Below, in pieces: positions 1 to 57,523 of a stretch of 57,523 nt of DNA. Origin of the DNA: Patescibacteria group bacterium (GTDB lineage Bacteria; Patescibacteriota; Gracilibacteria; JAHISY01); assembly GCA_043797545.1 (NCBI GenBank), contig JAZDPN010000073.1, positions 1-57,523 of the forward strand. Reading direction: 5' to 3'. The notes below the pieces were generated by a model. It saw only the letters and a list, made by a program, of their open reading frames with translations. It was not told the DNA's origin and did not search any database. The translations under genes were made by a program, and so were the position numbers. Positions within the stretch are counted from its first letter, which is position 1; each line of letters starts with the position of its first letter.

Positions 1-2
1 CA

Positions 3-263
3 AAATCGGGATTCCAATTTTTCGCGACGACGCTCTCGATCTCGCCGCACAAAAACGCCAACTGGTTGAACGAGATTGGTCGCGAATTGTCAAGCAGGCA
101 CGGTGTGAAATTTTTGGAAGCCGATTGGAAAAAATGCGATGGTTTCAAAAAATCACTCGGGCTCTCGAAAGATGCCAAGCTCGTCCGCCAAAATTACTGC
201 GGCTGTGTCTACTCACAACGTGCCAGTAGACAACTAGTAGACACGAGTAGACAAAATGACTAG
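3..263 (+). CDS. queH: epoxyqueuosine reductase QueH (DUF208), 3' fragment entering from the left edge
   Basis: Frame 3 is open from the window edge. The translation ...TTLSISPHKNANWLNEIG...LVRQNYCGCVYSQ ends in the QueH-type YCGC motif. The last 14 codons (RASRQLVDTSRQND) are encoded by the GTAGACA repeat module. Confidence 0.6.
   Translation, partial: KSGFQFFATTLSISPHKNANWLNEIGRELSSRHGVKFLEADWKKCDGFKKSLGLSKDAKLVRQNYCGCVYSQRASRQLVDTSRQND
225..254. repeat. GTAGACA heptamer-array module, copy A (AGTAGACAACTAGTAGACACGAGTAGACAA)
   Basis: Three GTAGACA heptamers spaced 10-11 nt apart. Near-identical to 1436-1465. Forms the C-terminal extension of queH. Confidence 0.9.
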
Positions 264-981
264 ACAACTCCCCCATCGCGCTTCGGAAAAAATGTCCACT
301 CGACAGCCGTTTTTTTGGGGCAAGACGAGTAGACAGGTTGTCGACATTCTCGGTTCCCCGCTCGACAACTTTGAGCAGCTGAATGAGCGCGCTTTGACGC
401 GCAATCGACAGACTCAGACAACTTCGCGCGATCTGCCTTTTAAATTTTGGCCGAAAGACAAAAATTGGAGCCTCGTTCAGCTCGCCGATCAGACTTTTGG
501 CTGGCTGCCGAATCGATATATAGTGAAACAAAAAAGCGCTAATTATTGGGAAAAAATTAAATTAGCGCCGAAAAACAAGCTGACTCCCCTGCTTTGCCCG
601 ACTCCAGCTAAATTTGAGAAATTTTTGAATCAGTTTAAAGGCGTTCCCTATCTCTGGGGCGGCACAACGAAGTCTGGGATAGACTGCTCGTCTTTCGCGC
701 AGAAACTGTTTTTCGAGCTTGGCGGAATTCTCTTACCGCGCAATTCGCGTGAGCAAAAAAAATGCGGGCTATCTGTCCAGTCGACAAAGCTGTGTCCACT
801 CGATTTACTTTTCTTTGTCCACTCGACAACTGGTCGTCACCATGTCGGTGTCTACTGGAATGATGAAGTTGTCCACTTCTGTCTAGACAAGCGTGGTTTG
901 TCTACTGAGTCGCTCGATTCGATGCAGAAACGCTATAATCACATCGCTACTCGGCGCATTTTCAAACTTCGAAATGCTTAA
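256..981 (+). CDS. NlpC/P60 family cell-wall peptidase with an SH3-like N-terminal part
   Basis: Contains VPYLWGGTTKSGIDCSSFAQKLF (catalytic Cys) and GRHHVGVYW (His). The start codon is uncertain because the N-terminus runs through repeat-derived sequence (TRQ/STRQ/TSRQ). Confidence 0.7.
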   Translation: MTRQLPHRASEKMSTRQPFFWGKTSRQVVDILGSPLDNFEQLNERALTRNRQTQTTSRDLPFKFWPKDKNWSLVQLADQTFGWLPNRYIVKQKSANYWEKIKLAPKNKLTPLLCPTPAKFEKFLNQFKGVPYLWGGTTKSGIDCSSFAQKLFFELGGILLPRNSREQKKCGLSVQSTKLCPLDLLFFVHSTTGRHHVGVYWNDEVVHFCLDKRGLSTESLDSMQKRYNHIATRRIFKLRNA

Positions 982-2554
982 GCAAATCAAGGCTGCGAAA
1001 AATATTCACGTCGTCGGAGTGAGCGGCACCGAGGGTGCGGCTGTGGCCCTTTTTTTGACAAAACTCGGACTCAAATATACGGCTCATGACTTCAGTGAAG
1101 AAGCTAAATTTCAGAAAAATTTTCTAGCGAGTCATCTCGGTTATTCGCCTGCAGAAAGAGAAAAAACACTTAAAGTGATTTTCAAAAATAGCTCTCTTAA
1201 CTTCAAGGAGAATTATCTCAAAGAGATTGAAAGTGCCGATCTGGTTTTCGTCTCCCAAAACTGGGAAGCCTACTCACCTAATCAAAAGTTGCGGAAAATT
1301 TTTGCCAAAAACCCGAGGAAATTCATGACGATCACTCAGCTTTATTTTGGAATTTTCCCGGGAAAGATTTTGGCTGTGACCGGAACGAACGGTAAATCGA
1401 CAACCACTAAGCTGATCGCTGAAATTATGTTCGCCAGTAGACAACCAGTAGACACGAGTAGACAATTAGCAGCGAAGTCCGCCGAAGCCTTGGTGAAGGC
1501 GGAACAACGGGTAGACAGTCGTGTTTATTTTACCGGCAATGACCGTCGTAATATCCAAATTCTCGACCAATTCGACAAATGGAAAAAGTCGGATTGGCTC
1601 GTGATCGAGGTATCCAACCGCCAGCTAAAATTTCCGCTTGGTCGCGCACCAGAAATCGGAGTGATTACGAATGTCACCCCGAATCATGTTGATGAATATA
1701 TAGATGGTTTTTCGGCTTACAAAAAGGGAAAATTTGCCTTGGTCGCTGGCCAAAAAAATAATGATATATGTGTGTTGAATTATGACAATATAATCACGCA
1801 CAGCTTTGCGAAAAAGGTAAAATCAAGAGTCGTTTTCTTCTCTGCTAAGAAGAAGTTGTCTACTGGCCTGTCCGCCGTAGCCTCCGCGAAGGCGGGTGTC
1901 TACATCGATGCTGGTTGGATAGTAGACAAAAACCAATCTGTCGACTCGCCAGCTAAAGTTTGCCTGCGCGCCGAAGCCAAAGTGGCAAAGGTGTGTCTAC
2001 TCGACAAGGTAAAATTGATCGGGGAACACAACTTTGAGAATGTTTTGGCGGCAGTCGCCGCGACTCGTGCGGCCGGAGTGAGCGCAAAGATAATTTGCCA
2101 AACGATCGAGCAATTTCGCGGCATCCCACAAAGACTGGAAGTTGTTTTCGAGAAAAACGGTGTGAAATTTATCAATGACTCAGCTTCGACAACGCCCGAA
2201 TCAACCATCGCGGCGTTGCAAAGTTTTCCAAAAAAATCGGTCAATTTGATCGCAGGCGGGGAGTCCAAAGGCATGGATTTTGCCAAGTTGGCACGTGAAA
2301 TTCGGACTCAAAAAACGCGAGTTATTCTACTCGAAAGTCCGCTCGCAAAAAGTTTGGCAAACGAATTGCGAAAATTAAAAGTTGGTTTTGAAATTGTGAA
2401 AGATTTGCGCACGGCTGTCGAGCTTTCCGCTCGCAATGCGCAAAAAGGCGACATCGTGCTCTTATCTCCGGCGGGTGCGTGGTTTTGCTATTTCTCAGGA
2501 AAAATCCCGCTCGGCGGCAGGGGATTCGAGCAATTTGCCAAAGCCCTGGCTTAA
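974..2554 (+). CDS. murD: UDP-N-acetylmuramoylalanine--D-glutamate ligase (Mur ligase family, MurD-like)
   Basis: N-terminal Rossmann motif VVGVSGTEGAAVALFL, P-loop GTNGKSTTT, and the C-terminal motifs NDSASTTPESTIAAL and GGESKGMDF. The ATG at 974 overlaps the stop of the previous gene. Three in-frame repeat insertions are present. Confidence 0.8.
   Translation: MLKQIKAAKNIHVVGVSGTEGAAVALFLTKLGLKYTAHDFSEEAKFQKNFLASHLGYSPAEREKTLKVIFKNSSLNFKENYLKEIESADLVFVSQNWEAYSPNQKLRKIFAKNPRKFMTITQLYFGIFPGKILAVTGTNGKSTTTKLIAEIMFASRQPVDTSRQLAAKSAEALVKAEQRVDSRVYFTGNDRRNIQILDQFDKWKKSDWLVIEVSNRQLKFPLGRAPEIGVITNVTPNHVDEYIDGFSAYKKGKFALVAGQKNNDICVLNYDNIITHSFAKKVKSRVVFFSAKKKLSTGLSAVASAKAGVYIDAGWIVDKNQSVDSPAKVCLRAEAKVAKVCLLDKVKLIGEHNFENVLAAVAATRAAGVSAKIICQTIEQFRGIPQRLEVVFEKNGVKFINDSASTTPESTIAALQSFPKKSVNLIAGGESKGMDFAKLAREIRTQKTRVILLESPLAKSLANELRKLKVGFEIVKDLRTAVELSARNAQKGDIVLLSPAGAWFCYFSGKIPLGGRGFEQFAKALA
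1436..1518. repeat. Composite repeat copy B: heptamer array + hairpin TCCGCCGAAGCCTTGGTGAAGGCGGA + terminal GTAGACA
   Basis: Positions 1436-1465 match copy A in 29 of 30 nt. The hairpin at 1478-1503 is almost identical to 3498-3523. Translated in frame as SRQPVDTSRQLAAKSAEALVKAEQRVDS. Confidence 0.9.
1857..1903. repeat. Short hairpin element flanked by direct TGTCTAC heptamers (opposite orientation)
   Basis: Layout is TGTCTAC(1857-1863) - CCGCCGTAGCCTCCGCGAAGGCGG - TGTCTAC(1897-1903). Translated inside murD as STGLSAVASAKAGVY. Confidence 0.75.
1921..2001. repeat. 81-bp element with 8-bp terminal inverted repeats AGTAGACA / TGTCTACT and a central hairpin TTTGCC...GGCAAA
   Basis: The inverted termini are at 1921-1928 and 1994-2001. 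The central stem is 1959-1964 / 1984-1989 and contains a GCCGAAGCC core as in the other copies. In frame inside murD. Confidence 0.7.
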
Positions 2555-2707
2555 TTATTTTTCCTCGTCGACCGGCTCATATTTGAGCGGTTTGAGCGAA
2601 GTAATCAGGATCTCGCAACCGCAATTTTCGCATTCGACAACTTCGCCAGCCTCGCTCGGCTCGTGCTCAATTTTGGTCTTACAATCTGGGCAAATAATCG
2701 TTATCAT
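2555..2707 (-). CDS. LysW-like zinc-ribbon amino-group-carrier-type protein (50 aa)
   Basis: The sequence MITIICPDCKTKIEHEPSEAGEVVECENCGCEILITSLKPLKYEPVDEEK has the CPxC...CxxCG ribbon, the GE-V-EC spacing and the acidic tail of LysW/ArgW. The C-terminus is DEEK rather than the canonical EDWGE. Confidence 0.6.
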   Translation of the reverse strand: MITIICPDCKTKIEHEPSEAGEVVECENCGCEILITSLKPLKYEPVDEEK

Positions 2708-2720
2708 TTGCGAGGATTTT

Positions 2721-3761
2721 ATGAATTTAATTTTGAATGTCAACCAAAATTTTGCGAATTTTTTGGACGAGTCGCGGCGCGACATTTGGCGCTACGCGAA
2801 AATTTTGAGCGATTCGAAAATTGTGAATTTTGTCGACCCGCTGCAAAAAGATTTCACGAAAATCGAGCGAATAGGGGATTTTTGGGTGAAACGGGAAGAC
2901 GAGAGCGCAGTCGGCTCACACAAATTTCGTGCACTCGCGTTCCAAATTTCCCAACTTCTAGAAGCGAAAATCGACCGTGCTGTCCTCTCAAGCTCTGGTA
3001 ATGCTGCAATCGCGGCCTCGCAAATCTTGCCAGAAAATACGAATTTGAAGCTCTTTGTGTTTTTGTCGAAGAAGACACCACCCGCCAAGTTGGCCGGGCT
3101 GAAATTTTCGAAAAACCTTGTTCCGATCCTCTCCGAGCGCCCATTGCGGATGGCGAAATATGCCGCGAAACACTTTGATTTAAGAGATTTACGTCCGTCA
3201 GTCGATCCTAACGCTGCTGTTGGTTTTTGCTCGCTCGGCTTCGAGATTTTCGAGCAAAAACCAGCTATTGAGAATATTTTCAGCTTCGCGACGAGCTTCG
3301 CGAGCGTCCGCGGCATCGCCGAGGCGTTTAAGTTTTTAGTCAAAATCGGTGCTCGGCAAAAAATGCCGAAGATTTTCGCGGTCACCTCGAGTGGAAGGCT
3401 GGCTGGCGAGTTGAGCAGGCAACGAGTAGACACGAGTAGACAAGCAAAAGTTGTCCAGTGGACAGAAGTAGACACAAGTGGACAACGAGTAGCGAAGTCC
3501 GCCGAAGCCTCGGCGAAGGCGGAACAGCTGGTAAATATCTCTGATGCAGAAATTTTGGCGACTCGTCAGAAACTGCCCGAGCTGAAAACTTCGAATGAAG
3601 GTTTGGCGAGTCTCGCCGCCGCCACGAAAATCAAACCGCAAGGGGAGACTTTGGTGATTTTGACGGGACGAGCTTGGCCGGACAAAAATGTTGATCTGGA
3701 TAAATTTGAAGAAGCTGACAATTTTGCAGAAGCTGATAAAATGGTCGCTCGTCATGGCTAA
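2721..3761 (+). CDS. PLP-dependent enzyme, fold type II (TrpB/ThrC/cysteine-synthase-like)
   Basis: Contains the lysine motif ESAVGSHKFRA, the SSSGNAAIAAS segment, and a glycine-poor TSSG loop. Carries repeat copy C in frame. The ATG at 2721 lies 13 bp from the divergent lysW-like start. Confidence 0.6.
   Translation: MNLILNVNQNFANFLDESRRDIWRYAKILSDSKIVNFVDPLQKDFTKIERIGDFWVKREDESAVGSHKFRALAFQISQLLEAKIDRAVLSSSGNAAIAASQILPENTNLKLFVFLSKKTPPAKLAGLKFSKNLVPILSERPLRMAKYAAKHFDLRDLRPSVDPNAAVGFCSLGFEIFEQKPAIENIFSFATSFASVRGIAEAFKFLVKIGARQKMPKIFAVTSSGRLAGELSRQRVDTSRQAKVVQWTEVDTSGQRVAKSAEASAKAEQLVNISDAEILATRQKLPELKTSNEGLASLAAATKIKPQGETLVILTGRAWPDKNVDLDKFEEADNFAEADKMVARHG
3425..3527. repeat. Composite repeat copy C (heptamer array, TGTCCAGTGGACA palindrome, hairpin TCCGCCGAAGCCTCGGCGAAGGCGGA)
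   Basis: GTAGACA occurs at 3426, 3436 and 3468, and GTGGACA variants are also present. The hairpin at 3498-3523 differs from 1478-1503 at 2 nt. Translated as SRQRVDTSRQAKVVQWTEVDTSGQRVAKSAEASAKAEQ. Confidence 0.9.
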
Positions 3762-4791
3762 TCTCCCCCGCAAAACGATTCATCTAGTCTCGCCTGACCC
3801 GCGCAAAATCGAGGGGTTGGAGCTGGCGTGGCCGCATTTCAAAATCTTCGTCTCGAAAATGAGTCCAGCGCTGCGCAAGGCCGAAAGAGCTGGCGCTGAA
3901 ATCGTGAATTTGAAGCTGCCAAAAATCAAGACTACGAGCGATTTATTGGTCGAATTAATCGGCCGGAAATTGGTGCGCAAGGGGAACCGGGTTTTGGTTT
4001 TCAAAAACCTGCCGAAAATCGAGCGGCTCGCCGCGAAACACAAATTCGAAATCCTAATGCCCGGATCGAGCTTTTTGAATTTGCTCGAAGACAAAATCAA
4101 CTTCGTGGATTTTTGTCACGAATTCGCGCTGCCGATTTTGCCGACGACGATTCGCGAGCTAAATCTCGTGCGCTTTCTCGAACCGGTCGTGATTCAGACG
4201 CGACGCGGACACGCCGGTGAGTCGACTTTTTTTATCCGCTCGCCCAAAGAGCTGGACAATTTGAAACGCAAAATAGGGGACTGGCCGGTCAAAATCACGC
4301 CGCTCAAAAAACTGCCTACTTTCACGCTCGATTTTTGTGTCACTGCGAACGGGATTTACGCGACGCAGCCGTTTTTCCAAATCACGGGCGATCCGAAATT
4401 GAATCCGCTGCCAGGCGGGACGGGCGGAATTGATTTCGACATCGCGGCGAAATTGTCGGACGCGACGAAAGGACGCATCGGCGCGCTCGTCGAGCTCGTC
4501 GGCGCAGCTTTGGAAAAAATCGGCTACCGCGGAATCGCGGGAATCGATTTCCTCGTCGATGACGCCAGCTCGAAAATTTGGCTGCTCGAGCTCAATCCGC
4601 GGCTGCTGAGCAATCTCGGTTTCGTGACACGGAAACAAGTCGAGGCGGGGGAGATTCCCCTTTTACAAATCCATCTTTTGGAATTTTTGGGTGAGGATTT
4701 ACGGAAATTCGATGCGCCAAAATTGAGCCGCGTGAATTCGGGAAGATTTGAAAATCCGCACCCGGACGCGCGGATGTTGATCGAAATTTAG
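3754..4791 (+). CDS. ATP-grasp family ligase
   Basis: The C-terminal GYRGIAGIDFLVDDASSKIWLLELNPRL is a typical ATP-grasp Mg/ATP motif. The ATG at 3754 overlaps the stop of the PLP gene (ATGGCTAA). Confidence 0.65.
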   Translation: MANLPRKTIHLVSPDPRKIEGLELAWPHFKIFVSKMSPALRKAERAGAEIVNLKLPKIKTTSDLLVELIGRKLVRKGNRVLVFKNLPKIERLAAKHKFEILMPGSSFLNLLEDKINFVDFCHEFALPILPTTIRELNLVRFLEPVVIQTRRGHAGESTFFIRSPKELDNLKRKIGDWPVKITPLKKLPTFTLDFCVTANGIYATQPFFQITGDPKLNPLPGGTGGIDFDIAAKLSDATKGRIGALVELVGAALEKIGYRGIAGIDFLVDDASSKIWLLELNPRLLSNLGFVTRKQVEAGEIPLLQIHLLEFLGEDLRKFDAPKLSRVNSGRFENPHPDARMLIEI

Positions 4792-4799
4792 TTTTTGGA

Positions 4800-5336
4800 A
4801 TGAATGAACTCGACAAAAATCGCAAAATTTTGCACGAGACTTTCGAGTTGGGGATTTTGGTAAAAGGGATCGATGGTATTTTGGAAGTCATCGGCGGGGC
4901 GCTTTTGCTTTTGCTCCAGCCGGCGCAAATCAATTCGCTAATTGTCTGGCTGACGCAACACGAACTCGCGCAAGACTCGCACGATTTGCTCGCAAATTAC
5001 CTCGTGAAATTGGGGAGTAATCTTTCGCTCGACGCGCAAGTTTTTGGCGCGATTTATCTGCTGATTCACGGAGTGATCAAAGTCGCGCTGATTTTGGGTT
5101 TGTGGAAAAAGAAATTAATCGCGTATCCGCTCGCGATTATTTTTCTCGCGCTTTTTATCGTTTATCAAATCTACAGATATGTTCAACAGCCCGCGCTGTG
5201 GCTAGTTATTTTAAGCGTTTTCGACGCCGCGATGATCTTCCTGACTTGGGCTGAGTATCGACAAGTCAAAAAGAAATTGGTGTTTCTAGAACTTGAAGAT
5301 CGACAACAGAATACTGGCTTTTCAACCAGGGTTTGA
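4800..5336 (+). CDS. DUF2127-like integral membrane protein
   Basis: Four predicted TM helices. The overall pattern (LGILVKGIDGILEVIGGALLL ... WKKKLIAYPLAII ... IYRYV) resembles DUF2127. Confidence 0.5.
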   Translation: MNELDKNRKILHETFELGILVKGIDGILEVIGGALLLLLQPAQINSLIVWLTQHELAQDSHDLLANYLVKLGSNLSLDAQVFGAIYLLIHGVIKVALILGLWKKKLIAYPLAIIFLALFIVYQIYRYVQQPALWLVILSVFDAAMIFLTWAEYRQVKKKLVFLELEDRQQNTGFSTRV

Positions 5337-5571
5337 TATGGTAAATTCCGCCCCTTTAATTTTTAAGAGGTGGAAACATCCGGAAAAAAATCATCCTTGC
5401 TCGAAAGGATGCTGCCCAAAAAATTACTTTGGTTGGCGCAAGTAGTGCGAGAAGAAGTCGTGTACGCAATCATTAATTTTCGCGCAAAAAAGTCCAAGCC
5501 TCTTAAGCCTGGATTGCCCGGAGCTTTACATTTGACAGGAATTTCTTCGGTAAAGCCAAAGAAAAAAATAA

Positions 5572-6570
5572 TTACTTCTCGTTAATCGTCTCTTTCACTT
5601 TCACGCCGAAATGTCGGCCAGCGTCCTCGACGAACGCGAGAACCTCGTCGCCTTTTTTCAGTTTCGTGATCGAGATCGGTTTACCGTTCGGCTGAGTCAG
5701 GCGAATTGTTTCGGCATTTTGCATCACGAGCGAAATCGGCTTCGTGCCAACTTTGCCACGGACATGGAGCATCGGCCGTTTTTCGATTTTCGCGCGACCA
5801 ACCGCGAGTGGAAAAGTGTTGCCCTTTTCATCGCAAATCAAAATCTGTTTGCCCGCGCCAACTTCGTTGAGATAGCCGGTTTTGTTGTCTGGGAGACGCA
5901 CATACGCGTGCACCGCGCCGACATTCACGCGAAACGGACGCGGATCGCAATACGGACTTTCGACATTTTCGTTGAAAACGAGAAACATCGCCGAGCTGGA
6001 ATCTCCCGCGAGAATTCCCTGTCCGGGAGTGAGAATCGCGGTCGTGTCGACACACACGCGGTCGGCGACACCGACCGGCTCGGTCGACTCAATCTTCGCG
6101 CGAACGAGCTGCAATTTTTCGTTGTTCGCCTCACGGACGACTTTTCCCGTTGCGACGATCTCGGCGGGTTTCGCGGTTTCGAGGAGGATTCCATCCGCGC
6201 CGACTTCCATCGTCGTGAGCGCGAGTTTCGCTTTTTGCGCGTTCGGGACGGATTGAATGATTTTGGTGGTTTTGGAGATCAAATTCTCGAGCGGAATGAT
6301 CGACCAGTCCTTGTTGCGAATAATCTTCCAAACGCGCTCTCCGGCCGCGACAACGTCATTCTCGACCTCTTTCGCGGTGATCGTGAACTCGCGGACATCT
6401 TTGCCAATTTTCAAATCCCCGTCTTCGGCGACGATCTGGATCAGCCCCAATTCTTTCGCTTTCTTCGCAAAACCTTTCGGCAAAACAAGCGCGTCGGCTC
6501 CGGACTCGATCGCGGTCGTGACCAAATTTTTGTTCCATTTCGGGATGGAAACCCAAAAAAGTTTTTTCAT
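5572..6570 (-). CDS. 3-dehydroquinate synthase II (archaeal-type DHQS, AroB-prime)-like
   Basis: N-terminus KKLFWVSIPKWNKNLVTTAIESGADALVL, later VHAYV and ETIRL segments, and a length of about 330 aa fit my recollection of the PF01959 family. Assigned from memory only. Confidence 0.5.
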   Translation of the reverse strand: MKKLFWVSIPKWNKNLVTTAIESGADALVLPKGFAKKAKELGLIQIVAEDGDLKIGKDVREFTITAKEVENDVVAAGERVWKIIRNKDWSIIPLENLISKTTKIIQSVPNAQKAKLALTTMEVGADGILLETAKPAEIVATGKVVREANNEKLQLVRAKIESTEPVGVADRVCVDTTAILTPGQGILAGDSSSAMFLVFNENVESPYCDPRPFRVNVGAVHAYVRLPDNKTGYLNEVGAGKQILICDEKGNTFPLAVGRAKIEKRPMLHVRGKVGTKPISLVMQNAETIRLTQPNGKPISITKLKKGDEVLAFVEDAGRHFGVKVKETINEK

Positions 6571-6638
6571 AAATGAATTAGGACTCGGAAATTTTAGCAT
6601 CTCTTGAATTTGAGGGGGAGTGCGCTAAACTCGTCGGG

Positions 6639-7208
6639 ATGCAAATTTCTTACTTTGGCCAGCTCGGCTTTCTTTTGAAAGGATCGGACGCCTCGGTCGC
6701 TCTGGCTCTGCCTGCCGACAAAATCGGGGAAGCCGAAATCGTGATCACCGCGACCGAAGATGAGGTCATCAAGGCTAGCAGCAAACAAACTGTTTTCGAT
6801 TGGCCGGGAGAATACGAATCCAAGGGCGTGAGCGTGGCTCTGATTCCTGTCGGCAAAGACAAACCTTCCCGTATCGCCAAAGTTATCATTGACGGAATCG
6901 CGCTAGTCCATCTCGACGGAGTGAGCGAACCGCTAACCGAAAAGGAAGAAGAAAAGATCGGGAATGTTGATTTGCTTTTAATTTCGATTGGCAAAAATGC
7001 CACTCTCGACGCCAAGCAAATTAAAAATACCATCGAAGCGCTTGAGCCGAAAATCGTAATTCCGATGAATTTCGCGGACGGCGAGGAAAAAGAATTCGCG
7101 AAACAGCTCGGTTTCGGCGAGGCCGAAGCGGAAAACGATTTGAAATTGAAAGCGAGCAGTCTGCCGTCTGACCGGATGGAGCTCAAAATTTTGAGGTCGA
7201 GGAAATAG
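6639..7208 (+). CDS. UPF0173/MBL-fold hydrolase-like protein lacking the HxHxDH metal motif
   Basis: MQISYFGQLGFLLKG..., PGEYESKGV, VDLLLISIG and PKIVIPMNF align with the family pattern. The position of the His motif reads EIVITATEDE. Confidence 0.45.
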   Translation: MQISYFGQLGFLLKGSDASVALALPADKIGEAEIVITATEDEVIKASSKQTVFDWPGEYESKGVSVALIPVGKDKPSRIAKVIIDGIALVHLDGVSEPLTEKEEEKIGNVDLLLISIGKNATLDAKQIKNTIEALEPKIVIPMNFADGEEKEFAKQLGFGEAEAENDLKLKASSLPSDRMELKILRSRK

Positions 7209-7296
7209 GGAGTGGGTGAAGATTTTTAACCTACTCTAAAATTCACAAGTGTTTTTGCGTTGCACATTACACATTGATAATTAATAATTGATTCAC

Positions 7297-7371
7297 GGCC
7301 CCGTAGTTCAATGGATAGAACAATTCCGTCCTAAGGAAGAAATGTAGGTTCGATTCCTGCCGGGGCCACCA
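7297..7371 (+). tRNA. tRNA-Arg (anticodon CCT), CCA encoded
   Basis: Hand-folded cloverleaf: acceptor GGCCCCG/CGGGGCC, D stem GTTC/GAAC, anticodon loop GTCCTAA, T arm GTAGG-TTCGATT-CCTGC. Confidence 0.85.
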
Positions 7372-7378
7372 AAATGTT

Positions 7379-7403
7379 CTCCGCTGCAAGCGGAGGTTAT
7401 TTT
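7379..7403 (+). terminator. Intrinsic terminator after tRNA-Arg
   Basis: Stem CTCCGC/GCGGAG with loop TGCAA, followed by GTTATTTT. Confidence 0.6.
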
Positions 7404-7532
7404 GGTGATTGCGGTGGGTGAGAAATACAAAAGCTCGTGCTTTGTTTTTCGAAAAACATTTCGGCGCGCGCCGCCACAAAGTGGCCCCTTCGGGGCGAAA
7501 TAATTTAAAATTCGCACGCGCTCGCAGCGAAT

Positions 7533-7555
7533 TTCGATTCCTGTCGGGGCCACCA
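7533..7555 (+). repeat. Direct copy of the 3' 23 nt of tRNA-Arg(CCT)
   Basis: TTCGATTCCTGTCGGGGCCACCA versus 7349-7371 TTCGATTCCTGCCGGGGCCACCA (22 of 23). The upstream sequence cannot form a T stem, so this is not a second tRNA. Confidence 0.9.
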
Positions 7556-7556
7556 A

Positions 7557-9032
7557 TTAAAAATTCAATTCGCGAATCGCCTGCCAGCGCCCAACCGACC
7601 AAATCGGACCTCGAGTAATTGTTTGAATTTGGGTAAAAAGTTTTTGCAACTGCGAATCAGTCAGTAAATTTTTATTTTGTGAAAGCGAATCGAGATAGTC
7701 GGTCGGCAGCTCGCGCGCGAAATGCCCGATACGCCAATTCGGCGTGGCGGGAAGGCGCGCGAGAAATGCATCAGTGAGCGCATATTCATCGATGATCACG
7801 CAATCACGTGGCGCAAGAAATCCGTAAATGCCGACATTTGCGAACGATCGAATGCCGTGACATTCGCCCTGGTTTTTCGGCGCCCAAGAGTGATTTTCGA
7901 TACCGCCGAGACGAATCATCGCGAACAAAGAATTTTCTGATTCGAAAAATTCGCGCTCATCCGCGATGCCGAAATCGTTGATTGTTTTTGCCGCGATCGG
8001 ACTGCCCGAAAAATTAATTCCCCAGCCGACAACCGCGAACAGCAAAATAATTTTGGCGAATTTTTTGAGCTGAACAAGGTCGGGGATTTGTCCGAGCAAA
8101 ATTACCGAGCCGAAAAAAAGTGGGGCGAGGAAACGACCGGACATGAAGTCGCCGCCGATTTTGAGAATATAAATTAGATACAAACACAGTCCCGCCGCGA
8201 GGCCGAGCAGTTTTTTCGAGCGAGAAACGAGCGACCAAACGAACGCAGCGAAAATCGTCGCGAGCGTGAGCGGATCGCGAATGAAAGAGTCGATTAAATA
8301 TTTGCCGCCCTGCGCGAGCAAAGCGAGCGGCGCGATTCCGGTCGCGAGTTTCGCGTAAAAAGTATTTGGGAAAGGAAAACCGAAATAAATCAGCGCGAAA
8401 AATTCCCACAGAATGAGTGGCGTGTAGCCGAGCAAAATTTGACCGAACGCTTTTGCTTTGTGCGGCGCGGCGAAAAATTCCCAGAGCAAGACCGGAACGA
8501 AAAGCAAAATCGTGTCGAGGCGATTGACCGTGGCGAGTGCGGCGACGAAGGAAAGCGCAAGCAGTTTTCGCGGCGAATCTTTTTGGAAAAAAATGAAAAC
8601 GAAAAGCGCGAACAAAAGATTGGTCAGCGGATTTTCGAGGCCGGAAGTCGCGAAATCGAGAAAAGCGTGCGAAAAAAACAGAAGCGCGAGTACGAAAATT
8701 TTGGCGAAGTCGCGCGAGATTAATTTGCGCAATACGAGCGCGAGCGCGGCGCAGCTCGTCAAAAACGAGACGCTCAAAGTCGTGAAGTACGCTTCGCGGG
8801 TGAGGAAATAAAACGGCGTGAGCAGAAATAACCAAAGCGGGTGAGTGAAAACTTGGACACGCTCGACGACATTCCAGCGCAAGCCGAAACCGTGCACGAA
8901 GTTGTCGATCACGCGCAAGGTAATAAATGCGTCGTCGGAGATCCACGCTCGCGCGACGAGACGGACAAGTAAAAACCCGAGCAAAATTCCGATCCCGATT
9001 CGCAGCCAAGTTCGTTTTTTGAGTGCGTTCAT
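7557..9032 (-). CDS. GT-C fold membrane glycosyltransferase (ArnT/PMT/arabinofuranosyltransferase-like)
   Basis: About 12 TM helices and an N-terminal loop motif WISDDAFITLR typical of GT-C enzymes. Confidence 0.55.
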   Translation of the reverse strand: MNALKKRTWLRIGIGILLGFLLVRLVARAWISDDAFITLRVIDNFVHGFGLRWNVVERVQVFTHPLWLFLLTPFYFLTREAYFTTLSVSFLTSCAALALVLRKLISRDFAKIFVLALLFFSHAFLDFATSGLENPLTNLLFALFVFIFFQKDSPRKLLALSFVAALATVNRLDTILLFVPVLLWEFFAAPHKAKAFGQILLGYTPLILWEFFALIYFGFPFPNTFYAKLATGIAPLALLAQGGKYLIDSFIRDPLTLATIFAAFVWSLVSRSKKLLGLAAGLCLYLIYILKIGGDFMSGRFLAPLFFGSVILLGQIPDLVQLKKFAKIILLFAVVGWGINFSGSPIAAKTINDFGIADEREFFESENSLFAMIRLGGIENHSWAPKNQGECHGIRSFANVGIYGFLAPRDCVIIDEYALTDAFLARLPATPNWRIGHFARELPTDYLDSLSQNKNLLTDSQLQKLFTQIQTITRGPIWSVGRWQAIRELNF

Positions 9033-9060
9033 CGCGAAAATTTTACGCTAAAATCGCGCC

Positions 9061-9543
9061 GTGAAAATTGCGCTTATTTCAGATTCGCACGGCGCGCTCG
9101 ATCGACTCGAGGAAGTTTTGCACAATTTCGACACGGCTGGGATTCGCGAAATCGTGCACGCGGGGGATTTCGCGCTTGGAGAAATCGTGGAACTTTTGTC
9201 TAATTTTCCACAGTTGAGTTTCCGGATCGCACGGGGAAACTGCGATGTTGATACTGAGAAAATTTTGGCAATTGCGAATTTACCGAATGTCGAACTCGAG
9301 GAAATTTTGGAGTTCGAGCTCGGCGGACGGCGCATCGCGGTCGCGCATCGGATTCGAGATTTAGCCAATTCAGACGCGCCAATCTTGATTTCTGGACACA
9401 CGCATATTCCGAGCGCGAAAGCGGTGAATGGAAAATTATTTTTGAATCCGGGCTCGCTGATGGATGACGGCGGCTATTTCATTTTGGATTTGGCGAATTT
9501 AATTGTTGAGCGCAAGCTTTTTTCTGACAAAGCTCTGGCTTAA
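9061..9543 (+). CDS. YfcE/MJ0936-family metallophosphoesterase
   Basis: Motifs ISDSHG, HAGDF, GNCD and SGHTH. GTG start. Confidence 0.75.
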   Translation: MKIALISDSHGALDRLEEVLHNFDTAGIREIVHAGDFALGEIVELLSNFPQLSFRIARGNCDVDTEKILAIANLPNVELEEILEFELGGRRIAVAHRIRDLANSDAPILISGHTHIPSAKAVNGKLFLNPGSLMDDGGYFILDLANLIVERKLFSDKALA

Positions 9544-9567
9544 AATTGGGCTGCGCTATTTGGAAAC

Positions 9568-10083
9568 ATGGACCGAATCGAAGTTCACAAAACGATCGCC
9601 ATCGTCACTATCAAGCTAATGATTTTGCAGCTGTTTTTTGCCTTGGTATATTTGGCGACATCTTTGATTAGTGATTCTGTTGATCTATACAACAACGGCA
9701 CTTTTATGAATCTAATCGCTTACGACAGTCTGACTTTTATAATTATTGCTTTGGTGCATTTGGCAATCACTTCGTATATTTTTTTGCAGTGGACGATGGA
9801 AAAATACATTCTCCTGCCCGACAAAATCCGCCATCAGTGGGGGATTCTTTTGCGGCAGACCAATTCTTGGGACATTAGCAATATCGAAACTGGCTATATC
9901 ACCGAAAGCGTAGTCGCGCGGCTTTTTGGTTATGGCACGATTACCTTTCACAGCCCGACTTTGGAAACGCGCGTTGTTTTGCGCGATGTTCCCTCGCCTT
10001 CTTTGGTCACGAATTACATTGAGAAAAATTTGGCTTTGCTTGGTAAATCGCCAATTAAGTATTTGAAAGCTGATTCTAAATAA
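9568..10083 (+). CDS. Membrane protein with a bacterial PH (YdbS/YdbT-like) domain
   Basis: Two N-terminal TM helices, then a WDISNIETGYITESVVARLFGYGTITFHS pattern. Confidence 0.45.
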   Translation: MDRIEVHKTIAIVTIKLMILQLFFALVYLATSLISDSVDLYNNGTFMNLIAYDSLTFIIIALVHLAITSYIFLQWTMEKYILLPDKIRHQWGILLRQTNSWDISNIETGYITESVVARLFGYGTITFHSPTLETRVVLRDVPSPSLVTNYIEKNLALLGKSPIKYLKADSK

Positions 10084-10142
10084 AAAATAATGTTGCATTT
10101 AGCTAACTTTGAGTTAGAATTAGCTCACTTTAATTTTTAAAA

Positions 10143-10523
10143 ATGCAGTACAAAAGATATCGCTCGCTCAAAATCGGACTTGTGATGCTACTCGCTGCGA
10201 CTGTCGGTGGCTTCGTCAGTCAGGGAAATTTTGTGATTCCGCTGGTCGCTTTTGCGATCGCCGCAGGAACAATTTTTCTAGTCAGTCGTCACGTTGATTC
10301 CGTTCAAAATGATGAGCGCATCGAAAAAATCGGCGGCAAAGCGGCGCGCTGGATACTCGCGATTTTTGCAATCGGAGGCGCGATCGCGAGCATCGTCCTC
10401 ACCGCGCTCGCCAAAGATAATCCGATTTATCAAATTCCGGCCTATATTTTTTCGGGTCTAGTTTGGTTTGTCTTGGTTGGACATCTGGTTTTGTTTTATT
10501 ATTTCAATCGCAAAGGCGAATGA
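10143..10523 (+). CDS. DUF2178-like membrane protein
   Basis: Four TM helices. Translationally coupled (ATGA) to a small XRE regulator, which is the usual DUF2178 context. Confidence 0.4.
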
Positions 10524-10714
10524 AAAACCGGATCAAAATTTTTCGCGCACAGTTTGATTTGACACAGAACGCACTCGCGGAAAAAGTCGGCGTGCGTCGC
10601 GAGACGATCGTTTTTCTCGAACAAGGAAAATACAATCCCTCGCTCGAGCTCGCTTTTCGCATCGCGAAAGTTTTTGGCGAACCGCTGGAAAATGTTTTTA
10701 TTTGGGAAAAATAA
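10520..10714 (+). CDS. XRE-family HTH transcriptional regulator (YozG-like)
   Basis: The sequence [48 protein letters not shown] is a canonical Cro/C1 HTH. Confidence 0.8.
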
Positions 10715-10717
10715 ATC

Positions 10718-10740
10718 TGGCGGAGGGAGAGAGATTCGAA
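10718..10740 (-). repeat. Direct copy of the 3' 23 nt of tRNA-Ser(GGA)
   Basis: TGGCGGAGGGAGAGAGATTCGAA versus 10881-10903 TGGCGGAGGGAGGGGGATTCGAA (21 of 23), in the same orientation as the tRNA. Confidence 0.9.
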
Positions 10741-10880
10741 GCTGGCTTCAAGTTCTGTTTTTAATTTGAGATTGTCGGCGGCGCGCGCCGAAATGGTTCG
10801 CGAAATACGGAACGCGAGCTACCAGGTGTCTCACCCACTCCCCGCGCCAAAAAATTCGCCTGTGCGGGGGCAATTTTTCG

Positions 10881-10970
10881 TGGCGGAGGGAGGGGGATTC
10901 GAACCCCCGAGGCAGTTGCCCGCCTACCCGCTTTCCAAGCGAGCGCACTCGGCCACTATGCGATCCCTCC
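10881..10970 (-). tRNA. tRNA-Ser (anticodon GGA), long variable arm, CCA encoded
   Basis: The reverse complement folds with acceptor GGAGGGA/TCCCTCC, anticodon loop TTGGAAA, an extra arm GGCGGGCAACTGCC, and T arm GGGGG-TTCGAAT-CCCCC. Confidence 0.85.
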
Positions 10971-11034
10971 GTTTTAGCGAAATTTCAAAACTGGGCGAGG
11001 CAACCCTCACCCCGATTTGCGAAGTGAGGTTGAA

Positions 11035-11247
11035 TTATTTTTCGGAGGAGGACTCCGCCGCCACATTCTTTTCTTTGGTCGGCTTTTGCAAAGTCCGCAG
11101 ACAGCTCGTGCAAATCACGACTTTCACACCGGAAAATTTCTTCGAAATTAAATTCGGGAGAAAGCGGCGGCGTGTGCGACGTTTGGAGTGGGAAACTTGA
11201 TTTCCGACTCCTGGTTTTTTGCCACAAAGATTGCAAACTTTACTCAT
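11035..11247 (-). CDS. rpmB: 50S ribosomal protein L28
   Basis: [33 protein letters not shown] is the conserved L28 N-terminus. Confidence 0.9.
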
Positions 11248-11293
11248 TGGGGAATGTTAAAATTAACCGAGCCGGGGGATTTTACGAGAAAAA

Positions 11294-11920
11294 ATGTTTT
11301 TACTCAACCTTTCGCCTTTCGAAATCCTGTCCTGGGTGGTCGGCTTCTTGGTCGCGCTCTCGGTCCATGAGGCTGCTCACGCTGCTGCTGCGAATTACCT
11401 CGGTGATCCAACCGCGAAATTTGCAGGCCGGATGAGCCTGAATCCCTTGAGACACCTTGATCCGGTTGGAACTTTGTTTTTAATTTTCGCAGGTTTCGGC
11501 TGGGGCCGACCAGTGCCTGTCAATCCGGCCAATTTCGCGAATCCACGCGCCGGAGAGATTTTAACTTCGCTAGCTGGGCCGCTCGCGAACTTCGTAATAG
11601 CGCTCGCCCTGGCGATTCCTCACAATCTGCTTGACCCCGGGTCGCTCGGCTTTCTTTTTGTGCAGAATGTAATGTTTGTGAATATAGTTTTGATGGTTTT
11701 CAATCTCCTGCCTATCCCGCCACTGGATGGAGGCGGTGTCGCGGTGAATTTCTTACCGATTGAGCTGGGCGAGAAATACCGCCGCAACGGTCCGATTTTG
11801 CTATTTGCTTTGATTGCGTTCGATTGGGTCTTTAAAACAAGTCTTTTGTGGGGCATCCTCGGAAAATTGGTCAATATCGTGTTTGTAGCGATTAACCTAA
11901 GCACAACATTTGGGGGCTAG
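11294..11920 (+). CDS. Site-2 protease family (peptidase M50) membrane metalloprotease
   Basis: HEAAH zinc motif and NLLPIPPLDGG motif within a polytopic membrane protein. Confidence 0.8.
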   Translation: MFLLNLSPFEILSWVVGFLVALSVHEAAHAAAANYLGDPTAKFAGRMSLNPLRHLDPVGTLFLIFAGFGWGRPVPVNPANFANPRAGEILTSLAGPLANFVIALALAIPHNLLDPGSLGFLFVQNVMFVNIVLMVFNLLPIPPLDGGGVAVNFLPIELGEKYRRNGPILLFALIAFDWVFKTSLLWGILGKLVNIVFVAINLSTTFGG

Positions 11921-12203
11921 TTTGGACGAAAACAAGGCGTGAAAATAATTTCAAATGTAGCGCAACTCGATTTGATTGCACACAAAATTTGTTCGGGTAA
12001 ATTGGAGCCAATTCTTTCACATTCCCCCAAAGGGGAGCCGACTAAACATCGGTTCGCGAACTCGTCGCGAGGCCAAATCGCTCACAAAATTTAAGGGGCT
12101 TCGTACATTCTCTCGGTCAAATACGATCGCGGGAAGAAACCCCACCTGAATTACAGGATTGCTGCTTTCCGGAGCAGACGGTGTGAAAGAAGAATATCGA
12201 GAA

Positions 12204-12232
12204 CCTTCCCGATGCCTATCGGGAGGGTTTTT
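12204..12232. terminator. Hairpin CCTTCCCGAT-GCCT-ATCGGGAGG + TTTTT (possibly bidirectional)
   Basis: A 10-bp stem followed by a T run on the + strand. It sits directly after the stop of the minus-strand gene that ends at 12236. Confidence 0.55.
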
Positions 12233-12235
12233 GTC

Positions 12236-13144
12236 TTACCTGAAAGCAATCAAAGTGCCATACATAGTATGGGGAGCGTATTTTGCATTTTGCGCGAGCA
12301 AACCCTTTTCAAAAGTCTCCTTTACTGAGTTATCCGACCCGAAATTCAACTCCTCGGCCGTGACTGGTGGAATCGGCTGAATCTCGTTTGTGTTATTGGT
12401 TCTTTTAATCCCGACATAACCCAACTCGCTGTCAATCACCCGACCAGGATATTCGTGACGGTAACTAGTCTTCACGTCCTCGTCGAGCTCACTCATTTTT
12501 TTCATCTCTTGATCGCTGCCCAACTCGCCCCACTTGCCGTTTTTTTGACCACAAAAATACGAGTTCAAATTCTTTTCGCGAGCGGCGGCGAGAAAATTTT
12601 TGACCGCAGCGGGATTGTGCGAAATCGCGACAAACGCATCGACATTTTGCGAAAAGAAAAGTTGGTTGAGCTCTTTCGCGATCGGCGTCCCGCGCGAATT
12701 GGGATCGACGACGGTCAGCATCAAATCGGCGACGTGCGAATTTTGCGGCCCATCGGAAGTCAAACTGCTCGCGAAACCGACAGCTTTGCCATCTTTCATC
12801 GCGACAAAAATACGATCCGACTCGCAAATTTCATTGAGATTGGCGACTGCTTCTTGATAAATTTTTGGGTCTGTCGGATTCCAATTAATTTTTCTATCGC
12901 GCGGCGCAAATGCGACGGTCGACAACTTGCCGAAAAGTCGCACCAATGAATTTTCGTTTGCTTGTGACTTCCAAATTTCCGAATCAGTCACATCAATCTG
13001 CAAAACTTCATAACCCGGCAGATTCGCGGTTTCCAGTTTTTTGATTTTGCAACCGAGTGGACTCGACAAAACATTGGTGATTTCTCTTCGCCCGGAACGA
13101 GAAATTGGAGATTCGGAATTTGGTTTATGCTGATCGACCATCAC
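12236..13144 (-). CDS. Hypothetical protein, possible GNAT-like central region
   Basis: Long ORF with ordinary composition. The segment FVAMKDGKAVGFASSL...VVDPNSRGTPIAKEL is reminiscent of an acetyltransferase fold. Confidence 0.4.
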   Translation of the reverse strand: MMVDQHKPNSESPISRSGRREITNVLSSPLGCKIKKLETANLPGYEVLQIDVTDSEIWKSQANENSLVRLFGKLSTVAFAPRDRKINWNPTDPKIYQEAVANLNEICESDRIFVAMKDGKAVGFASSLTSDGPQNSHVADLMLTVVDPNSRGTPIAKELNQLFFSQNVDAFVAISHNPAAVKNFLAAAREKNLNSYFCGQKNGKWGELGSDQEMKKMSELDEDVKTSYRHEYPGRVIDSELGYVGIKRTNNTNEIQPIPPVTAEELNFGSDNSVKETFEKGLLAQNAKYAPHTMYGTLIAFR

Positions 13145-13189
13145 AAAAATCCGCCAATTTTAGCAGAAATATAAGCTAAAAACAATTCG

Positions 13190-13232
13190 TTTTATTTCAA
13201 ATACTCATCCCACGCCTTGATCGGCAACTCGA
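13190..13232. repeat. Direct repeat, left copy: duplicate of the last 13 codons, stop codon and 3 downstream nt of carB
   Basis: GTTTTATTTCAAATACTCATCCCACGCCTTGATCGGCAACTCGA matches 14560-14602 with one mismatch. Confidence 0.9.
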
Positions 13233-13280
13233 CTAACAATCCATCACTTTACTCGAACGTATTTCAATTTTTTATAAAAT

Positions 13281-13475
13281 ATGTTAAAATGCGCAGAAAC
13301 AAAAACTATGAAATCCAAACAAAAATCACTCCTGCCGCTTGCGGCTGAGATGCTGCAAACGCTCGACGCGGCACAAGAAAAAGAATTGGCACGCAAAAAA
13401 ATACTCGCGAAACGAACCGAGGAACTTTCTTCGCGAATCGAAGATTTCGAACAAACACAAAAACTTTTGGGTTAA
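13281..13475 (+). CDS. Small coiled-coil protein (64 aa), cassette gene 1
   Basis: ORF in an AT-rich segment. Its stop overlaps the next start (TAATG). Confidence 0.4.
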   Translation: MLKCAETKTMKSKQKSLLPLAAEMLQTLDAAQEKELARKKILAKRTEELSSRIEDFEQTQKLLG

Positions 13476-14560
13476 TGTCAATCGAAAACAAAGACCGACC
13501 ACCTGTTGCCAAAACAGAAACTGAGCTTGAGCGTTTAATGCCCGAGTACGCCGAAATGCGTGATGCGATTATTAATGTAGAGGTGGCCGCAAACAAAATG
13601 GAGCTGCAAAAAAGACAAGCCGACGATATTAACAATGAAATCGTTGATCGTCTGTCAACAATTAAAGTGAAAATAGATCAGCTCGCCAAAAAATATCCCG
13701 ACAACGATAGTCTGCGGATACTTATGGATATGTACGAAGATATTAGTCAGGATTTTATTTACAGTAGGAAAACTCGGGTTGACACAAGTTTGCAAAAAAG
13801 ATTGGCGGAAGTGCAAAAATCTGTCGTCGATGCTGGAATTACTACCGTTCCCTCGGAAAATATTGATAACCCGAAAACAAAAGAATTGGTCGCAAAGATG
13901 CAGCAACTCGGAATCCCGATTGAACGAGTCACAACTCGCCCAAACGCAGACCGAACTGTGATTCTGATAGTCTGGGCCCATCCCAATCCCGGGATGAATG
14001 AGGAAGTAAGAAAGGAGTTCGGCATCTTTGAAAGTCAAAACAAAGTTAATGATTATATTGCCAAATTATCTCAAGCTGGAATTTCAAATCATGTACTTAC
14101 CGAGGGAATTCCGGCCAATATAAGTCCTGAGCTTAAGGCAAAAGTCTTAGCTGAAATGGCCCAAAATGGGTTTCCGTTTATAAATTTAACAAATATTTCT
14201 ATTGAGGGTGTCGAAAACAAAGCTTTTTTGCTAAAAACAGCAACCGATTTAAGTTCAGCTAATTACCAAATCAGGGCAACTATCAACAATATAGTCATGG
14301 CTCACAACATCGAAAATTCTATGCGGTCTGGAGAGGTTTCGATCGCCGTCATGGGCGCGGCTCACGAATTTGAAATCGATCAGAGCGAACATCAATTGTC
14401 TTACTCGCAGGCCACCTCTTTCGAAGCTAATGCTAATGTGATTGTCATAAATACGGCAAGGGAGTTCTACGAAGCTACTCGCGACCCTAAAAAAATGGAG
14501 CTCATGAAGCAAGCAGCAGCCAATTTTCAGGCAGGGATTAAAGAACAGTTTTCGAAATAG
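13475..14560 (+). CDS. Hypothetical protein (361 aa), cassette gene 2
   Basis: Long AT-rich ORF with an N-terminal coiled coil. The C-terminal half carries VWAHPNP and VMGAAHEFE motifs. I can assign no family with confidence. Confidence 0.55.
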   Translation: MSIENKDRPPVAKTETELERLMPEYAEMRDAIINVEVAANKMELQKRQADDINNEIVDRLSTIKVKIDQLAKKYPDNDSLRILMDMYEDISQDFIYSRKTRVDTSLQKRLAEVQKSVVDAGITTVPSENIDNPKTKELVAKMQQLGIPIERVTTRPNADRTVILIVWAHPNPGMNEEVRKEFGIFESQNKVNDYIAKLSQAGISNHVLTEGIPANISPELKAKVLAEMAQNGFPFINLTNISIEGVENKAFLLKTATDLSSANYQIRATINNIVMAHNIENSMRSGEVSIAVMGAAHEFEIDQSEHQLSYSQATSFEANANVIVINTAREFYEATRDPKKMELMKQAAANFQAGIKEQFSK

Positions 14561-14602
14561 TTTTATTTCAAATACTCATCCCACGCCTTGATCGGCAGCT
14601 CG
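14560..14602. repeat. Direct repeat, right copy (functional 3' end of carB)
   Basis: See 13190-13232. Confidence 0.9.
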
Positions 14603-17600
14603 AGATCGCGATATTGCTCGAGCGAATCGACAACCAATTTCGCAACCTGCGGATTGACGAACAACGGAATGCCGAAGTCCGTCGCGCGGCGGCGAATCAG
14701 ATAGCCGTTCGTCATTTCCTCGGCTTGATAATTTTTCGGAATATTCACGACCATGCCAATTTGTTTTTGGGCAAAAAGGTCGAGGACGTTTGGCTTCTGC
14801 TTCTCGAGCGGAAAATGCACCAAAGTATTCGCCACACCGTTGTCGGTCAAAAAGCGAGAAGTGCCCGGCGTCGCGAAAAGTTTGAAACCCATCGCGATCA
14901 GTTTTTGCGCGGAGGGGAGGAAGGCCAATTTCGAATCAATCGATCCAGTCGAGATGAGAATATTTTTCTTCGGCAAACGGAAGCCGACCGCGATCTGCGC
15001 TTTGAGAAAAGCTTCGTGCAAATTCTCGCCGAAACACGCGACTTCGCCGGTCGACGCCATCTCGACGCCGAGCGTCGGATCCGCACCTTTGAGCCGCGAG
15101 AAAGAAAACTGCGCGGCTTTCACGCCGACGTGATTGAGGTCGAGAGTTTGGTAGTTTTGTTTCCGCCACGCTTTCGGCGCGACTTTGCCGAGCATCGCCT
15201 CGATCGCGATCGCGATGAAATTGTGCCCGGCAGTTTTGGAAACGAACGGGAACGAGCGGCTAGCTCGTAAATTTAACTCTATGACCGCGACACGATTTTC
15301 TTTCGCGAGAAATTGAATGTTGAATGGGCCAGTGATTTTGAGTTCCGCGGCCAATTTTTTCGCGATAATTTTGATGCGTTTAATCGTCTCGAGATAAGTT
15401 TTTTGCGGCGGCAAAACCAAAGTCGCGTCGCCCGAGTGGACGCCAGCATTTTCGACATGCTCGGAAACCGCGAAAATTACGAGCTTCCCGTCGGCGGCGA
15501 CTCCGTCGAAATCGATTTCGCGCGCGCCTTCTTCAAATTTCGAAATCACGACGGGCGCGTCGGTTGAAATTTTCGTGGCCTTGGCCAGATAATTTTGGAG
15601 CTGCTCGGCGGTGAACGCGACGGACATCGCCGCGCCGGAGAGAACATAACTCGGACGAACGAGCACCGGGTAGCCGACTTTTTTCGCGAATGACATCGCG
15701 TCAGAATTTTGGGTGAACTCGGACCACTGCGGTTGGTCGATCTCGAGCGAATCGCAAAGCTGCGAGAATTTTTCGCGCGACTCGGCGCGGTCGATCGAAA
15801 CCGGGGAAGTTCCGAAAATCGGAACTTTTTCCGCCGCCAATTTTCCGACGAGATTATTCGGAATTTGTCCGCCCGTCGAGACGACGACGCCTTTCGGTTT
15901 CGTGAAATCGAGAATGTCGAGGACGCGCTCGACGGAAAGCTCGTCGAAATAAAGTTGGTCGCAGGAGTCGTAATCCGTCGAAACAGTCTCGGGATTGTAA
16001 TTGATCATGATTGTCTCGAAACCGTTTTTCGCTAAAGTTTGGACGGCGGAGACACAGCACCAATCGAATTCGACGGACGAACCAATGCAGTACGCGCCGC
16101 TTCCCAAAACAACCGCGCGGGGCCGTAGCCCGCCGAAGCTCGAAGAGCGAAGGCCGGGTTTTTTGGAGAATTTAATTTCGTCGCTCGTATCGCCGTGGTA
16201 GGTCAAATAAAGATAATTTGTTTTCGCGGGAAACTCCGCAGCAAAAGTGTCGATTTTTTTGACGACCGGGAGAATACCGAATTTTTTGCGGCGTTTGCGA
16301 ATTTCCAATTCTCCGACGCCCGCACGCCACGCGATTTGCGAATCGGAAAAGCCCAATTTTTTTGCACGGGAAAACTCGTCTTTCGACAATTTTCCTTTTT
16401 GGGCTTTGAGAATGTCGCGCTCGAAGTCGGCGATGTTTTTGCATTTTTCGAGAAACCACTCGTCGATGCCGGTCAGTTTTTTAATTTTTGCGACCGACCA
16501 ACCGTCGCGCAGCGCGCGCGCGATCGCGAAAATTCTTTCCGGCGTCGGCTTGGAAATAACTTTTTCGAGCGAGTCGAATTTGAAATTGGCGTGACTGAAA
16601 CCGTACGCGCCGACCTGCAACATGCGCAGCGCTTTTTGCAAAACTTCCTCGAACGAGCGACCGATCGCCATCACTTCGCCGACCGATTTCATTTCGCTGC
16701 CAATCTCGGCGGAAACTTTACGGAATTTTTGGAGATCCCAGCGCGGGATTTTGAGAACGAGATAATCGAGCGCCGGTTCGAAACACGCGGTCGTGTTGCC
16801 GGTCACCGCATTCGGGACTTCGTCGAGTCTTTTGCCGAGCGCGAGTTTCGCAGCGACATGCGCGAGCGGATAGCCGGTCGCTTTCGACGCGAGCGCGGAG
16901 GAGCGCGACAAGCGCGCATTTACTTCGATCACACGATAATCAATTTTGTGCGGATCGGTCGGATTCGGATGCAGCGCGTATTGAATATTGCATTCGCCGA
17001 CGATGCCGAGGTGTCGAATCACGCGAATCCCGATTTCGCGGAGCGCGTGATATTCGTAATTGTTCAAAGTTTGCGACGGCGCGACGACGATCGACTCGCC
17101 GGTGTGAATGCCGAGCGGATCGAAATTTTCCATGTTACAAACCGTCAAACAGGTGTCGGCGGAATCGCGAACGACTTCGTATTCGATTTCTTTCCAGCCG
17201 CGCAAATCTTCTTCGATCAAAACTTGCGGCGACGCCGAGAACGCGACTTCGAGTAATTTTTTCAGCTCGGCAGGATTTTGAGCGAAGCCCGAGCCTTTGC
17301 CACCGAGCGCGTATGCTGCGCGAACAATCACCGGGAAACCAATTTTTTTGGCGGCGGCGATTCCTTCAGCTTCGTTGCGCACGGCTTGCGCACGCGCGGT
17401 CGTCACTCCAATTTCGTTTAATTTTTTGACGAAAAGTTCGCGGTCTTCGGTCGCCTCGATCGCAGAAATTTGCGTGCCGAGAACTCGAACTTTGTGTTTT
17501 TTGAAAACACCGCGCTTTTCCAGCTCAACTCCGCAATTGAGCGCGGTCTGACCACCGAAAGCTAGCAAAATTCCGTCCGGCTTTTCTTTTTCGATGATCC

Positions 17601-17838
17601 GCTCGACAAAGCGGGGGGTGACCGGGAGGAAATAAACGCGGTCCGCCACCCCGGCTGAAGTTTGATTCGTAGCAATGTTCGGATTGACCAAAATCGTTTC
17701 GATTTTTTCTTCTTTCAGGGCTTTGATGGCTTGACTACCAGAATAATCGAATTCCCCTGCCTCGCCGATTTTTAGAGCGCCAGAACCGAGTACGAGAACC
17801 TTTCGAACTTTCTCCGAATAGGCCTTTTTGAGCTTCAT
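14563..17838 (-). CDS. carB: Carbamoyl-phosphate synthase large subunit
   Basis: Duplicated ATP-grasp architecture: KVLVLGSGALKIGEAGEFDYSG and a second VVLGSGAYCIGSSVEFDWCCV. The C-terminal domain is MGS-like. Length 1091 aa. Confidence 0.9.
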   Translation of the reverse strand: MKLKKAYSEKVRKVLVLGSGALKIGEAGEFDYSGSQAIKALKEEKIETILVNPNIATNQTSAGVADRVYFLPVTPRFVERIIEKEKPDGILLAFGGQTALNCGVELEKRGVFKKHKVRVLGTQISAIEATEDRELFVKKLNEIGVTTARAQAVRNEAEGIAAAKKIGFPVIVRAAYALGGKGSGFAQNPAELKKLLEVAFSASPQVLIEEDLRGWKEIEYEVVRDSADTCLTVCNMENFDPLGIHTGESIVVAPSQTLNNYEYHALREIGIRVIRHLGIVGECNIQYALHPNPTDPHKIDYRVIEVNARLSRSSALASKATGYPLAHVAAKLALGKRLDEVPNAVTGNTTACFEPALDYLVLKIPRWDLQKFRKVSAEIGSEMKSVGEVMAIGRSFEEVLQKALRMLQVGAYGFSHANFKFDSLEKVISKPTPERIFAIARALRDGWSVAKIKKLTGIDEWFLEKCKNIADFERDILKAQKGKLSKDEFSRAKKLGFSDSQIAWRAGVGELEIRKRRKKFGILPVVKKIDTFAAEFPAKTNYLYLTYHGDTSDEIKFSKKPGLRSSSFGGLRPRAVVLGSGAYCIGSSVEFDWCCVSAVQTLAKNGFETIMINYNPETVSTDYDSCDQLYFDELSVERVLDILDFTKPKGVVVSTGGQIPNNLVGKLAAEKVPIFGTSPVSIDRAESREKFSQLCDSLEIDQPQWSEFTQNSDAMSFAKKVGYPVLVRPSYVLSGAAMSVAFTAEQLQNYLAKATKISTDAPVVISKFEEGAREIDFDGVAADGKLVIFAVSEHVENAGVHSGDATLVLPPQKTYLETIKRIKIIAKKLAAELKITGPFNIQFLAKENRVAVIELNLRASRSFPFVSKTAGHNFIAIAIEAMLGKVAPKAWRKQNYQTLDLNHVGVKAAQFSFSRLKGADPTLGVEMASTGEVACFGENLHEAFLKAQIAVGFRLPKKNILISTGSIDSKLAFLPSAQKLIAMGFKLFATPGTSRFLTDNGVANTLVHFPLEKQKPNVLDLFAQKQIGMVVNIPKNYQAEEMTNGYLIRRRATDFGIPLFVNPQVAKLVVDSLEQYRDLELPIKAWDEYLK
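16119..16158. repeat. GC-rich hairpin element related to the murD/PLP hairpins, inside the carB inter-half linker
   Basis: GGGGCCGTAGCCCGCCGAAGCTCGAAGAGCGAAGGCCGGG shares CCGTAGCC..GCCGAAGC..GCGAAGGC with 1868-1896 and 1478-1503. It encodes GLRSSSFGGLRP just before the second GSG motif. Confidence 0.5.
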
Positions 17839-17993
17839 CTGGTGGATTTTAGCGAATTTTTGGGGAAATTCCATAACTTGACAAAAAAACACGATAATTT
17901 CAATAAATGTCTATTTTCATTGAAAAACAAGCCCGATTCTGCTAAAATACCCAGATTCCTTTTCTAAAGGGAGCAAGTTTAAAAAAAATAAAA

Positions 17994-18500
17994 TTGAATC
18001 CCAAAACCCAAACCGCACTCGCCCAAGTCCACCACGGCGAGATTCGCCACACCTTTTACTCGCCTGACTTTTTGGAATATCAGCGCGGCCCGGTCTGGTA
18101 TCTGGTCGCCGGATTTGTCGGCCTGGGAATCATTGCTCTCGGCATCCTGACTCATGCCATTAGTCTGACTCTAGCTTTTCTGACTTTTCTGGGCGTTTAC
18201 TGGCTGATTCACAATCGTGAGCCGAAAATTTTGGAAATCGCGATTACCCAGAATGGTTTTCGTATTGAGGGTGAACCGTTCATTCCTTTCGGCGAAATTA
18301 CCGAATTTTGGTTAATTTACAATCCACCTTTTGTCGCCGACCTGAAATTGCGCATCAAGCAAAGCTGGAACTCCGTGCGCACGATTCACATCTTCGGCCA
18401 AGATCCGGAAGAATTGAGACGCTTGCTCGCACCGCACATCACAGAGGTCTCGAAGGAAGAGGAGTTGAGCGATTTAATCGTGCGCGCTCTCAGACTTTAA
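17994..18500 (+). CDS. Hypothetical membrane protein (2 TM + soluble domain)
   Basis: ORF with a TTG start, two TM helices, and 1 nt spacing to the next gene. Confidence 0.5.
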   Translation: MNPKTQTALAQVHHGEIRHTFYSPDFLEYQRGPVWYLVAGFVGLGIIALGILTHAISLTLAFLTFLGVYWLIHNREPKILEIAITQNGFRIEGEPFIPFGEITEFWLIYNPPFVADLKLRIKQSWNSVRTIHIFGQDPEELRRLLAPHITEVSKEEELSDLIVRALRL

Positions 18501-18501
18501 A

Positions 18502-19956
18502 ATGAGCTATGGAACCCCAAATCTCGAACATCCCCGCTTGACGCGACCGCTTACCGAGTCGCGACAAGACCCTGAAGCCCGCAGAAATCCCGAGGCTGAA
18601 AAGTCTGTCGGCAAACAGCTAGAAGCTCTGAAAGAAGAGGTCGAATCGACTAAACGGGCGCAGGAGTTCGTGGTGAAAAACAGTTTGGATTTGGAAATCG
18701 AAACGCGCATCGGCGCGCTGAGCGCAGCGCCAGATTTCCCTTTTCGCAAAAATATTTACGAACGCATGATGTTCGGACAAAAGTGCATTCTCAAAAATAA
18801 TTTAGTGGCCGGACTGAGAAAGGCCATCGAAAAAAATCGGAAGATTGATGATGCCGAGCTGGAAAAAATTGCCCGGGAGACCATCGAGAATTGGCTGGGC
18901 GAATTGAAAAAACTCGACCGGAATGGTGACAAAAAGATAACCTACACTGAGCTCATTCCAAAAACCAAAGAGGCGAAAGAATTTATCGAGCGCGTTTTCG
19001 TGACCAATGAGTTTTTTGTTGAAATGGAAAACAGTCCGCTCTTCCAAGGTGAGCCGAAAGTCGACGAGAACGTTCCCAAAAAAAGTGCTTTCGTAAAAGA
19101 TTATGTTTCGCGGTTTGCAAAAAGCTTGATTCGGGTCGGAAAAGACGGCCAGACCGTCGAAGCTGTTCCTGGTAGCGGCCTGCAGCTGGGCCAGCTTTTG
19201 CAATCCATCAGCCTAAGCGTAGTCGGAGGGAAATTCTTAACCAATAAGGATTTCGGGAAAGCTTGGGAGGAGCTCAAAACTCAAGATGCGAACGTAGCCA
19301 AAGTTTTCGCCGAAGGCGAAAAGCAAAATGCGCAAGAGAAATTTGAAAAGATGCTCGAAAAAACGAGTGAGCAGATTCGTGCGATGCGAATGGGTGCAGA
19401 TGCCGATCAGCGAAAACTCTTGCAACTAGAAGCGTCCAATCCGCACGGCTTCACCTTGCGAAAGTTTGGCGACATGACCAGCATCATAATGTATTACGGC
19501 TCAAATCTGCTTTTCGCCACGATCGGCGTGAATGCTGTCTTGTCGGGATTCAATCCTGAGGCCATGCTGAAAAATCCAGTCATGTGGGCGATGGCCGCCG
19601 GAATTTTGGCAGCCAAAAAACACCTCAATCCCGAATTCATGAGCGGCACGCCGCCGATTCAGAAAGTCGAACAAAACGAACTGAAAGAGCGCTTCGCGAA
19701 AGCTGCGCCCGCAGTCCAGGAATGGCTGACAAAATTTTCGAAAGGTGACCTCGGGCCGAAAGAGAAAATAGGCAAGCTATTAGCTGAAGAAGGTCGGTAC
19801 GAAATTAATTCAGCCGAAATCGAGAATTTCGTGAAGCCGGAAAATCGACCCGCATCGAAAGTCCTAGCTAATTCGTCTGAGGCGCGCGAACTATTTTTAT
19901 TTTTCCAAGCCTGCCAACAGCGCGACTTTAATCCTAAAAAACTAGCCGATGCCTAA
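18502..19956 (+). CDS. Hypothetical protein with a canonical EF-hand loop and two C-terminal TM helices
   Basis: DRNGDKKITYTE (aa 139-150) fits the 12-residue EF-hand loop. Hydrophobic segments lie at about aa 335-375. Confidence 0.55.
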   Translation: MSYGTPNLEHPRLTRPLTESRQDPEARRNPEAEKSVGKQLEALKEEVESTKRAQEFVVKNSLDLEIETRIGALSAAPDFPFRKNIYERMMFGQKCILKNNLVAGLRKAIEKNRKIDDAELEKIARETIENWLGELKKLDRNGDKKITYTELIPKTKEAKEFIERVFVTNEFFVEMENSPLFQGEPKVDENVPKKSAFVKDYVSRFAKSLIRVGKDGQTVEAVPGSGLQLGQLLQSISLSVVGGKFLTNKDFGKAWEELKTQDANVAKVFAEGEKQNAQEKFEKMLEKTSEQIRAMRMGADADQRKLLQLEASNPHGFTLRKFGDMTSIIMYYGSNLLFATIGVNAVLSGFNPEAMLKNPVMWAMAAGILAAKKHLNPEFMSGTPPIQKVEQNELKERFAKAAPAVQEWLTKFSKGDLGPKEKIGKLLAEEGRYEINSAEIENFVKPENRPASKVLANSSEARELFLFFQACQQRDFNPKKLADA

Positions 19957-21970
19957 ACTCCTCAAGCTTTTCGCGAAAATTTCGCGCTGGATCTTGCCGG
20001 TCGCCGGTTTGTTTTTGATCGGCTTCTTGCTCGCCCAGCCCACTCTAGCGGCAGAGCCAGCCGCGCAAAGAAGTCTGATCGATACTTCGGTAAGCGGATT
20101 GATGGGCATCTTTTCTTTCATAATTATAATTATCGTTTTTCTCTCTTATCTCTTCGCCTTTTTGGCGGGAGACTTGATGGACAGCACCTACATCCTCGAT
20201 AGCGGTATGGGCGATACCCTGCACCTCATTTGGAATGTGATGCGCAATTTTGTAAATATTGCTTTTGTTCTGCTTTTGCTAGTTATCGCCGCACGGGTAA
20301 TCTTCGGCGGAAGCGGTGACAATAAAGGCCTGGGCTTACTAAAGAAGGTTTTGCCTAAGTTTGTGCTTGCGCTTGTTTTGGTGAATCTAACTTTCTTCGC
20401 CGCACGCTTCGTCCTCTCGGCCAATGACGTCATGACGACTGTGATCTTCACGCTCCCGAGAACCGTCTCTGGTGACAAAATGATCAAGATCCCCTGCTCG
20501 GCGACTGATCCGACTACCTGCCGCGACCAAATTTGGCAAAGAATAAAGGGTGATGGTCAAGCGTTAGGAGCAACCAGCGCAGGCAGCACGACTGCAAATG
20601 GTACTGACCCGCAAGCCTCGGCGGACACGAAAGAAAAATTAAAAAAAATGGTTGACTCTCTAATGAGGGGCAGCGTCTACCACCGTATTTCTGACATGGT
20701 CGATCGCAAGAGTGTCACGCTCGTCCTGCTGACGGGTATGCTTGATCTAGAACATCTCGTCTATACCAAAGGCGTGACTGGTGATAGCTGGGACGCGATC
20801 ATCGGCGGACTCGGCGCGATGATCACGGCTGGCGCGATCGGCATAGTGATCTTCATGCTTTTCCTCGCGCTCGTAGTCAGGATGGTCGTGCTGTGGCTCT
20901 GTATCGCCGTCTCACCAGCAGCAGCATTGGCGATGGTCCTATCCGACGTCGTTCCCAAAGCCGACACGAAAAGTTTTGATGTCTTATCGATTTTTCTGAA
21001 GCACGCTTTCATGCCGACGATGGTCGCGATTCCGCTCTCAGTCGGACTGATCATGATCTTCGCGAACAATTCAGTCGATTACAATTACTCTTTGAATTCG
21101 CTCTTTTCGTTTAGTGATTCTGGGCATGCTGGTAATTTCCACGCGATTTTGTGGTGGGTCGCTTCGATCGCGATCATCTGGGTCGGCACGAATAAGATGA
21201 TCTCGGCTTCGAGCGAATACGCCAAGGGTATCACTGAGAAAATCCACGGCGGTGTAAATAAATTCGTCAAAGGTACGGCTGGCTTAGCGGCCTACGCGCC
21301 GATTATTCCGAGCTTCGGAACCACCAAGATGAGCCTTAAAGACGTGGGCAGATTACCGGGCGAGTTCCAAGGAAGGCTAGAGGGCATGAGTCGCGCTGGT
21401 AGAGATGCTGTTGTCAATGAAGTATTTGGTGGGCCTCCGACTCCTCCGCCAGTCAATGATCTGGCTACTAGGGTTCACGCTGATGTAAATGATCCGGCAA
21501 CCAATAACGATCTAGCCGCACGACTGAGAAAGGTGCTGGACTCGTTTACCCAACACGCCAATGGGCGTGGCGATGGTAACGCGAATATCGGTGATCGTCT
21601 TGCTGATGATCTCGCAAGCCTGCCCGGTATGAGGGGGAGAATTAACGGGAACATGACTCTCAACCAAGCCTTGAATGAACTCCGGCAAGCGCATCACAGC
21701 CATGCAGGAGATATTGATCGTGTCTTGGGTTTATTCGCTCAAAATGCACGGCAAGCTAGCGGCAATCCTGCGGTCACCACGCCTGCAGCTCCTGCTGCTA
21801 ACAACCATCCTGCTGGCACTCCAGCTCCTGCTGGTACTCCCGCTGCACCTACACAACCTGCCCCGGCTCCTGCTGGTGCTCCCGCTGCACCTGCTGCACA
21901 ACCTGCCCCGGCTGCTGGTACTCCTCCTCCAGCCGGTAATCCTCCGGCTACCCCAGCTCCAACTAGGTAA
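19949..21970 (+). CDS. Polytopic membrane protein with a Pro/Ala-rich C-terminal tail (TrbL/VirB6-like topology, unverified)
   Basis: Signal/TM at the N-terminus, at least 8 TM helices, and a C-terminal 70 aa of PAxPA repeats. The ATG overlaps the previous stop (ATGCCTAA). Confidence 0.55.
   Translation: MPKLLKLFAKISRWILPVAGLFLIGFLLAQPTLAAEPAAQRSLIDTSVSGLMGIFSFIIIIIVFLSYLFAFLAGDLMDSTYILDSGMGDTLHLIWNVMRNFVNIAFVLLLLVIAARVIFGGSGDNKGLGLLKKVLPKFVLALVLVNLTFFAARFVLSANDVMTTVIFTLPRTVSGDKMIKIPCSATDPTTCRDQIWQRIKGDGQALGATSAGSTTANGTDPQASADTKEKLKKMVDSLMRGSVYHRISDMVDRKSVTLVLLTGMLDLEHLVYTKGVTGDSWDAIIGGLGAMITAGAIGIVIFMLFLALVVRMVVLWLCIAVSPAAALAMVLSDVVPKADTKSFDVLSIFLKHAFMPTMVAIPLSVGLIMIFANNSVDYNYSLNSLFSFSDSGHAGNFHAILWWVASIAIIWVGTNKMISASSEYAKGITEKIHGGVNKFVKGTAGLAAYAPIIPSFGTTKMSLKDVGRLPGEFQGRLEGMSRAGRDAVVNEVFGGPPTPPPVNDLATRVHADVNDPATNNDLAARLRKVLDSFTQHANGRGDGNANIGDRLADDLASLPGMRGRINGNMTLNQALNELRQAHHSHAGDIDRVLGLFAQNARQASGNPAVTTPAAPAANNHPAGTPAPAGTPAAPTQPAPAPAGAPAAPAAQPAPAAGTPPPAGNPPATPAPTR
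21824..21928 (+). repeat. Tandem 42/45-nt coding repeat (Pro/Ala-rich tail)
   Basis: GCTCCTGCTGGTACTCCCGCTGCACCTACACAACCTGCCCCG is followed by GCTCCTGCTGGTGCTCCCGCTGCACCTGCTGCACAACCTGCCCCG and a partial third unit. Confidence 0.85.
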
Positions 21971-22019
21971 AATTGAAGAATCTCTTTCTGCTCGGTAAAA
22001 TCGGAGAAAGATTCTCCTG

Positions 22020-22577
22020 ATGTCCGCCCAAAAAGATTTTTATTCGATTACCCGCGAGGAAGCCGCTGAAAAATTGGGTATTTCGACACGCACGCTCGAC
22101 CGCTATTTGAAGCGCGGAAAATTGAAATTCAAACTCTCGCCGAGTCGGCAAGTTTTGATTCACGCCCAGGATTTGGAAAGGGTCGCGAAAATTTTGGCGA
22201 AAATTCCTGCGCCAAAAAAGGTCAGCCCGAAAGAAAAAACTTTTGCGGCCTCGGCCGAGGCCGAAGCTTTTGAGATCCCAACCGAGGCCGTCGAGGAAAA
22301 AATTTTTCGCGAGCTGTACGAGGAGGCGAATAAGGATTTAAAAGCGAAACAGGAAAAACTTGAAGCAGCGAGCTTCCGCGTCGGTCAGCTCGAGGCGCAG
22401 CTCAAAAGCTCAGTTCCTTTGCTTGAACACAAACAAAAAGAACAGGAGATGCATAGTGAAAATTCACGCCTTAAGGAAAAACTCGTCGGGGCCATCCTGA
22501 AGAGTTGGGTTTTCCTCGGCATAGCCATATTCGCGACGATCGTCGCAGTCGTTTTGGGTTTCTTGAATTATCTGTAA
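22020..22577 (+). CDS. HTH (excisionase/MerR-like) - coiled coil - C-terminal TM anchor protein
   Basis: ITREEAAEKLGISTRTLDRYLKRGKL is an HTH_17-type motif. It is followed by a long coiled coil and a terminal hydrophobic helix. Confidence 0.55.
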   Translation: MSAQKDFYSITREEAAEKLGISTRTLDRYLKRGKLKFKLSPSRQVLIHAQDLERVAKILAKIPAPKKVSPKEKTFAASAEAEAFEIPTEAVEEKIFRELYEEANKDLKAKQEKLEAASFRVGQLEAQLKSSVPLLEHKQKEQEMHSENSRLKEKLVGAILKSWVFLGIAIFATIVAVVLGFLNYL

Positions 22578-22622
22578 ATCACAAGATTCTTAGTCTGGGT
22601 TTCTTGGTTCATGTTCCGCGTC

Positions 22623-24161
22623 TTATTCTTCTTCGGCCTTTTCGATCAGCTCGTGAAAACGAATATACTCGGTCAAGCGCAAGCCTGTGAATTTACCGAG
22701 CATCGCGTCAAAAGCGATGAAGAGAAGGATGATCTCGGAGTGCGCCAACATCAAAGTCTGGAAATCGCTCCACTCGCCGACGACGAGATAGCAGGCTAGG
22801 GAAACGAGCAGCAGCTCGGCAAACATTTGAACTGCGGGCCGAGAACCTTGCTCGCTTTGAATCGAGACGAACTTTTCGGCCAAGGTGCTCATGATGAGCA
22901 TGGGAAAAATCGAGGCAGCGATCAGATCCGCCACGCGGAAGTATGAACCGAATGGCGCAAGCCAAGTCAGTAGCACGATGGAAGCAAAGATCGCGAAAGC
23001 GACGAAGGAAAGGACGATCGCCAGCCGCGGCGTGTAGGCCAAGCGGTAGCGCCGCAAAATTTTGCGGATCAAAACCGAGGAGGCAACCACGACAAGGAGA
23101 ATCGCGATGCCCAGCTTCCAGCCGATTGCCAGGAAAGAAAGTGTCAAAACCGAAGGCGTATAGACTCCGAAAGTCGTGATGCCGATAATCTGCTTGAGAA
23201 AAGCGACCAGCGTCGCGATGACTGGCAGCATCAGCACGAGCAGAATGACGGAAGAGGGTATGCCCGCAGCGATAAGGTAATTGACAAGGAAAGAAAGTGG
23301 CGCCGTCAGAGAAAATTTTTCCAGTCCGGAATCAAGCAAACGAAAAGGAATTGCTTGCTGTTCCAACTTGGTCGCGATCTCGGCTGGATTCTCGGCCAGG
23401 ATAATTTCACGCAGCGCATCTGGCTGGGTCAGTAAAATCTCGCGCGGAGCGAGTGAACCGAACGTACCGCGCGCGATGCGCGCCAGTGAGTCAAGACTTT
23501 CGTCGGAAATCACAACAATCTCTTTGGCGGAAAAATCCAGACGCGGATTGAGCTTCTGGACAAAATTGGTCAGACCATTGAGTCCATCGCTACCGCTCGT
23601 CCAAAGTGCAATCAAATCCGTCGAGCGCAGTGTTTCAAATTTTTCCTGCAGGGCGGCTGTCAGCGTATTTTCCTCGGCGAGAAAACCAGCCTGCTCGTCC
23701 GTCGCCCAGGCCGTCTCGAGTAGAATATTTTTTTCCTTAGCTGCCGCCGCGAGCGCAGCAATCTTATTCTCATAAAGCAGCGAATCTGTCAGCAAAAGAA
23801 TATTTTTTTGAAAAACAAAAAGCGGGAAGCTGGCCTCCGCGGAGTCCCGACCGGACTGCATTTTAAGTTTGATTTCGTAGACTCCAGGCGTGCGAAAAGC
23901 GTGGGAAACTGATTCGCCGCTCGCGATCGAGCCGTCTCCGAAATTCCAGCTGAAAACGGCTGGCCGCTCAGTGAAAGGATTGAGTGAATGGGCCGCCGAG
24001 AATTCAGCGTTCGTCTCAACTTTGACCGACGGATCGGCTGAAATCACGGCCTGCAGCTCCGATTCAGCAGCCTGAGATGAAGCTGCCAAAGCCGGACCAG
24101 CGAGCCAAACCACTGCCAAAAACGCGAGTAAAATCTTTGGGAAAATTCGTTGAAAATTCAT
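22623..24161 (-). CDS. PKD-domain protein fused to a 7-TM membrane domain
   Basis: Signal peptide, PKD motif FSWNFGDGSIASGESVSHAFRTPGVYEIKL, and a C-terminal 7 TM helices. Confidence 0.6.
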   Translation of the reverse strand: MNFQRIFPKILLAFLAVVWLAGPALAASSQAAESELQAVISADPSVKVETNAEFSAAHSLNPFTERPAVFSWNFGDGSIASGESVSHAFRTPGVYEIKLKMQSGRDSAEASFPLFVFQKNILLLTDSLLYENKIAALAAAAKEKNILLETAWATDEQAGFLAEENTLTAALQEKFETLRSTDLIALWTSGSDGLNGLTNFVQKLNPRLDFSAKEIVVISDESLDSLARIARGTFGSLAPREILLTQPDALREIILAENPAEIATKLEQQAIPFRLLDSGLEKFSLTAPLSFLVNYLIAAGIPSSVILLVLMLPVIATLVAFLKQIIGITTFGVYTPSVLTLSFLAIGWKLGIAILLVVVASSVLIRKILRRYRLAYTPRLAIVLSFVAFAIFASIVLLTWLAPFGSYFRVADLIAASIFPMLIMSTLAEKFVSIQSEQGSRPAVQMFAELLLVSLACYLVVGEWSDFQTLMLAHSEIILLFIAFDAMLGKFTGLRLTEYIRFHELIEKAEEE

Positions 24162-24165
24162 ATTT

Positions 24166-25095
24166 TCATTTTACAAAAGTGAGCCACTTTTTGTATTTCG
24201 GAATTTCTCCGGCCGCCGCCGCGAGAAAAGCCTGTCTCAGCTTTTGCGTAAATTGGCCGCTCTGGCTTCTGCCAATTTTCTTATTGTCTAGCGAGCCGAT
24301 CGGCTGCACCTCGGCAGCCGTACCGGTGAAGAAAACTTCTTCGGCCGAGTAAAAATCCTTGAGCCGGTAATTACCCTCCTTGGTCTTGAGTCCGAATTCT
24401 TTGGCGGCCAGCTCGACGACTGAGAGACGCGTGATGCCAGCAAGAATCGAACCGAGTTTCGGAGTATGCAAAACACCTTTCTTGAGGAAGAAAATATTTT
24501 CACCCGGACCTTCAGCCACAAAACCGCGATGGTCGAGAAAAAGCGCCTCATCGTATTTCGCTTTTTTGATCTCGAGCGAAGCAAGGATGGAATTAATATA
24601 GTGGCCGCAAACTTTGGCATCGCCCACGACTGAGTCGGGATGCAGGCGGATGAATTTGGAAGTCTTGACGCGAATCGGCTTGCCGCCGAGATAAGAGTCC
24701 CAGGGCCAGCAGGCAATCGCGAGCGAAACTGGCGCACCGACTGGATTGAGCCCCATCTTGCCGTAGTCGAAAAATGCAATCGGCCGAATATATCCCGCTG
24801 GAATTTTATTCGCGGCGACGGTTTGGCAAATCGCTTTGGCAACCGCACTTTGGGAGTAAGGGATTTTCATCTCGAGCGCGCGAGCTGAATAAAAAAGACG
24901 TGCGACATGTTCCTTGAGGCGAAAAACTGCCGGACCGTTTTTGGTTTTGTAAAAACGGATGCCCTCAAAAACGCCCGAGCCGTAATGCAAGGCGTGTGAA
25001 AGAACGTGAACATTCGCATTCTGCCAAGCAGTCAAATGGCCATTGAGCCAAATCTTTTTGGTGATTTGGAAAGAAGCTTTGGGAAGTTTGGACAT
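24166..25095 (-). CDS. ilvE: Branched-chain amino acid aminotransferase (class IV)
   Basis: Family signatures: WLNGHL...A.V.VLSHALHYGSGVFEGIR, EGPGENIFF and TPKLGSILAGITR. Confidence 0.85.
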   Translation of the reverse strand: MSKLPKASFQITKKIWLNGHLTAWQNANVHVLSHALHYGSGVFEGIRFYKTKNGPAVFRLKEHVARLFYSARALEMKIPYSQSAVAKAICQTVAANKIPAGYIRPIAFFDYGKMGLNPVGAPVSLAIACWPWDSYLGGKPIRVKTSKFIRLHPDSVVGDAKVCGHYINSILASLEIKKAKYDEALFLDHRGFVAEGPGENIFFLKKGVLHTPKLGSILAGITRLSVVELAAKEFGLKTKEGNYRLKDFYSAEEVFFTGTAAEVQPIGSLDNKKIGRSQSGQFTQKLRQAFLAAAAGEIPKYKKWLTFVK

Positions 25096-25120
25096 GCTCG
25101 GATTTTAACTTTTGGGAGAG

Positions 25121-26986
25121 TTAATTTCCAATTCTCTGATTCTTCCAGTAAAGAATGTTGTAGCCTTTTTCGAACGCCGCAATCGCGGCCGTCAGAATGT
25201 CTGGCGAGTTGGCGCGCGAGACGACCGAATTTTGTTCGGCGTCTTCCAGCTTCATGCGGACTTCGGTCGTCGCATCAGTTCCATTCGCATCGACGAAAAC
25301 CGCAAAATCCGTCAGTCGCGGTTCGAAGCTTTTGCCGGTCAGAGTTTTGCGGATCGCAGAAATAATAGCATCGACTGGCCCGACGCCTTGGCTCTCGGCC
25401 TGGAATTTTTGGCCGAGGAACTCAACCACGACTTTGGCGCGCGGCGGCTTTTTTTTGCGGACTGCCAGCTCATAATCCAAAACGCGCAGTGCGCGCCGGT
25501 CGGAGGTCAGGTCGGCCAACGCCTCTTCAATCAAGCTTTGGAGGTCGGACTTGGCGACCGCCTTGCCTTTGGCGAGAAAAGTTTCGATCGCGAAACGAAC
25601 TTCTTTTAGGTGCGAGCTTTTGAGATCAGCAGCAAATTCTTTTTTGAGGGTTTTTTGCAGCTCGGACAAAGTCGGCGTTTTTTGAAAAAGAATTTTGTGG
25701 CGCTCGGCAAAACCAGCGGAGCGAATGGCGTAGAGTTTGTATTTCAGGAAGCGGTCGATTTCGGCGATTTTCGGCTCGACCGCAGGCGGGATAGGGTGTG
25801 CGTCCAAAGCCGAGCGAGGATCTTTGAGGCCGTTACCAGTCGCGACCAAGACGACCGAATCAGACTTTTTGAGAATCTTTTTTTGTCTCAGTTGGCGCAG
25901 CGCAGCTAGAGGCAGCGCGCCGCTCGGTTCGGTGAAAATTGCTTCGCGTGCGCCTAGGTTTTTCTGTGCCTCGGCCAGCTCAGAATCACTAACCGCAATC
26001 GCCGTCCCGCCCGAATCGCGGATTGCAGCCAAGGCTTTGACGTCATCCAATGGTCTGCCGATCCCAACCGCCGAGCAAATCGTGTCCGGGTGAGCAACGA
26101 ACGGAGCTTTTTTTAATTTCTGCTGAAAAGCAGCCACCACTGTAGAGCAGCCGCTCGGCTGAACCGCAATCATTTTGGGTAATTTTTTGGTAAAGCCGAG
26201 CTGTTTAAATTCGAGGAAGCCTTTCCAAATCGCGGCCAGATTCGTCCCGCAGCCAACCGGCACAATCACAAAATCGGGGATGCGCCAATCCAGCTGCTCA
26301 ATGACTTCAAAGGCGATTGTCTTTTGTCCCTCGCTCCGGAAAACATAATCGCCCGCAAGATAGAAGTGATACTTTGCGGCCATCTTTGCGGCCAAGTCGC
26401 AGCAGTCAGCATAGGTTCCGCGAATCGAGAGAACGCGCGCGCCGTAACTCATCGCCTGCGCGAGTTTGCCGAGTGGCGTGTTCTCTGGAATGAGAACGTA
26501 GCAGGGTAGGCCGGCCAGCGCAGAGTACGCCGCGACCGATGCGGCCATATTGCCAGTCGAAGCAACTACAATCGCTTTGGCTTTTAGCTCGAGAGCTTTG
26601 GAGATTTCGACCAGCGAACCGCGATCTTTGAAAACGCCTGTTGGATTCAGGCCTTCGTTTTTGACGAATAAATTCGGTTGACCGAGTTCTTGCGCGATTT
26701 TATAAATTTTGACCAAAGGTGTTCCGCCCTCTGCCAAAGAAATGATTTTGGCGGTCGAAGCTAGCGGAAAAAACGCAAGGTATTTCTTGGCTGAAAGCGG
26801 AGTGTTTTTTTTGAATTCGCGGGCGACCTGTTTTTTCAGTGCGGAAAAATCGAACTCGAGATCAAGCGCTTCGCCGCAGCTTGGGCAAGCCGAGACCGAA
26901 TCTTGCTCGTCCACGACTTGACGACAAGCAACGCAGCGCAATTTATAATTCGCGTTTTTCAAATTCCAAAAAGATAACGCCACCAT
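25121..26986 (-). CDS. thrC: Threonine synthase fused to a C-terminal LeuA/CimA-type regulatory (LeuA_dimer) domain
   Basis: N-terminal zinc ribbon CVAC...CPSCG and PLP lysine motif NPTGVFKDRGS. The C-terminal 120 aa (VLDYELAV...GVGPVDAIISAIRK...LTDFAV...ILYWK) align with the C-terminus of the cimA gene in this same window (VLDYFVLN...GNGPVNALDLATRR...LKDYKV...YAIWK). Confidence 0.8.
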   Translation of the reverse strand: MVALSFWNLKNANYKLRCVACRQVVDEQDSVSACPSCGEALDLEFDFSALKKQVAREFKKNTPLSAKKYLAFFPLASTAKIISLAEGGTPLVKIYKIAQELGQPNLFVKNEGLNPTGVFKDRGSLVEISKALELKAKAIVVASTGNMAASVAAYSALAGLPCYVLIPENTPLGKLAQAMSYGARVLSIRGTYADCCDLAAKMAAKYHFYLAGDYVFRSEGQKTIAFEVIEQLDWRIPDFVIVPVGCGTNLAAIWKGFLEFKQLGFTKKLPKMIAVQPSGCSTVVAAFQQKLKKAPFVAHPDTICSAVGIGRPLDDVKALAAIRDSGGTAIAVSDSELAEAQKNLGAREAIFTEPSGALPLAALRQLRQKKILKKSDSVVLVATGNGLKDPRSALDAHPIPPAVEPKIAEIDRFLKYKLYAIRSAGFAERHKILFQKTPTLSELQKTLKKEFAADLKSSHLKEVRFAIETFLAKGKAVAKSDLQSLIEEALADLTSDRRALRVLDYELAVRKKKPPRAKVVVEFLGQKFQAESQGVGPVDAIISAIRKTLTGKSFEPRLTDFAVFVDANGTDATTEVRMKLEDAEQNSVVSRANSPDILTAAIAAFEKGYNILYWKNQRIGN

Positions 26987-27390
26987 TTTTGGGGCGGGGT
27001 GAGTAGCTCCAGACTTTTTTCCGCCTCAGGATTAAACGTTGGCAAAAAATCCTGAACTGATTGTGAATCATTAGTAATGACGATCACTTCTTCGCCCGGC
27101 TCCTTTTGACCTAATAATTCTTTCGCGACCTTCTCGCGATAACGCGGTGACTGAGCGTAAGCCAGCTCGCTTGGTTTTTGGGCCAGCTCGGCCTTTTGTT
27201 CTTCGATCGAGGTTGAGGAAGTCTTGATATAAGTCCCGACTTGAAAAAGATCGCGATAGGTCGAGCGCGCTAGAGCAAAAAGCATGAAAATGATTACCGA
27301 GAAGCTCGCACCCAGGACGATTTTGAAATAAAGCGGCTGATTTTTATTCGAATTGTTCAAATTGTTGAAATTGTTAGAAACCCGAATCAC
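26959..27390 (-). CDS. FtsB/DivIC-like septum formation initiator
   Basis: One TM, a coiled coil, and the C-terminal pattern YREKVAKELLGQKEPGEEVIVI typical of the family. GTG start. Confidence 0.55.
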   Translation of the reverse strand: MIRVSNNFNNLNNSNKNQPLYFKIVLGASFSVIIFMLFALARSTYRDLFQVGTYIKTSSTSIEEQKAELAQKPSELAYAQSPRYREKVAKELLGQKEPGEEVIVITNDSQSVQDFLPTFNPEAEKSLELLTPPQKWWRYLFGI

Positions 27391-27559
27391 TAAATCATTT
27401 TAGTGGCTTATGGGCAAAGTTTCGAAGTCCCAATTTACAAAATAATTTTCAAACCTCAAGCTTTTCTGTGTAGTTTTTGTTGCTGAGAACATGAAAATTG
27501 TAATTTATTTGAAAATTTGGGGCCTTGTAATTTTTTTAGGATAACTCGGATGCTTCGGA

Positions 27560-28660
27560 CTAAATCTTTAACGGCATGATTAAGTGCAAATAGTCTTTAA
27601 TCTTGGCTGGGCGAATCACCGCGGGCACCATTTTTTCACCAAGCTCAAGCTCGAGATCACTTGTCCCAAGTGCGGAAAGCGCTTCTAGCAAGTAGTTGGC
27701 ATTGAGCGCGACTATGTTGGGCGCGCCCGCAATCGTCGCGGCAACCTCGGCCTCTTCTTCACCGATCTGGGTCGCATCCGAGAGAATGCGTAATTTCTTG
27801 TCCGCTGAGACTTCAATCTTGACTGAGTGCGAATCACGGGTGAAGAGGTTGACTCTTTTTACTGCGGTCGCAATTTCTTCTGTCTTGACTGAGATCGTGG
27901 TCGTATGTTTTTTCGGAACAATCTGCTCGTAATCAGGATAGCTACCTTCAATCAACCTCGAAGCCAGCTCGACATTTTTGTAAAGGAATAAAACCTGGTT
28001 CGCGGAGATATCGAGCGAGATTGTTTCTTTGCCTTTTTCGAGAATACGCGCCAGCTCCTGAACGGTCCGGGTCGGAATGATAATCGAAACATCTTTCTCT
28101 GGCGGAGTCAGTGGTTTAAGAATTTTTTCCGAAAGACGGTAGGAATCAGTCGCGGCCAGTCGAACCTCTTTTTTGGTCGCGCGGAGATGAACTCCGGCCA
28201 GAACCGGCCGAACCATGTCGCGCGCGGCAGCAAAGGCGACTTGATTAATCGCGTCGAGCAAATCGCCTGCAGCCAAGGTCAGGGAAACTTCTTTTTTGAC
28301 CTGAGGAATCAAGGGGAATTCGTCCGCGGAAATACCTTTGATCCTAGTCTTAGACTTGGCCGATGAAATCTGCAGGTCGAGACCTTCTGAGTTTTTTAGC
28401 TCAACCTTGCCTGAGCTGAGCAGACCGACGTAATTCGTAAAAAGTCGGGCCGGGATCGTGAGTGCGCCTTCGTTTTTGATTTCAGATTTAATCGAAGTCG
28501 TGATCGCGATTTCCAGATTCGTCGCTGCGAAAGTCAGCTTCTTGTTCTCGGCTTTGAGGAGAATGTTGTTGAGAACCGGCAGGGTCGAATTCAAATTAAC
28601 CGCCTTGGAAACGGTCGTGAGCGCGGCGAGAAGATCTTTCTGTTCACAGGAGAGCAGCAT
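27560..28660 (-). CDS. dnaN: DNA polymerase III beta sliding clamp
   Basis: 366 aa. The N-terminal L..AL..V.KAV......PVLNNILL pattern and the three-domain length fit the family. Confidence 0.85.
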   Translation of the reverse strand: MLLSCEQKDLLAALTTVSKAVNLNSTLPVLNNILLKAENKKLTFAATNLEIAITTSIKSEIKNEGALTIPARLFTNYVGLLSSGKVELKNSEGLDLQISSAKSKTRIKGISADEFPLIPQVKKEVSLTLAAGDLLDAINQVAFAAARDMVRPVLAGVHLRATKKEVRLAATDSYRLSEKILKPLTPPEKDVSIIIPTRTVQELARILEKGKETISLDISANQVLFLYKNVELASRLIEGSYPDYEQIVPKKHTTTISVKTEEIATAVKRVNLFTRDSHSVKIEVSADKKLRILSDATQIGEEEAEVAATIAGAPNIVALNANYLLEALSALGTSDLELELGEKMVPAVIRPAKIKDYLHLIMPLKI

Positions 28661-28732
28661 TTGAGCAGTTTTTTAATTCAGCTGGATTTTAAAGGTTTTG
28701 CGGTAGAGCGACAACTCGCCTAAAATCCTGAC

Positions 28733-29116
28733 ATGACTAAAAAATTGTTCGCTTTTTTGTTCGCTTTGGGAATTTTGGCTGGCTGTCAATCGGTCGACTC
28801 TACGATCGAAAACGCCCAGGATTTGCAAGCAAGCGTGGTCTCCAAGGTTGCCGAAGTCAAGGCCGGAGTCAAGAACGTGGTCGCCAAAACTCAGGATGCC
28901 TATGCGACTCTAGTCGAGAAGAAAAAACAGCTTGAGGAAACCATCGCCCAAATCAATGCGGCGATCGAAGCGACGAATAAATTGCTCGGGCGAGAAGATT
29001 CTGAAGTGAAAAATGCCGAGCTGACGAAAACTGTAAACGAACTGCAAGCTTCGCTGGCTGAAGCGCAGCAGGCTCTGGCTGAAGCCAACAAAACTGAAAC
29101 CGAGCCAGCTCAATAA
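28733..29116 (+). CDS. Lipoprotein with a coiled-coil body
   Basis: Lipobox LAGC after a signal peptide. Confidence 0.6.
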   Translation: MTKKLFAFLFALGILAGCQSVDSTIENAQDLQASVVSKVAEVKAGVKNVVAKTQDAYATLVEKKKQLEETIAQINAAIEATNKLLGREDSEVKNAELTKTVNELQASLAEAQQALAEANKTETEPAQ

Positions 29117-29138
29117 AACAACTTAATTAAATTTTTTT

Positions 29139-30020
29139 ATGGCTGAACTGAGAGGTAGCTTTGTCGCCCTCGTCACCCCGTTTGAAAAAAACTCGCTCGA
29201 GCTTGATGAGGCGAAATTGCGCGAGCTGGTAGATTGGCAAATCGCAGCTGGGACAGACGGGATCGTCGCGGTCGGGACGACTGGTGAGTCGGCAACTTTG
29301 AGTAAAACCGAACACCGCCGCGTTCTCGAAATTGTGATCGACGAGGTCAAGGGCCGTGTTCCGGTCATCGCCGGAACAGGCTCAAACGCGACTCGCGAGG
29401 CAGTCAGCTTGACTGAGTTTGCCAAAGACAAAGGTGCTGATTTCGGTTTGGCAATTTCACCTTATTACAATAAGCCGACCCAGGACGGTATTATCGCCCA
29501 CTATTCCAAAATCGCGGAAATCGGACTACCGACCGTTCTTTATAATGTTCCGGGGCGAACGAGTCGGAATGTCGAGGCCGCTACAACTCTTGAATTAGCC
29601 AAGAATCCGAACCTGGTTGGAATCAAAGAGGCGAGCGGCGACCTCAAGCAAATTAAGGAAATTTGTGAAAAGAAGCCGCACGATTTCGCCGTCATTTCGG
29701 GCGAAGACAGCCAGACTTTGGAAATCATGAAAATAGGTGGTGTCGGGCTGATCGGCGTAATCGTGAATGAAATCCCGGCCGAGATGAAAAAGATGGTCGA
29801 CCTAGCCTTGGCGGGAGATTTCGCGGAGGCTGAGAAAATCAACCAGAAGTTCGCTGGTTTGATGGCTCTGAATTTCGCTGACAACAATCCGATTGACGTG
29901 AAATGGGCGCTCGCCGAGATGGGTAAAATCGACTATGCTGTGCGTTTGCCTCTGACCCAACCAAGCGAAGCAAACAAGGCGAAAATCAAGGCTGAACTGC
30001 AAAAACTCGGTTTGGCTTAG
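29139..30020 (+). CDS. dapA: 4-hydroxy-tetrahydrodipicolinate synthase
   Basis: Motifs GSFVALVTPF, GTTGESATLS, YNKPTQ and YNVPGRT, with the Lys in GIKEASG. Confidence 0.9.
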   Translation: MAELRGSFVALVTPFEKNSLELDEAKLRELVDWQIAAGTDGIVAVGTTGESATLSKTEHRRVLEIVIDEVKGRVPVIAGTGSNATREAVSLTEFAKDKGADFGLAISPYYNKPTQDGIIAHYSKIAEIGLPTVLYNVPGRTSRNVEAATTLELAKNPNLVGIKEASGDLKQIKEICEKKPHDFAVISGEDSQTLEIMKIGGVGLIGVIVNEIPAEMKKMVDLALAGDFAEAEKINQKFAGLMALNFADNNPIDVKWALAEMGKIDYAVRLPLTQPSEANKAKIKAELQKLGLA

Positions 30021-30063
30021 GCCTGAGGAAAGAATAAACTGCCCCCGCTTTTAATTTTTTGAA

Positions 30064-31746
30064 ATGCAATTTTGGCGCAAAACTTTGGTCGGCTTGGTAA
30101 TTTTCGTTTTGGTTAGTAACCCGACTCTGGCCTGGTTTGATGACGTGAAAGGCGAGCTTTCGCCCGAAGTAATCGAATTTTTACAAAGCAAGGGTGTCGG
30201 CGAAACTGCACAGAATTTTTATCCCAAGCGGCCGATTACCTTGGCCGAATTTATCTCAATGGGTTTTGCCGTCGCCGGCGTAAAAGATCTGCCAGCTAAT
30301 GCCGCGACTCGTTTCAAAGATGTTCCCGGATCGGCTTGGTTCGCGCCAGCAATCGCAGAAGCCGAGGCCCGCGGCTTACTTTCTGATTTTCGCGGAGATA
30401 ACCTTTTGCCCAATCGTCCTCTCAATCGGGGCGAAGCAGCCGCCCTGGGTCTAAAAATCTTCGGTGTTGCTATCCCGCCAAGTCTGTCCGATGAAGAGTT
30501 TGGTTTCCGCGATGTGAATAAAAGCCATCGGCTAGCGCGCTTTGTTTTTCGCGCTGTCAAAATGGGCGTCATTGATCCGATTGCTGAGGATGAGTTCGGA
30601 ATGGTCCAGCGTTTCAGCCGAGCCGATGCCGCTAACCTTTTTTACAACCTCGCGAATTTCACAGAAGAGAACGGTGGGACGATTGTGATTCAAAACGGAC
30701 TCTCGAACATTCCCGGCTGGCCGCTTTTCGAGACAGTCTGGGATGAAACCACTAGTAAGTTTCTTTTTCAAGAAAAACTCGATCAAACCAAGATGCTGCA
30801 TGCTGCGATTCAGGGAATGGTTGAGTCGCTGGGCGATCCTTATTCTGAGTTTTACACGCCGGAACAAACCCAGCTACAGACTGGCGATCTCTCGGGTGAA
30901 ATCGAGGGGATCGGCGTATATGTTGAAAAGGACGAAAAGGATCGCGGCCTGGTCGTCGTCGCGCCGCTCTACAACTCGCCAGCGGAAAAAGCTGGTCTTT
31001 TGCCGGGCGATATTATTACGGCTGTAGATGGTCAACCTTTGGCTGGCTTACCTTTGGCTGAGGCAACCAACCTGACTCGCGGTCCGGCTGGGACGACTGG
31101 GCGATACAAAATCTTACGCGGCGAGAACGAATTCGAGGTGGAGATCCGCCGGGAAAAGATCAAGCTTGATCTAACTTCGCTTGAGTTCCGTAATCAAATC
31201 GCAATCATCGACGTCAATCAATTCACGGCTTCCCTGCCAAGCGATTTCGCGAAGATTGCCGCCCAGATCAAGGAACAGCATCCGCGAGGGATTATTCTCG
31301 ACCTGAGAAATGATGGTGGCGGCTTGGTCAATGCGGCAGTCGACCTCTTGGGTTACTTCTTACCCAAGGGAACTGTGGTCGCGACTCAGGAGTTTCGGGA
31401 TGGTAGCAGCCTGGATTACAAAACTTCGCGCGAGCCAAGCCTGAATGGCATCCGGACTTTAGTTTTGGTTAATAAAGGAAGCGCCTCCGCTAGTGAAATC
31501 GTCACTGCCGCACTCCAAGACACTGGCGCAGCGAGCGTCGTCGGCGAACAGACTTTTGGCAAAGGGGTTGTTCAAGAGATCAGCTTCTTCCAAGACGGGA
31601 CGGCTTTGAAGTTGACTGTGGCGCGCTGGCTTTCACCGAAAAAACAAGCGATTCAAGACAATGGCGTGAAACCGGATTTCGCGGCAATCGACGATCCGGC
31701 CACTCCGGTCGACGAAGCGCTGAATAAAGCACTGGAAATGTTTTGA
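30064..31746 (+). CDS. ctpA: S41 C-terminal processing peptidase with N-terminal SLH-type repeats
   Basis: PDZ segment SPAEKAGLLPGDIITAVDG and catalytic region LDLRNDGGG / GSASASEI. Confidence 0.8.
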   Translation: MQFWRKTLVGLVIFVLVSNPTLAWFDDVKGELSPEVIEFLQSKGVGETAQNFYPKRPITLAEFISMGFAVAGVKDLPANAATRFKDVPGSAWFAPAIAEAEARGLLSDFRGDNLLPNRPLNRGEAAALGLKIFGVAIPPSLSDEEFGFRDVNKSHRLARFVFRAVKMGVIDPIAEDEFGMVQRFSRADAANLFYNLANFTEENGGTIVIQNGLSNIPGWPLFETVWDETTSKFLFQEKLDQTKMLHAAIQGMVESLGDPYSEFYTPEQTQLQTGDLSGEIEGIGVYVEKDEKDRGLVVVAPLYNSPAEKAGLLPGDIITAVDGQPLAGLPLAEATNLTRGPAGTTGRYKILRGENEFEVEIRREKIKLDLTSLEFRNQIAIIDVNQFTASLPSDFAKIAAQIKEQHPRGIILDLRNDGGGLVNAAVDLLGYFLPKGTVVATQEFRDGSSLDYKTSREPSLNGIRTLVLVNKGSASASEIVTAALQDTGAASVVGEQTFGKGVVQEISFFQDGTALKLTVARWLSPKKQAIQDNGVKPDFAAIDDPATPVDEALNKALEMF

Positions 31747-31825
31747 TCTCTTGTTGATCAAGAAAAACCATGTTTGCCTTTTTTATTCTAAAATGTTAAA
31801 ATAATAAGCGCAAACCCAAACACAA

Positions 31826-32608
31826 ATGCCTGCTTACCGCGTTGCCGAACTCAACAAGCTTTACAATTCGACAAAGCTTACGATTGATCTGAAAAAGGCT
31901 CGCGCAGCCGAGGAGGCGCTAGAGCAAACGCGCCAAAATTATGAGCGGCTTTTGCGCGAAACTTTTTTGGCTTCTTATCTTGATAATTATCGGGTCACGA
32001 TTTTCGGCAGCTCACGGATCGAGCCAGGATCCGAAACTTTTAATTTCGTCCGAAACTTAGCCCAAAAACTAGGAACCGAAATGGACTTGGACGTCGTGAC
32101 TGGTGGCGGGGGCGGCTTAATGTTGGCAGCCAATCTGGGGCTGAAGAATGCTCGTGCAAAGAAAAAGAACTCACGCGCCAAAAACTTCGGCATCATGGTC
32201 GATCTCGAACACGAGGAAGGGCGGAATGATTGCTTGGATGTGACTCGACGTTTTGAAAATTTCAGTACTCGTCTCGAAAGCTTCATCCGGTCCTCGAATG
32301 CGATTTACCTAGCACCAGGCGGTTTGGGTACCGATCTCGAAGCGGCCATGTTTATGCAATTGAAACAGCTCAAGCGACTTGAGCCGACGTTCCCAATTTT
32401 GGCACACCCTTTCTGGAAACCGATTTTCAATTACGAAAACGGCATCATGTATCACAAACAGCTCAAAATGGGTCGGACGACTTTGATTAGTAAAGACGAT
32501 TTAATCCTGGTTCATTTCACCGACAACCTGAAAGAGATTGGCCACATCCTGAAAGCCAGCTACGACGGCTGGCTGGCTGAACGCGCCAAAGTTAAATTTA
32601 TCAATTAA
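31826..32608 (+). CDS. LOG/TIGR00730 family (cytokinin riboside 5'-monophosphate phosphoribohydrolase-like)
   Basis: Motifs IFGSSR, VVTGGGGGLMLAAN and PGGLGTDLE. Confidence 0.75.
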   Translation: MPAYRVAELNKLYNSTKLTIDLKKARAAEEALEQTRQNYERLLRETFLASYLDNYRVTIFGSSRIEPGSETFNFVRNLAQKLGTEMDLDVVTGGGGGLMLAANLGLKNARAKKKNSRAKNFGIMVDLEHEEGRNDCLDVTRRFENFSTRLESFIRSSNAIYLAPGGLGTDLEAAMFMQLKQLKRLEPTFPILAHPFWKPIFNYENGIMYHKQLKMGRTTLISKDDLILVHFTDNLKEIGHILKASYDGWLAERAKVKFIN

Positions 32609-32618
32609 CTCTTCCGTA

Positions 32619-35045
32619 ATGAAAACCCAAACAAAAACCAAGCCTTTCATCCTCTGGTTCGACCAGCTCGGAATCGAGGACGTCCCGAGCGTGGGCGGCA
32701 AAAATGCTTCACTCGGCGAGATGTACCGCAACCTTTCTAAAAGGGGCGTGCGTGTACCAAACGGTTTCGCGATCACGGCGCACGCTTACCATTATTTGCT
32801 TGAAAAAGGTGGCGTGAAAAATGCGATCAAAAAAGCGCTCACTGGTCTCGACACACGTGATGTCGCCGATCTCGCGCGGCGCGGCGCGAAAGTTCGGGAA
32901 ATAATTTTGGCGACGCCTTTTCCGGCCGATCTCGCCGAGGAAATCAAAATCGCGTACAAAAAACTTTCGCAAAATTACAAAAGGGTGAATGTCGATGTCG
33001 CGGTACGCAGCAGCGCAACGGCGGAAGATTTGCCGGATGCGAGCTTCGCTGGCCAGCAAGAAACTTATTTGAATATTTCCGGCCCGACCCAGTTGATTGA
33101 AGCTTGTCAAAAATGTTTCGCTTCGCTTTTCACGAATCGCGCGATCAGCTACCGCGAAGACAAACATTTTGATCATTTTTCCATCGGACTCTCGATCGCA
33201 GTGCAAAAAATGGTGCGCTCCGACTTAGCTTGCAGCGGCGTGATGTTTTCGATCGATACGGAGAGTGGTTTCCGCGAGTCAGTGTTAATCAACGGTTCGT
33301 GGGGTTTGGGTGAGAATGTCGTGCAAGGTGCAGTCACACCAGATGAGTTTTTTGTTTTTAAGCCGACACTAAAAAAAGGGAAGCGCCCAATCTTGTCGAA
33401 AAAAGTCGGCAGCAAAACGATCAAGATGGTTTACGCGACCGATGGAAATAAACCGACTGTGAATATCAAAACGCCGACTGAGGAACGCAAAAAATTGGTT
33501 TTGAACGACGATGAAGTTTTGCAGCTCGCACGCTGGGCCTGCATCATCGAAGATCATTATTCGGCGAAAGCCGGGCACTTCAAACCGATGGACATGGAGT
33601 GGGCGAAGGACGGCCAAACGGGACAACTTTTCATCGTCCAGGCGCGACCGGAAACAGTCCAGTCGCGTCGCGATTTGTCCGTCCTAGAAACTTATGAGCT
33701 GAAAAAGGGGGGCACTGTGATTGTCGAGGGTGCACCCGTCGGCGAAAAAATCGGAGCAGGCAAAGCCAAGATCATCAAGAGCGCCCATGAAATCGGGCAG
33801 TTCAAAAAGGGTGAGGTTTTGGTAACCGACATTACCGATCCGGACTGGGAGCCGATCATGAAAATCGCAAGCGCAATCGTGACGAATCGCGGCGGTCGAA
33901 CTTGTCACGCGGCGATTGTCTCGCGCGAACTCGGGATTCCGTGCGTCGTCGGGACGCGCGACGCGACCGCGAAAATTAAAACTGGTAAAGATATCACGGT
34001 TTCTTGTTCCGAAGGCGAGATCGGCAAGGTCTATGCTGGAAAATTGCCGTTTGAGATTAAAAAAGTGAATCTCAAAAATCTGCAACGGCCGAAAACTAAA
34101 ATGATGATGAATCTCGCTTCGCCGGACGAAGCTTTTTCTCAGTCGTTCGTGCCTAATGACGGAGTAGGACTGGCGCGGGAAGAATTCGTGATTAACTCGT
34201 ATATCAAAATTCATCCGCTCGCGCTTTTGAATTTCGAGAAATTGAAAGATGCTGACGCGAAAAAACAAATCGCCGAACTGACTTACGGTTACAAAAATAA
34301 AGCCGATTATTTTGTCGAAAAACTCGCCCAGGGAATTTCGATGATCGGCGCGGCGTTTTACCCGAAAGATGTGATCGTCCGGCTTTCCGATTTCAAATCG
34401 AATGAATACGCGAATTTGATCGGCGGCCGCGAATTCGAACCGCACGAGGAAAATCCGATGATCGGCTGGCGCGGCGCGAGTCGCTATTACGATCCGAAAT
34501 ATCGTGACGCTTTCGCACTGGAGTGCAAGGCTTTGAGAAAAGTCCGGGAAGAAATGGGCCTGACGAACGTGAAGATTATGATTCCGTTTTGTCGGACGGT
34601 CGAGGAAGGTGAAAAAGTCCAGGCCGAGATGAAAAAGCACGGTTTGGAACGCGGTAAGAATGGTTTGCAGATTTATGTGATGTGCGAGATCCCTTCGAAT
34701 GTGATTCTCGCGGAAGACTTCTGTAAAATTTTTGACGGTTTCTCGATCGGTTCGAATGACCTCACGCAATTAACTTTGGGCGTCGATCGCGATAGCCAAT
34801 TGGTCAGTCATGTTTACAACGAACGCAATGCGGCCGTGAAAAATTTAATTTCGCACGTCATAAAAGTCGCCAAGAAAAACAAACGCAAAATTGGCATTTG
34901 TGGACAAGCGCCGAGCGATTTCCCAGACTTCGCGCGATTTTTGGCGAAGGAGGGAATCGATTCGATTTCGCTAACCCCAGATTCTCTGCTAAAAACTACG
35001 ATCGACATCGCCAAGCTGGAAAAGCGAAAATCTAGCGGAAAATAA
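32619..35045 (+). CDS. ppsA: Phosphoenolpyruvate synthase
   Basis: Motifs VGGKNASLGEM, phosphohistidine GGRTCHAAIVSRELGIPCVVG, and the C-terminal PEP-utilizer TIM barrel GSNDLTQ. Confidence 0.9.
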   Translation: MKTQTKTKPFILWFDQLGIEDVPSVGGKNASLGEMYRNLSKRGVRVPNGFAITAHAYHYLLEKGGVKNAIKKALTGLDTRDVADLARRGAKVREIILATPFPADLAEEIKIAYKKLSQNYKRVNVDVAVRSSATAEDLPDASFAGQQETYLNISGPTQLIEACQKCFASLFTNRAISYREDKHFDHFSIGLSIAVQKMVRSDLACSGVMFSIDTESGFRESVLINGSWGLGENVVQGAVTPDEFFVFKPTLKKGKRPILSKKVGSKTIKMVYATDGNKPTVNIKTPTEERKKLVLNDDEVLQLARWACIIEDHYSAKAGHFKPMDMEWAKDGQTGQLFIVQARPETVQSRRDLSVLETYELKKGGTVIVEGAPVGEKIGAGKAKIIKSAHEIGQFKKGEVLVTDITDPDWEPIMKIASAIVTNRGGRTCHAAIVSRELGIPCVVGTRDATAKIKTGKDITVSCSEGEIGKVYAGKLPFEIKKVNLKNLQRPKTKMMMNLASPDEAFSQSFVPNDGVGLAREEFVINSYIKIHPLALLNFEKLKDADAKKQIAELTYGYKNKADYFVEKLAQGISMIGAAFYPKDVIVRLSDFKSNEYANLIGGREFEPHEENPMIGWRGASRYYDPKYRDAFALECKALRKVREEMGLTNVKIMIPFCRTVEEGEKVQAEMKKHGLERGKNGLQIYVMCEIPSNVILAEDFCKIFDGFSIGSNDLTQLTLGVDRDSQLVSHVYNERNAAVKNLISHVIKVAKKNKRKIGICGQAPSDFPDFARFLAKEGIDSISLTPDSLLKTTIDIAKLEKRKSSGK

Positions 35046-37407
35046 GCGTCGCAATAATTCGGCCGTCGGAACTTTGCGCTAAACCAATTGCGACTTTGGT
35101 TTTGGCGGAATCAGTAAAAGTCGTTTCGCTTAAACCCTCTACGATTTGAGCAAGCTGTCCAGCCGAGACGATGAAGCTCGCGAAACCACCCGAATATCCC
35201 GCCGCTCGGACGAAGTTTTCGAGGGAGTCATTGTCTTTTGTGAAAGCTGTAAAATTTTCGGCGACCATCTTGGCACTCCACGCTTGAGCAGACGGCTCGA
35301 GTAAAGAATCAGTCGCAAAAGCGGAGGCGCTATTTTCCGCACGACGCGCGTTGATTAAGCCCAAGAGCTGTGATTTGAATTCGGACAAGTTTTGGGCTGT
35401 CAGGGGATCGGCTGAAAATTCTTGGACGAAAATAAGACGGCCGAGCGGGTCTTTGGCAACGCCCAGCCCGACCCGAGTCCATTCCGGAGCGAGGATATTT
35501 TCGCGATGAGCGGGCGAGCGCAACAAGCCTTCGTGGGCGTATTCTGTCTTGGAATCGCGCGCTAGATTTTCGCCGACAGGAAGTGCCAATCCGGCCAGTT
35601 TGCGGCGCGCCTCGGGATCGCGACCGGCCGGATCGATGTGGCCGAAGAAATTTTGGCTGGCCATTTGATCGGCATAATTTTGGGCGAAAGCGGAAAGCTG
35701 CTCGTCTAGATTAACTTTGGAAAGTTGCTGTTGGGCGCGGAAATCGTTAACTAATTTCAGCCAAACTGCACGCTCGCGGGTCAGAGAAATTTTGGCATCC
35801 GGATCGGGCTGTTCGCGTAAATCATCGAAGTCCGGCAAGAGGGGTAATTCGCCGGGAAAATACAAAGGGTGATTGAGGACGGCAATCCCGTTCGTGCCGT
35901 TAATTTCAAGGAAATAAATTCCTTCTTCGGGAAGTTGCAAGTTGAGACCAAAAGTTTCCCCGGCTGAAATTTTGTCTGCGTCGACGATTGGTACGACCTC
36001 GACTTTGCCGCGGGGATTAATCAGGTAGGCTTCGCTTTCAAGGTCGGTTTTGGCGGTCGCGGAAAGAGAAAGGCGCGGCGAGCGATAAGTTGGCAGGTTA
36101 GAAATCACAAGTTTGTCTTGGTCAAAAGTTGAAAAATAGTGTCGGCCGAGATTGACCGTCGCGATCTCTCCAGCAAGCCAATCACTGCGTGGCTCGAAGC
36201 TCCAGCCGTTGGTTGAGCGTGCGCTGAAAACCTGGAACGTGGCCGATCCCGTTGTGAAATTTCGGAAATCAGCTGGGTCAAGTGCAACCGAGTTTTGCCC
36301 GACCGAGATTAATTTCTCGACTCTATTTTGGCCTTGGCGAATCACAAGACGGAAAATGTTGTTACCCGAACCGACCCAGGAAATCGTCGGCTTATTGTCG
36401 ACCAGGCTGGTAGTGAGACTAATCGGTGGTGAACCACTCACGGCTGCCGTTGCAGGAGCACACTCGCGAGGCAAGACGTCAATCGTAACGGCCGAATTGG
36501 AGTTGGTGGTCACCGGAATGACTGAAAAATTATAGCTACCGGGCGCGGCGAAGCTGATTGGGACTGCGAAATTCAGGTCAGCAGAACTAGCGGTAAAGTG
36601 TTTTTGGGTTTTGTCGGCGCGACTTTCGAGAACAGCGGAAACGCTGTCGGCTGGGCTGGCGAGCGAACCGCGCAGGATAAAAATCTCGTTTTCGTAAAAA
36701 ACATTGGGGAGTTCTGTCGCGAGAGTCAACCCGCGAAAATAGCTTGGGGAAATTGTATGGGCATTCCCGAGCATTCTCGGACAGGCATTTTCGATCCGTG
36801 TGCGAAAACGGTAAACGATTTCGGCGAGGGCACCACGCGTGAGCGGAGTGGCCGGAAAAACCTTATTGTGGGCGTCGGGATCAACCAGCTCGAAAGTTTG
36901 GGCGTAAAAAAGAAACGGATTGTACCAGGCATTTTTTTCGGAATCCGCAAAAAGCTGGTAGCTAACTGAATAATTTTCAAGCGGAACCGAGTTCGCGTTG
37001 AGAAGGATTTTCAAAGCCTCGACCAGGTTGACGGTTTGCTCCGGACGAAAGGTGCCATCGGGATAACCGGCAACGACAGAGCTTTGGCGGCCGGAAAAAA
37101 CGAAGGGGGCGAACCAGGCGCTTTTGGGAACATCGGGGAAAACATCCTGGGAAGGGTTTTGTATTCCGGCTCCGCTCGCTAGTAAAAGAATTTTAAGCGC
37201 TTCGGCACGATTGACTGAATTTTCTGGCCGGAACGTGCCGTCAGGATAGCCTGAAATAATTCCCTCTCGAGAAAGGTAGTCGATTGCTACAGCGTTTGGG
37301 TTGTCGCCTACAACGTCAGGAAAAACTGCTGCCTGTGCTAAAGCAGCGCTCGCGAAGAAAAACAGCGCCCCAAAAAGGGAGTTTCGAAAAGCGTTGGTTT
37401 TTATCAC
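35032..37407 (-). CDS. Secreted SLH-domain protein with a C-terminal CAP/SCP domain
   Basis: Signal peptide, three FPDV...GYPDGTFRPE SLH repeats, and a C-terminal FGHIDPAG...HRENIL CAP motif. Confidence 0.7.
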   Translation of the reverse strand: MIKTNAFRNSLFGALFFFASAALAQAAVFPDVVGDNPNAVAIDYLSREGIISGYPDGTFRPENSVNRAEALKILLLASGAGIQNPSQDVFPDVPKSAWFAPFVFSGRQSSVVAGYPDGTFRPEQTVNLVEALKILLNANSVPLENYSVSYQLFADSEKNAWYNPFLFYAQTFELVDPDAHNKVFPATPLTRGALAEIVYRFRTRIENACPRMLGNAHTISPSYFRGLTLATELPNVFYENEIFILRGSLASPADSVSAVLESRADKTQKHFTASSADLNFAVPISFAAPGSYNFSVIPVTTNSNSAVTIDVLPRECAPATAAVSGSPPISLTTSLVDNKPTISWVGSGNNIFRLVIRQGQNRVEKLISVGQNSVALDPADFRNFTTGSATFQVFSARSTNGWSFEPRSDWLAGEIATVNLGRHYFSTFDQDKLVISNLPTYRSPRLSLSATAKTDLESEAYLINPRGKVEVVPIVDADKISAGETFGLNLQLPEEGIYFLEINGTNGIAVLNHPLYFPGELPLLPDFDDLREQPDPDAKISLTRERAVWLKLVNDFRAQQQLSKVNLDEQLSAFAQNYADQMASQNFFGHIDPAGRDPEARRKLAGLALPVGENLARDSKTEYAHEGLLRSPAHRENILAPEWTRVGLGVAKDPLGRLIFVQEFSADPLTAQNLSEFKSQLLGLINARRAENSASAFATDSLLEPSAQAWSAKMVAENFTAFTKDNDSLENFVRAAGYSGGFASFIVSAGQLAQIVEGLSETTFTDSAKTKVAIGLAQSSDGRIIATLIFR

Positions 37408-37467
37408 CTGGGAATTTTCTCAAATTTTTTTGTCGCGGTAAAATTCTGGCAACTTAACCCCAACCTC

Positions 37468-37716
37468 ATGCTAAAACCAGTCTCGCTCGGTTTGGCGTTC
37501 GGGATTTTGTGGGGCGCCGCTTTGGCGATCTGCATCATCCTCACCAAACTCACCGGCTATCCGGGAGCGGCGTTTTACGCACCCCTACAGGCTATTTACT
37601 TTGGTGTGGAAATTTCGTGGCTCGGCGCGCTCTTCGGCGCCCTTTGCGGGTTTGTCGACGGGTTTTTCGGCGGACTAATTTTCGGTTGGCTTTACAATTT
37701 GTTCGCTCGCAAATAA
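37468..37716 (+). CDS. Small membrane protein (3 TM, Gly-rich)
   Basis: ORF with clear TM helices. No family assigned. Confidence 0.45.
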   Translation: MLKPVSLGLAFGILWGAALAICIILTKLTGYPGAAFYAPLQAIYFGVEISWLGALFGALCGFVDGFFGGLIFGWLYNLFARK

Positions 37717-37719
37717 TTA

Positions 37720-37968
37720 TTATTTGCGCGAAAAGACCCAAGGCGGAAGCAGGAGGGCAAGCAAGACGAACCAGCCGTTTTGGAAATAAATCGCGGCCGC
37801 GATCGCGGCGAAAAACGTGATTGAGGCGAGCAGGCAGTTGCGCTTCAATTTTTCGAGACCTGTCGTAAAAATTTTGAACTGCGGCGGCACAGAATTTTTT
37901 GGCGGCGATTTTTTTTCGAGCGTCGAGCCGACGACTTCACCTTCGAGAATTTCTGAATCTTGATTCAT
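37720..37968 (-). CDS. Small membrane protein
   Basis: 82-aa ORF with two TM helices. Its stop overlaps the methyltransferase gene context (ATGA-type overlap at 37965-37968). Confidence 0.4.
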   Translation of the reverse strand: MNQDSEILEGEVVGSTLEKKSPPKNSVPPQFKIFTTGLEKLKRNCLLASITFFAAIAAAIYFQNGWFVLLALLLPPWVFSRK

Positions 37969-38624
37969 TTTTCAGCAAGAACGATTAAATTGCGACCGCG
38001 CAGAAAGTTAGATTTTTGGGCGTGTCGCGCGTAAAGAATTCTAATCTTTTTGAATCCGGCACTCGCGAAAAGTTCGCGGAGTTCGGATTTTGTGAATGCA
38101 TACACCCGACGCGCACTTTTTCCCGCGAACGGAATTTCGAGTTCGCGCGATTTTTGGACAAGAAAATATTTCCAAAAACGCGGCTGCCACAAATTCCAAG
38201 TCGTGAGAAAAATTTTCCCACCCGGGCGCAAGCTGTCGTGAAGATTTTGGAGCGCCTTTTTTTGGTCAGCGGAATTTTCGAGATGGTGCAAAACGGCGAT
38301 ACAAAAAACCGCGTCGGCCGTATTTTTTTGCTGTAAATCTAGGATGTTTTGCGTAGCGAATTTTTGACGCGGAAAATTTTTCTTGGCCAGCGCGATTAAT
38401 TTTTTGGAAGAATCGAAGCCGAAATACGCGCCGCGAAACTTATTTTTCTGCAGCCAAAAATTGAGCCGGCCGTTGCCGCAACCGGCGTCCAGAATTTTTT
38501 TAGAACGCAAAAGGTCTTTGGCGAACTCGAATTCGCCCCAAGCGTTTTGGCGCGAAGCGTCCCAGTTTTTTGCGTTAAAATCGTAAAAATTGGATGGCAA
38601 AAGTATGAATTTCGACAAAATCAT
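37965..38624 (-). CDS. Class I SAM-dependent methyltransferase
   Basis: Motif I ILDAGCGNGR and the post-I/II pattern. Confidence 0.75.
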   Translation of the reverse strand: MILSKFILLPSNFYDFNAKNWDASRQNAWGEFEFAKDLLRSKKILDAGCGNGRLNFWLQKNKFRGAYFGFDSSKKLIALAKKNFPRQKFATQNILDLQQKNTADAVFCIAVLHHLENSADQKKALQNLHDSLRPGGKIFLTTWNLWQPRFWKYFLVQKSRELEIPFAGKSARRVYAFTKSELRELFASAGFKKIRILYARHAQKSNFLRGRNLIVLAEK

Positions 38625-40115
38625 TTTAGAAGCGATTGCGAAAAAAGTCGCGACCGAAAAAGATTTGCGCGAGTTGAAAATCCGGTCGGCCGGAAATTCC
38701 GGGCGACTCGCGAAAAATTCTGAATTGGTCGAGGCTTATTTAAGTTTGTTGAAAAAGCGGAAAATCAAGGTGAATCCGGTTTTGGAAAAGCTTTTGAAAA
38801 AGGCGCGCATCCGCACTTTGTCCGGCGTCGCGCCGATCGCGGTGCTCACCGCACCGATGGGCTGCCCGGGAAAATGCGTTTTTTGTCCGACGGAAGAACG
38901 CATGCCAAAAAGTTATTTGTCGAATGAACCGGCCGTGATGCGCGCGGTTCGCGCAAAATTCGATCCGTTTCGCCAGGTGAAAGATCGGCTGAAAGCGCTC
39001 GAAAGTTGCGGCCACCCGACTGAGAAAATCGAATTGATCGTGATGGGCGGAACTTTTTCGGCACATCCGCGGAAATACCAAACTTGGTTTGTGAAAAGAT
39101 GTTTCGCGGCGCTGAATTCGCGAAAAGCGAAATCAAATTCGACCGAGGACCTGAAGTCAGCGAATGAAAAATCGAAACATCGGTTGGTCGGGTTGACGCT
39201 CGAGACACGCCCGGATTTTTTGGACGCAGCCGAAATAAAAAGATTTTTGGAGCTCGGTGCGACGCGCGTCGAGATCGGCGTGCAAAACTTGGACGACCGG
39301 ATTTTGAAAATTTCGAAACGCGGCCACGATGCGGCAGCTTCGGCGCGAGCGATCGCGCTTTTGAAAAAAAACGGACTGAAGATCGGAATTCATATGATGC
39401 CGAATTTGCCCGGCGCGACACCACAAAGTGATTTCAAAATGTTTCGTGAAATTTTTGAGAATGAAAAGTGGCGGCCGGACCAAATCAAAATTTATCCGAC
39501 TGTGCTCGTCGCGAATACTGAACTCGAAAAACTTTGGCGCGCCGGAAAATGGAGGCCTTATTCGGACGAAGTTTTGACTGGGCTTTTGGTCAAAGTTAAA
39601 GCGCTCGTGCCGCCGTGGGTGAGATTAACGCGAGTGATTCGCGACATTCCGGCCGAGTCGATTTTGGCGGGCAGCAAACTCACGAATTTGCGGCAAATTT
39701 TGCAGCAAAAAAAGTTGTTTGTGCGTGCATTCGTTGTCGGGAAATCCGCGGCGAAAATTTTGATGCGAAAAAAGTCAAGCTCGTGCAGCGCGAATATCGG
39801 GCAAGCGGCGGCACGGAAATTTTTTTGAGTTTCGAGCTCGGCGAAAAATTGATTTCGCTTTTGCGCTTGAGGCTGGACGAAAAAGCGACGATCCGCGAGC
39901 TGCACACTTTTGGCGAAGAAGTCGGAATTTCTCAGGCAGGTAATTCACAGCATCGCGGCTTTGGAAAAAGGTTGATCGCGGAAGCTGAACGAATTGCTAA
40001 AAAATCTGGCTTCGAAAAATTGCGCATCATTTCGGGAATCGGCGTCCGACCGTATTACCGTAAATTGGGCTATCGCCTCGATCGGGCTAAAATTTTTGTC
40101 GAGAAAAGCTTATGA
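38605..40115 (+). pseudogene. elp3: Elp3-like radical SAM/GNAT tRNA-modification enzyme, reading frame broken at an A7 run (39707-39713)
   Basis: Radical SAM CPGKCVFCP and RVIRDIPA in frame 1. CIRCREIRG...YRASGGTEIFLSFE...QHRGFGKRLI (GNAT) continues in frame 3. The two parts overlap at GCAGCAAAAAAAGTTG. Confidence 0.75.
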
Positions 40116-40978
40116 AACTTTTTGCTAAACAAATCGCCGAGTTAAATTTGCGAAATCGCGAATACCGCGATTTTGTCGCGAAATTACTGGGTTTTTTATT
40201 GAAAGCCGATTTGGGGGAAGGCGACCTGACGACAAAATTATTGTCTCGGCCGCGACAAAAAGTTCGCGCGCGCGTCGTCGCGAAGTCGAGTGGAATTTTG
40301 GCGGGCGTCGCCGAGTTGAAATTTTTTTGGGAGCAAAACGGCATCCGAATTTTGTCCGCGAAAAAAGATGGAGCAAAAATCAAAAAAGGCGATTTGGTTT
40401 TGGAAATCGCTGGCCCGGCTGAAAAAATTCTAGCGGCGGAACGAGTCGGCCTGAATCTGCTCGGCAGAATGTCGGGCGTCGCGACCGCGGCGGAAAAACT
40501 CGCGCGGAAAATCGGACGCGGAAAATTCGCGGCGACACGCAAAACTCCGCTCGGAATTTTGGATTCGCGCGCGGTCGTCGTCGGCGGCGGACTTCCACAC
40601 CGGCTGAATTTGGGTGATCAAATTTTGGTGAAAGAAAATCACCGCGCAGTCGAAGCAAATTGTTGGCAAAAAATTCCGACGGGGAATGTTTTTGAAATCG
40701 AGGCGGATTCACCGAAGTTGGCACTCGAAATTGCGACGCGTTTCGCAAACGCGAAAAATCTAATTTTGATGCTCGACAATTTTTCGATTGCACAGTTTCG
40801 GAAAACGGCTGTTGCGATTCGGAAAATAAACCCGCGGATAATTTTGGAGGCGAGCGGCGGGGTTGATGAAAAATCCGCCGGGAAATTTTTGCGCGCTGGG
40901 GCAGATTTTGTCTCGCTCGGGAAACTAACGAATTCTGTCGCGGTTGTCGATTTTAGTTTAAAAATTTTGACAAAATGA
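40112..40978 (+). CDS. nadC: Nicotinate-nucleotide pyrophosphorylase (carboxylating)
   Basis: Motif TRKTPLGILDSRAVVVGGGLPHRLNLGDQILVKENH. ATGA overlaps on both sides. Confidence 0.85.
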   Translation: MKLFAKQIAELNLRNREYRDFVAKLLGFLLKADLGEGDLTTKLLSRPRQKVRARVVAKSSGILAGVAELKFFWEQNGIRILSAKKDGAKIKKGDLVLEIAGPAEKILAAERVGLNLLGRMSGVATAAEKLARKIGRGKFAATRKTPLGILDSRAVVVGGGLPHRLNLGDQILVKENHRAVEANCWQKIPTGNVFEIEADSPKLALEIATRFANAKNLILMLDNFSIAQFRKTAVAIRKINPRIILEASGGVDEKSAGKFLRAGADFVSLGKLTNSVAVVDFSLKILTK

Positions 40979-42390
40979 AAACTGATTTTCTCGTCGTCGG
41001 CTCTGGAATCGCCGGACTCACTTCGGCCTTATTCCTGGCGAAAAAGGGCAATGTGCTGATCGCAACGAAAAAAAATTTACTCGAGTCGTCGTCGCGCTTT
41101 GCACAAGCTGGCGTCGCTGCCGTGCGCAATTTCAAGTGGGATTCGTTCGACGAACATTTCGCCGACACGCTCGTCGCCGGCTGCCAAGTCAATGACCGAA
41201 AGGCGACGCGCTTTTTGGTCGAAAATGCGCCGAAATTGGTCGACTGGCTTGAGTCGGAAATCGGCGTGAAATTCGCGAAAGAGCCGACACGCGAAGCGGC
41301 GCACTCTCACTCGCGCGTATGGAACACGAACGATTCGACTGGCGAAACGATCGAAAAAGCGCTCGCGCGAAAAGTTCGCGCAAATCGGAGAATTCGCGTT
41401 TTGGAAAAAACGACTTTACTAGATTTGATTTTGGAAAAAGGAATTTGCCGCGGTGCGTGGCTACTGCGAAACGGAAAAGTTGAATCTGTTTTCGCAAGCA
41501 AGGTAATTCTCGCAACAGGTGGTTTCGGGCAGCTTTTCGCGAAATCGACAAATCCGGAGGTTTCAGTCGGCGACGGGATCGCGGCAGCCGCACGCGCCGG
41601 CGCAAAATTAAAAGATTTGGAATTTATTCAATTTCACCCGACCGCACTCGTCGGCAAACAAACGCGGCTGACTTTGTTTTCGGAAAGTCTCCGCGGGGAA
41701 GGCGCGGTACTGCGCAACTCGCGCGGCGAAAGATTTTTGCCGAGTTATCATCCCGCCGCCGAACTCGCCCCGCGCGATGTAGTCGCGCGCGCGATTTTCG
41801 CGGAATTGAAAAATGGTCCGGTTTTTCTCGACTTCACGCGCGCGAGCGCAAAGTTCTTATCAAATCGCTTTCCGTTAATTTGGGGCGAAGTGAAGAAAGC
41901 CGGCTTCGACTTGTCGAAAGATTTGATCCCAATTTTCCCGGTCGCGCATTACTCCTGCGGCGGTGTCGCAGTAAATTTGCGTGGCGAAACGTCAGTGTCG
42001 AATTTGCTCGCGGTCGGCGAAGTCGCACGTACCGGATTGCATGGCGCGAACCGACTCGCTTCGAATTCGCTCGCTGAGGCGCTCGTTTTCGGAAAATTTT
42101 TGGGCGAAACGGCGCAACTTTCGAAAGTTGACGAATTTAAAGTCAGGCCGCCAAAATTTACTTTCAGCCTGAAAGAAGATTTGAAAATCCGGCAAAAAGT
42201 CCGGGGAATAATGTGGGAAAAGGTCGGAATCGTCCGCACGAAAAAAGGACTCGCGGCGGCAGTCGCCGAGCTCGGGAAGCTGCGACCAAAAAGTTTAGTT
42301 GCGCGAAATGCAGTGCTCGTTGCGTCGCTCGTCGCGAATTCAGCAAAAAAACGAACAAAAAGCCTCGGGACGCATTTTTTGGCGAAATAA
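40975..42390 (+). CDS. nadB: L-aspartate oxidase
   Basis: FAD motif DFLVVGSGIAGL plus the RFAQAGVAAV, HPT and HYSCGGV motifs. Confidence 0.85.
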   Translation: MKTDFLVVGSGIAGLTSALFLAKKGNVLIATKKNLLESSSRFAQAGVAAVRNFKWDSFDEHFADTLVAGCQVNDRKATRFLVENAPKLVDWLESEIGVKFAKEPTREAAHSHSRVWNTNDSTGETIEKALARKVRANRRIRVLEKTTLLDLILEKGICRGAWLLRNGKVESVFASKVILATGGFGQLFAKSTNPEVSVGDGIAAAARAGAKLKDLEFIQFHPTALVGKQTRLTLFSESLRGEGAVLRNSRGERFLPSYHPAAELAPRDVVARAIFAELKNGPVFLDFTRASAKFLSNRFPLIWGEVKKAGFDLSKDLIPIFPVAHYSCGGVAVNLRGETSVSNLLAVGEVARTGLHGANRLASNSLAEALVFGKFLGETAQLSKVDEFKVRPPKFTFSLKEDLKIRQKVRGIMWEKVGIVRTKKGLAAAVAELGKLRPKSLVARNAVLVASLVANSAKKRTKSLGTHFLAK

Positions 42391-42399
42391 TCGCAAAAA

Positions 42400-42417
42400 T
42401 GGTGCGCCCGGCAGGAT
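42400..42417 (-). repeat. Direct copy of the 3' 18 nt of tRNA-Arg(TCG)
   Basis: TGGTGCGCCCGGCAGGAT is identical to 42593-42610, in the same orientation. Confidence 0.9.
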
Positions 42418-42555
42418 AAATTCGCCATGGGCGAATTGGGCTGCTGCGTCGCTCGCGCACGACAAACAGCTACGCTGTTGTCGCGACTCGCTATCCTCGC
42501 AGAACGAACCTCGCTTGCTTCGCTGCGCGGCAAATTTTCACCACGCCCGACAACC

Positions 42556-42582
42556 ACGCAAAACCTGCCCGCTTCGCGGGTC
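42556..42582 (-). terminator. Intrinsic terminator after tRNA-Arg(TCG)
   Basis: On the minus strand: CCCGC-GAA-GCGGG followed by CAGGTTTT. Confidence 0.5.
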
Positions 42583-42592
42583 AGAACTTGCG

Positions 42593-42669
42593 TGGTGCGC
42601 CCGGCAGGATTCGAACCTGCAACCCCCGGTTCCGAAGACCAGTGCTCTATCCAGTTGAGCCACGGGCGC
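42593..42669 (-). tRNA. tRNA-Arg (anticodon TCG), CCA encoded
   Basis: The reverse complement folds with acceptor GCGCCCG/CGGGCGC, D arm GCTCAACTGGATAGAGC, anticodon loop CTTCGGA, and T arm GCAGG-TTCGAAT-CCTGC. Confidence 0.85.
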
Positions 42670-42779
42670 GCGCCGCGATTTTAGCATTTTTACTGGGAAA
42701 TAATCCTTGATTTTGGCAAGTCTTCGTGATTGAGGAAAATGCTTAAAAATGCTAAAATGTCCGGATTTAAAAGCCAAAA

Positions 42780-45092
42780 ATGCAAACAAAAATCATCGCG
42801 AGCCTGCTCGGAATGATCAGCTTAATTTGCTTGGCAAATCCGGCTTTGGCAAGCCAAGTGCCTGCTGGATACGTCCTCGTCCCAGCCGATGTTTTCTTCG
42901 GACAAGGCTCAAGTGTTATCGCTCCGAACACCACTGTGGCCGAGGTTTCGACTAGCAAATCGAGTGTCCGGGTCAACGACGAAATTGGTTATGTCGGTGA
43001 AAAATACTCAGTCGCAACCGTCACTCTGCGCGACGAGGCGAATCGACCAGTCGCCGGGGAAAGCGTAACCCTGATTTCTTCGCGGGCAACCGACTCAATC
43101 AAGGCTTTGCAAAACGAAACAAATTCCAATGGTGAAGCCTCTTTCCAGGTTTTAGCCAAAGGAGAAGGTGTTAGCTCTCTGACAGCTCTCGCGGGCAATC
43201 AAACAATTCTCGAACGACCACGCATTGTCTTTTTGCAGAAGGCCGGAGGCATCGGTGGAAACCTCTTACGAGCTGACGTCGTGACGGCCAGCGCACCGAC
43301 AAAAAAAACGGTTGCAGCAACGCTAACTACTAATCAGGTTTTTGCGGATTTCCCCAATACAATCAAGGCCGACACACCAACCGACATTACGGTCACAATC
43401 AAAGATGCTGACGGGAAAATCGTAGAGGATTTTCGCGGAACGATTAATTTCCAGAGTTCCGACTCGCTTGCGATTCTGCCCAAAGAATATACGTTCGGCG
43501 AACTCGACCGTGGTTCACATAATTTTGCTAATGCTGTCACCATGCTGACGGCAGGCGACCAAACAATCACAATTGCTGGCGACACAAATCTGGGTTCGCA
43601 GGAGGTTCCTGTGAAAGTCTTGGACGGAGTGGGCGGAGTCGCGACACCCGTAATCACCAGCCCGACTGACGGCGCACTTTTGAATAAGACAGTCTTGCTC
43701 GAAGGACTCGCTCCGGTAAACTCAAATCTTGTTGTTTTCACGGATGGCCAATTTTTGAAAAATGGGCAATCTGACGGCGACGGTAAGTTTTTGATCGATG
43801 CTGACTTAGTAGACGGACAGCACGAAATTACGGTCGGTGTTTTGAAAAACGACAGCTCTGTCGGAGCTGTCTCGGAAGCTATTAGGGTTAATCTTGATAA
43901 AACCAAGCCTGTTTTGGAAGATGTTTCTCTCGACCCGGGCAACCGCGTCGTGAGCGGCCAGCTCGTGAAAATAACCGTTAAAAGTGAGTCTGCTCTCGCC
44001 GGAGCGCAGTTCCGGATTGAGAATGAATCCGATGATTTGATTGAGTCATCGGTCGCCGGAACATACACTGGCGAATTCACCGCTCCGGCCGACGGTGCTT
44101 ATTTCGTAAGCGTCGAGTTGACTGATAAGGCCGGGAATATTGGCTCTTTCCCGGAAGCAACCAGCATCCTTGTCGAAGTACCGATTACAATTGAAAAAGT
44201 CGAAACTACACCCCGCGATGGTCGAGTGGATTTACGCTGGGATGCACCGGCGAATACGGCTAGCATCGCGCATTACGAAATTTTTTACGGGACGGATAAA
44301 GAACAGCTCGACAAGAAATTCACGACGACAGATAATCGCACGGCCTGGTTTATTGATAACCTAAACAACAACACAAAATACTTTTTTCGCGTCGTTTCGG
44401 TCGACGCTGACAGCAAGCAAAATGGTGGCAGCGAGATTGTCCAGGCGACTCCGACCGCTATGGTCGCAGCAACCGGTTGTGATTCAAAAATTATTTTAAG
44501 CTGGCAGACGCCGACTAATTCCAAGATCGCTAATTATCGACTCGACTACGGAGTCGCAAGCGGTGATTACGCCGAGAGTCGATTACTTTCGGGTGGCAAA
44601 AAATTAAAACAGTGGGAGGTGCGTGATCTCGTGAATGGTTCACCTTATTTTTTCGCTTTGCGCGGAGTCGATGACTTCGGCGAAGTCGTCGCCGATATGG
44701 GTGAGGTCAGCGCGACTCCGACCGCGGGCGAGGTCTGCGGCTCGATCGAACCAATTCAGCTTTTTCAGAAAAGAGATGCTGCTGGCAACATTTTCCTGGT
44801 TTGGAACCCTGTTGCCGGTGCGACCAGTTATCGGATTTACGCCGGGACGCAGCCAAATGTCTTTGATCTACCAACAGTCGAGGTCGCCGCAAATGCTTTT
44901 CAGCCTAAAGGGCTCGCCAAAAACACTGATTACTATTTTGCGGTAAGCGCGGTTTTTTCCGGAGTCCACAACGCCGCGACCCTGTCAAACGTCACCAAGG
45001 TCGAGGTCGGGCCAGCCGAAATAATTTTCATCTCCCTGATCGCGGCCTTCGTGGGCAGCCTCCTGATTAGGCGAAAATTTTCCCGGAGCTAA
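42780..45092 (+). CDS. Large surface protein with Ig-like (Big) and fibronectin type III repeats and a C-terminal TM anchor
   Basis: Signal peptide, invasin-like SVTLISSRATD...NGEASFQV, several FN3-like W..P modules, and a terminal hydrophobic helix plus RRKFSRS. Confidence 0.65.
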   Translation: MQTKIIASLLGMISLICLANPALASQVPAGYVLVPADVFFGQGSSVIAPNTTVAEVSTSKSSVRVNDEIGYVGEKYSVATVTLRDEANRPVAGESVTLISSRATDSIKALQNETNSNGEASFQVLAKGEGVSSLTALAGNQTILERPRIVFLQKAGGIGGNLLRADVVTASAPTKKTVAATLTTNQVFADFPNTIKADTPTDITVTIKDADGKIVEDFRGTINFQSSDSLAILPKEYTFGELDRGSHNFANAVTMLTAGDQTITIAGDTNLGSQEVPVKVLDGVGGVATPVITSPTDGALLNKTVLLEGLAPVNSNLVVFTDGQFLKNGQSDGDGKFLIDADLVDGQHEITVGVLKNDSSVGAVSEAIRVNLDKTKPVLEDVSLDPGNRVVSGQLVKITVKSESALAGAQFRIENESDDLIESSVAGTYTGEFTAPADGAYFVSVELTDKAGNIGSFPEATSILVEVPITIEKVETTPRDGRVDLRWDAPANTASIAHYEIFYGTDKEQLDKKFTTTDNRTAWFIDNLNNNTKYFFRVVSVDADSKQNGGSEIVQATPTAMVAATGCDSKIILSWQTPTNSKIANYRLDYGVASGDYAESRLLSGGKKLKQWEVRDLVNGSPYFFALRGVDDFGEVVADMGEVSATPTAGEVCGSIEPIQLFQKRDAAGNIFLVWNPVAGATSYRIYAGTQPNVFDLPTVEVAANAFQPKGLAKNTDYYFAVSAVFSGVHNAATLSNVTKVEVGPAEIIFISLIAAFVGSLLIRRKFSRS

Positions 45093-45532
45093 AAAGGTAA
45101 ATCGTCGATCTTCACCTCTTCTTCGTCTGTTTGTGCCGGAGCGCTTTGCGGCGCGGATTTGGCGGCCGGAGCGGAACCAGCGGAGAATGAGCCGCCGCCA
45201 CGCGAATCGAGCATGATCATGTTCTCAGCTATGATCTCGGTACGGTAATTCTTCTTGCCGTCAGGGTCTTCCCAAGAACGAGTCTTGAGTCGGCCTTCGA
45301 AATAAGTCTTGGCGCCTTTTTTTAAATACTGTTGGCAAATCTCGGCTAGCTTGCCCCAAACAACCACATTGTGAAATTCGGCCTCTTCTTGGAGTTCGCC
45401 AGCCGCGTTTTTCCATTTCCGGTTTGTGGCAATCCCAATCGTCGCAACGGTCTGGCCATTCGGCGTCTGACGCACCTCCGGGTCGCGTGTGAGGTTGCCG
45501 ATTACTTGGACTTTGTTGAGAGAGCTGGCCAT
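45089..45532 (-). CDS. ssb: Single-stranded DNA-binding protein (canonical, acidic tip DDLPF)
   Basis: OB fold LNKVQVIGNLTRDPEVR, a Gly/Ala-rich linker, and the C-terminal IDDLPF. Confidence 0.9.
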   Translation of the reverse strand: MASSLNKVQVIGNLTRDPEVRQTPNGQTVATIGIATNRKWKNAAGELQEEAEFHNVVVWGKLAEICQQYLKKGAKTYFEGRLKTRSWEDPDGKKNYRTEIIAENMIMLDSRGGGSFSAGSAPAAKSAPQSAPAQTDEEEVKIDDLPF

Positions 45533-45661
45533 GGCAAAAGGAGTTATTAAAGCGCTGCGATTTTAACAAATCCTAAAACATACCAAGCATTTTTTATTGA
45601 ACGCGCAAGCCAATTTTTGGACCCTTACTTTGGGTGAATCTGCTAAAATTTGGCTCTCAAA

Positions 45662-46924
45662 ATGCAAGCCCTCCTCCTCGCAGCCGGTCGTTCGCGGCGC
45701 TTTCAGCCGCTCGGTGATAAAAATTTTTTTCGGATTGGCGGTCAATTTTTGATCGAAAAGGCAGTCGCGAGTTTGCAAAAAGCCGGCGCAAAAAAAATTG
45801 TGATTGTCGCGAACACAGAGAACGAAAAAGGAATCGCGCAGCTTTTTCCGAAGGCGAAAGTTTTGGTGCAGCAAAGGCTGGAAGACGGAATGGCTGGCGC
45901 GGTTTTGACCGCGCCAAAATTTTTGACCGAGCCGACTTTGATCGCCTCGACAAACGATTTGGTCGAGCCGAGCGAGATTCGCAAAGTTTTGACTGCGCGG
46001 AATTGCGACGGCGCGCTGCTCGCGCAAAAAGTCGTGGAATATTTTCCGGGCGGTTATTTGAAAATCGCGGGCGGAAAAATTGTCGACATCGTCGAAAAAC
46101 CCGCGCCGAAAAAAGTGCCAAGTGATCTTGTGAATCTCGTTTTTCATTTTTTCCGCGAGCCGAAACTTTTGGTTGCCGAACTCGAAAAAGTTTCGAATAA
46201 AAAAGATGACGGCTATGAGCTCGCGCTCGCGAAACTGTTCAAAACAGGCAAATTTATCGCGGTCGAGAATAAAAAAACTTGGCGCGCGGTTAAATTTCCG
46301 TGGCACGCGCTCGATTTAATTTCGGATTTCACGAGCAAGCTGAAAAATAAAGTTTCGCCAAAAAGTTCGATCGCCAAAACTGCGGTCGTCGCAAATTCCG
46401 TAATTTCACCTGGCGCGAAAATTTTTGATTTTGCGATTGTCCGCAATTCTTTCGTCGGGCGGAACGCCGTCGTCGGTTCACATTCACTTGTCCGCGATTC
46501 GCAAATTTTGGAAAACGCGGTCGTCGGAAGCTCGAGCGAAGTCGCGCGCAGCTCGATTGAAAAAAACTCATGGCTGCACCGGAATTATGTTGGCGATTCG
46601 ATAATCGCGGAAAATGTTTCGCTCGGCTCGGGAGCGGTTTGTGCGAATTTACGACTCGATGAGGGTGAAATTTTTACGGAAATTGAAAATAAGAAAATCG
46701 GTTCGGGGCGCAATAAATTCGGCGCGGTGATTGGAGAAAATTCGCGGATCGGTGTGAATACGAGCGTTATGCCGGGCGTTTCTATCGGTAAAAATTGTTT
46801 TGTCGGCAGCGGAATCGTCGTCGCGGCGAACTTGAAAAGTAATCAGTTCTTGGATGCTTTGTGGAAAACTAAAACTCGCGCGAATAAAAAGTCAGTTGAG
46901 GCTCGCGCAAAATTCCAAAAATAG
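45662..46924 (+). CDS. Sugar-phosphate nucleotidyltransferase with a C-terminal left-handed beta-helix (GlmU-like)
   Basis: LLLAAGRSRRF nucleotide-binding motif and hexapeptide repeats in the C-terminal half. Confidence 0.65.
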   Translation: MQALLLAAGRSRRFQPLGDKNFFRIGGQFLIEKAVASLQKAGAKKIVIVANTENEKGIAQLFPKAKVLVQQRLEDGMAGAVLTAPKFLTEPTLIASTNDLVEPSEIRKVLTARNCDGALLAQKVVEYFPGGYLKIAGGKIVDIVEKPAPKKVPSDLVNLVFHFFREPKLLVAELEKVSNKKDDGYELALAKLFKTGKFIAVENKKTWRAVKFPWHALDLISDFTSKLKNKVSPKSSIAKTAVVANSVISPGAKIFDFAIVRNSFVGRNAVVGSHSLVRDSQILENAVVGSSSEVARSSIEKNSWLHRNYVGDSIIAENVSLGSGAVCANLRLDEGEIFTEIENKKIGSGRNKFGAVIGENSRIGVNTSVMPGVSIGKNCFVGSGIVVAANLKSNQFLDALWKTKTRANKKSVEARAKFQK

Positions 46925-47122
46925 TTTTCCAAAAAATTATTTAAATAATTTTTTAAATTTTCTTTCTCTTAATTTCAATTCTTAAATTCTTTTAAAAAAC
47001 ACCACTTTCCAAAATCTTTTCCAAAATTTATCCACAAAATTTCTTACTTATTCTTAAAAACTAATTATTCAACCATTTTTCGCTTAAATGAATCAACTAG
47101 TTCTTACTTATTAATTAAAAGA
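46925..47122 (+). promoter_or_regulatory. 198-bp AT-rich leader upstream of cimA with a 12-nt direct repeat and one consensus DnaA box
   Basis: TTCTTACTTATT occurs at 47041-47052 and 47101-47112. TTATCCACA is at 47028-47036. TTTCCAAAA words recur. Confidence 0.4.
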
Positions 47123-48682
47123 ATGAATAAACCTATAAAGATATACGACACGACTCTACGTGATGGATCTCAGATGGAAGGTGTGAATTTTTCAATTGAA
47201 GACAAAATTAGGATTACAGAAAAATTAAATGATTTTGGTGTGCACTTTATTGAAGGTGGTTGGCCGGGAAGCAACCCAAAAGATGAAAAGTTTTTTCAAG
47301 AAGTAAAAAAGAAAAAGATAAAAAGTGAAGTTGTGGCTTTTTCAGCGACAGTTTTAAAAGATAAAAATCCAGCGAGTGATGTTTTAATTCAAAAGGTGCT
47401 TGATGCGAAAACGAATTGGGTGACGGTTTTTGGAAAAACTTGGGATCTTCATACGCGGGAAATTTTAAAGATTTCTAATTCAGCCGCGCTTGATTTAATT
47501 CAAAAAACTATTCAATTTTTAGTAAAAAACAAAAGGAAAGTAATTTTTGATGCAGAGCATTTTTTTGACGGTTTTAAAAGCAATCCACAATTCGCACTGG
47601 ATTGTCTAAGGGTTGCGGCAAAAAGCGGCGCGGAGAATTTGAGTTTGTGCGACACAAATGGAGGAACTCTCCCAGGAGAAATTCGCGCAATTTTTCAAGA
47701 AGTTAAAAAAGAGATTAAAACTCCGCTCGGAATTCACGCACACAACGATTCCGGGACAGCGGTCGCGAATTCACTCGTCGCCGCGGCGGAAGGCGCAGAA
47801 ATAATTCAAGGCACGTTTGGCGGGCTCGGCGAGCGCGCGGGAAACGCCGACCTCGGTGCGATCATTGCTGATCTGCAAATTAAAAAACAGCAAAAAATCG
47901 TCGCGCCGGAAAAGCTCAAAAAACTCACCCAACTCACGAATTTTATTTTTGAAACTGCGAATCTTCCCGCGCCGAAAAATTTGCCATTCGTCGGTGCAAA
48001 TGCGTTCACACACAAAGGCGGAATTCACGCCTCGGCCGTTCAAAAAAATCCGAAAAGCTACGAACATATTTCGCCAGAGTCGGTCGGGAATTTTTCACGC
48101 ATCACGATTTCCGAACTTTCCGGGAAATCGAATGTCGTCGCGGTCGCGAAAAGACTAGGTTTCAATTTAAAAGCCGATGCTTCACAAACTCGGGAAATTC
48201 TCTCGCAGGTGAAGTCGCTCGAAAACGCGGGTTTTTATTTCGAAACTGCGGAGGCGAGTTTCGCGCTTCTCGTTCTTCGCGCGCAAAAAAATTACCGCGC
48301 GCCATTCGAGGTTTTGGATTATTTTGTTTTGAATGAAAAAAGCGGGGAGGCGAAAGCGACTGTGCGGCTGAAAGTTGGTTCGGAAATTCGCGAGTACGCT
48401 GCGAGCGGCAACGGGCCGGTGAACGCGCTCGATCTCGCTACGCGCCGGGCGGTCGCGAAATTTTTTCCTGCGATTCGCAATGTTGAGCTGAAAGATTATA
48501 AAGTTCGGATTCTCGATTCGGACGCAGCGACCGCGGCAAAAACACGCGTTTTGATTGAATCATTCAACGGTCGTGAAAACTGGGCGACGGTCGGCTGTTC
48601 GGAAAACATCATCGCGGCGAGCTGGCAGGCTTTGACCGACAGCCTAGAGTACGCGATCTGGAAGACGAGCAGAGGTGAATAA
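47123..48682 (+). CDS. cimA: (R)-citramalate synthase / 2-isopropylmalate synthase family
   Basis: IYDTTLRDGSQMEGVNFS and HAHNDSGTAVANSL motifs plus a C-terminal LeuA_dimer domain. The 519-aa size fits the CimA type. Confidence 0.8.
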   Translation: MNKPIKIYDTTLRDGSQMEGVNFSIEDKIRITEKLNDFGVHFIEGGWPGSNPKDEKFFQEVKKKKIKSEVVAFSATVLKDKNPASDVLIQKVLDAKTNWVTVFGKTWDLHTREILKISNSAALDLIQKTIQFLVKNKRKVIFDAEHFFDGFKSNPQFALDCLRVAAKSGAENLSLCDTNGGTLPGEIRAIFQEVKKEIKTPLGIHAHNDSGTAVANSLVAAAEGAEIIQGTFGGLGERAGNADLGAIIADLQIKKQQKIVAPEKLKKLTQLTNFIFETANLPAPKNLPFVGANAFTHKGGIHASAVQKNPKSYEHISPESVGNFSRITISELSGKSNVVAVAKRLGFNLKADASQTREILSQVKSLENAGFYFETAEASFALLVLRAQKNYRAPFEVLDYFVLNEKSGEAKATVRLKVGSEIREYAASGNGPVNALDLATRRAVAKFFPAIRNVELKDYKVRILDSDAATAAKTRVLIESFNGRENWATVGCSENIIAASWQALTDSLEYAIWKTSRGE

Positions 48683-48707
48683 ATTGCCGCGCTGAGGCAT
48701 AAAGATT

Positions 48708-49085
48708 CTATTTATCACCGGGCTCTTCCACATTCACTTCGTTGTTGCCGGATTCACCTTTGCCCCACTTGAGGATGTTGAGCGTGTCGAGAACGACCTC
48801 AGTGATGGTTCTTTTTTGTCCTTCTTTCTCGAATTGGCTATTGTGCAGGCGGCCTTCCACGAAGACGCCCATACCCTTTTTGAGCCACTTTTCAGCAGTT
48901 TCCGCGAGATGTCCCCAGGCGGTGATCCGGTGGAAGTCGGTATATTGCCTTTTTTCGCCATCGACAGTCCGGTCGTAGTTCGTGGCGATGGAAAAACTGG
49001 CGACCTTTTTGCCAGCCTTAGTCTCGCGCACTTCGGGGTCGCCAGTGAGGTGACCGATGAGGATTACTCGATTGATGCTGCGCAT
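48708..49085 (-). CDS. Second SSB paralog lacking the acidic C-terminal tip
   Basis: OB fold INRVILIGHLTGDPEVRETKAGKKVASFSIATN. It ends in VEEPGDK with no D-D-(I/L)-P-F. Confidence 0.75.
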   Translation of the reverse strand: MRSINRVILIGHLTGDPEVRETKAGKKVASFSIATNYDRTVDGEKRQYTDFHRITAWGHLAETAEKWLKKGMGVFVEGRLHNSQFEKEGQKRTITEVVLDTLNILKWGKGESGNNEVNVEEPGDK

Positions 49086-49338
49086 GATAAAAAAATTAAA
49101 AGATTAGACCAGTATTTTTATAAACTAAACGAAGCCGGACAAGGCCGCATCATTAAACCTTAATTAAGCTAGACGCATTAATTCTGGGACAAAAAACGAC
49201 GAGCAGTATTTGCTCGCAGGCTAAATCCAGTCCAGCTTTGAGCGCGACTAGGCATGCAAATTTCGCTAAGCCAAATATTTAGCTGTTTTTCGTTCGACGA
49301 AAAATTAATTTTAAACCAAGAATATTTAAATAAACGCT

Positions 49339-49755
49339 TCACGCCAATTTAAAAGGGTTTCCAAATGCTTTAGGGTTTCTCTCAAGAGCTTCAAATATTT
49401 TTCTTGTCGCAGGTGTTGCTTTACCCCTTTCTATAACCTCCTCGTAAACAAGCTTCATTCTTTTGCAGCGGTCTTGCCAAAATTTTTGCGAGCAGAATTC
49501 ATCTCTTTTTTTAGGCATTCCTTTTAAAAAAACAAAGAGCATGTTTTGTATTACCCGAAAAGCGCTTCGAGTTCTTTCTTTGTGCCAATCATTTTGGGTG
49601 GCTTCATTTTTAAAAATCTCGCCAGAACGAAGTTTTTCTAAAAAAGCCAAAAACACAAGAGCCTGTTTTTGCGCCGTTATCATTTTTCTTTCGCGATCTT
49701 CGCTGTTGTTTTCAGGAGTGCCGAATAAAAGCAACGCGGCATCTCGAGATAACAT
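49339..49755 (-). CDS. Hypothetical protein (138 aa) in an AT-rich segment
   Basis: An ORF only. Helical, with no recognised motif. Confidence 0.35.
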   Translation of the reverse strand: MLSRDAALLLFGTPENNSEDRERKMITAQKQALVFLAFLEKLRSGEIFKNEATQNDWHKERTRSAFRVIQNMLFVFLKGMPKKRDEFCSQKFWQDRCKRMKLVYEEVIERGKATPATRKIFEALERNPKAFGNPFKLA

Positions 49756-49758
49756 TCT

Positions 49759-49980
49759 TTAAATAAGATTAAGCGATATTTCGCCGTTGAGCGCCCCATT
49801 CCTAATCTCTTGCAACGCCCCTCGCGCAAGCGCTACCTCTCGTCGTAAATTTTTAAACGCCCTCACGTGCGCTGGCGTTTGATTTATAAAAGCCCGCGGA
49901 GCATCTTTTGCCCACCGTTTTCCTCTCTGAGTGTTGCTTACATGAGGCTCACCGCAATTTTTTTGAGATGCATATCGCAT
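49759..49980 (-). CDS. Hypothetical small basic protein (73 aa)
   Basis: An ORF only, 3 nt upstream of the previous one. Confidence 0.3.
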   Translation of the reverse strand: MRYASQKNCGEPHVSNTQRGKRWAKDAPRAFINQTPAHVRAFKNLRREVALARGALQEIRNGALNGEISLNLI

Positions 49981-50033
49981 AGAAGGTCACATTCTAGTAA
50001 AAAATTCGACATAGTCAAACGGTGTAATCGGAA

Positions 50034-50120
50034 TTAATTTTCCGCGCCGCAACATTTTTTGTATTTCTTCCCCGAGCCGCCCACCTTCGTTCGTTGTGAC
50101 GAACTACGGTGGGCTTCGCT
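50034..50120 (-). pseudogene. Relic of a SEC-C metal-binding motif (…KVGGSGKKYKKCCGAEN*) directly downstream of secA
   Basis: The minus-strand translation of 50034-50081 gives GGSGKKYKKCCGAEN-stop. There is no start codon and the first Cys pair is missing. The secA terminal codons read [14 protein letters not shown]. Confidence 0.6.
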
Positions 50121-50135
50121 AAATTTAAAATTTAA

Positions 50136-52898
50136 TCAGCTGTTTCCCCCGCAACAATTTTTATATTTCTTCGGGCTGCCATCTTCTTTTGTCGCTCCGC
50201 ACGGGCACGGATCGTTGCGCCCGACTTCTCTCAGCTCGGAAGTTTTATCAGCCGAGACCTTGATGATAGTCGGCTGCTCAGCTGGAGCGACTTTGACTTC
50301 GTCCTCGGCCCGAATTTTTACAACACCATCTTTCCCGAGATTTTGAATTTCCGGGTTGGCTTGGAGAAATTTCTGTGCGGTTTCAGCAATCGTTTTTTGT
50401 TCGTCAGGGGTGAACTCCTCCCGGTCGCCCGTCAGGATGTCTTCGACAGCATCTTCGTTGGTCAAAATTTTGCCGGGGAGATTGCTAGGTGGCGGTGGAG
50501 TAGTGGTCTCGACCTTAAGCCGGAAAAGCGCGCGCAAGGTGTTGGCGCGGATATTGCCCAATAATTCCTCAAAGGACAAAAAGGCCTCATTTTTGTATTC
50601 GACTAAGGGGTCGCGCTGACCGAAACCGCGCAAAGAAACTTTTTCACGCAAATGGCGCATGTTTTCCAGATGCTCCATCCAGAGCCGATCAATAGTCGAA
50701 AGATAAACTTGGCGCTCGGCGAAACGGAGGGCGGTGCGATCGGGCAAACTTTCTTCACGGTGGCGGTAAGCATTTTTCAAAAACTCAACCGCGAATTTTT
50801 CAAGTTCGGCCTGAGTTAAAAATTCACCTAACTTCTCGCCATCCAAATCCGCTGGGTTTTCGACAATCGCACCCAGCTGTTTCGCGATCTCGGCCAAATC
50901 CCAGTCGTCCCTTTTGCGGTCGGCCGAAAAAGCTTTCACGATGCTGCGCGCCTCTTCTTCCAAAATTCTCTGGATCTCGTCAGCAATGTTTTCGTGTACA
51001 AGGATTTTTTTGCGACGACCATAGACGATTTCGCGCTGGCGATTCATAACATCGTCGTATTCGACGAGATGTTTGCGAATGTCAAAATGGTGCGCTTCGA
51101 CTTTTTTCTGCGCGCTCTCGATCGACCGCGAAATCATTTTGTTTTCGATCGGCTGGTCGTCGGGGACTTTGAGGAAGTCCATCATGCGCTGCATTTTTTC
51201 GCCGCCAAAAAGTCGCATCAAACTATCTTCCATCGAAACGAAAAACTGGCTCGCACCCGGGTCGCCCTGGCGGCCCGCCCGCCCGCGCAGCTGGTTATCA
51301 ATCCTTCTCGATTCATGCCGCTCCGTTCCGAGAATAAAAAGTCCGCCGAGTTCTTCGACGCCTTTCTCCAATTTGATATCCGTTCCGCGACCGGCCATAT
51401 TGGTCGCGATCGTGACAGCACCTTTTTCGCCCGCTCGCGCGACAATCTCAGCTTCTTTTTCGTGGTGCTTGGCATTCAAAACTTTGTGCGGAATACCGCT
51501 ACGCAAAAGCATTTGTGACAGTCTTTCGGACTTCTCGATCGTGATCGTGCCGACCAAGACAGGCTGGCCTTTTTCGTGCAACTCTTTAATCTTTCCGACC
51601 GTTGCCAAAAATTTCCCCGGTTCGTTTTTGTAAACCGAATCCGGTAAATCGGTTCGCGAGACTGGACGATTGGTTGGGATTTCCAAACAGTCCAAATTAT
51701 AAATTTTGGCAAACTCTTCTGCCTCGGTCAGAGCCGTCCCGGTCATGCCTGCCAGCTTCCCGTAAAGGCGAAAATAATTTTGCAGCGTGATGGTCGCTAG
51801 AGTTTTTGACTCGCGACGCACCTCGACTTTTTCCTTGGCTTCCAAGGCTTGGTGTAATCCGTCGGAATAGCGTCGTCCCGGCATGAGCCGGCCAGTGAAT
51901 TCGTCCACAATCAAAATCTCGCCATCTTTGACGACGTAGTCCTTGTCGCGCTGGTAAACAGCTCGTGCCTTGAGCGAAGCTTCGATGTGGTGAACCTCAC
52001 TAAAACCGGCTTCAGTGTAAATATTCTCTAGTCCAAGCAAGCCTTCCATTTTTTTGATGCCAGCTTCCGTCAGGGTCGCTGCTTTGGCCTTCTCGTCCAA
52101 TTCGTAGTCAACACCCTTTTCGAGCTGCTGGACGAGCTGAGAATACTTTGCATATTTGCTGGTCGACTCCTCGGCCGGAGCAGAAATGATCAAAGGCGTT
52201 CGAGCCTCGTCGATTAAAATAGAATCGACCTCATCGACAATCGCGTAATTCAAATCACGCTGGACTAGGTCTTCCTGGCGACGTGCCATATTGTCGCGCA
52301 AATAATCAAAACCAAACTCGGTATTCGTCCCGTAGGTAATGTCGCAATTGTAGGCCGCGCGCCTTTCCTCGGGCGGAATGCCGTGGTCGATTACGCCGAC
52401 CGTCATTCCTAAAAATCGGAAGAGGCCGCCCATCCACTCTGCATCGCGTCGTGCCAAGTAGTTATTCACAGTGACGAGATGACAGCCCTTACCCGTTAAG
52501 GCGTTCAAATAAAGGGGGAGCGTACAAACCAAGGTTTTGCCCTCTCCAGTTTTCATCTCAGCGATCTTGCCCTGATGGATCACGATTCCTCCGACCAGCT
52601 GGACGTCGTAGGGAATCATGTCCCATTTTACGTCGTTGCCTCGGACATCCCAGGAGCGGCCGACCAATCGGCGACAAGCGTTTTTCACGACCGCAAAAGC
52701 TTCCGGCAAAAGCTCGTCCAGAGTCGTGCCGTTTTTCAGTCGCTCACGAAATTCGGCCGTTTTGGCCTGCAGCTCGGCCTCGCTCAGGTTTTGGAAGCCC
52801 TTTTCGAGCGAATTGATTTGGTCGATTGTCGCGCCGAGTTTTTTGATCTCGCGCGCATTCGCATCGCCGACGAGAGCGGAAAGTAATTTTCGTAGCAC
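50136..52898 (-). CDS. secA: Preprotein translocase ATPase SecA
   Basis: Motifs [10 protein letters not shown], the [22 protein letters not shown] motor, and the C-terminal CPCG...KKYKNCCG zinc motif. GTG start. Confidence 0.95.
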
Positions 52899-53096
52899 CG
52901 GATTGATTTAAATCTGGCTAACTTTAGCGCTTCCGGCTTAAAAATTGAAGTCAAAAGAATTTGAAGTTAAACTCAATCATCCAAAGCATCCATTCGCAAC
53001 CCCATTTTGATTGATTCCTGACGCCAAAGCTGATATATTGGGGGTTGTCGCTAAAACAAACACAATATATTGGGTTTCTTTAATTTCCCACCCCAG

Positions 53097-55211
53097 ATGG
53101 CCGCCCACAAAATTCAGAAACGCAACGGTGCAATTGTTGACTTCGACATCGCCAAGATCGAGAAAGCGATTTTTGCGGCCGCGAAGGCGGCTGGTGGGAG
53201 TGATTTGGCTGAAGCGAAAAGACTGGCGAATCAGGTTGTAGCCGAACTGGAAAAAGAAGACAAAGTTCCAACCGTCGAAGAAGTTCAAGACTTGGTTGAA
53301 AAAATTCTAGTTCGCGCCGGCCATCCGACAACCGCGAAGGTCTATATTCTTTACCGGGAGAAACGCGCCGAGGCGCGCGCTGACCGCGATGTCGTCGTCG
53401 AGGTCGAAAAGACAATGTCCGAATATTTGAACCGTCTTGATTGGCGGGTAAACGCGAATTCGAATCAGGGTTATTCTCTTGGCGGCATGATTCTGAATAC
53501 CGCCGGGAAAGTGACCGCGAATTACTGGCTCTCGCACATTTATCCAAAAAATGTCGGCGACGCGCACCGCAACGGCGATTATCATATTCACGATCTCGAC
53601 ATGTTCTCGGGCTACTGCGCTGGTTGGTCGCTGCGCGCGCTGCTCGAAGAGGGCTTCAACGGTTTAATGGGTAAAACTGAATCACACCCGCCGAAACATT
53701 TGTCATCCGCGGTTTCACAAATGGTCAACTTCCTTGGTTCGCTCCAAAACGAGTGGGCAGGCGCGCAAGCGTTCAGCTCGTTCGACACCTATCTTGCGCC
53801 TTTCGTCAAAAAATATGCTCTCGAGGTCGAAGAAGCGATCGAAAAAACCGGAGCGCAGTTCGAGACGCCCGAGGCGCGCCAAAGCTACATCGACCGCAAG
53901 ACCTACAACTACGTTTACCAAAACGTCCAATCTTTCGTTTTTAACCTCAATGTTCCGAGTCGCTGGGGGACACAAACACCCTTTACGAATGTCACACTGG
54001 ATTGGGTTTGCCCGGCCGATTTACGCGAGAAAAGACTACAGCTTGGCGGCCAACCCTTCGAATTTAAATTTGGCGAACTCGAAAAAGAAATGGCGATCCT
54101 CAACCGCGCCTTCATCGAAGTCATGACGGCTGGCGACGCGCGCGGCCGCGTTTTCACTTTCCCGATTCCGACCTACAACATCACGCCAGACTTCGACTGG
54201 GACGGCGAAAATACAGATCTGCTTTTCGAAATGACGGCAAAATATGGCATGCCCTATTTCCAAAACTTCATTAATTCCGACCTCAACCCGGGGGATGTAC
54301 GCTCGATGTGTTGCCGGCTGCAGCTCGACCTCAACGAGCTAAAAAAACGCGGCAATGGTCTCTTTGGCTCGGCCGAGATGACAGGCTCGATCGGGGTCGT
54401 CACTATCAATTCTGCGCGCATCGGCTACAACTCAAAAGGTGACAAGCAGAAGCTGCTTGACAGGATTGGTCACCTCATGGAGCTGGCCAAGACCTCGCTC
54501 GAAATCAAACGCAAAGAAATTCAAAAATGGATTGATCGAGGCCTCTTTCCTTTCACCAAGCGATATCTTGGCCACCTCAACAATCATTTCTCCACGATCG
54601 GCGTCAACGGTGTGAACGAGTGCGTTCTCAATTTTTCCAGCGGTAAATACGACATCGCCTCGCCGGAAGGTCGGCAGCTCGCGATCGATATTCTCGACTT
54701 CATGCGTTCCAAGCTGACCGAATTCCAAAACGAGACCGGCAACCTTTACAATCTCGAAGCGACGCCGGCCGAGGGGACGACTTACCGCTTCGCGAAAGAA
54801 GATCGCAAGCGCTATCCAGATATTATTCAGGCTGGCACGACCGAGGCGCCCTACTACACGAATTCTTCTCAGCTGCCAGTCGAATACACTGACGATGCCT
54901 TCGCGGCGCTAGAACATCAGGACGATTTGCAAAAAATGTACACCGGCGGGACGGTCCTCCACCTCTACATGGGCGAGCGGATTTCCGACTCCGTTGCCTG
55001 CAAAAATCTCGTGCGCAAGGTGCTGACTAATTTCCGTTTACCCTACATTACGATTACGCCAACCTTTTCGATTTGTCCCAAGCACGGCTATCTGGCCGGA
55101 GAGCACGATTTCTGTCCGCTCTGCGATGAGGAAATCGGCTATGATGGGTCCGACCGCGACTCCGAGCTGCGCGAACAATTCATTTCCTCGGCAGCCAAAC
55201 AAAAGCTGTAA
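53097..55211 (+). CDS. nrdD: Anaerobic (class III) ribonucleoside-triphosphate reductase, large part without the glycyl-radical loop
   Basis: N-terminal ATP-cone, catalytic barrel motifs, and C-terminal zinc-ribbon cysteines ICPKHG...FCPLC. A stop codon comes before any RxxGY motif. Confidence 0.85.
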   Translation: MAAHKIQKRNGAIVDFDIAKIEKAIFAAAKAAGGSDLAEAKRLANQVVAELEKEDKVPTVEEVQDLVEKILVRAGHPTTAKVYILYREKRAEARADRDVVVEVEKTMSEYLNRLDWRVNANSNQGYSLGGMILNTAGKVTANYWLSHIYPKNVGDAHRNGDYHIHDLDMFSGYCAGWSLRALLEEGFNGLMGKTESHPPKHLSSAVSQMVNFLGSLQNEWAGAQAFSSFDTYLAPFVKKYALEVEEAIEKTGAQFETPEARQSYIDRKTYNYVYQNVQSFVFNLNVPSRWGTQTPFTNVTLDWVCPADLREKRLQLGGQPFEFKFGELEKEMAILNRAFIEVMTAGDARGRVFTFPIPTYNITPDFDWDGENTDLLFEMTAKYGMPYFQNFINSDLNPGDVRSMCCRLQLDLNELKKRGNGLFGSAEMTGSIGVVTINSARIGYNSKGDKQKLLDRIGHLMELAKTSLEIKRKEIQKWIDRGLFPFTKRYLGHLNNHFSTIGVNGVNECVLNFSSGKYDIASPEGRQLAIDILDFMRSKLTEFQNETGNLYNLEATPAEGTTYRFAKEDRKRYPDIIQAGTTEAPYYTNSSQLPVEYTDDAFAALEHQDDLQKMYTGGTVLHLYMGERISDSVACKNLVRKVLTNFRLPYITITPTFSICPKHGYLAGEHDFCPLCDEEIGYDGSDRDSELREQFISSAAKQKL

Positions 55212-55228
55212 AATTAACCCAAGCAACT

Positions 55229-55423
55229 ATGAGCACTCAAAACTTCACCGCGAACCAAAGTTCGACCGCGACCGGACAAAAGACTAGAACACGCTGCGAA
55301 GTCTGGACGCGCGTGATGGGTTATCACCGCCCAGTTCAAAATTTTAACGTCGGCAAAAAGGCGGAACACTATTCGCGCTGCCATTTTTCTGAGGCCAAGA
55401 CTTGTGCCGCAGTTTCCAAATAA
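55229..55423 (+). CDS. Stand-alone glycyl-radical segment of NrdD (64 aa)
   Basis: CEVWTRVMGYHRPVQNFNVGKKAEHYSR corresponds to the conserved C-terminal EV.SR..GY.RPV..WN.GK..E...R glycyl-radical site. It starts 17 nt after the nrdD stop, in another frame. Confidence 0.7.
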   Translation: MSTQNFTANQSSTATGQKTRTRCEVWTRVMGYHRPVQNFNVGKKAEHYSRCHFSEAKTCAAVSK

Positions 55424-55425
55424 GT

Positions 55426-55668
55426 TTGCAGTATCTTCTTTTTACGACGACGACCTGTCCCAAGTGCCCTGCGGTTAAGAGCTTTGTTGCCGAGCAAATG
55501 CCTTTCGACGGCAGGACGCTTGACAATAGCGCACCGGATTTCGTCGCGCAGATCCAAAAGTTCGGAGTTCAAAATGCGCCGACACTGATCGTGCTCGACG
55601 ACGCGAATCAAGAAATTTTTCGGGGGAATGAGGTTGCGGAGATTGAGGAATTTTTGAACAGAAAGTAA
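55426..55668 (+). CDS. Thioredoxin/NrdH-like small redoxin (CPKC)
   Basis: LLFTTTTCPKCPAVK...NAPTLIVLD is the thioredoxin-fold pattern. The probable TTG start is at 55426. The ORF track starts at 55402. Confidence 0.6.
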   Translation: MQYLLFTTTTCPKCPAVKSFVAEQMPFDGRTLDNSAPDFVAQIQKFGVQNAPTLIVLDDANQEIFRGNEVAEIEEFLNRK

Positions 55669-55728
55669 ATCGCTGTTTTCTCGCTGTCGCGAGGACGCTG
55701 CTTTTTTGGCGGCAAAATTGCCGATCGT

Positions 55729-55757
55729 GTAGGGGCGGGTTTTAAACCCGCCCCTAC
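55729..55757. repeat. Perfect GC-rich palindrome GTAGGGGCGGGTTTTAAACCCGCCCCTAC (REP-like)
   Basis: Stem of 11-14 bp. Two further palindromes follow at 55821-55836 (CCTGTC GGCA GACAGG) and 55869-55885 (GCGCGGC TTTG CCGCGC). Confidence 0.85.
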
Positions 55758-55914
55758 ATTTCGCCCGTCGACCGCTGATGCAAAATTCTACGAATTTTTC
55801 CACGCAGACTCGCAAGCCTGCCTGTCGGCAGACAGGTCGCCGCCCCAATTTTTTCGAATGGCTGGAAAGCGCGGCTTTGCCGCGCCCTCTCCAAAAATTC
55901 TGTAAAATTCAGCA

Positions 55915-56637
55915 ATGCAAATCGCTGCGCTGCAAAAACTTACGCTTTTGGATTTTCCCGGTCGGACGGCCTGCACGGTTTTCACGCTCGGCTGCAATTT
56001 TCGCTGCGGCTTTTGTCACAATCCCGAATTAGTTTTGCCGGAAAAATTTCCCAAATTAATTCTCGAAGAAAAATTTTTCGAATTTCTTGATCGCCGCAAA
56101 GGCTTACTCGACGGCGTATGCATCACGGGCGGTGAGCCGACTTTGCAAAAAGATTTACTCGAATTCTGTAAAAAAATTCGCAAGCGCGGTTTCACGGTGA
56201 AGCTCGATACGAACGGTTCGCAGCCGGAAATTTTGGAAAAACTTTTTCGCGCGGGTTTACTCGACTATGTCGCGCTGGACATCAAAGCGTCGCCGGAAAA
56301 TTATTCCAAAATTGCGGGCGTCGACCAACCTTCGCCAAGGCTACGGCAGGCAAGTATTTTCGAAAAAGTGCGCGCCTCCAAAAATTTGATCGCGCAGTCG
56401 GGTGTCGAATACGAACTGCGCACGACCGTGATTCGCGAATTGCACGATGAAAAAGAATTACAAAAAATTCTTGAATTCATCCGCGGTGCGCCAAAATATT
56501 TTCTCCAAAATTTTTCCAATCGCGGCGGTTGTCTCAATCCGGCTTTCGAAAAACTGCACGGCTTCACGAATTCTGAATTGGAAAAAATGTGCGAGCGTGC
56601 GCGTGAGTTTGTGGGGGAGTGCGGAATTCGAAATTAA
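55915..56637 (+). CDS. nrdG: Anaerobic ribonucleotide reductase activating protein (radical SAM)
   Basis: GCNFRCGFCHNP cluster motif and GGEPTL. Confidence 0.85.
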   Translation: MQIAALQKLTLLDFPGRTACTVFTLGCNFRCGFCHNPELVLPEKFPKLILEEKFFEFLDRRKGLLDGVCITGGEPTLQKDLLEFCKKIRKRGFTVKLDTNGSQPEILEKLFRAGLLDYVALDIKASPENYSKIAGVDQPSPRLRQASIFEKVRASKNLIAQSGVEYELRTTVIRELHDEKELQKILEFIRGAPKYFLQNFSNRGGCLNPAFEKLHGFTNSELEKMCERAREFVGECGIRN

Positions 56638-56670
56638 AAAAGCCCTACTTGCGCAGGGCCTTTTTAATTT
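56636..56670. terminator. Bidirectional hairpin terminator between nrdG and the Lys-rich ORF
   Basis: AAAAAGCCCT-ACTTGCGC-AGGGCCTTTTT, with A and T runs on both sides. Confidence 0.6.
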
Positions 56671-56679
56671 TTGATTGAA

Positions 56680-56772
56680 CTATTTCTTCTTTTTGGCGAC
56701 CTTCTTTTTGGCCGCTTTTTTTGCCGGTTTTTTGGCAACCTTTTTTTTGGCTGCCTTCTTTTTTGCTGGCAT
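56680..56772 (-). CDS. 30-aa lysine/alanine-rich basic peptide (histone H1/HC2-like composition)
   Basis: MPAKKKAAKKKVAKKPAKKAAKKKVAKKKK. It begins at an ATG inside the longer track ORF and has a terminator just downstream. Confidence 0.35.
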   Translation of the reverse strand: MPAKKKAAKKKVAKKPAKKAAKKKVAKKKK

Positions 56773-57396
56773 TTTAAGGGGGGTTAAAGAATAAAAAAAC
56801 CTCACACGAGCTTTCGCGCGAGGAGGCCGGTTGAGTTTTGAATTTTGTAGATCAAGATATTTTTTGTGAGTGCAACTAGATTTTATTTTTTTGTAGAAGA
56901 AAGTCAATGGAAAAAAAGAATTAAAAAATTTTTATTGCGGCGAACAAAATTCATTACAGCAAAATTATTTTGAAAGAGCTGGGAAAAATTGCGGAAAAAT
57001 CTTAGCGCGAAATCCAGAATCATTTTCTAGATGTGAAATAGTATGAATTCGTCGTGATGCGTTCAGGAAAAAATTTTTGTTCCCTACAAAAAGCGCGGCC
57101 CAGGTTCTGTTTCTTTGATCATCCGCGGATTCAAAATCGGCGCAACAAAACGGGCGTGTCAAAACCCCGAAATTTATTCGGCCGAGTAAAAATAATTCTA
57201 CGATCGTCAGGTTTGCGGTGAAGACGAATCAAGCTGCACCCACTGATAAAAACTGGCAAACCAGGAGGAGGGACGAGGAAAAATTAAAATAAACGAATTC
57301 GCTTATCCGATATCCGAGAAATCCGGACAGTTCAACCCAAAAGAGGCTGGAAGGTAAAACGAGAATCAAAACTCCACACATCAAAAAGCTCCTCAG

Positions 57397-57514
57397 TCTT
57401 GGCGACGGCCTACTCTCACACACCCAGAGGATGCATTACCATCGGCGCTGGCGGGCTTAACTTCCGTGTTCGGAATGAGAACGGGTGTACCCCCACCGCT
57501 AGAGCCACCAAGAC
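57397..57514 (-). rRNA. rrf: 5S ribosomal RNA
   Basis: The reverse complement reads TCTTGGTGGCTCTAGCGGTGGGGGTACACCCGTTCTCATTCCGAACACGGAAGTTAAGCCCGCCAGCGCCGATGG...GAGAGTAGGCCGTCGCCAAGAC, with the universal CCGAAC/GAAGTTAAG core and closing helix I. Confidence 0.9.
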
Positions 57515-57523
57515 TCAAGAGCT

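Follow-up and report, generated by a model that had tools for sequence, protein, structure and literature searches.

Arrays of short DNA boxes bound by oligomeric proteins are known from several iteron, operator and centromere systems, among them the 11-bp iterons of plasmid R1 parC (bound by ParR), the heptads of the omega protein, the heptad-N3-heptad sites of CtsR, and the MraZ boxes. Such arrays comprise 2 to 12 boxes and lie in non-coding DNA beside the gene for the binding protein. Intragenic auxiliary operators, such as lacO2 within lacZ and the multiple DeoR operators, are single sites that leave the encoded protein unaltered. MraZ boxes consist of three or four GTG(G/T) repeats with a 6-nt separation and precede mraZ and the division/cell-wall cluster (PMC12957436). 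Rickettsia palindromic elements (RPEs) are elements of 100–150 bp found genome-wide in unrelated genes and spacers (reviewed, for instance, in PMC10969869).

The array described here lies in a window of 57.5 kb (the whole stretch of DNA that was analysed), where approximately 25–30 box or hairpin sites fall within a single block of ~3.5 kb made up of four neighbouring housekeeping genes. Three of the hosts, QueH, a Mur ligase (MurD-like) and a PLP-dependent enzyme of the PALP family, were confirmed by Pfam; the fourth is nlpC/P60. Exact-protein look-ups returned no record for the window NlpC/P60, the window MurD or protein P0002, and we found no account of such a feature in the literature. Like RPEs, the array consists of short in-frame repeats in housekeeping ORFs, with peptides at tolerated surface positions and a palindromic component. 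Unlike RPEs, it occupies a single syntenic block of 3.5 kb, its unit is a box of 10–11 bp that is often tandem, and boxes also occur within conserved residues without any insertion. It shares with the iteron, operator and centromere arrays short boxes that are directly tandem or sometimes inverted, phased at one per helical turn (10–11 bp) and confined to a single locus, but differs from them in that its 25–30 boxes extend across 3.5 kb and are for the most part coding. The vicinity of the locus showed no mraZ, parR or comparable gene.

The form GTGGACA-N3-GTGGACA recalls the MraZ boxes and has a matching spacing. However, GTAG is present in 51% of the boxes and GTCG in 13%, most boxes are intragenic, and a Pfam scan of 41 ORFs of at least 150 aa and of the locus ORFs detected no mraZ. 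As with the lacO2 and DeoR sites, boxes are found in coding sequence a few hundred base pairs from what would be the main promoter operator; unlike those sites, the box clusters have added tens to hundreds of residues to the encoded proteins. Coding minisatellites offer a further comparison, as copy number varies among relatives and the 21-nt double unit preserves the reading frame. Unlike a single minisatellite, the array extends over both strands, three frames, five zones and four genes and is positionally conserved between genomes.

Boxes and hairpins of the five zones

The box has the core AGT[A/G]GACA (AGTRGACA) and the fuller form C-S-A-G-T-R-G-A-C-A. Boxes are arranged as tandem repeats of 10–11 bp and as palindromes, TGTCNA(N)TNGACA, of 10 or 13 bp, with spacings of 10, 11 and 21 bp predominating. 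The densest and most palindromic cluster is in the nlpC 5′ region, where it overlaps candidate start codons, and the remaining clusters are intragenic and 0.4–1.5 kb apart (Table 1).

Table 1. Positions of boxes, palindromes and hairpin copies in zones A to E of the window.
Zone	Feature	Positions	Strand	Sequence or context
A	Whole zone	206..346	both	queH 3′ end and nlpC/P60 5′ region
A	Box	206-212	-	
A	30-nt module in queH	225-254	+	AGTAGACAACTAGTAGACACGAGTAGACAA
A	Boxes of the 30-nt module	226-232, 237-243, 247-253	+	
A	CTAGACA variant	260-266		adjoins ATG at 256
A	13-mer	293-305		TGTCCACTCGACA; overlaps alternative ATG at 292
A	Box	329-335	+	
A	Palindrome	339-346		TGTCGACA
B	Whole zone	774..905		NlpC/P60 3′ half, 70-200 nt upstream of murD start
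B	Palindrome	774-786		TGTCCAGTCGACA
B	TGTCCAC sites	793-799; 870-876		
B	Palindrome	816-828		TGTCCACTCGACA
B	TGTCTAC site	849-855		codes G-V-Y
B	Palindrome	880-889		TGTCTAGACA; codes F-C-L-D-K
B	TGTCTAC site	899-905		
C	Whole zone	1436..1517	+	MurD insert 1, after P-loop helix; peptide SRQPVDTSRQLAAKSAEALVKAEQRVD
C	30-nt three-box module	1436-1465	+	AGTAGACAACCAGTAGACACGAGTAGACAA
C	Hairpin copy 1	1478-1503		
C	Box	1511-1517		
D	Whole zone	1857..2006	both	MurD insert 2
D	TGTCTAC boxes	1857-1863, 1897-1903		
D	Hairpin copy 2	1871-1896		
D	GTAGACA box	1922-1928		
D	TGTCGAC box	1939-1945		
D	Decayed hairpin copy	~1965-1996		
D	Site	1994-2006		TGTCTACTCGACA
E	Whole zone	3425..3523	+	insert in PLP-dependent enzyme
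E	Boxes of the two-heptamer version (3425-3443)	3426-3432, 3436-3442		
E	Palindrome	3452-3464		TGTCCAGTGGACA
E	Boxes	3468-3474, 3478-3484		
E	Hairpin copy 3	3498-3523		

The original prediction described a 30-nt module in queH and murD, a two-heptamer version in the PLP gene and a hairpin following the latter two, and all of these were recovered. It had not reported the third hairpin and the decayed fourth, the reverse-strand heptamers, or the NlpC/P60 cluster with its palindromes (zone B). The hosts, taken in that prediction to be unrelated housekeeping genes, proved to be neighbours. Its argument on reading frame holds for the forward modules: of the forward frames of the 30-nt module a single one is free of TAG, and the three forward modules all read SRQ/VD(T). 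The claim that every copy shares one frame does not extend to the reverse-strand heptamers, which read as LST, VY and CLL.

Taken together, boxes are found on either strand and in all open frames, so that one nucleotide box is read in five frame and strand combinations as unrelated peptides (SRQ, VD, LST, VY, CLL and CPL); the insert peptides include SRQPVDTSRQ and AKSAEALVKAEQ. The codons in the boxes are rare in the host genome (AGT 10%, AGA 7%, GTA 7%, CTA 6%). Judged from the nucleotide sequence, the box is a DNA-level signal and not a peptide-level one. Selection on the SRQ, VD and AKSAEA peptides themselves, which might serve as linkers or interaction motifs, has the constant frame of the hairpin module, (K)SAEA..AKAE, in its favour. 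The variety of peptides from the same box, the rare codons throughout, the predicted disorder of inserts that range from 0 to 190 residues, and the boxes in non-coding spacers of three relatives (L008, L251 and L252) make a protein-level function the most improbable of the explanations considered. A connection with queuosine-decoded NAC codons was likewise dropped on account of the several box reading frames.

The hairpin at zone E is predicted to fold as RNA at -21.9 kcal/mol (z = -3.4), but it is the only one of the four window copies with a stability above that of shuffled sequences. Folding is confined to the 26-nt hairpin, the 30-nt box module showing none (-0.9 kcal/mol, z = +0.6), whereas an RPE is a long, stable, imperfect palindrome over its whole length. 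Covariation gave no proof of structure, as the intact copies are too alike and the decayed ones merely lose pairs, and Rfam covariance models run against window positions 1-6000 gave no relevant match at E values up to 1. The hairpin module is seen solely within the locus, in the window and in relatives L006 and L251.

Confinement to one gene block

In the window, exact GTAGACA occurs 18 times, always within 206-3474, against an expected count of 1.23, and none of 100 shuffled sequences reached 18. Neither box arrays nor hairpins were found beyond 206-3523 in the remaining 54 kb, nor in ~63 kb flanking the block in five related genomes. The same contrast is found among relatives. Across six genomes, the 20.5 kb of locus sequence contains 131 GTRGACA boxes and the 100 kb of flanks contains 5 (~128-fold enrichment), and helically phased box pairs number 62 within the locus and 0 outside; in a seventh genome, 28 of 29 boxes are in the locus. 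This gives ~160 (159) GTRGACA boxes inside the queH-nlpC/P60-murD-PLP block of seven genomes and 6 in ~117 kb outside; with genomes of roughly 1 Mb, clusters may exist beyond the ~117 kb covered. An unbiased k-mer comparison of locus and outside sequence gave AGTAGACA at 69 versus 0 and AGTGGACA at 43 versus 0. The pattern is not an assembly artefact, as it recurs in independent JGI, NCBI and Logan assemblies.

Searches of larger collections were of unequal value. The 19-mer common to the three modules, searched in 185,579 species genomes, identified the orthologous PLP gene in three relatives and otherwise gave only recG or chance matches, and BLAST of the module against plasmids and phages gave chance matches only. 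Two scans, of metagenome and viral contigs, for TGTCYAC-N3-4 triples were uninformative on dispersal: the matches listed were unrelated tandem repeats and iterons, and homologues of the proteins encoded at the locus were absent from all ~240 triple-heptamer loci listed. A word-indexed search with the array peptides matched no other host proteins. An exhaustive HMMER search with the PLP insert retrieved only unrelated VDISGQR heptapeptide-repeat proteins and one Ig-repeat protein, but as known relatives escaped it as well, it was too insensitive to weigh in the matter.

The array, confined to one block in the window and in its relatives, therefore looks like a conserved DNA-level array and not a genome-wide jumping repeat. 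The original prediction had likened it to RPEs, and the part of that comparison concerning in-frame inserts tolerated in loops stands, as these lie at positions tolerated by the fold and are absent from orthologues. The part concerning a dispersed mobile family does not: phased box pairs and hairpin copies in unrelated genes and spacers were absent from the ~117 kb scanned, and to that extent the further copies on which the prediction depended were not there. We correct the RPE-like reading, which is only partly supported, to one of a locus-bound DNA motif.

A genome-dispersed, RPE-like or MITE-like mobile family inserting in frame into unrelated genes would account for the in-frame insertions in loops of housekeeping enzymes and for the palindromic, GC-rich module, and the genomes do hold other palindromic repeats and a gene for an IS200-like Y1 transposase. 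Nevertheless, box arrays and hairpin are missing from the ~117 kb scanned outside the locus in seven genomes, the 19-mer keeps to one orthologous gene, quite different palindromes flank the Y1 gene, and the zones are positionally conserved instead of being random insertions. We consider such a family highly improbable. A relationship to REP/REPIN elements and RAYTs was suggested by GTAG next to GC-rich hairpins and by the Y1 transposase gene, which lies 7–8 kb upstream of the locus in two relatives. REP elements are extragenic, dispersed and flank the RAYT gene; by contrast, the boxes are genic and at a single locus, 49% of them lack GTAG, and the Y1_Tnp genes of L007 and L250 are flanked by doublets of GACCCTCAGGGTC and CAACCCCTCGGGTTG and not by boxes. 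This candidate was dropped. A restriction site or a methylation motif was also discarded, since the feature is bound to one locus.

Conservation among relatives and inserts in MurD

Six related genomes (MurD 57–67% identical), annotated to the Candidate Phyla Radiation (CPR), have a similar box pattern in the same block and the same zones, including at conserved residues without insertion. The palindrome TGTCTAGACA is kept in 6/6 genomes that include nlpC/P60, and it is positionally conserved together with TTTGTCCAC in L006, L007, L008, L251 and L252 despite the rare CTA Leu codon. Counterparts of zone A are found in or beside the queH-nlpC spacer of L251 (5697-5843), L008 (7870-7980) and L252 (7950-8140), and arrays are present at the zone E position in L001, L002, L006, L007 and L252. 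At the MurD ‘WIV[D/H/Y]’ position, the box occurs in either orientation depending on the genome (GTAGAC, GTCCAC or GTCTAC). Even in L251, where large inserts are lacking, the same zones hold 14 of the 18 boxes, against 2.3 expected. As far as the alignments go, the array is not a matter of insertions alone, since boxes also sit in ungapped conserved segments. The array is absent from L250, a more distant relative, and is therefore dispensable to the gene block.

Where aligned positions encode the same amino acid, codons are identical in 78–85% of cases within boxes and 40–48% elsewhere (p < 1e-9), a difference inflated by the possible alignment of non-orthologous repeat copies. The high codon identity in boxes could reflect concerted evolution by gene conversion instead of selection.

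The length of the inserts at two MurD loops ranges from 0 to ~190 residues across relatives, and the extra residues of MurD reach ~300 in one of them. The window MurD, aligned with the solved structure 3LK7, breaks at exactly both zones, with 48 versus 21 and 43 versus 15 residues; as had been predicted for in-frame additions, the segments fall where orthologues are shorter. Mapping the inserts on an AlphaFold2 model agrees with this: the model falls below a pLDDT of 50 over residues 164-179, 297-304 and 323-333, low-confidence segments that match the inserts, and scores at least 84 at most remaining residues. The inserts are missing from outgroups in the MurD alignment. A tolerance of the box inserts in predicted loops is supported by the alignments and the model. 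Translational bypass was dropped as an explanation, the ORFs being intact through the inserts.

Some of these features would be expected of a non-adaptive, self-propagating local repeat with no protein reader. Such a repeat could have grown from an ancestral seed, for example one coding S-R-Q as TCTAGACAA, spread by slipped-strand duplication and ectopic or biased gene conversion, and been preserved by the small effective population size of CPR bacteria. The outgroups carry a single TCTAGACA(A/T) in MurD zone 1, exactly where the ingroup arrays lie. Copy number differs greatly among relatives, and zones of one genome have long near-identical stretches in common: 1447-1513 and 3467-3533 of the window are 87% identical, and in P0023 a segment of ~70 residues is duplicated between the two MurD zones. 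The type of hairpin also differs by lineage and is copied among the zones of that lineage, and the inserts are in predicted disordered loops. This account leaves unexplained the boxes gained by substitution within conserved ungapped protein segments, the retention of rare-codon boxes while synonymous sites are otherwise near saturation, the 14-fold local enrichment in L251 without tandem expansions, the recurrence of the same five zones, and the concentration of palindromic forms at the nlpC 5′ region. We regard a local repeat as rather unlikely. If the boxes are not read, the locus would be a clear case, provided by nature, of a repeat evolving in concert within one locus, and would still show the tolerance of MurD for insertions at two loops.

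A putative binding array

We give an even chance to the proposal that the boxes form a lineage-conserved, locus-confined recognition array acting in cis, to be bound by a putative protein. That selection overriding codon choice, amino acids and enzyme length acts on a chromosomal binding array, serving as an operator with looping sites or as a centromere-like site, is a more tentative proposal that we place somewhat short of even. Laid over the queH 3′ end, nlpC/P60, murD and the PLP-enzyme block, the boxes would be occupied by a candidate sequence-specific, oligomerising DNA-binding protein. The cluster at the nlpC 5′ region, together with the spaced intragenic clusters, is suggestive of an operator assisted by auxiliary sites within the genes, or of another nucleoprotein site. 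An operator could control the cell-wall gene block by looping or as a roadblock; alternatively, the array may be a centromere-like nucleoprotein element. We know of no operator or centromere that carries the AGTRGACA box.

The array may have started from the nlpC 5′ region, with later remodelling by duplication and gene conversion within the locus. Clusters would expand and contract by duplication of 10- or 11-nt units where the protein tolerates extra residues, the reading frame surviving because 10 + 11 = 21 nt. Zones would exchange material by ectopic gene conversion, with the GC-rich hairpin module probably carried along, and the outcome would be an array translated as disordered loop insertions.

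A chromosomal replication origin with a DnaA-box cluster, or a canonical ParB-parS centromere, would also present clustered and helically phased repeats, which are typical of origins, and TTGTCCACT matches the DnaA box TTATCCACA at 7/9 positions. For the Peribacter genome, short repeats are reported near an origin that gene content did not make obvious (PMC4736985). The commonest box, TTGTCTACT, nevertheless departs from the DnaA box at 3 positions; boxes are 2–3 of 9 positions off it and form no DnaA-box cluster. The locus has no intergenic AT-rich unwinding element and, in four relatives, no minus-to-plus switch in GC skew, and dnaN is 25 kb away. Canonical parS is absent with up to 3 mismatches allowed. 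The GC skew, the sequence of the boxes and the lack of parS led us to reject oriC and parS, and we consider either identity very unlikely. Upstream of dnaN there is a small ORF and no origin, and the AT-rich spacer at 46.9 kb is upstream of leuA, not dnaA.

If the boxes of a binding array are read by a protein, two codes would compete in the same DNA, in an unusually clear case. In a lineage that has hardly any intergenic space to spare, an array of regulatory or structural sites would have altered essential enzymes in both sequence and length, and in gene-dense CPR genomes a DNA-level element would be using coding sequence as its scaffold. The motif would also provide a defined means of seeking a regulator of cell-wall genes in uncultivated CPR bacteria.

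No candidate binding protein was found among the window genes or in the conserved neighbourhood; nothing evident connects the array with the sole HTH protein of the window (22020-22574). The 25–30 sites over 3.5 kb of coding DNA greatly exceed what known operators need, a point against a binding array. For annotators of such genomes, the hypervariable SRQ/VD-rich segments stem from a DNA motif and not from protein domains.

Boxes, hairpins and host genes

The 30-nt module of three helically spaced heptamers, its two-heptamer version and the 26-nt GC-rich hairpin lie exactly where the original prediction had placed them, and its argument that a single frame is open holds for the forward module, where TAG closes two of the three frames. 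The description was accurate for these copies but incomplete. The window also carries further hairpins, numerous heptamers on the reverse strand (translated as LST, VY and CLL), GTGGACA and GTCGACA variants, and a dense box cluster in the NlpC/P60 gene with the palindromes TGTCCAGTCGACA, TGTCCACTCGACA and TGTCTAGACA. On both strands together the heptamer GTAGACA occurs 18 times against 1.23 expected, a count reached in none of 100 shuffles. The consensus of 155 aligned sites is C-[G/C]-A-G-T-[A 51%/G 36%/C 13%]-G-A-C-A-[A]. The spacing between neighbouring boxes on the same strand is in the great majority of cases 10, 11 or 21 bp, and many boxes make up one half of a palindrome with the pattern TGTCNA(N)TNGACA. 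The box hexamer T[A/G/C]GACA equals the sigma-70 -35 consensus TTGACA with any base but T at position 2; GTTGACA does not occur in the locus, and a promoter scanner flags TAGACA-N17-GACAAT within the arrays.

Pfam identifies the genes as QueH (3′ end), NlpC/P60, a MurD-type Mur ligase, a PLP-dependent (PALP) enzyme and an ATP-grasp protein, with a LysW-like zinc ribbon encoded on the opposite strand within the same group. The LysW-like/PLP/ATP-grasp trio beside murD is conserved and suggestive of an amino-group-carrier-protein pathway; the PLP enzyme of the window is divergent and distantly resembles threonine dehydratase (E 6e-6). The nlpC and murD ORFs overlap in the window, and in five relatives (P0013, P0019, P0022, P0032 and P0036) they form one NlpC/P60-MurD fusion protein of 690-810 residues. 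The boxes occupy five zones, A to E, which recur in every relative.

Features of the locus and of neighbouring sequence (window unless a relative's region is named)
Feature	Position	Remark
Zone A		queH 3′ end, spacer and nlpC 5′ region
Zone B		nlpC 3′ half, upstream of murD start
Zones C and D		two sites inside MurD
Zone E		one site inside PLP enzyme
All exact heptamers	206-3474	
30-nt module	225-254; 1436-1465	one C/T difference
Two-heptamer version	3425-3443	
26-nt hairpin	1478-1503; 3498-3523	
Hairpin, third copy	1871-1896	
Hairpin, fourth copy	about 1965-1996	decayed
Promoter-like match	e.g. 1438-1466	box core
Palindrome TGTCTAGACA	880-889	codes F-C-L-D-K of NlpC/P60
nlpC end; murD start	981; 974	
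Shared segment	1447-1513 (MurD); 3467-3533 (PLP enzyme)	87% identical
LysW-like zinc ribbon	2558-2785 (-)	
PLP enzyme	2721-3758 (+)	
ATP-grasp	3754-4788 (+)	
dnaN	27563-28660 (-)	no adjacent dnaA; upstream spacer holds small lipoprotein-like ORF
Perfect DnaA box	47028	in very AT-rich spacer (46925-47122) before leuA-like gene, near cumulative GC-skew peak
Perfect REP-like palindrome	55728-55758	TGTAGGGGCGGGTTT/AAACCCGCCCCTACA
Perfect REP-like palindromes, L008	7665-7692; 7809-7836	GTAGGGAAT...ATTCCCTAC
Y1 transposase, L007	699-1334 (-)	
Y1 transposase, L250	2254-2859 (-)	
Palindrome doublets, L250	8684-8718; 9278-9310	inside called TGT ORF

Confinement to one locus and a DNA-level signal

The hairpin module has no copy elsewhere in the 57.5-kb window. 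We searched the 19-mer common to all three modules in 185,579 genomes, one per species. It matches the corresponding regions L001, L002 and L006 of relatives, each time within the orthologous PLP gene; the remaining matches are to a run of conserved recG codons, in two Peribacteria, and in one case due to chance. Further orthologous regions (L007, L008/L009, L250, L251 and L252) were retrieved via the MurD proteins of relatives, and the synteny SLH protein - TGT - QueH - NlpC/P60 - MurD - LysW-like - PALP - ATP-grasp - DHQS is conserved. Across the first six array-bearing genomes examined, GTRGACA boxes number 131 in 20.5 kb of locus versus 5 in 100 kb of flanks, and all 62 helically spaced box pairs are within the locus; in a seventh genome, 28 of 29 boxes are. 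An unbiased comparison of k-mers within and outside the locus yields the core AGTAGACA (69 vs 0) and AGTGGACA (43 vs 0). The box family is local rather than dispersed, which is the decisive new fact. The proposal that the boxes are insertions like Rickettsia palindromic elements (RPEs) is thus supported only in part: they share in-frame placement and tolerance in loops, but the dispersal that defines RPEs is lacking across ~117 kb of flanks.

The signal resides in the DNA and not in the peptide. Depending on strand and frame, the box is translated as SRQ/SGQ, VD, WT, LST, VY/VH or CLL/CPL. Across the window's other genes its codons are rare (AGT makes up 10% of Ser codons, AGA 7% of Arg codons, GTA 7% of Val codons and CTA 6% of Leu codons). 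Oligomers with TAG are otherwise avoided. At shared amino acids of aligned orthologues, codon identity is 78-85% in box codons versus 40-48% at other codons (p <1e-9 regardless of the genome used to define boxes), a comparison in which aligned repeat copies need not be orthologous. Non-coding spacers of L008, L251 and L252 hold boxes as well. The only strong matches to the insert peptide are unrelated proteins with dozens of VDISGQR heptapeptide repeats (P0121-P0124), some of which match a Pfam beta-roll/ice-binding repeat family; the likeness is one of peptide composition only.

Dynamic inserts and insertion-free boxes

In a 32-sequence MurD alignment, two zones range from no insert to dozens of SRQ-, VD- and LST-rich residues. 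The 778-aa MurD P0023 carries about 190 and about 140 extra residues (~330) at the same two loop zones, its inserts having a duplicated segment of about 70 residues in common. The alignment between the window MurD and the solved MurD structure 3LK7 is interrupted exactly at these two zones, which hold 48 and 43 residues versus 21 and 15 in 3LK7. The AlphaFold2 model of the window MurD (pTM 0.88) has pLDDT <50 at 164-179, 297-304 and 323-333 and at least 84 over most of the rest. The inserts are tolerated, highly dynamic loops. Material also appears to move between zones, as the segment shared by MurD and the PLP enzyme suggests. The hairpin module CGAAGTCCGCCGWAGCCT..GGYGAAGGCGGAAC is present in 3-4 copies in the window, three in L006 and one in L251 (at the queH stop), always within the locus, and other lineages have different GC palindromes at the same zones, for example CCTGCCGGTAGGCAGG. 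Of the four window hairpins, just one exceeds shuffled sequence in stability; no covariation was demonstrable in the hairpin, and a search of 1-6000 against Rfam gave no relevant match.

Boxes also occur without insertions. L251, whose MurD is 53% identical and has no large inserts, contains 18 boxes against 2.3 expected, 14 of them in the same zones. The palindrome TGTCTAGACA codes the same five residues in L006, L007, L008, L251 and L252, each time using the rare CTA codon, and TTTGTCCAC (F-V-H) is as conserved. At the MurD position WIV[D/H/Y], the box is kept in either orientation (GTAGAC, GTCCAC or GTCTAC by genome) while the amino acid changes. The ingroup KLSTG (TTGTCTACTGG) stands in place of the outgroup KLQKG, and at zone C the outgroups show just one S-R-Q/H, coded TCTAGACA(A/T). 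L250 (46% identical, and without nlpC and PLP/ATP-grasp genes at the site) has essentially no array. The main rival explanation is a neutral, self-propagating local repeat that slippage and gene conversion would generate and loops would tolerate. This accounts well for the array dynamics but poorly for boxes of the substitution type, for the proto-array of L251 and for the conservation of zones.

Candidate function, known systems and other repeats

The array exists at the DNA level and is conserved and locus-bound. Its single syntenic locus, conserved zones, helical phasing, palindromes, rare-codon boxes in conserved residues and insertion-free enrichment point to a cis-acting DNA element, and we therefore favour an array of putative binding sites for an oligomerising, sequence-specific protein. 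Protein binding, the protein's identity and the purpose of binding are here inferred outright; no candidate binding-protein gene was found near the locus. The densest palindromic cluster is that of the nlpC 5′ region, its boxes overlapping two candidate start codons (256 and 292), and other clusters lie inside genes; by analogy, this layout may resemble a main operator with auxiliary sites, or a centromere-like complex. Judging from these sequence features, the array was probably remodelled by tandem duplication and intra-locus conversion.

The feature combines known kinds, namely repeat-derived in-frame inserts and binding-site arrays, with a function that is only proposed. What makes it unusual is its confinement to one locus, its conservation and its position within essential genes. 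Tandem box units resemble iteron, parC or heptad-operator arrays. An oriC or parS was rejected, as there is no skew switch, DnaA-box cluster or parS; compared with the DnaA box, the box of the array has 2-3 mismatches in 9 positions. MraZ boxes, GTG(G/T) 6 nt apart, lie upstream of cell-wall and division genes (PMC12957436). The array shares their spacing and, for the third of boxes reading GTGGACA, their sequence, but differs in box number, location and the majority GTAG form. Our literature search turned up no account of an array like this in CPR genomes; short repeats of unspecified kind near the origin are all that the Peribacter paper mentions (PMC4736985).

In L007 and L250, an IS200-like, RAYT-like Y1 transposase gene (E about 1e-9) adjoins the giant SLH gene, each copy flanked by its own palindrome doublets. 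These are quite different from the boxes, and a REP/RAYT origin of the boxes was rejected. The two further doublets in the L250 TGT ORF may be a genuine in-frame palindrome insertion. The perfect REP-like palindromes, which start with GTAG and end with CTAC, are a repeat family different from the boxes. The palindrome AAAATTTT has 37 copies in the whole window, where base composition predicts about 1 and a Markov model 35, and A/T-run oligomers dominate the k-mer spectrum of the window (49% GC).

Follow-up and report, generated by a model that had tools for sequence, protein, structure and literature searches.

Phased GTAGACA arrays, putative protein-binding sites, in a MurD-like ligase gene and its neighbours in a Patescibacteria genome

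A MurD-like ligase gene of a Patescibacteria bacterium and several of its neighbours carry dense, helically phased arrays of the heptamer GTAGACA, many copies of which are translated as loop insertions. Comparing the window (the whole analysed stretch of 57,523 nt) with related genomes, we consider it about an even bet (a probability near 0.5) that these arrays are protein-binding sites, which expand locally and are tolerated in frame.

Loop expansions in the MurD-like gene and its neighbours

The MurD-like Mur ligase gene (974..2554, plus strand), delimited by its open reading frame and by homologue starts, encodes 526 aa beginning with MLKQIK and carries three loop expansions. Insert 1 (1433..1519, plus strand) lies between the post-P-loop helix and the next strand, starting 9-10 codons past GTNGKSTTT and adding about 25 aa ahead of YFTGND. 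It is built from three phased AGTAGACA units at 1436, 1447 and 1457 (10-11-nt steps), a GC module CCGCCGAAGCCTTGGTGAAGGCGG at 1479-1502 and a fourth GTAGACA at 1511, and it encodes SRQPVDTSRQLAAKSAEALVKAEQRVDS. Insert 2 (1857..1903, plus strand) is a 30-nt GC module (1867-1896, encoding LSAVASAKAG) between two direct TGTCTAC heptamers, at 1857 and 1897, that enclose CCGCCGTAGCCTCCGCGAAGGCGG. Insert 3 (1921..2001, plus strand) expands a beta-hairpin turn and runs from AGTAGACA at 1921-1928 through a diverged GC module (GCGCCGAAGCC) to the palindrome TGTCTACTCGACA, with TGTCTACT at its end (1994-2001). All three are in frame, and the structural model has low pLDDT nowhere else, its values falling below 50 at residues 161-177, 297-299 and 322-331, respectively.

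Every repeat element that a sequence-only reading had placed in murD was confirmed at these positions, and its question whether the three segments might be loops of normal length is answered by comparison: they correspond to gaps in homologues of 478-496 aa (31-sequence alignment), and at each of these places the solved structure of S. agalactiae MurD makes a short turn. The repeats have thus lengthened, in frame, loops that other MurD proteins keep short. That three insertions in one ligase would be unusual did not hold, since at least 15 homologues (57-69% identity) have their own variable SRQ/VDK-rich expansions at exactly the same three loops.

Orthologous sites show how these loops differ between relatives. 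At the site of insert 1, the related contig L001 has four heptamers and no GC module. At the second site, L001 and L016 lack the insert and read TGTCTACtggTGTCTAC, encoding LSTGVY with both heptamers already present, so the window differs from them by an exact 30-nt (10-codon) addition between the heptamers; L125 has a similar module there. Because the uninserted site already contains both heptamers, the flanks of insert 2 are not the 7-bp target duplication that they had been taken to resemble. The site of insert 3 is filled differently in relatives, for example by a CCTGCC-TACC-GGCAGG hairpin in L001. Its 5′ arm encodes the VDK of WIVDK and its 3′ arm is the counterpart of the relatives' conserved palindrome TGTCCACTCGACA (ICPLDK); because both arms lie on conserved codons, they are not the ends of a discrete insert, and the MITE-like layout once proposed for this copy falls away.

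The same repeat family occupies the adjacent genes. An array (206..347, plus strand) covers both the stop codon of QueH and the start codon of NlpC/P60. Of its five perfect heptamers, one (206) is on the minus strand and four (226, 237, 247 and 329) are on the plus strand; it also has a CTAGACA just past the NlpC/P60 ATG and the palindrome TGTCCACTCGACA at 293. NlpC/P60 has further copies in its interior (774..905, plus strand): two 13-bp palindromes (774 and 816), two heptamers in reverse orientation (849 and 899) and three variants (793, 870 and 880). In the PALP enzyme gene (3411..3533, plus strand), heptamers, the palindrome TGTCCAGTGGACA and the GC module CCGCCGAAGCCTCGGCGAAGGCGG make up a loop expansion of about 40 aa, which matches murD insert 1 with 87% identity over 67 nt. 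Alignment of PALP proteins places a variable-length insert after SSGxLAGEL, and the protein ranges from 309 to 414 aa in relatives. Gene lengths vary among relatives for NlpC, MurD and PALP; no arrays were found in the LysW-like gene (50 aa, 74-90% identity) or in the ATP-grasp gene (about 345 aa, 83% identity to the nearest relatives), the length of which is essentially fixed.

The motif family and its distribution

The repeated unit can be written CnAGTVGACA, i.e. CnAGT[A/G/C]GACA(A), which comprises GTAGACA and close variants. Units occur in both orientations and as palindromic pairs, arranged either head to tail, repeating about every 10.5 bp, or as the 13-bp palindrome TGTCnA(C/G)TnGACA. 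Spacings between motifs peak at 10-11 nt (60 cases), 21 (45), 31-32 (22) and 41-43 (27), and the sequence logo has high information content from -6 to +4 with spacers at about 0.1 bit. The window holds 18 copies of GTAGACA against 1.23 expected, a count reached by none of 100 shuffles. All 18, together with all five palindromes, fall inside positions 206-3474 of the 57,523 nt, and the first 3.6 kb contain all 17 helically phased half-sites, the remaining 53.9 kb none. Read in frame, the arrays yield SRQ, VDx, LST or CPLD peptides. Codon identity at synonymous sites under the motifs is 71% versus 51%, an underpowered comparison with just 5 usable columns.

Sometimes joined to the motif is a GC-rich module of about 26 nt (CCGCCGWAGCC..GCGAAGGCGG), always between two direct heptamers; it is found in the window (three copies and one diverged), L123, L124 and L125 and is absent in L001, L002 and L016. 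The stems are only 5-6 bp long, and DNA and RNA folding of all copies is mostly no better than that of shuffles. The hairpins described in the sequence-only reading are weak: z-scores are -1.5 for the module of copy 3 (-2.1 for the whole copy) and -0.5 to -0.7 for the modules of copies 1 and 2, and only the PALP copy reaches -3.0. An Rfam scan of window positions 1-4000 returned nothing relevant, its one lncRNA match being below threshold.

In the window and nine related contigs (L001, L002, L016, L123, L124, L125, L152, L195 and L248) the motif is confined to the QueH/NlpC-P60/MurD-like/PALP cluster, a restriction that refers to the 20-57 kb sampled from each genome. The orthologous clusters have the motif at the same protein loops, with differing copy numbers, and these loops vary in length in all nine. 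At the NlpC start the array of L001 and L002 is arranged as in the window, and in L002 it forms 450 nt of non-coding array. This contig has 24 palindromes in 4.7 kb, and its intergenic array shows higher-order repeats of 21 nt, 32 nt and about 130 nt. Hairpin-free arrays predominate in L001, L002 and L016.

Motif-only scans of genome and metagenome collections returned two recurrent Patescibacteria contexts, the MurD cluster and an HTH_17 gene. Most triple-heptamer matches were generic tandem repeats of 10-11 nt, from unrelated organisms and with spacers that do not vary, and are uninformative on the motif family; those from Phycisphaeraceae, Alphaproteobacteria and Lachnospiraceae seem to be unrelated elements that use the same word.

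Several familiar sources of short repeats were considered and rejected. Uptake signals (DUS/USS), Chi and KOPS-like words do not fit a motif that is absent from 94% of the window. The form TTGTC[C/T]AC resembles actinobacterial DnaA boxes, but the conserved CACA end is missing, no GC-skew switch lies near the locus and dnaN is 25 kb off, which speaks against an origin. Units of 21-32 nt leave no room for CRISPR spacers. A chimeric contig was also dismissed, the gene order from the cluster to CPSase (carbamoyl-phosphate synthase) being collinear with L001, L246 and L248.

A candidate binding protein and site turnover

The second scan context points to a candidate trans-acting factor. In the window it is a 185-aa protein (22020..22577, plus strand) with an HTH_17 domain (Pfam, 4.6e-8), a coiled coil and a C-terminal transmembrane helix; we know of no characterised relative of such a tail-anchored HTH_17 protein. 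Dense GTAGACA arrays stand directly upstream of its orthologues at ten other loci (28-53% protein identity), nine of them found by the scan and one, L249, by homology. The latter shares a contig with an array-bearing MurD cluster (L248), and in this one genome TGTCTACTCAA lies across the NlpC start codon (L248) as well as across that of the HTH gene (L249). The lineages with arrays share a conserved HTH helix, GISTRTLDRY. No arrays occur upstream of the HTH gene in the window or in its two closest relatives (L246 and L247), nor within the 41 kb around the gene in these two, so autoregulation is not universal. The connection between the HTH protein and the motif is an association only. Another genome, P0121, is the closest relative, with an HTH protein 91% identical; its contig stops ahead of the MurD cluster.

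Plasmid iterons, ParR-parC, MraZ boxes, ToxR direct repeats and RacA-ram sites are phased direct-repeat arrays bound cooperatively by one protein. The window arrays share with operator- and iteron-type arrays a conserved short core, free spacers, a period of about 10.5 bp and a mix of direct and inverted units, as well as their position over promoters and start codons and, for the family, ahead of the gene of a conserved DNA-binding protein. Arrays of this type normally lie between genes, whereas the copies in the window are mostly translated as parts of enzymes and their binder is putative.

We propose that the heptamers are double-stranded DNA recognition sites to which a sequence-specific protein would bind cooperatively along one helix face. 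The best candidate for this role is the clade-specific, membrane-anchored HTH_17/coiled-coil protein; elsewhere in the group, the same arrays are found at the promoter and start codon of its gene. The arrays over the NlpC/P60 start, running into the genes, are consistent with an operator or tethering region for a cell-wall-related cluster. Copy number would shift by slippage or by gene conversion between neighbouring arrays, with the GC module as a secondary passenger copied from one array to another. Presumably only frame-keeping changes in tolerant loops survive, and the three MurD loops, the PALP loop and the NlpC N-terminus would therefore be recurrent hot spots.

A fuller version of the binding-site reading is more tentative, and we hold it below even odds. 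It states that in a Patescibacteria clade (relatives of Gracilibacteria and Peregrinibacteria) the tail-anchored HTH_17/coiled-coil protein binds phased GTAGACA arrays in its own promoter and across the cell-wall-related cluster, and that selection for sites, in a genome whose genes stand almost end to end, wrote them into coding sequence, so that site turnover generates peptide insertions in the MurD-like, NlpC/P60 and PALP proteins. The system could be a regulator bound to the membrane, or it could tether the chromosome to the membrane at this locus. If the arrays are indeed protein-binding sites, DNA-level selection for a regulatory or architectural motif would shape enzyme sequence, the loop insertions being by-products of site turnover, and uncultivated Patescibacteria would offer a testable triplet of regulator, motif and target centred on cell-wall genes. 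Weighing against the binding-site reading, operator-like arrays inside coding DNA have little precedent at such density, and both the presence or absence of the GC module and the 87% identity between copies in two genes are also expected of a mobile element.

Mobile elements and other explanations

An unlikely though serious alternative is that selfish intragenic palindromic repeats of REP, RPE (Rickettsia palindromic element) or MITE type colonised the locus: a small non-autonomous element, made of GTAG-tagged heptamers and a GC stem-loop, would insert or home into heptamer arrays and be kept where it is in frame in tolerant loops, with no host function. In-frame REP and RPE insertions of 20-30 aa inside genes, sometimes two per gene, are documented (PMC3733652). 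Like the window repeats, intragenic REP/RPE are short repeats in frame in housekeeping genes that add about 10-30 aa, possibly at several sites per gene, leave the fold undisturbed and share the tetranucleotide GTAG (PMC3733652). The patchy GC module, always between two direct heptamers, and the 87% identical murD and PALP copies fit this explanation as well, and L001 has a RAYT-like Y1 transposase, itself with another in-frame palindromic repeat.

The comparison in detail is less favourable. All three inserts do show the in-frame insertion at fold-compatible positions expected of RPEs. Yet REP and RPE are spread genome-wide as stable palindromes of 20-40 bp (or 100-150 bp), whereas the window has one cluster of 7-13-bp phased sites with weak, optional stem-loops, and the same loops are affected in every orthologue. 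No long dispersed palindrome (about 100-150 bp) or CGTC-tagged REP was found; units are 7-13 bp with or without the 26-nt module, lack a CGTC tag and lie in a single cluster. In a GTAG-REP the tetranucleotide abuts an imperfect palindrome of 20-40 bp; here GTAG is present in every heptamer, but 6-17 nt away from a 5-6-bp stem with z-scores of -0.5 to -3.0, a resemblance that speaks clearly neither for nor against such an element. The window does not have the high-copy, extragenic, genome-wide pattern of GTAG-REPs, all copies being within one 3.3-kb stretch and mostly intragenic. No cognate RAYT gene flanked by the motif was detected in the window, where the search for a RAYT or other Y1 transposase gave no match better than E = 2.8, and the RAYT-like gene of L001 is flanked by GACCCTGAGGGTC, a repeat different from the GTAGACA family.

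MITEs resemble the window copies in small size, in the 8-bp inverted ends of copy 3 and in the presence or absence of the GC module between relatives. Unlike MITEs, the window copies lack a target-site duplication and a parent IS, are not dispersed and have no consistent terminal inverted repeats. Inverted ends occur in copy 3 only, copies 1, 2 and PALP being flanked by direct heptamers, and window positions 3601-57523 hold 0 copies. With the site 2 heptamers pre-existing, the arms of copy 3 conserved, the hairpins weak, no copies elsewhere in the window and no transposase found in it, we rejected the MITE interpretation. For selfish repeats in general, the absence of copies both from the remaining 54 kb of the window and from 41 kb in the closest relatives, the short stems that mostly fold no better than shuffles and the dominance of hairpin-free arrays in three relatives are adverse, and the helical phasing and the recurrent link to the HTH gene promoter would be left unexplained. 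Should selfish repeats nevertheless be the cause, in-frame colonisation of REP/RPE type would extend to the Candidate Phyla Radiation and would there be unusually strict in its choice of locus.

Neutral local expansion seems to us improbable. It would have quasi-palindromes in the genes (e.g., those encoding LSTGVY and ICPLDK) seed slippage, template switching and gene conversion in weakly constrained loops, with no trans-acting factor. Differences in orthologue copy number at fixed sites and the higher-order repeats of 21, 32 and about 130 nt in the intergenic array of L002 agree with such a process, and a 21-nt double unit keeps the reading frame. Against it, the core is conserved while the spacers differ, arrays occur in both orientations, and the same heptamer recurs at a non-homologous HTH promoter, among HTH proteins only about 30% identical, where satellite-like drift would not have kept it.

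Very improbable in our view is selection at the protein level, for SRQ/VDK/LST peptide repeats serving as flexible linkers or as modification or interaction sites in MurD, NlpC and PALP. In its favour, the frame is always kept and the inserts are surface-like and disordered. Against it, a single DNA word yields SRQ, VD, VY, LST and CLL, being read in no fewer than five different frames and orientations. The word also makes up 450 nt of non-coding DNA in L002 and occurs ahead of HTH genes, and the codons are fixed where synonymous ones would serve.

A decaying or inactive ligase gene with insertions that reflect relaxed constraint is scarcely credible: three expansions within 570 nt, DSASTT in place of the canonical DSKATN and the absence of dcw cluster context hint at it, but the reading frame is intact in every relative, many columns including the P-loop are invariant and the model has a confident MurD fold.

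The protein has Pfam Mur_ligase_M and Mur_ligase_C domains and scores 238 bits with TIGR01087 (MurD), above the curated cut-off of 211.95. Its AlphaFold model has a pLDDT of 86.8 and the MurD fold, and a Foldseek search returned only MurD among the top 32 matches, with E-values of 1e-27 to 7e-34 to MurD structures. Intact in the 31-sequence alignment are the family-invariant columns of the P-loop (G136/G139/K140/T142/T143) as well as E211, H237, K252, H351/N355, R386, D401 and K431. Because the model is uncertain only in the three inserts, the MurD-like ligase is probably intact and active despite them. The doubt over enzyme activity raised from the sequence alone is thereby eased, the predicted structure being confident outside the inserts and matching MurD structures.

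For annotators, these observations advise caution in two respects. Variation in loop length and low-complexity loops in these MurD-like proteins are repeat-derived and not assembly errors, and the label 'murD' reflects a family score and not genomic context. The protein shares with canonical MurD (UDP-MurNAc-L-Ala:D-Glu ligase) the three-domain fold (TM up to 0.85 to E. coli MurD), the P-loop and the Mur-ligase motifs, differing in the three expanded loops and in DSASTT replacing DSKATN. Unlike canonical murD, the gene has no dcw neighbours, and the 57-kb window contains no other Mur ligase; the part of an essential cell-wall ligase, which the sequence-only reading took for granted, is thus a putative one. 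It is linked instead to the NlpC/P60 and PALP enzyme genes, fused in some relatives, with LysW-like and ATP-grasp genes adjoining, and QueH, NlpC/P60, LysW-like, PALP and ATP-grasp are its neighbours in all relatives compared.

Loop expansions in the MurD-like gene

The three repeat segments of the MurD-like gene are in-frame, repeat-derived loop expansions, belonging to one locus and recurring at the same sites in an intact MurD-type fold. The ORF (974-2554, plus strand; 526 aa) encodes Mur-ligase middle and C-terminal domains, and the segments match their description in the sequence-only reading. All on the plus strand, copy 1 (1433-1519) holds three AGTAGACA units in 10-11-nt steps, the GC-rich module CCGCCGAAGCCTTGGTGAAGGCGG and a fourth GTAGACA; copy 2 (1857-1903) is CCGCCGTAGCCTCCGCGAAGGCGG enclosed by two direct TGTCTAC heptamers; copy 3 (1921-2001) starts with AGTAGACA and ends with TGTCTACT. 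When the protein was aligned with 30 homologues, those of 478-496 aa had gaps at all three segments, and a family profile alignment places short turns at all three positions in the solved S. agalactiae MurD, as expected of additions to loops that are short elsewhere. Every homologue above ~57% identity is expanded at no fewer than one of these three positions, to differing lengths, the expansions being SRQ, VDK, SSRQRVDK, LSTGQ or CPVD-rich. These alignments mark the segments as real insertions that recur at the same sites among homologues.

A phased heptamer family in one gene cluster

The window contains 18 copies of GTAGACA where 1.23 would be expected, and 0 of 100 shuffles reached 18. Since all 18 lie within 206-3474, the repeats extend beyond murD alone. 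They also occupy the QueH tail and NlpC/P60 start (206-347), the interior of NlpC/P60 (774-905) and an expanded loop of the PALP enzyme (3411-3533), where the repeat copy matches murD copy 1 at 87% identity over 67 nt. NlpC/P60 lengths span 229-289 aa; PALP, whose insert behind SSGxLAGEL is variable, spans 309-414 aa across relatives. No repeats occur in the LysW-like gene, invariably 50 aa long at 74-90% identity, or in the ATP-grasp gene, which shares 83% identity with the nearest relatives. All belong to a conserved cluster at 66-4791 (QueH / NlpC-P60 / MurD-like / LysW-like Zn-ribbon on the minus strand / PALP / ATP-grasp), found also in the related contigs L001, L002, L123, L125 and L248. 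The motif is limited to the QueH-NlpC-MurD-PALP stretch in every orthologous contig (for example 9232-12501 of 21.5 kb in L001 and 7874-11130 of 20 kb in L248). From the cluster onwards, window and relatives share a collinear gene order, which rules out a chimeric left end. Read with table 11, the PALP gene of a Gracilibacteria MAG (L125:2286-3530) contains four stop codons in frame; in contrast to the window, code 25 (UGA = Gly) is probably in use there.

Units from eight orthologous clusters, anchored on GACA with a required partner at 10, 11 or 21 nt, gave the consensus C-n-A-G-T-[A/G/C]-G-A-C-A-(A), with spacer positions almost information-free. Half-sites frequently face each other as a 13-bp palindrome, TGTCnA(C/G)TnGACA, present five times in the window (all before 3465) and 24 times within 4.7 kb of L002, partly in a 450-nt non-coding array that separates QueH from NlpC. 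From one half-site to the next on the same strand, spacings show peaks at 10-11, 21, 31-32 and 41-43 nt, corresponding to a period of ~10.5 bp. The GC module, found in the window (three copies and one diverged), L123 (two and a diverged tandem copy), L124 and L125, lies between two direct heptamers in every case; it was not found in L001, L002 or L016. A weak match (79%, TGCCTGCCGTAGCCTTGGCGAAGGTTGGT) at 56324-56352 (minus strand), inside the ORF 55915-56637, has neither flanking heptamers nor a stable fold (z = +1.2).

The sequence-only reading had seen a resemblance to a target-site duplication in the heptamers around copy 2 and a MITE-like layout in copy 3. For site 2, L001 and L016 have the orthologous sequence TGTCTACtggTGTCTAC (LSTGVY), to which the window adds exactly 30 nt between two pre-existing heptamers; because both predate the addition, the flanking repeats are not a target-site duplication. 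Site 1 of L001 holds four phased heptamers without the GC module, which in the window lies between heptamers three and four. Nor do the arms of copy 3 delimit a discrete insert: the 5′ arm codes for VDK of WIVDK, and the 3′ arm corresponds to a palindrome, TGTCCACTCGACA (ICPLDK), conserved in L001, L002 and L016. Stems are 5-6 bp and folding is mostly no better than that of shuffled sequence (z of -0.5 to -0.7 in the modules of copies 1 and 2, -1.5 in that of copy 3, -2.1 when copy 3 is folded entire and, lowest, -3.0 for the PALP copy). With no repeat copies in the remaining 54 kb and no Y1-transposase homologue found in the window, the MITE reading fails on duplication, arms, stems, copies and transposase alike. 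An Rfam search of positions 1-4000 gave no relevant match. A RAYT-like Y1 transposase gene at L001:699-1334 (minus strand) carries its own in-frame palindromic repeat, GACCCTCAGGGTC, encoding SRPSGSGATLRVG, with two further copies just upstream (L001:1340-1400), one of them after GTAG. A 49-nt direct repeat (94% identical; window 13184-13232 and 14555-14603) brackets the ORF 13475-14560.

The HTH_17 gene and a possible role of the arrays

Genome and metagenome collections were scanned for three phased heptamers, and most matches were generic tandem repeats in unrelated organisms. In a Phycisphaeraceae MAG (JBBDXA01), a ~130-nt element with the same heptamer, phased, recurs on many contigs (L005, L010, L020, L033, L035, L077, L081, L086, L087, L090, L097, L114, L121) as GTGTCTA-GTAGACAcgagGTAGACAcgagGTAGACA ... 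AAATGGCTACCAGGGGGTAGGGGGGTAG-GTAGACAtgTGTCTAC and looks like a MITE or small RNA gene. In Lachnospiraceae/Clostridia loci (L027, L029, L076, L082, L100, L101), a tRNA-like sequence (GTTCGAxTCCCGTC) has three phased GTAGACA units at ~60-80 nt from its 3′ end, possibly as the arm of an integrated element.

The Patescibacteria matches fall into two recurrent contexts, the MurD cluster and an HTH_17 gene, whose product (~185-225 aa) combines an HTH_17 domain at the N-terminus with a coiled coil and, at the C-terminus, a transmembrane helix. At nine HTH_17 loci, encoding proteins 28-53% identical to two queries (from L045 and L026), the gene is immediately preceded by arrays, which in some cases occur in its variable linker too. 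The window orthologue (22020-22577) is 20 kb from the cluster and has the HTH helix GISTRTLDRY, which is conserved throughout the family. One 105-kb contig unites both contexts, with arrays in the MurD cluster (L248) and at the HTH gene (L249), where four heptamers fall within 45 nt of the start; TGTCTACTCAA overlaps the start codons of both NlpC and the HTH gene. Neither the window nor its two nearest relatives have the motif in the HTH promoter, which weakens a simple autoregulation model, and the 41 kb around the HTH gene in the two closest relatives contain no motif.

In L026, L045, L132 and L168, the recognition-helix residues RTVDRY are encoded by acaGTAGACAgg, placing the putative binding word inside the gene of the putative binder. 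The variable linker of the window gene contains a perfect 16-nt palindrome (22247-22262), GGCCTCGGCCGAGGCC, encoding AASAEAEA, which shares GCCGAAGC with the murD-insert GC module. The dnaN gene (27560-28660, minus strand, in the window) and the HTH gene are ~5 kb apart in all relatives (L246, L247, L249), and no dnaA adjoins dnaN. Cumulative GC skew of the window peaks near 48 kb, beside an AT-rich stretch at 46-48 kb.

We favour, at a probability of about one half, the reading that the heptamers are cooperative binding sites of a sequence-specific protein, for which the membrane-anchored HTH_17 protein is the likeliest candidate. Bound arrays would act as an operator or tether over the cell-wall-related cluster; array copy number would drift through slippage or gene conversion, and the changes to survive would be only in-frame ones in tolerant loops. 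Selfish intragenic repeats of REP/RPE type are a possible but clearly weaker account: the presence or absence of the GC module fits, as does their documented in-frame insertion in housekeeping genes (PMC3733652), whereas locus restriction, missing target duplication, phasing and HTH association do not. In-frame palindromic repeats in bacterial genes are already known; this case is set apart by a locus-specific, helically phased family, its recurrence in orthologous loops across the clade and its tie to a conserved HTH gene. Purely neutral repeat expansion seems doubtful. A peptide-level function of the inserts is very improbable: the heptamer word is translated in at least five frame/orientation combinations (SRQ, VD, VY, LST, CLL), which argues for selection or recognition of DNA rather than peptide.

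Integrity and identity of the ligase

Gene decay is the least credible account, and the earlier worry that the insertions disable the ligase is not supported. An AlphaFold2 model built on the alignment (mean pLDDT 86.8, pTM 0.85) falls below pLDDT 50 only at residues 161-177, 297-299 and 322-331, the three inserts, and its top 32 Foldseek matches are all MurD structures (TM-score up to 0.85, normalised on E. coli MurD). The P-loop and the remaining family-invariant columns are all retained in the 31-sequence alignment, and the modelled enzyme looks intact. The label of an essential murD needs caution: the TIGR01087 (murD) score of 238 bits exceeds the cut-off of 212, and the points for caution are DSASTT for the canonical DSKATN motif, NlpC-MurD or PALP-MurD fusions among some homologues, and a setting outside any dcw cluster, flanked in all relatives by NlpC/P60 and by LysW-like Zn-ribbon, PALP and ATP-grasp genes. 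Cluster order and fusions suggest a non-dcw pathway for this Mur ligase, possibly of carrier-protein type.

Follow-up and report, generated by a model that had tools for sequence, protein, structure and literature searches.

Amino-group carrier protein (AmCP) systems are found in Thermus, Sulfolobus, Thermococcus and haloarchaea, and in the DADH pathways of Streptomyces. Their carriers, LysW and ArgW, have an EDWGE tail and hold the substrate on the gamma-carboxyl of the terminal Glu, and the corresponding ligases LysX and ArgX carry a GSWGR motif (PMC10433800).

Peptidoglycan precursor synthesis counts among the best-understood essential pathways. D-glutamate is provided in most bacteria by MurI, a simple cofactor-free racemase. 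In the MurD2/MurL route, L-Glu is added to UDP-MurNAc-L-Ala and then epimerised, with the epimerisation costing ATP. Enterococcus faecium combines an aspartate racemase (Racfm) with an ATP-grasp ligase (Aslfm) that places D-aspartate on the epsilon-amine of the stem-peptide Lys. The bond canonically cut by NlpC/P60 peptidases is gamma-D-Glu-Lys/DAP, and YkfC of Bacillus cleaves L-Ala-gamma-D-Glu-Lys/DAP peptides. The MurD2/MurL pair of Xanthomonas has been reviewed as an alternative, non-MurI route to D-Glu (PMC8788868).

Here we analysed a window of 57,523 nucleotides, the whole of the stretch of DNA under study, from a Patescibacteria group bacterium (contig JAZDPN010000073.1). Our main reading, to which we give a probability of roughly 0.4, is that a module of four to five genes (nlpC/P60, murD, an antisense lysW-like gene and the genes of a PLP enzyme and an ATP-grasp ligase) takes part in making peptidoglycan precursors in the cytoplasm, at the step of MurD (D-glutamate) or beside it. 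The module looks like an undescribed carrier-protein step in this pathway, and our literature search found no paper describing it. Such an extra module, conserved in the division and cell wall (dcw) cluster across much of bacterial diversity, would bring the pathway a new step and new enzymes. It would also bring the LysW/AmCP principle of amino-acid and natural-product biosynthesis into the making of the cell wall.

Table 1. Features of the locus, in positions of the window
Feature	Position	Strand	Basis
NlpC/P60 cysteine peptidase gene, product predicted cytoplasmic	256..981	+	Profile matches, DCS motif
MurD (UDP-MurNAc-L-Ala:D-Glu ligase) gene	974..2554	+	TIGR01087 above cut-off
LysW-like zinc-ribbon gene, 50 aa, stop TAA	2555..2707	-	PF21344 above threshold
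Divergent spacer between lysW-like and PLP genes, 13 bp	2708..2720	.	Sequence inspection
Sigma-70-like promoter match	2716..2743	-	TTGACA-16-TAAAAT, 11/12; consensus match only
Fold-type II PLP enzyme gene, 346 aa	2721..3761	+	PALP match
ATP-grasp ligase gene, 345 aa, uncharacterised family	3754..4791	+	ATP-grasp_3 match

The three genes within positions 2555-4791 encode a LysW-family zinc ribbon, a PLP enzyme and an ATP-grasp protein (Table 1). The preliminary description of this DNA had reported a divergent 50-aa LysW-type ribbon 13 bp from the PLP gene, and the coordinates bear this out: the spacer from the lysW-like ATG to the PLP gene is exactly 13 bp (2708-2720). The GAGGA inside it is likely the ribosome-binding site of the PLP gene. 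The PLP and ATP-grasp genes had also been called translationally coupled, and such coupling is indeed predicted from the ATGGCTAA overlap of the ATP-grasp ATG with the PLP stop (3754-3761). Two further junctions were absent from that description. The murD ATG (974, the probable start) overlaps the nlpC stop in ATGCTTAA, by which these two genes would be translationally coupled as well, and the stop codons of murD and of the minus-strand lysW-like gene abut. The murD gene also holds an in-frame repeat insert at 1433-1513.

On the minus strand, a candidate sigma-70-like promoter falls within the PLP gene at its 5′ end and would place the transcription start at about the lysW-like ATG and give a leaderless mRNA; inspection of the sequence upstream of this ATG (2707) found no Shine-Dalgarno.

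Conservation of the triad was surveyed twice. The first survey comprises 48 loci found via the ATP-grasp or the PLP gene, and the second 80 loci found via the carrier alone, in which partners were counted only where the flank was sufficient. Triad order and orientation are identical in the loci of both surveys, an arrangement far beyond chance. The carrier gene is divergent to the PLP gene in all 48 loci of the first survey, and the ATP-grasp gene is present in 46 of them. Carrier-seeded loci with enough flank hold PALP in 59/59 cases, ATP-grasp in 49/49 and NlpC/P60 in 63/63, compared with 39/48 for NlpC/P60 beside the triad in the first survey. The co-conservation that the preliminary description had suggested surveying is strict and extends across distant lineages, namely many phyla of the ultrasmall Candidate Phyla Radiation (CPR) bacteria and some Chloroflexota. 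As a target or marker, the module would be specific to its lineages. One Chloroflexota locus (L032) has the permuted order grasp-murD-lysW-palp-nlpC with the cluster still intact, and in one Chloroflexota genome the ATP-grasp gene is on a separate contig (L010 vs L052).

The module lies in a cell-wall setting. Of the 48 loci, 24 have a true MurD next to the triad and about half have none there; the same 48 loci contain FtsW (29), MraY (27), MurG (26), MurA (21), FtsA (19) and FtsZ (19). In Shapirobacteria-type loci the module fills the exact mraY-[murD]-ftsW slot, while nlpC and murD are the only cell-wall genes adjoining the triad in the window analysed here. An amino acid modification route on a tethering carrier had been suggested at first. 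Because of the MurD, NlpC/P60 and dcw context, which that suggestion did not take into account, we favour a role in peptidoglycan precursor synthesis over a free-standing route.

The small protein (MITIICPDC...CENCGC...PVDEEK) starts with a Met common to its orthologues, is acidic (pI ~4.2) and carries four cysteines in a CxxC...CxxC arrangement (C6, C9, C26 and C29). In HMM searches with the small ORF, PF21344 (Zn_ribbon_LysW) reaches 28.1 bits against a cut-off of 27, and the top PDB sequence matches are LysW of T. thermophilus (3wwl, 5e-9, alignment covering LysW residues 4-48 of 54) and of T. kodakarensis (5k2m, 5e-5). The earlier assignment to the LysW family thus holds. Like LysW and ArgW of the AmCP systems, the protein has ~50 aa, a four-Cys zinc ribbon, a very acidic domain and a flexible acidic C-terminal tail; the similarity to 3wwl spans residues 5-49, and the gene lies beside an ATP-grasp gene.

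The tail differs. The EDWGE motif and the terminal Glu are absent, the sequence instead ending in ...YEPVDEEK as the preliminary description had noted, and the tail reaches 8 residues past the globular domain compared with 13 in LysW, five fewer. A terminal Lys is found in 48/48 loci of the first survey (44 distinct sequences) and 80/80 of the second, that is in all 128, and the tail ends in EEK in 124 of the 128. In a library of 1.84 billion proteins we found 28 independent 50%-identity clusters ending in ..EK. By its sequence, the small protein belongs to a distinct 'EEK-tail' subfamily of LysW-like proteins. A shorter tail with an invariant terminal Lys gives no ground to assume ligation to the gamma-carboxyl of a C-terminal Glu, the chemistry by which AmCP systems are defined.

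Close homologues are labelled 'lysine biosynthesis protein LysW' by the NCBI and JGI pipelines, and Pfam and PDB comparisons likewise give LysW as the best-matching family. By these names, the small protein would be an ordinary LysW/ArgW that serves arginine biosynthesis or the alpha-aminoadipate route to lysine. The lysW equivalog model TIGR01206, however, gives 39.6 bits for the small ORF, below its cut-off of 53.2, and NF041070 gives 20.4 bits, below 75. Neither the EDWGE motif nor the terminal Glu is there. As the preliminary description had remarked, the canonical Lys/Arg pathway genes are missing: among the ~35 larger annotated ORFs of the window we found no LysZ/Y/J/K-type or RimK/LysX-type domains, and the annotated window ORFs contain no AA_kinase, semialdehyde dehydrogenase, class-III aminotransferase or M20 domains. 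The window does encode DapA (327 bits, cut-off 206), which serves the DAP route, and the non-lysine context is common to all 128 related loci. Sub-cut-off score, tail, context and DapA together effectively refute an ordinary LysW/ArgW identity. The label is probably wrong, and its systematic use distorts metabolic reconstructions of CPR bacteria. Where AmCP loci have a kinase, reductase, aminotransferase and M20 hydrolase, the partners here are a fold-II PLP enzyme, NlpC/P60 and MurD, in a dcw cluster setting and with a range of CPR plus Chloroflexota.

The ATP-grasp product matches ATP-grasp_3 (29.3 bits, 1.1e-6) and scores 89 bits with PRK06524 against a cut-off of 684. An analogy with LysX/ArgX had been drawn and is not borne out at the sequence level: RimK (PF08443) and LysX give no match at E<=1 among Pfam and curated models, and the GSWGR motif is absent. 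The protein does not fall into a clade with a known unrelated substrate either, a placement that would have spoken against the carrier-ligase idea. Its AF2 model (pLDDT 92.5) has >500 ATP-grasp matches in Foldseek, the best neighbours being PurK, biotin carboxylase, PurT and PurD (TM 0.6-0.7, 12-17% identity), and K114, E279, N281 and R283 are invariant, with the expected ATP/Mg residues conserved. These comparisons place the protein in a family outside LysX/ArgX/RimK, with a likeness to LysX that appears to be one of fold only. PurK, biotin carboxylase and PurT activate bicarbonate or formate. As none of these nearest structures is an amino-acid ligase, an amino acid is no more than a candidate substrate of the enzyme.

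These results bear on an AmCP-style mechanism elaborated from the first proposal for the locus, in which the ATP-grasp enzyme attaches a substrate by its alpha-amino group to the gamma-carboxyl of a tail Glu (E48 or E49) and the PLP enzyme then makes a non-standard amino acid unrelated to peptidoglycan. The small protein does belong to the LysW family, two conserved Glu precede its terminal Lys, and its co-conservation with the ATP-grasp gene is strict. A fold-II PLP enzyme, however, requires a free alpha-amino group, so that LysW-style N-tethering of a mono-amino acid is incompatible with it, a diamino-acid cargo being the exception. In addition, the ligase is not of the LysX/ArgX/RimK type and lacks their GSWGR (motif per PMC10433800), EDWGE and the terminal Glu are missing, and MurD and NlpC/P60 place the module in dcw clusters, not in a biosynthetic gene cluster. 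We consider this mechanism improbable.

An ATP-grasp gene adjoining that of a small ribosomal peptide could also indicate a RiPP of the graspetide type. In that case the small protein would serve as the precursor, the ATP-grasp enzyme would tie its Glu to its Lys side chains in a microviridin-like omega-amide, and the conserved E-E-K could make a Glu-Lys lactam. Graspetide precursors are of the leader-core type, their cores repeat Thr/Ser/Lys and Asp/Glu motifs, and each system has its own ATP-grasp enzyme of the MdnB/C type. By inspection it is instead a folded LysW-family zinc ribbon with a single EEK and not a leader-core peptide. Moreover, there is no conserved protease or exporter nearby, the gene is located within a dcw operon, among genes for a PLP enzyme and MurD, and the ATP-grasp fold is PurK/biotin carboxylase-like, which makes a graspetide very unlikely.

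The PLP enzyme matches PALP in the Pfam search (75.6 bits, 5.5e-21). Its PLP-lysine motif GSHKFR (K68), of the S-x-K-x-R type, and its Asn (carboxylate) loop, SSSGNAA at 90-96, vary little or not at all across 44 homologues, and Ser92, just before the Gly of the Asn loop, is at least 90% conserved. Such a Ser serves the fold-II Ser/Asp racemases as a second catalytic base and is also found in O-acetylserine sulfhydrylases (OASS), which are non-racemase members. In profile searches against the PDB, short threonine synthases are best (E 1e-30); Ser and Asp racemases are among the matches at 1e-16 to 1e-20, with ThrC scoring better. Structurally, Foldseek gives TM 0.62-0.67 and 17-19% identity to ThrC for the AF2 model (pLDDT 89). 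Residues ~231-270 are a disordered in-frame repeat expansion, and pLDDT is <50 for residues 235-262. Compared with short ThrC (T. thermophilus 1v7c, B. subtilis 6nmx), the PLP Lys and the Asn loop are conserved in both; the loop reads SSSGNAA here and STGNTS in ThrC, and the Arg of the NPYR segment of ThrC faces no conserved Arg here. We regard the enzyme as a family of its own, closest to short threonine synthases.

Identity with housekeeping ThrC was considered and rejected, as TIGR00260 gives 14.9 bits (cut-off 167.1) and PRK08329 61.6 (cut-off 358). A bona fide ThrC is encoded at 25121..26986 of the window (245.7 and 321.7 bits).

The Foldseek neighbours of the PLP model include structures of OASS in complex with the C-terminal peptide of a partner (e.g. 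7djq). Serine acetyltransferase inserts its C-terminal tail into OASS. By comparison, the LysW-like protein may be a non-covalent partner, a regulatory or scaffolding subunit whose EEK tail plugs or positions the PLP enzyme; the PLP and ATP-grasp enzymes would then use free amino acids, for example as a racemase and a D-amino-acid ligase for a stem-peptide or cross-bridge residue, in the manner of Racfm and Aslfm in E. faecium. The short tail agrees with such a role, as does the tighter association of the carrier with the PLP gene (48/48, always divergent) than with ATP-grasp (46/48). PALP and ATP-grasp pairs also occur with no nearby carrier in some non-CPR MAGs (L012, L027 and L063), and the dcw setting would suit any role in peptidoglycan amino-acid supply. 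Nonetheless, every known role of LysW-family proteins is that of a covalent carrier (PMC10433800), and a Lys that is invariant across phyla after two acidic residues resembles a reactive handle or a ligase recognition motif. This explanation, which we hold to be rather unlikely, would also leave the always-present cytoplasmic NlpC/P60 and its MurD fusion with no role.

For the 256..981 product, a purpose-built HMM gives 5e-115 and NCBIfam NlpC/P60-type models 1e-21, and Pfam NLPC_P60 matches on the orthologues. In 15-residue stretches its Kyte-Doolittle hydropathy peaks at 1.18, and DCS lies at residue 142. The NlpC/P60 proteins look cytoplasmic and active, because they have no hydrophobic N-terminus and have kept the DCS catalytic motif. 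Downstream, the 974..2554 product scores 237.7 bits with the murD model TIGR01087 (cut-off 211.95), and in some relatives nlpC and MurD are fused. Like the cytoplasmic YkfC-type gamma-D-Glu-L-Lys/DAP endopeptidases, the protein has a Cys catalytic motif, no signal peptide and a predicted cytoplasmic location. It differs from them in its coupling or fusion to MurD and in the constant company of carrier, PLP enzyme and ATP-grasp.

Coupling or fusion of a predicted cytoplasmic peptidase to MurD would also fit muropeptide salvage, in which NlpC/P60 cuts imported L-Ala-gamma-D-Glu-Lys/DAP peptides and feeds D-Glu to MurD, while the PLP enzyme, ATP-grasp and the small protein handle other fragments. 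Distant relatives of the ATP-grasp gene adjoin oligopeptide ABC transporter ATPases and L-amino-acid-ligase-type enzymes, and CPR bacteria are in general host-dependent scavengers (PMC11665869). On the other hand, we found no conserved transporter genes beside the module in the 48 loci, the invariant EEK tail and the obligatory PLP pairing would be unexplained, and larger Chloroflexota genomes carry the module as well. Salvage therefore receives a low probability from us.

Returning to the reading of a step in precursor synthesis at or next to MurD, we infer a possible mechanism of covalent loading. The LysW-like protein would be a small acidic zinc-ribbon handle with a short flexible tail ending in Glu-Glu-Lys. 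Using ATP, the ATP-grasp enzyme would attach L-glutamate, by its gamma carboxyl, to the epsilon-amino group on the carrier's terminal Lys. The attachment chemistry might thus be reversed relative to LysW/AmCP, where an amine joins the carboxyl of the terminal Glu. The tethered glutamate would keep its alpha-amino and alpha-carboxyl groups free, so that the fold-II PLP enzyme could form an aldimine with it and epimerise C-alpha to the D form. The cytoplasmic NlpC/P60 would then cut the isopeptide, before or after MurD couples the D-Glu amine to UDP-MurNAc-L-Ala, releasing free D-Glu or UDP-MurNAc-L-Ala-D-Glu and regenerating the carrier. Such a cycle would replace glutamate racemase in much of CPR and some Chloroflexota. 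If true, it would be an ATP-driven, carrier-mediated D-glutamate pathway, and it offers a concrete candidate explanation of D-glutamate supply or handling in these bacteria.

This specific mechanism is doubtful, though we advance it tentatively. The PLP lysine, the SSSGN loop with its Ser before Gly and the racemase profile matches speak for it. Against it, an 8-residue tail may fall short of a buried active site, the nearest structures of the ATP-grasp enzyme activate bicarbonate or formate, and the PLP enzyme is nearer to threonine synthases than to racemases. The carrier-less PALP and ATP-grasp pairs, the split contigs and the loci with no adjacent MurD also count against it. In addition, an ATP-consuming three-protein route needs a rationale, because MurI suffices in most bacteria.

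Parallels to parts of the proposed mechanism exist. Like MurD2/MurL, it would be a non-MurI supply of D-Glu to the stem peptide, beside a murD-type ligase and at the expense of ATP; the Xanthomonas route has no carrier, PLP enzyme, ATP-grasp or NlpC/P60, and MurD here passes the cut-off of the canonical murD equivalog. With Racfm/Aslfm it would share a racemase-type enzyme and an ATP-grasp enzyme that, in the making of peptidoglycan precursors, links the side-chain carboxyl of an acidic amino acid to the epsilon-amine of a Lys. The Enterococcus acceptor, in contrast, is a nucleotide precursor rather than a protein tail, and the racemase there is cofactor-independent.

Hints of a link to D-Glu come from the neighbours of the module in two loci only. 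In L010, D-glutamate-cyclase-like genes (PF07286, PF14336) are directly upstream of nlpC-murD-lysW-PALP, and in L042 a D-glutamate-cyclase-like gene is directly downstream of the ATP-grasp homologue.

A zinc ribbon of the LysW family, whose -E-E-K end is invariant, stands in strict genetic linkage with a PLP enzyme, an ATP-grasp ligase and a predicted cytoplasmic NlpC/P60 protein, and all genes of this module stand beside MurD or in MurD's slot of the division and cell wall (dcw) cluster. Our best reading, to which we give a probability of about 40%, is that the module acts at the MurD/D-Glu stage, in a step that depends on the carrier. The fold of the carrier is already known; what is new is its tail, the enzymes with which it is paired and the pathway around it. 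The module occurs widely, lies within a pathway that is essential and supposedly well known, and is probably misannotated at present. In the full-text literature, we found no account that places a LysW-type protein beside MurD or gives it a part in peptidoglycan synthesis.

The five genes are closely packed in the window, and their coordinates bear out the 50-aa ribbon, the 13-bp divergent gap and the PLP/ATP-grasp overlap of the preliminary description. The G+C content of the window is 49%. An alternative genetic code, prompted by the Gracilibacteria label of homologues, was ruled out: because TGA terminates 7 of the 36 window genes, the standard code applies.

Positions of the module genes and of other features in the window
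Feature	Coordinates	Strand	Remarks
NlpC/P60 gene	256..981	+	
murD	974..2554	+	probable start ATG 974; start overlaps NlpC/P60 stop as ATGCTTAA
Carrier ORF	2555..2707	-	50 codons; stop codon abuts murD stop
Spacer between carrier and PLP gene	2708-2720		13 bp
Putative carrier promoter	2743..2716	-	within first PLP codons; consensus match only
PLP-enzyme gene	2721..3761	+	
ATP-grasp gene	3754..4791	+	ATG overlaps PLP stop as ATGGCTAA
3-dehydroquinate synthase II gene	5572-6600	-	PF01959, 375 bits
PKD/7TM_transglut gene	22623-24161	-	
ilvE	24166-25095		
Threonine synthase-LeuA_dimer gene	25121-26986	-	
Short repeat GCCAGTAGACAACNAGTAGACACGAGTAGACAA	222-254, 1433-1513, 1870-1895, 3411-3533		

The carrier (MITIICPDCKTKIEHEPSEAGEVVECENCGCEILITSLKPLKYEPVDEEK) reaches 28.1 bits with PF21344, the Pfam model of the LysW globular domain (cut-off 27), and its best solved-structure matches are the LysW proteins of T. 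thermophilus (5e-9) and T. kodakarensis (5e-5). It falls, however, below the curated lysW equivalog TIGR01206 (39.6 versus 53.2). Of the 54 residues of T. thermophilus LysW, residue 48 is the last to be aligned, and the five or six at the end, including the EDWGE motif and the terminal Glu, are missing; the tail runs 8 residues past the globular domain compared to 13 in LysW. These are the hallmarks of LysW: the terminal Glu takes the substrate amine on its gamma-carboxyl, and EDWGE is recognised by the GSWGR motif of LysX/ArgX (PMC10433800). The LysW-type carrier proposed earlier thus stands as to domain and structural matches but not as to equivalog score and tail. The canonical LysW lysine/arginine pathway was ruled out by the membership criteria for LysW and amino-group carrier proteins (AmCPs), and we leave it a vanishingly small chance. 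Since the window encodes DapA, lysine is made by the diaminopimelate route.

The tail sets the carrier apart as a subfamily. We gathered loci via their ATP-grasp and PLP proteins and scanned all six-frame ORFs with our own HMMs. A LysW-like ORF is present in 48 of these loci (44 distinct sequences). In all 48 it ends in Lys; the last three residues are EEK in 44 loci and DEK, QEK, VQK or VEK in the remainder. When 1.84 billion representative proteins were searched with the carrier profile, 223 relatives scored at E<=1e-3. The best 150 of these include 90 small proteins, all cluster representatives: 28 of the 90 have a tail in ..EK and just 4 the canonical ..EDWGE, the rest having other acidic tails. 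NCBIfam holds no model for the EEK subfamily. For close homologues of the EEK-tail protein (P0157, P0158, P0160, P0161, P0163 and P0164) the NCBI and JGI pipelines give the name 'lysine biosynthesis protein LysW' or 'alpha-aminoadipate/glutamate carrier protein LysW', probably a systematic misannotation. Electrostatic complementarity between the carrier (pI ~4.2) and its partners (~9.3) was dropped as evidence, because unrelated ORFs of the same loci are equally basic (median 9.2).

The carrier gene is divergent to the PLP gene in 48/48 loci, with the ATP-grasp gene downstream of the latter in 46, an NlpC/P60 gene present in 39 and a true MurD adjacent in 24. The lineages comprise Gracilibacteria-like, Peribacteria, Parcubacteria, Microgenomates (Gottesman-, Shapiro- and Chisholm-type), WWE3, Wirthbacteria, Abawacabacteria and Chloroflexota. 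In one locus from Chloroflexota (L032), these five genes recur in a permuted order, grasp-murD-lysW-palp-nlpC, which argues for a linkage that is functional and not merely inherited.

To control for ascertainment bias, metagenome contigs were searched with the carrier only. This search used the sub-family alignment A6, the broad alignment A5 being too divergent, and so covers the Shapirobacteria-type subfamily. All 80 loci recovered have the EEK tail. A divergent PLP gene is found in 59/59 loci having at least 1 kb on that side, the ATP-grasp gene in 49/49 having at least 2.3 kb, and an NlpC/P60 gene in 63/63 having at least 0.7 kb on the opposite side. Co-conservation of carrier, PLP enzyme and ATP-grasp in relatives, which the preliminary description proposed to check, holds in both surveys.

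Some loci depart from this pattern. In a Chloroflexota locus (L010), a 433-aa gene 3' of pyruvate kinase was tested as a diverged ATP-grasp and is unrelated; the ATP-grasp of that genome lies on a separate contig (L052). A few non-CPR MAGs (L012, L027, L063) have PALP and ATP-grasp pairs without a nearby carrier. Neither carrier nor PLP gene accompanies the more distant homologues of the ATP-grasp protein (Planctomycetota, Deltaproteobacteria, Acidobacteria and others), which neighbour oligopeptide-transporter ATPases and other ATP-grasp enzymes of the amino-acid-ligase type. Several MAG records with non-CPR labels, L030, L033, L041, L048, L057, L061 (Gammaproteobacteria) and L083 (Methanoperedens), show CPR-type dcw clusters and carriers of almost the same type as in Shapirobacteria or Gottesmanbacteria; they are probably mis-binned or mislabelled.

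When the remaining ORFs of these 48 loci are clustered, the module is seen to lie among cell-wall genes: FtsW (29), MraY (27), MurG (26), MurA (21), FtsA and FtsZ (19 each) and PBP transpeptidase (12), FtsW usually lying immediately 3' of the ATP-grasp gene. The Shapirobacteria-type order is FtsI-MurE-(ATE_C-like)-MurC/Mpl-like-MurA-MraY-NlpC/P60-carrier-PLP-ATP-grasp-FtsW. Here the module fills the murD slot of canonical dcw clusters, and neither MurD nor MurF was found within the fetched flanks. An ATE_C gene (arginyl/leucyl-tRNA-protein-transferase-like) is kept between MurE and the MurC/Mpl-like ligase at L004 2239-2838 and in ~20 other loci of this type. The window-type order is nlpC-murD-carrier-PLP-ATP-grasp, and some relatives have NlpC/P60-MurD fusions of 750-830 aa (L003 2270-4774; contig of the homologous protein P0009).

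The catalytic DCS motif is retained in the NlpC/P60 proteins, which should be cytoplasmic because their N-terminus is not hydrophobic. Canonical NlpC/P60 enzymes cut gamma-D-Glu-Lys/DAP bonds, and D-Glu is consumed by MurD. That the module belongs to a muropeptide salvage pathway is, in our view, improbable. D-glutamate-cyclase-like genes (PF07286 and PF14336) lie at 907-2454 of L010, immediately upstream of nlpC-murD-carrier-PLP, and a PF07286-like gene lies at 9451-10134 of L042, immediately 3' of an ATP-grasp homologue; the association is limited to these two loci. A rough search for the MurI motif in every fetched locus gave a single match, in a carrier-less locus; as murI need not be linked, this carries little weight. 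The class-IV aminotransferase of the window, checked as a D-amino-acid transaminase and hence a rival source of D-Glu, is IlvE.

The ATP-grasp protein has no RimK or LysX match in HMM searches and no GSWGR motif, so the analogy with LysX drawn earlier is one of fold only. Its matches are limited to the C-terminal part of ATP-grasp_3 and to PRK06524, far below threshold (89 bits versus 684). The AF2 model (pLDDT 92.5) resembles PurK, biotin carboxylase, PurT and PurD (TM 0.6-0.7, 12-17% identity), and a graspetide system is most improbable. The PLP enzyme is of fold-type II, with a PLP-lysine motif GSHKFR and an Asn loop SSSGNAA. Its AF2 model (pLDDT 89) and family profile (E 1e-30) are nearest to short threonine synthases (TM 0.62-0.67, 17-19% identity), far under every ThrC cut-off, and a separate bona fide ThrC is encoded in the window. 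Its PDB neighbours are ThrC, OASS and dehydratases. The neighbours of both confident models are generic and point to no substrate for either enzyme. The main rival to our reading is that the small protein is a non-covalent partner inserting its tail into the PLP enzyme, in the manner of the cysteine synthase complex, with the enzymes acting on free amino acids; we consider this unlikely.

Within the reading as a carrier-dependent step, a chemistry of reversed polarity is possible, if doubtful. Fold-II PLP enzymes cannot work without a free alpha-amino group, and the alpha-carboxylate (Asn) loop is retained in this one, so that a carrier-bound substrate would be tethered by its side chain. The route proposed earlier, an AmCP pathway with the substrate tethered through nitrogen, has in our estimate little likelihood. 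The sole invariant nucleophile of the carrier tail is the epsilon-amine of Lys. ATP-grasp enzymes form acyl-phosphates that are then attacked by amines, and the E. faecium ATP-grasp D-Asp ligase, which links D-Asp through its beta-carboxyl to a Lys epsilon-amine, is a precedent for such a side-chain linkage. The ATP-grasp enzyme would load L-Glu onto Lys50 via its gamma-carboxyl, the PLP enzyme would epimerise C-alpha, and NlpC/P60 would take off the D-form before or after MurD uses its amine. We infer this scheme as the simplest one fitting all parts. If true, it would border on the categorically new. The weak points of our best reading are the short tail, the roughly half of the loci where MurD is not adjacent, the carrier-less PALP and ATP-grasp pairs, the generic outcome of both structure searches and the small number of loci with a D-Glu-cyclase-like gene.

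The carrier gene is antisense in an otherwise co-directional string of dcw genes in 128/128 loci of the two surveys. A near-consensus sigma-70-type match, TTGACA-16-TAAAAT, would start transcription approximately at the carrier ATG. Together with the lack of a Shine-Dalgarno sequence at this ATG in the window, this suggests a leaderless carrier mRNA. A terminator-like hairpin, likewise a consensus match only, is located in the 3' end of murD in antisense orientation, and read-through from murD would yield RNA antisense to the carrier gene.

The window also contains a short repeat, whose 17-mer core is confined to its first 3.5 kb. At two sites, it is followed by a 67-nt segment (87% identical) with a GC-rich hairpin. 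Within murD and the PLP gene, the repeat is in frame and encodes '..SRQ(P/R)VDTSRQ..AKSAEA..KAEQ..', a segment disordered in the PLP model (residues 235-262, pLDDT <50); the L001 orthologue has a shorter version, 'QRVDNRVDNF'. Elsewhere, the threonine synthase carries a LeuA-type allosteric domain fused at its C-terminus, an unusual combination, and adjoins IlvE. PKD and 7TM_transglut domains are joined in one protein, the latter family being found also beside distant ATP-grasp homologues (L065). Finally, the 3-dehydroquinate synthase II is of archaeal type and is syntenic with the module in close relatives (L001 and the contig of P0009).

Follow-up and report, generated by a model that had tools for sequence, protein, structure and literature searches.

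How does a tRNA gene come to be followed, after a gene-less spacer, by a second copy of its own 3' end? The question is raised by tRNA-Arg(CCT) in a 57,523-nt stretch of DNA (the window), a chromosomal piece of a Patescibacteria lineage that carries a 5S rRNA gene, dnaN, secA and biosynthetic genes. A first-pass annotation had read the arrangement as the attL/attR signature of site-specific integration into a tRNA 3' end. The parts of the locus are the following.

7297-7371, plus strand: tRNA-Arg(CCT), complete, with encoded CCA (ARAGORN; Rfam tRNA, 61.7 bits)
7349-7371, plus strand: proximal repeat TTCGATTCCTGCCGGGGCCACCA, equal to T54-A76 of the tRNA (T loop, T-stem 3' strand, acceptor 3' strand and ACCA)
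7372-7408, plus strand: left module, N4-GTTCT-GC hairpin-GGTTATTTTGGTG, resembling an intrinsic terminator (terminator scan, fold)
7414-7475, plus strand: conserved core, with the box GTGGGTGAGA at 7414-7423, a covarying hairpin and the 19-mer CATTTCGGCGCGCGCCGCC at 7457-7475 (inverted repeat, alignment, RNAalifold)
7480-7500, plus strand: inverted partial copy of the tRNA 3' end, AGTGGCCCCTTCGGGGCGAAA (RNAduplex)
7497-7532, plus strand: right module, an A/T-rich block AAATAATTTAAAATT and a hairpin ATTCGC...GCGAAT abutting the repeat (from the sequence; homologous in other copies)
7533-7555, plus strand: distal repeat TTCGATTCCTGTCGGGGCCACCA, a copy of T54-A76 matching at 22/23 positions

The repeat, which the annotation had reported with one mismatch, coincides exactly with T54-A76; the one C>T change by which the distal copy departs from the proximal copy lies in the T-stem 3' strand. 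By an arithmetic estimate, a 22/23 match within 200 nt has a chance probability of ~1e-10. A script that scored each tRNA 3' end for its best downstream copy gave 20 at tRNA-Arg(CCT), and filled sites scored 16-20 compared with 3-5 at element-free tRNAs. The distal repeat stops 1 nt short of the stop codon of a convergent glycosyltransferase-like gene (7557-9032, minus strand). It does not belong to a second tRNA gene, an option that the annotation had named: ARAGORN calls three tRNAs only, Rfam reports none at the distal copy, and neither ARAGORN nor cmscan (E ≤ 10) finds a cloverleaf around this or the other distal copies described below. A 12-nt match, GGGAGTGGGTGA, upstream of tRNA-Arg(CCT) was set aside as compatible with chance (E = 0.45); it forms a separate terminator hairpin.

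The inserted segment is 161 bp long and non-coding, as the annotation had held, and it opens with the terminator-like hairpin expected from that account (7378-7396, followed by a T run; terminator scan). In the predicted fold, the outer stem of the left module pairs with C72-A76 and the next 4 nt. The left module is present in four other copies, with stem changes that are compensatory by direct reading of the sequences and not by a pair count, the MAFFT alignment being out of structural register. The core hairpin is closed by UGAGA/UUUCG and carries three compensatory pairs (RNAalifold), with compensatory A-U>G-C changes and with G-U pairs that are valid on the tRNA-sense strand only. The 19-mer CATTTCGGCGCGCGCCGCC includes a 12-nt perfect palindrome, and on the minus strand the core palindrome together with a T run reaches a terminator-like score (terminator scan). 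The inverted partial copy at 7480-7500 sits in a 23-nt stretch that is missing from the tRNA-Ser paralogue (alignment gap), and it can pair with the distal repeat at -28.4 kcal/mol by RNAduplex, compared with -18.9 ± 2.5 kcal/mol for shuffled sequences, none of 300 shuffles being as good. The search for a general internal partner of this kind gave a significant RNAduplex result for the Arg(CCT) element only, so a fold of the copy onto an internal anti-sequence in all elements was no longer entertained.

The conserved core attributed to the spacer was found again within the window, the segment 7400-7475 recurring at 10777-10852 on the opposite strand (inverted-repeat search). This second occurrence lies behind a tRNA-Ser(GGA), and a third related segment lies behind a tRNA-Arg(TCG).

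10881-10970, minus strand: tRNA-Ser(GGA), host of the second member (ARAGORN, Rfam)
10741-10880, minus strand: second member, interior of 140 nt, colinear with the Arg(CCT) element (alignment, z = 11.1)
10718-10740, minus strand: distal copy TTCGAATCTCTCTCCCTCCGCCA of tRNA-Ser T54-A76, 21/23 (repeat search, script)
42593-42669, minus strand: tRNA-Arg(TCG), host of the third member (ARAGORN, Rfam)
42418-42592, minus strand: third member, interior of 175 nt with a longer middle (left hairpin, GTGGTGA box and right hairpin homologous)
42400-42417, minus strand: distal copy ATCCTGCCGGGCGCACCA of tRNA-Arg(TCG) A59-A76, 18/18

All three tRNAs of the window (3/3) thus precede a related non-coding insert of 140-175 nt that ends in a copy of the tRNA's own 3' end (18-23 nt), and each of the three elements occupies the gap up to a convergent gene. 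The 5S rRNA gene has no comparable 3' copy. Both differences in the tRNA-Ser(GGA) distal copy are C>T changes in the T-stem 3' strand, and the Arg(TCG) copy extends to 21 nt from C56 if a 4-nt insertion in its T-loop part is allowed. When aligned, the Arg(CCT) and Ser interiors are colinear, differ by one 23-nt indel and have an identical 19-mer in common. Read in the tRNA sense, the common plan begins with 4-9 nt, GTTCT, a GC hairpin and (A/G)GTT with a T run, which together form an intrinsic terminator. It continues with a G-rich stretch, the box (A/G)TGGGTGAGA and a variable part, with a GC palindrome in two copies, and it ends with an A/T-rich block that follows the pattern AAATT(T)AAAA, a small hairpin and the copy of T54-A76 of the host tRNA. 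The terminator stems vary in sequence yet always pair (CUCCGC/GCGGAG, CUCCCG/CGGGAG, CUG(A)CCCGC/GCGGGCAG and CUUUUG/CAGAAG).

Such a set of inserts could have arisen if ordinary large prophages or islands had decayed independently, as scars or CIMEs, to ~150 bp at each tRNA. Integrated elements are usually marked by tRNA 3' fragments (PMC9897764), att-flanked ICE/IME remnants without an integrase are known as CIMEs (PMC5704250), and the region between two of the tRNAs is hypervariable. We nevertheless consider this origin very unlikely, because independent deletions would not share end-points, and here 3/3 interiors are colinear, homologous and of similar length, with the single 23-nt indel between two of them. 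The documented tRNA fragments, moreover, usually flank 9-121 kb (PMC9897764), and one of the present copies is near-identical between genomes that are ~78% identical overall.

To place the inserts among relatives, we located syntenic loci through homologues of the neighbouring M50 protease and NadB. The relatives are labelled Gracilibacteria, Peribacteraceae or 'Patescibacteria group' by their sources, and the lineage is Peribacteria-like. The annotation had proposed looking for an empty site, and we found it: tRNA-Arg(CCT) is filled in the window, whereas unrelated sequence lies directly 3' of it in the syntenic loci of L129 and L137 and also in L139 and L004. The empty sites in L129 and L137 establish that the Arg(CCT) spacer was inserted and did not belong to the locus ancestrally. 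At tRNA-Ser, the site is empty in L129, L135 and L142, filled in L137 by a recognisable element whose tRNA copy has two extra C, and occupied in L139 by a decayed element whose copy matches at 16/23 positions, with C>T accounting for 6/7 changes and CCA now reading CTA. A carB tree interleaves filled and empty genomes, L139 being sister to the empty L142 and L137 sister to the empty L135. The flank 3' of the distal copy (GATTTATT, GATTAAAT) resembles the tGATAAATT found directly after the tRNA in an empty genome. Two sites that appear empty, tRNA-Ser in L001 and tRNA-Arg in L139, carry a tandem footprint in which CCA is followed immediately by the tRNA's own T54-C61. Four independent assemblies end at most 2 nt from the tRNA-Ser 3' end, as expected if the junction is polymorphic in populations, and the two convergent tRNAs are separated by 0.75-4.8 kb, with gene content that differs among relatives.

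The interiors of the elements do not sort by host tRNA. Similarity between elements at different tRNAs (z = 11.1 for window Arg(CCT) and window Ser; z = 11.0 for L137 Ser and window Arg(TCG)) is as high as that between elements at the same tRNA (z = 8.4-8.7 for window Ser against L137 and L139; z = 3.7 for L137 Ser against L139 Ser). The Arg(CCT) spacer with its repeat is thus an insertion that belongs to a family, whose sites have been gained or lost between relatives and whose members carry no enzyme gene. That the family is a mobile one is argued by the copies of their own 3' ends at all window tRNAs, by the interchangeable interiors and by presence that varies at orthologous sites, as well as by the flank match to an empty genome, the assembly breaks and the variable gene content between the tRNAs. 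The pattern among relatives fits a family spreading between tRNA genes, movement itself being something that we infer.

The five copies (three in the window, with those of L137 and L139 at tRNA-Ser) have well-defined edges. The duplication is 18-25 nt long, and its right edge is A76 in 4/5 copies, one further base matching at tRNA-Arg(CCT). In the three window copies and that of L137, the distal acceptor 3' strand and NCCA are unchanged and changes are confined to the T-stem/T-loop part; the stem-part substitutions in the distal copies are all C>T. The ends of the five copies have no terminal inverted repeats (TIRs) and no conserved termini in common.

One member stands apart in its conservation. 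In the closest relative, GCA_043799575.1 (L179), the carB protein is 94% identical and DNA overall ~75-79% identical to the window, but the Arg(TCG) element is identical at 190/193 positions (98.4%). The near-identical block begins at the distal A76, takes in the element and the tRNA, and reaches 110 nt beyond the tRNA on its upstream side, with flanks at 60-88% identity; the sequence immediately past the Arg(TCG) copy cannot be aligned with L179, and the distal A76 is the exact limit of the conservation. Of the three differences, one is at a bulged base of the terminator hairpin, one at a predicted-unpaired position and one at a hairpin-loop base. For the same pair of genomes, identity is 40-75% at four-fold degenerate sites in the flanking genes and 53-83% in other intergenic regions, and upstream of tRNA-Ser it vanishes within a few bases. 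Set against the four-fold sites, 190/193 indicates that the Arg(TCG) element is strongly constrained or was recently exchanged as a block, and either function or recent exchange argues against a passive, decaying scar. The three copies with an intact T-loop heptamer vary among relatives, whereas the Arg(TCG) copy, with its disrupted T-loop part, is kept in L179, the sole relative examined there, and it appears fixed or domesticated.

Conservation of this kind would be expected of a functional RNA co-transcribed with and linked to the tRNA, its mature 3' end mimicking the acceptor 3' strand and NCCA. Such an RNA could compete with or replace the proximal 3' end in the precursor, or it could be acted on by the enzymes that serve tRNA 3' ends; presence and absence among relatives would then reflect lineage-specific gain and loss of the RNA. 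Consistent with this, the block conserved in L179 stops precisely at the distal A76, its differences lie at unpaired positions in at least two of three cases (hairpin bulge, hairpin loop), and the acceptor strand and NCCA are intact in 4/5 distal copies. The C>T changes in the stem part would keep G-U pairing with the tRNA 5' strands, in whole-transcript folds the distal copies at Ser and Arg(TCG) do base-pair with the 5' strand of the tRNA, and the core hairpin has its compensatory pairs and its sense-strand G-U pairs. On the other side, several close relatives have no element behind the same tRNAs and L139 has one that is decayed, CCA included, and a terminator placed right after the tRNA should stop most transcription before the core. 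No Rfam family corresponds to it (Rfam 15, E ≤ 10, at the three loci, returned nothing besides the tRNAs), a significant internal partner for the distal repeat occurs at Arg(CCT) only, and covariation is thin, five or six sequences being all that is available. Conservation is equally high in the 110 nt that precede tRNA-Arg(TCG), outside the element, which fits recent block exchange as well as it fits selection. We regard a functional RNA as an unlikely explanation of the family.

If the elements move, the enzyme responsible would probably be encoded elsewhere than beside them. No integrase, transposase or reverse transcriptase was found near the three elements or among the scanned window ORFs (Pfam, PHROGs), and the gene tables of ~260 kb of related loci list no recombinase, reverse transcriptase or Cas1. 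Likewise, neither gene remnants of an ICE, IME or phage nor a full-length relative of the elements came to light. The 19-mer CATTTCGGCGCGCGCCGCC gave only chance matches, in GC-rich genomes, when searched in a genome collection, and the pattern GTGGGTGAGA-N8-AGCTCG-N9-13-TTTCG gave one chance match in metagenome data, on an actinobacterial-like contig with no tRNA. Two scans of viral sequences with core patterns returned chance matches only. The tRNA 3' 23-mers matched ordinary tRNAs or long att fragments in viral sequences, with no element modules, parent or attP, and in these ordinary att fragments identity reaches upstream into the T stem and variable arm. With blastn against phage and plasmid collections, only the tRNA-like part was matched. 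Neither Rfam nor the collections and literature searched yielded a description of this element family.

Integration that duplicates a gene 3' end does operate in this genome, as a different insertion in the window demonstrates. An enzyme-less insertion of ~1.3 kb is flanked by a 44-49-nt duplication of the carB 3' end and is absent from the closest relative; nothing ties this duplication to the end of an RNA, and it resembles ordinary att-type integration. A 361-aa ORF within it was considered as a trans-acting recombinase and rejected, since it has no Pfam or PHROG match and none of the expected motifs by eye.

We tentatively favour, as a plausible though not yet probable account, that the elements are miniature non-autonomous insertions of tRNA 3' ends, in effect bare att modules moved in trans by a T-loop integrase. 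This preference rests on the T-loop att geometry, on the existence of integrase-less CIMEs and on the carB insertion. In mycobacteriophage Ms6, the attP core of 26 nt spans the T loop to the tRNA 3' end, the 7-nt T loop being the probable site of exchange, and integration has been re-targeted to other tRNAs by editing the core (PMC1762012). The present repeat, which runs from the first T-loop base to A76, resembles such cores, and the observation that copies with an intact heptamer vary while the disrupted Arg(TCG) copy is retained also speaks for an integrase. With the 7-nt T loop as the place of exchange, a tyrosine integrase encoded elsewhere would recombine the element with the tRNA gene; the element would contribute the replacement tRNA 3' end and the terminator, forming attL, and the original 3' end would be displaced to the far side as attR. 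The 3' end of a new target might be gained indirectly, by integration at a secondary site and subsequent gene conversion. Movement at all, the enzyme, the direction of exchange and the way in which copies gain a new tRNA's 3' end are all steps that we infer. Of the attL/attR interpretation in the first-pass annotation, the T-loop-type geometry of the repeat, the small non-coding insert and the empty sites in relatives stand. What has to be given up is a single scar, since the insert is one member of a family, and the interpretation is further weakened by the lack of an integrase and of an inverted half-site and by an Arg(TCG) copy conserved far above neutral expectation.

Several observations weigh against an integrase. 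Besides the failure to see an integrase or other recombinase, the reconstructed att core lacks the inverted half-site expected of a tyrosine-recombinase core: the bases that adjoin the distal T-loop copy on its left (CGAAT, CCAGC, CTAGC) show no complementarity to the copied T-stem 3' strand. Identity breaks off abruptly at T54, unlike in ordinary att fragments. A new tRNA 3' end is needed for each change of target, which would have had to happen at least three times in the family; precise excision would not leave the tandem footprints of L001 and L139; and a circle of ~184 bp is a very small substrate for recombination.

An alternative is that each insertion makes the repeat anew from the resident tRNA, the element carrying no tRNA sequence and no classical integrase taking part. 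By one route, a reverse transcriptase would start at, or switch to, the CCA end of a mature tRNA and copy the processed 3' trailer RNA, and the cDNA, made up of tRNA, element and tRNA 3' end, would recombine into the tRNA gene. By another, a long-stagger integrase (casposase or Cas1-like), for which Cas1-type integration at tRNA 3' ends offers a precedent, would cut at 53/54 and after 76. Either would account for a copy that always matches the host tRNA though interiors interchange between tRNAs and genomes, for a right edge at or within one base of the mature 3' end A76, for an element that begins at +1 after CCA, where a processed trailer would begin, for the tandem footprints in L001 and at tRNA-Arg in L139, and for the missing inverted core half-site. 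A precedent is the reverse transcriptase of the Neurospora Mauriceville retroplasmid, which initiates cDNA at tRNA 3' ends (PMC9925561). However, no reverse transcriptase or Cas1 was found in any locus examined, the elements have no terminal inverted repeats or conserved termini, and the G-U pairs of the core hairpin and the terminator function both belong to the tRNA-sense strand. The genome's carB duplication has no RNA end as its anchor and looks instead like the work of an att-type integration, and we know of no target-made duplication of a tRNA end in bacteria, which also counts against such an origin. A repeat made in this way is, in our judgment, improbable. Taken together, the possibility that the repeats are made afresh from the resident tRNA (as a reverse-transcription product or by an unknown integrase anchored on the 3' end), that the elements are functional tRNA-linked RNAs, or both, is rather unlikely; either would be undescribed in bacteria. 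The readings are mutually compatible, since domestication of a mobile module is possible.

Repeated tRNA 3' ends are commonly taken as the edges of large islands or prophages, and here they bound a gene-less structured module of ~150 bp that is found at different tRNA genes, polymorphic between close relatives and, in one case, almost invariant. Should an integrase act on the modules in trans, they would represent an integrase-based counterpart of MITEs and a source of false 'island' calls and of assembly breaks at Patescibacteria tRNAs. A repeat generated from the target would imply a previously unknown insertion mechanism anchored on the tRNA CCA end, and a functional RNA would add a new class of tRNA-linked RNA, here in organisms whose RNA-processing machinery is minimal. 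In either case, reads across empty sites and circle junctions are predicted, and these can be checked in existing metagenome data.

Several known systems have features in common with the family. MITEs, Correia elements, RPE and REP/BIME sequences are miniature non-autonomous bacterial repeats. The present elements resemble them in size (100-200 bp), in being non-coding, structured and multi-copy, in lying between convergent genes and in being terminator-like; they differ in having no terminal inverted repeats and no short fixed duplication, in keeping strictly to tRNA 3' ends and in creating an 18-25 nt repeat of the target gene.

Casposons, which are 8-20 kb long, target tRNA 3' ends and duplicate 14-15 bp there; they encode Cas1 and PolB and have terminal inverted repeats. 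Casposon or Cas1-type integration is like the present case in its insertion at tRNA 3' ends and in a long duplication that regenerates the gene end. It is unlike it in that neither the casposon size nor Cas1 or PolB genes, terminal inverted repeats or a 14-15-bp target duplication is seen in the window, the duplication here being 18-25 nt.

In retroviruses, an 18-nt primer-binding site is copied from the primer tRNA. The order tRNA-CCA, insert and 18-23-nt tRNA-sense copy is the layout of a primer-linked minus-strand cDNA, as in retroviral and retroplasmid tRNA priming, and the junctions likewise lie at the mature CCA end. The present elements, though, are bacterial and chromosomal with no reverse transcriptase found, and the likeness is one of resemblance only.

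CIMEs are kilobases long, and each derives from a recognisable parent. They have in common with the present elements the attL/attR-like bounds, the lack of recombination and transfer genes and a presumed enzyme acting in trans, whereas the elements described here form a compact colinear family of ~150 bp with conserved modules of its own and no parent found.

The T-loop att sites of the Ms6 type differ from the present sites in that here the inserts are gene-less and 140-175 bp long, with no integrase found in 57 kb and no inverted half-site, and homologous inserts stand behind three different tRNAs. What the two have in common is a repeat from the T loop to the 3' end, an intact tRNA on one side and a displaced fragment on the other, an insert that is present or absent among relatives, and a core that can in principle be re-targeted.

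Contigs of related organisms, from four assemblies made independently, all stop at the 3′ junction of tRNA-Ser(GGA), each no more than 2 nt from the 3′ end of the tRNA. The tRNA-Ser(GGA) genes at these contig ends are as follows.

L133 (closest relative, GCA_043799575.1), 3-92
L134, 1-88
L136, 2-91
L138, 1-88

That the contigs of all four assemblies stop here suggests a junction polymorphic within populations, or a repeated one. The convergent genes tRNA-Arg(CCT) and tRNA-Ser enclose a hypervariable interval, which differs in length and in gene content.

L137 (related locus), 8736-9485: 0.75 kb, Metallophos only
Window, 7372-10880: 3.5 kb, glycosyltransferase-like, Metallophos, bPH_2, DUF2178 and HTH_3
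L129 (related locus), 4623-9451: 4.8 kb, genes different from those of the window and L137

At two sites where the element, the short non-coding insert 3′ of the tRNA, is missing, the tRNA's own T-loop sequence abuts the CCA (L001 9448-9471 and L139 103-110). The sequence after the CCA in L001 is ttcgaatcgttctcgcttggctca, which matches T54-A76 at 16 of 23 positions, and that of the L139 tRNA-Arg is TTCGATTC. The trailer in L142, downstream of 4007, contains TCGAGGGTTC, 10 nt that copy the T arm's 5′ side. All these tRNA-derived sequences may have been left by earlier events, as footprints or remnants.

Two of the elements share an identical 19-mer, within which falls a perfect palindrome.

Window 7462-7473: 12-nt palindrome CGGCGCGCGCCG
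Window 10779-10790: 12-nt palindrome CGGCGCGCGCCG

A T-rich run follows the palindrome in the Arg(CCT) copy on the strand opposite the tRNA, and by its score this arrangement is a predicted terminator of the convergent gene. Conservation is seen upstream of tRNA-Arg(TCG), where a block of 110 nt (window 42670-42790; L179, a second locus of the closest relative, 11721-11830) is 99% identical, as opposed to ~78% for the two genomes overall. The block reaches the start codon of a divergent gene for an fn3 and Big_1 surface protein, which is itself only 63% identical between the two.

The window contains two further sets of repeats.

222-254, 1433-1513 and 3411-3533: three copies of 33-67 nt, 82-97% identical
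21807-21953: degenerate tandem-like repeats of 45 nt in a 673-aa ORF (19949-21970), at its C-terminal end

The former, made up of AGTAGACA units followed by a hairpin, GTCCGCCGAAGCC..GGCGGAAC, lie in the stretch where three ORFs follow one another (NlpC/P60, Mur ligase and PALP). The latter encode a Pro/Ala/Gly/Thr-rich stretch of the ORF, which has no Pfam match.

The 3′ end of carB is duplicated in the window, the repeated unit taking in the final 12 codons with the stop codon and running a few bases past it.

13184-13232 and 14555-14603: direct repeats of 49 nt each, 94% identical
13233-14554: enclosed insertion of ~1.3 kb
13475-14560: 361-aa ORF inside the insertion, no match in Pfam or PHROG

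The insertion also holds a small ORF upstream of the 361-aa ORF. The ~1.3-kb segment is missing from the closest relative (L133), and the duplication is absent in all other relatives compared. This is a second enzyme-less insert in the window flanked by a duplicated gene 3′ end.

In the closest relative, a GIY-YIG gene of 83 aa (L133 95-346) is inserted between tRNA-Ser and rpmB, and in two other relatives a Y1 transposase gene adjoins the carB 3′ end.

L142, 5794-6261: Y1 transposase gene
L143, 1320-1910: Y1 transposase gene

Nuclease and transposase genes, the latter assigned to the IS200/IS605-like Y1 type by a faint match, therefore occupy the same hot spots.
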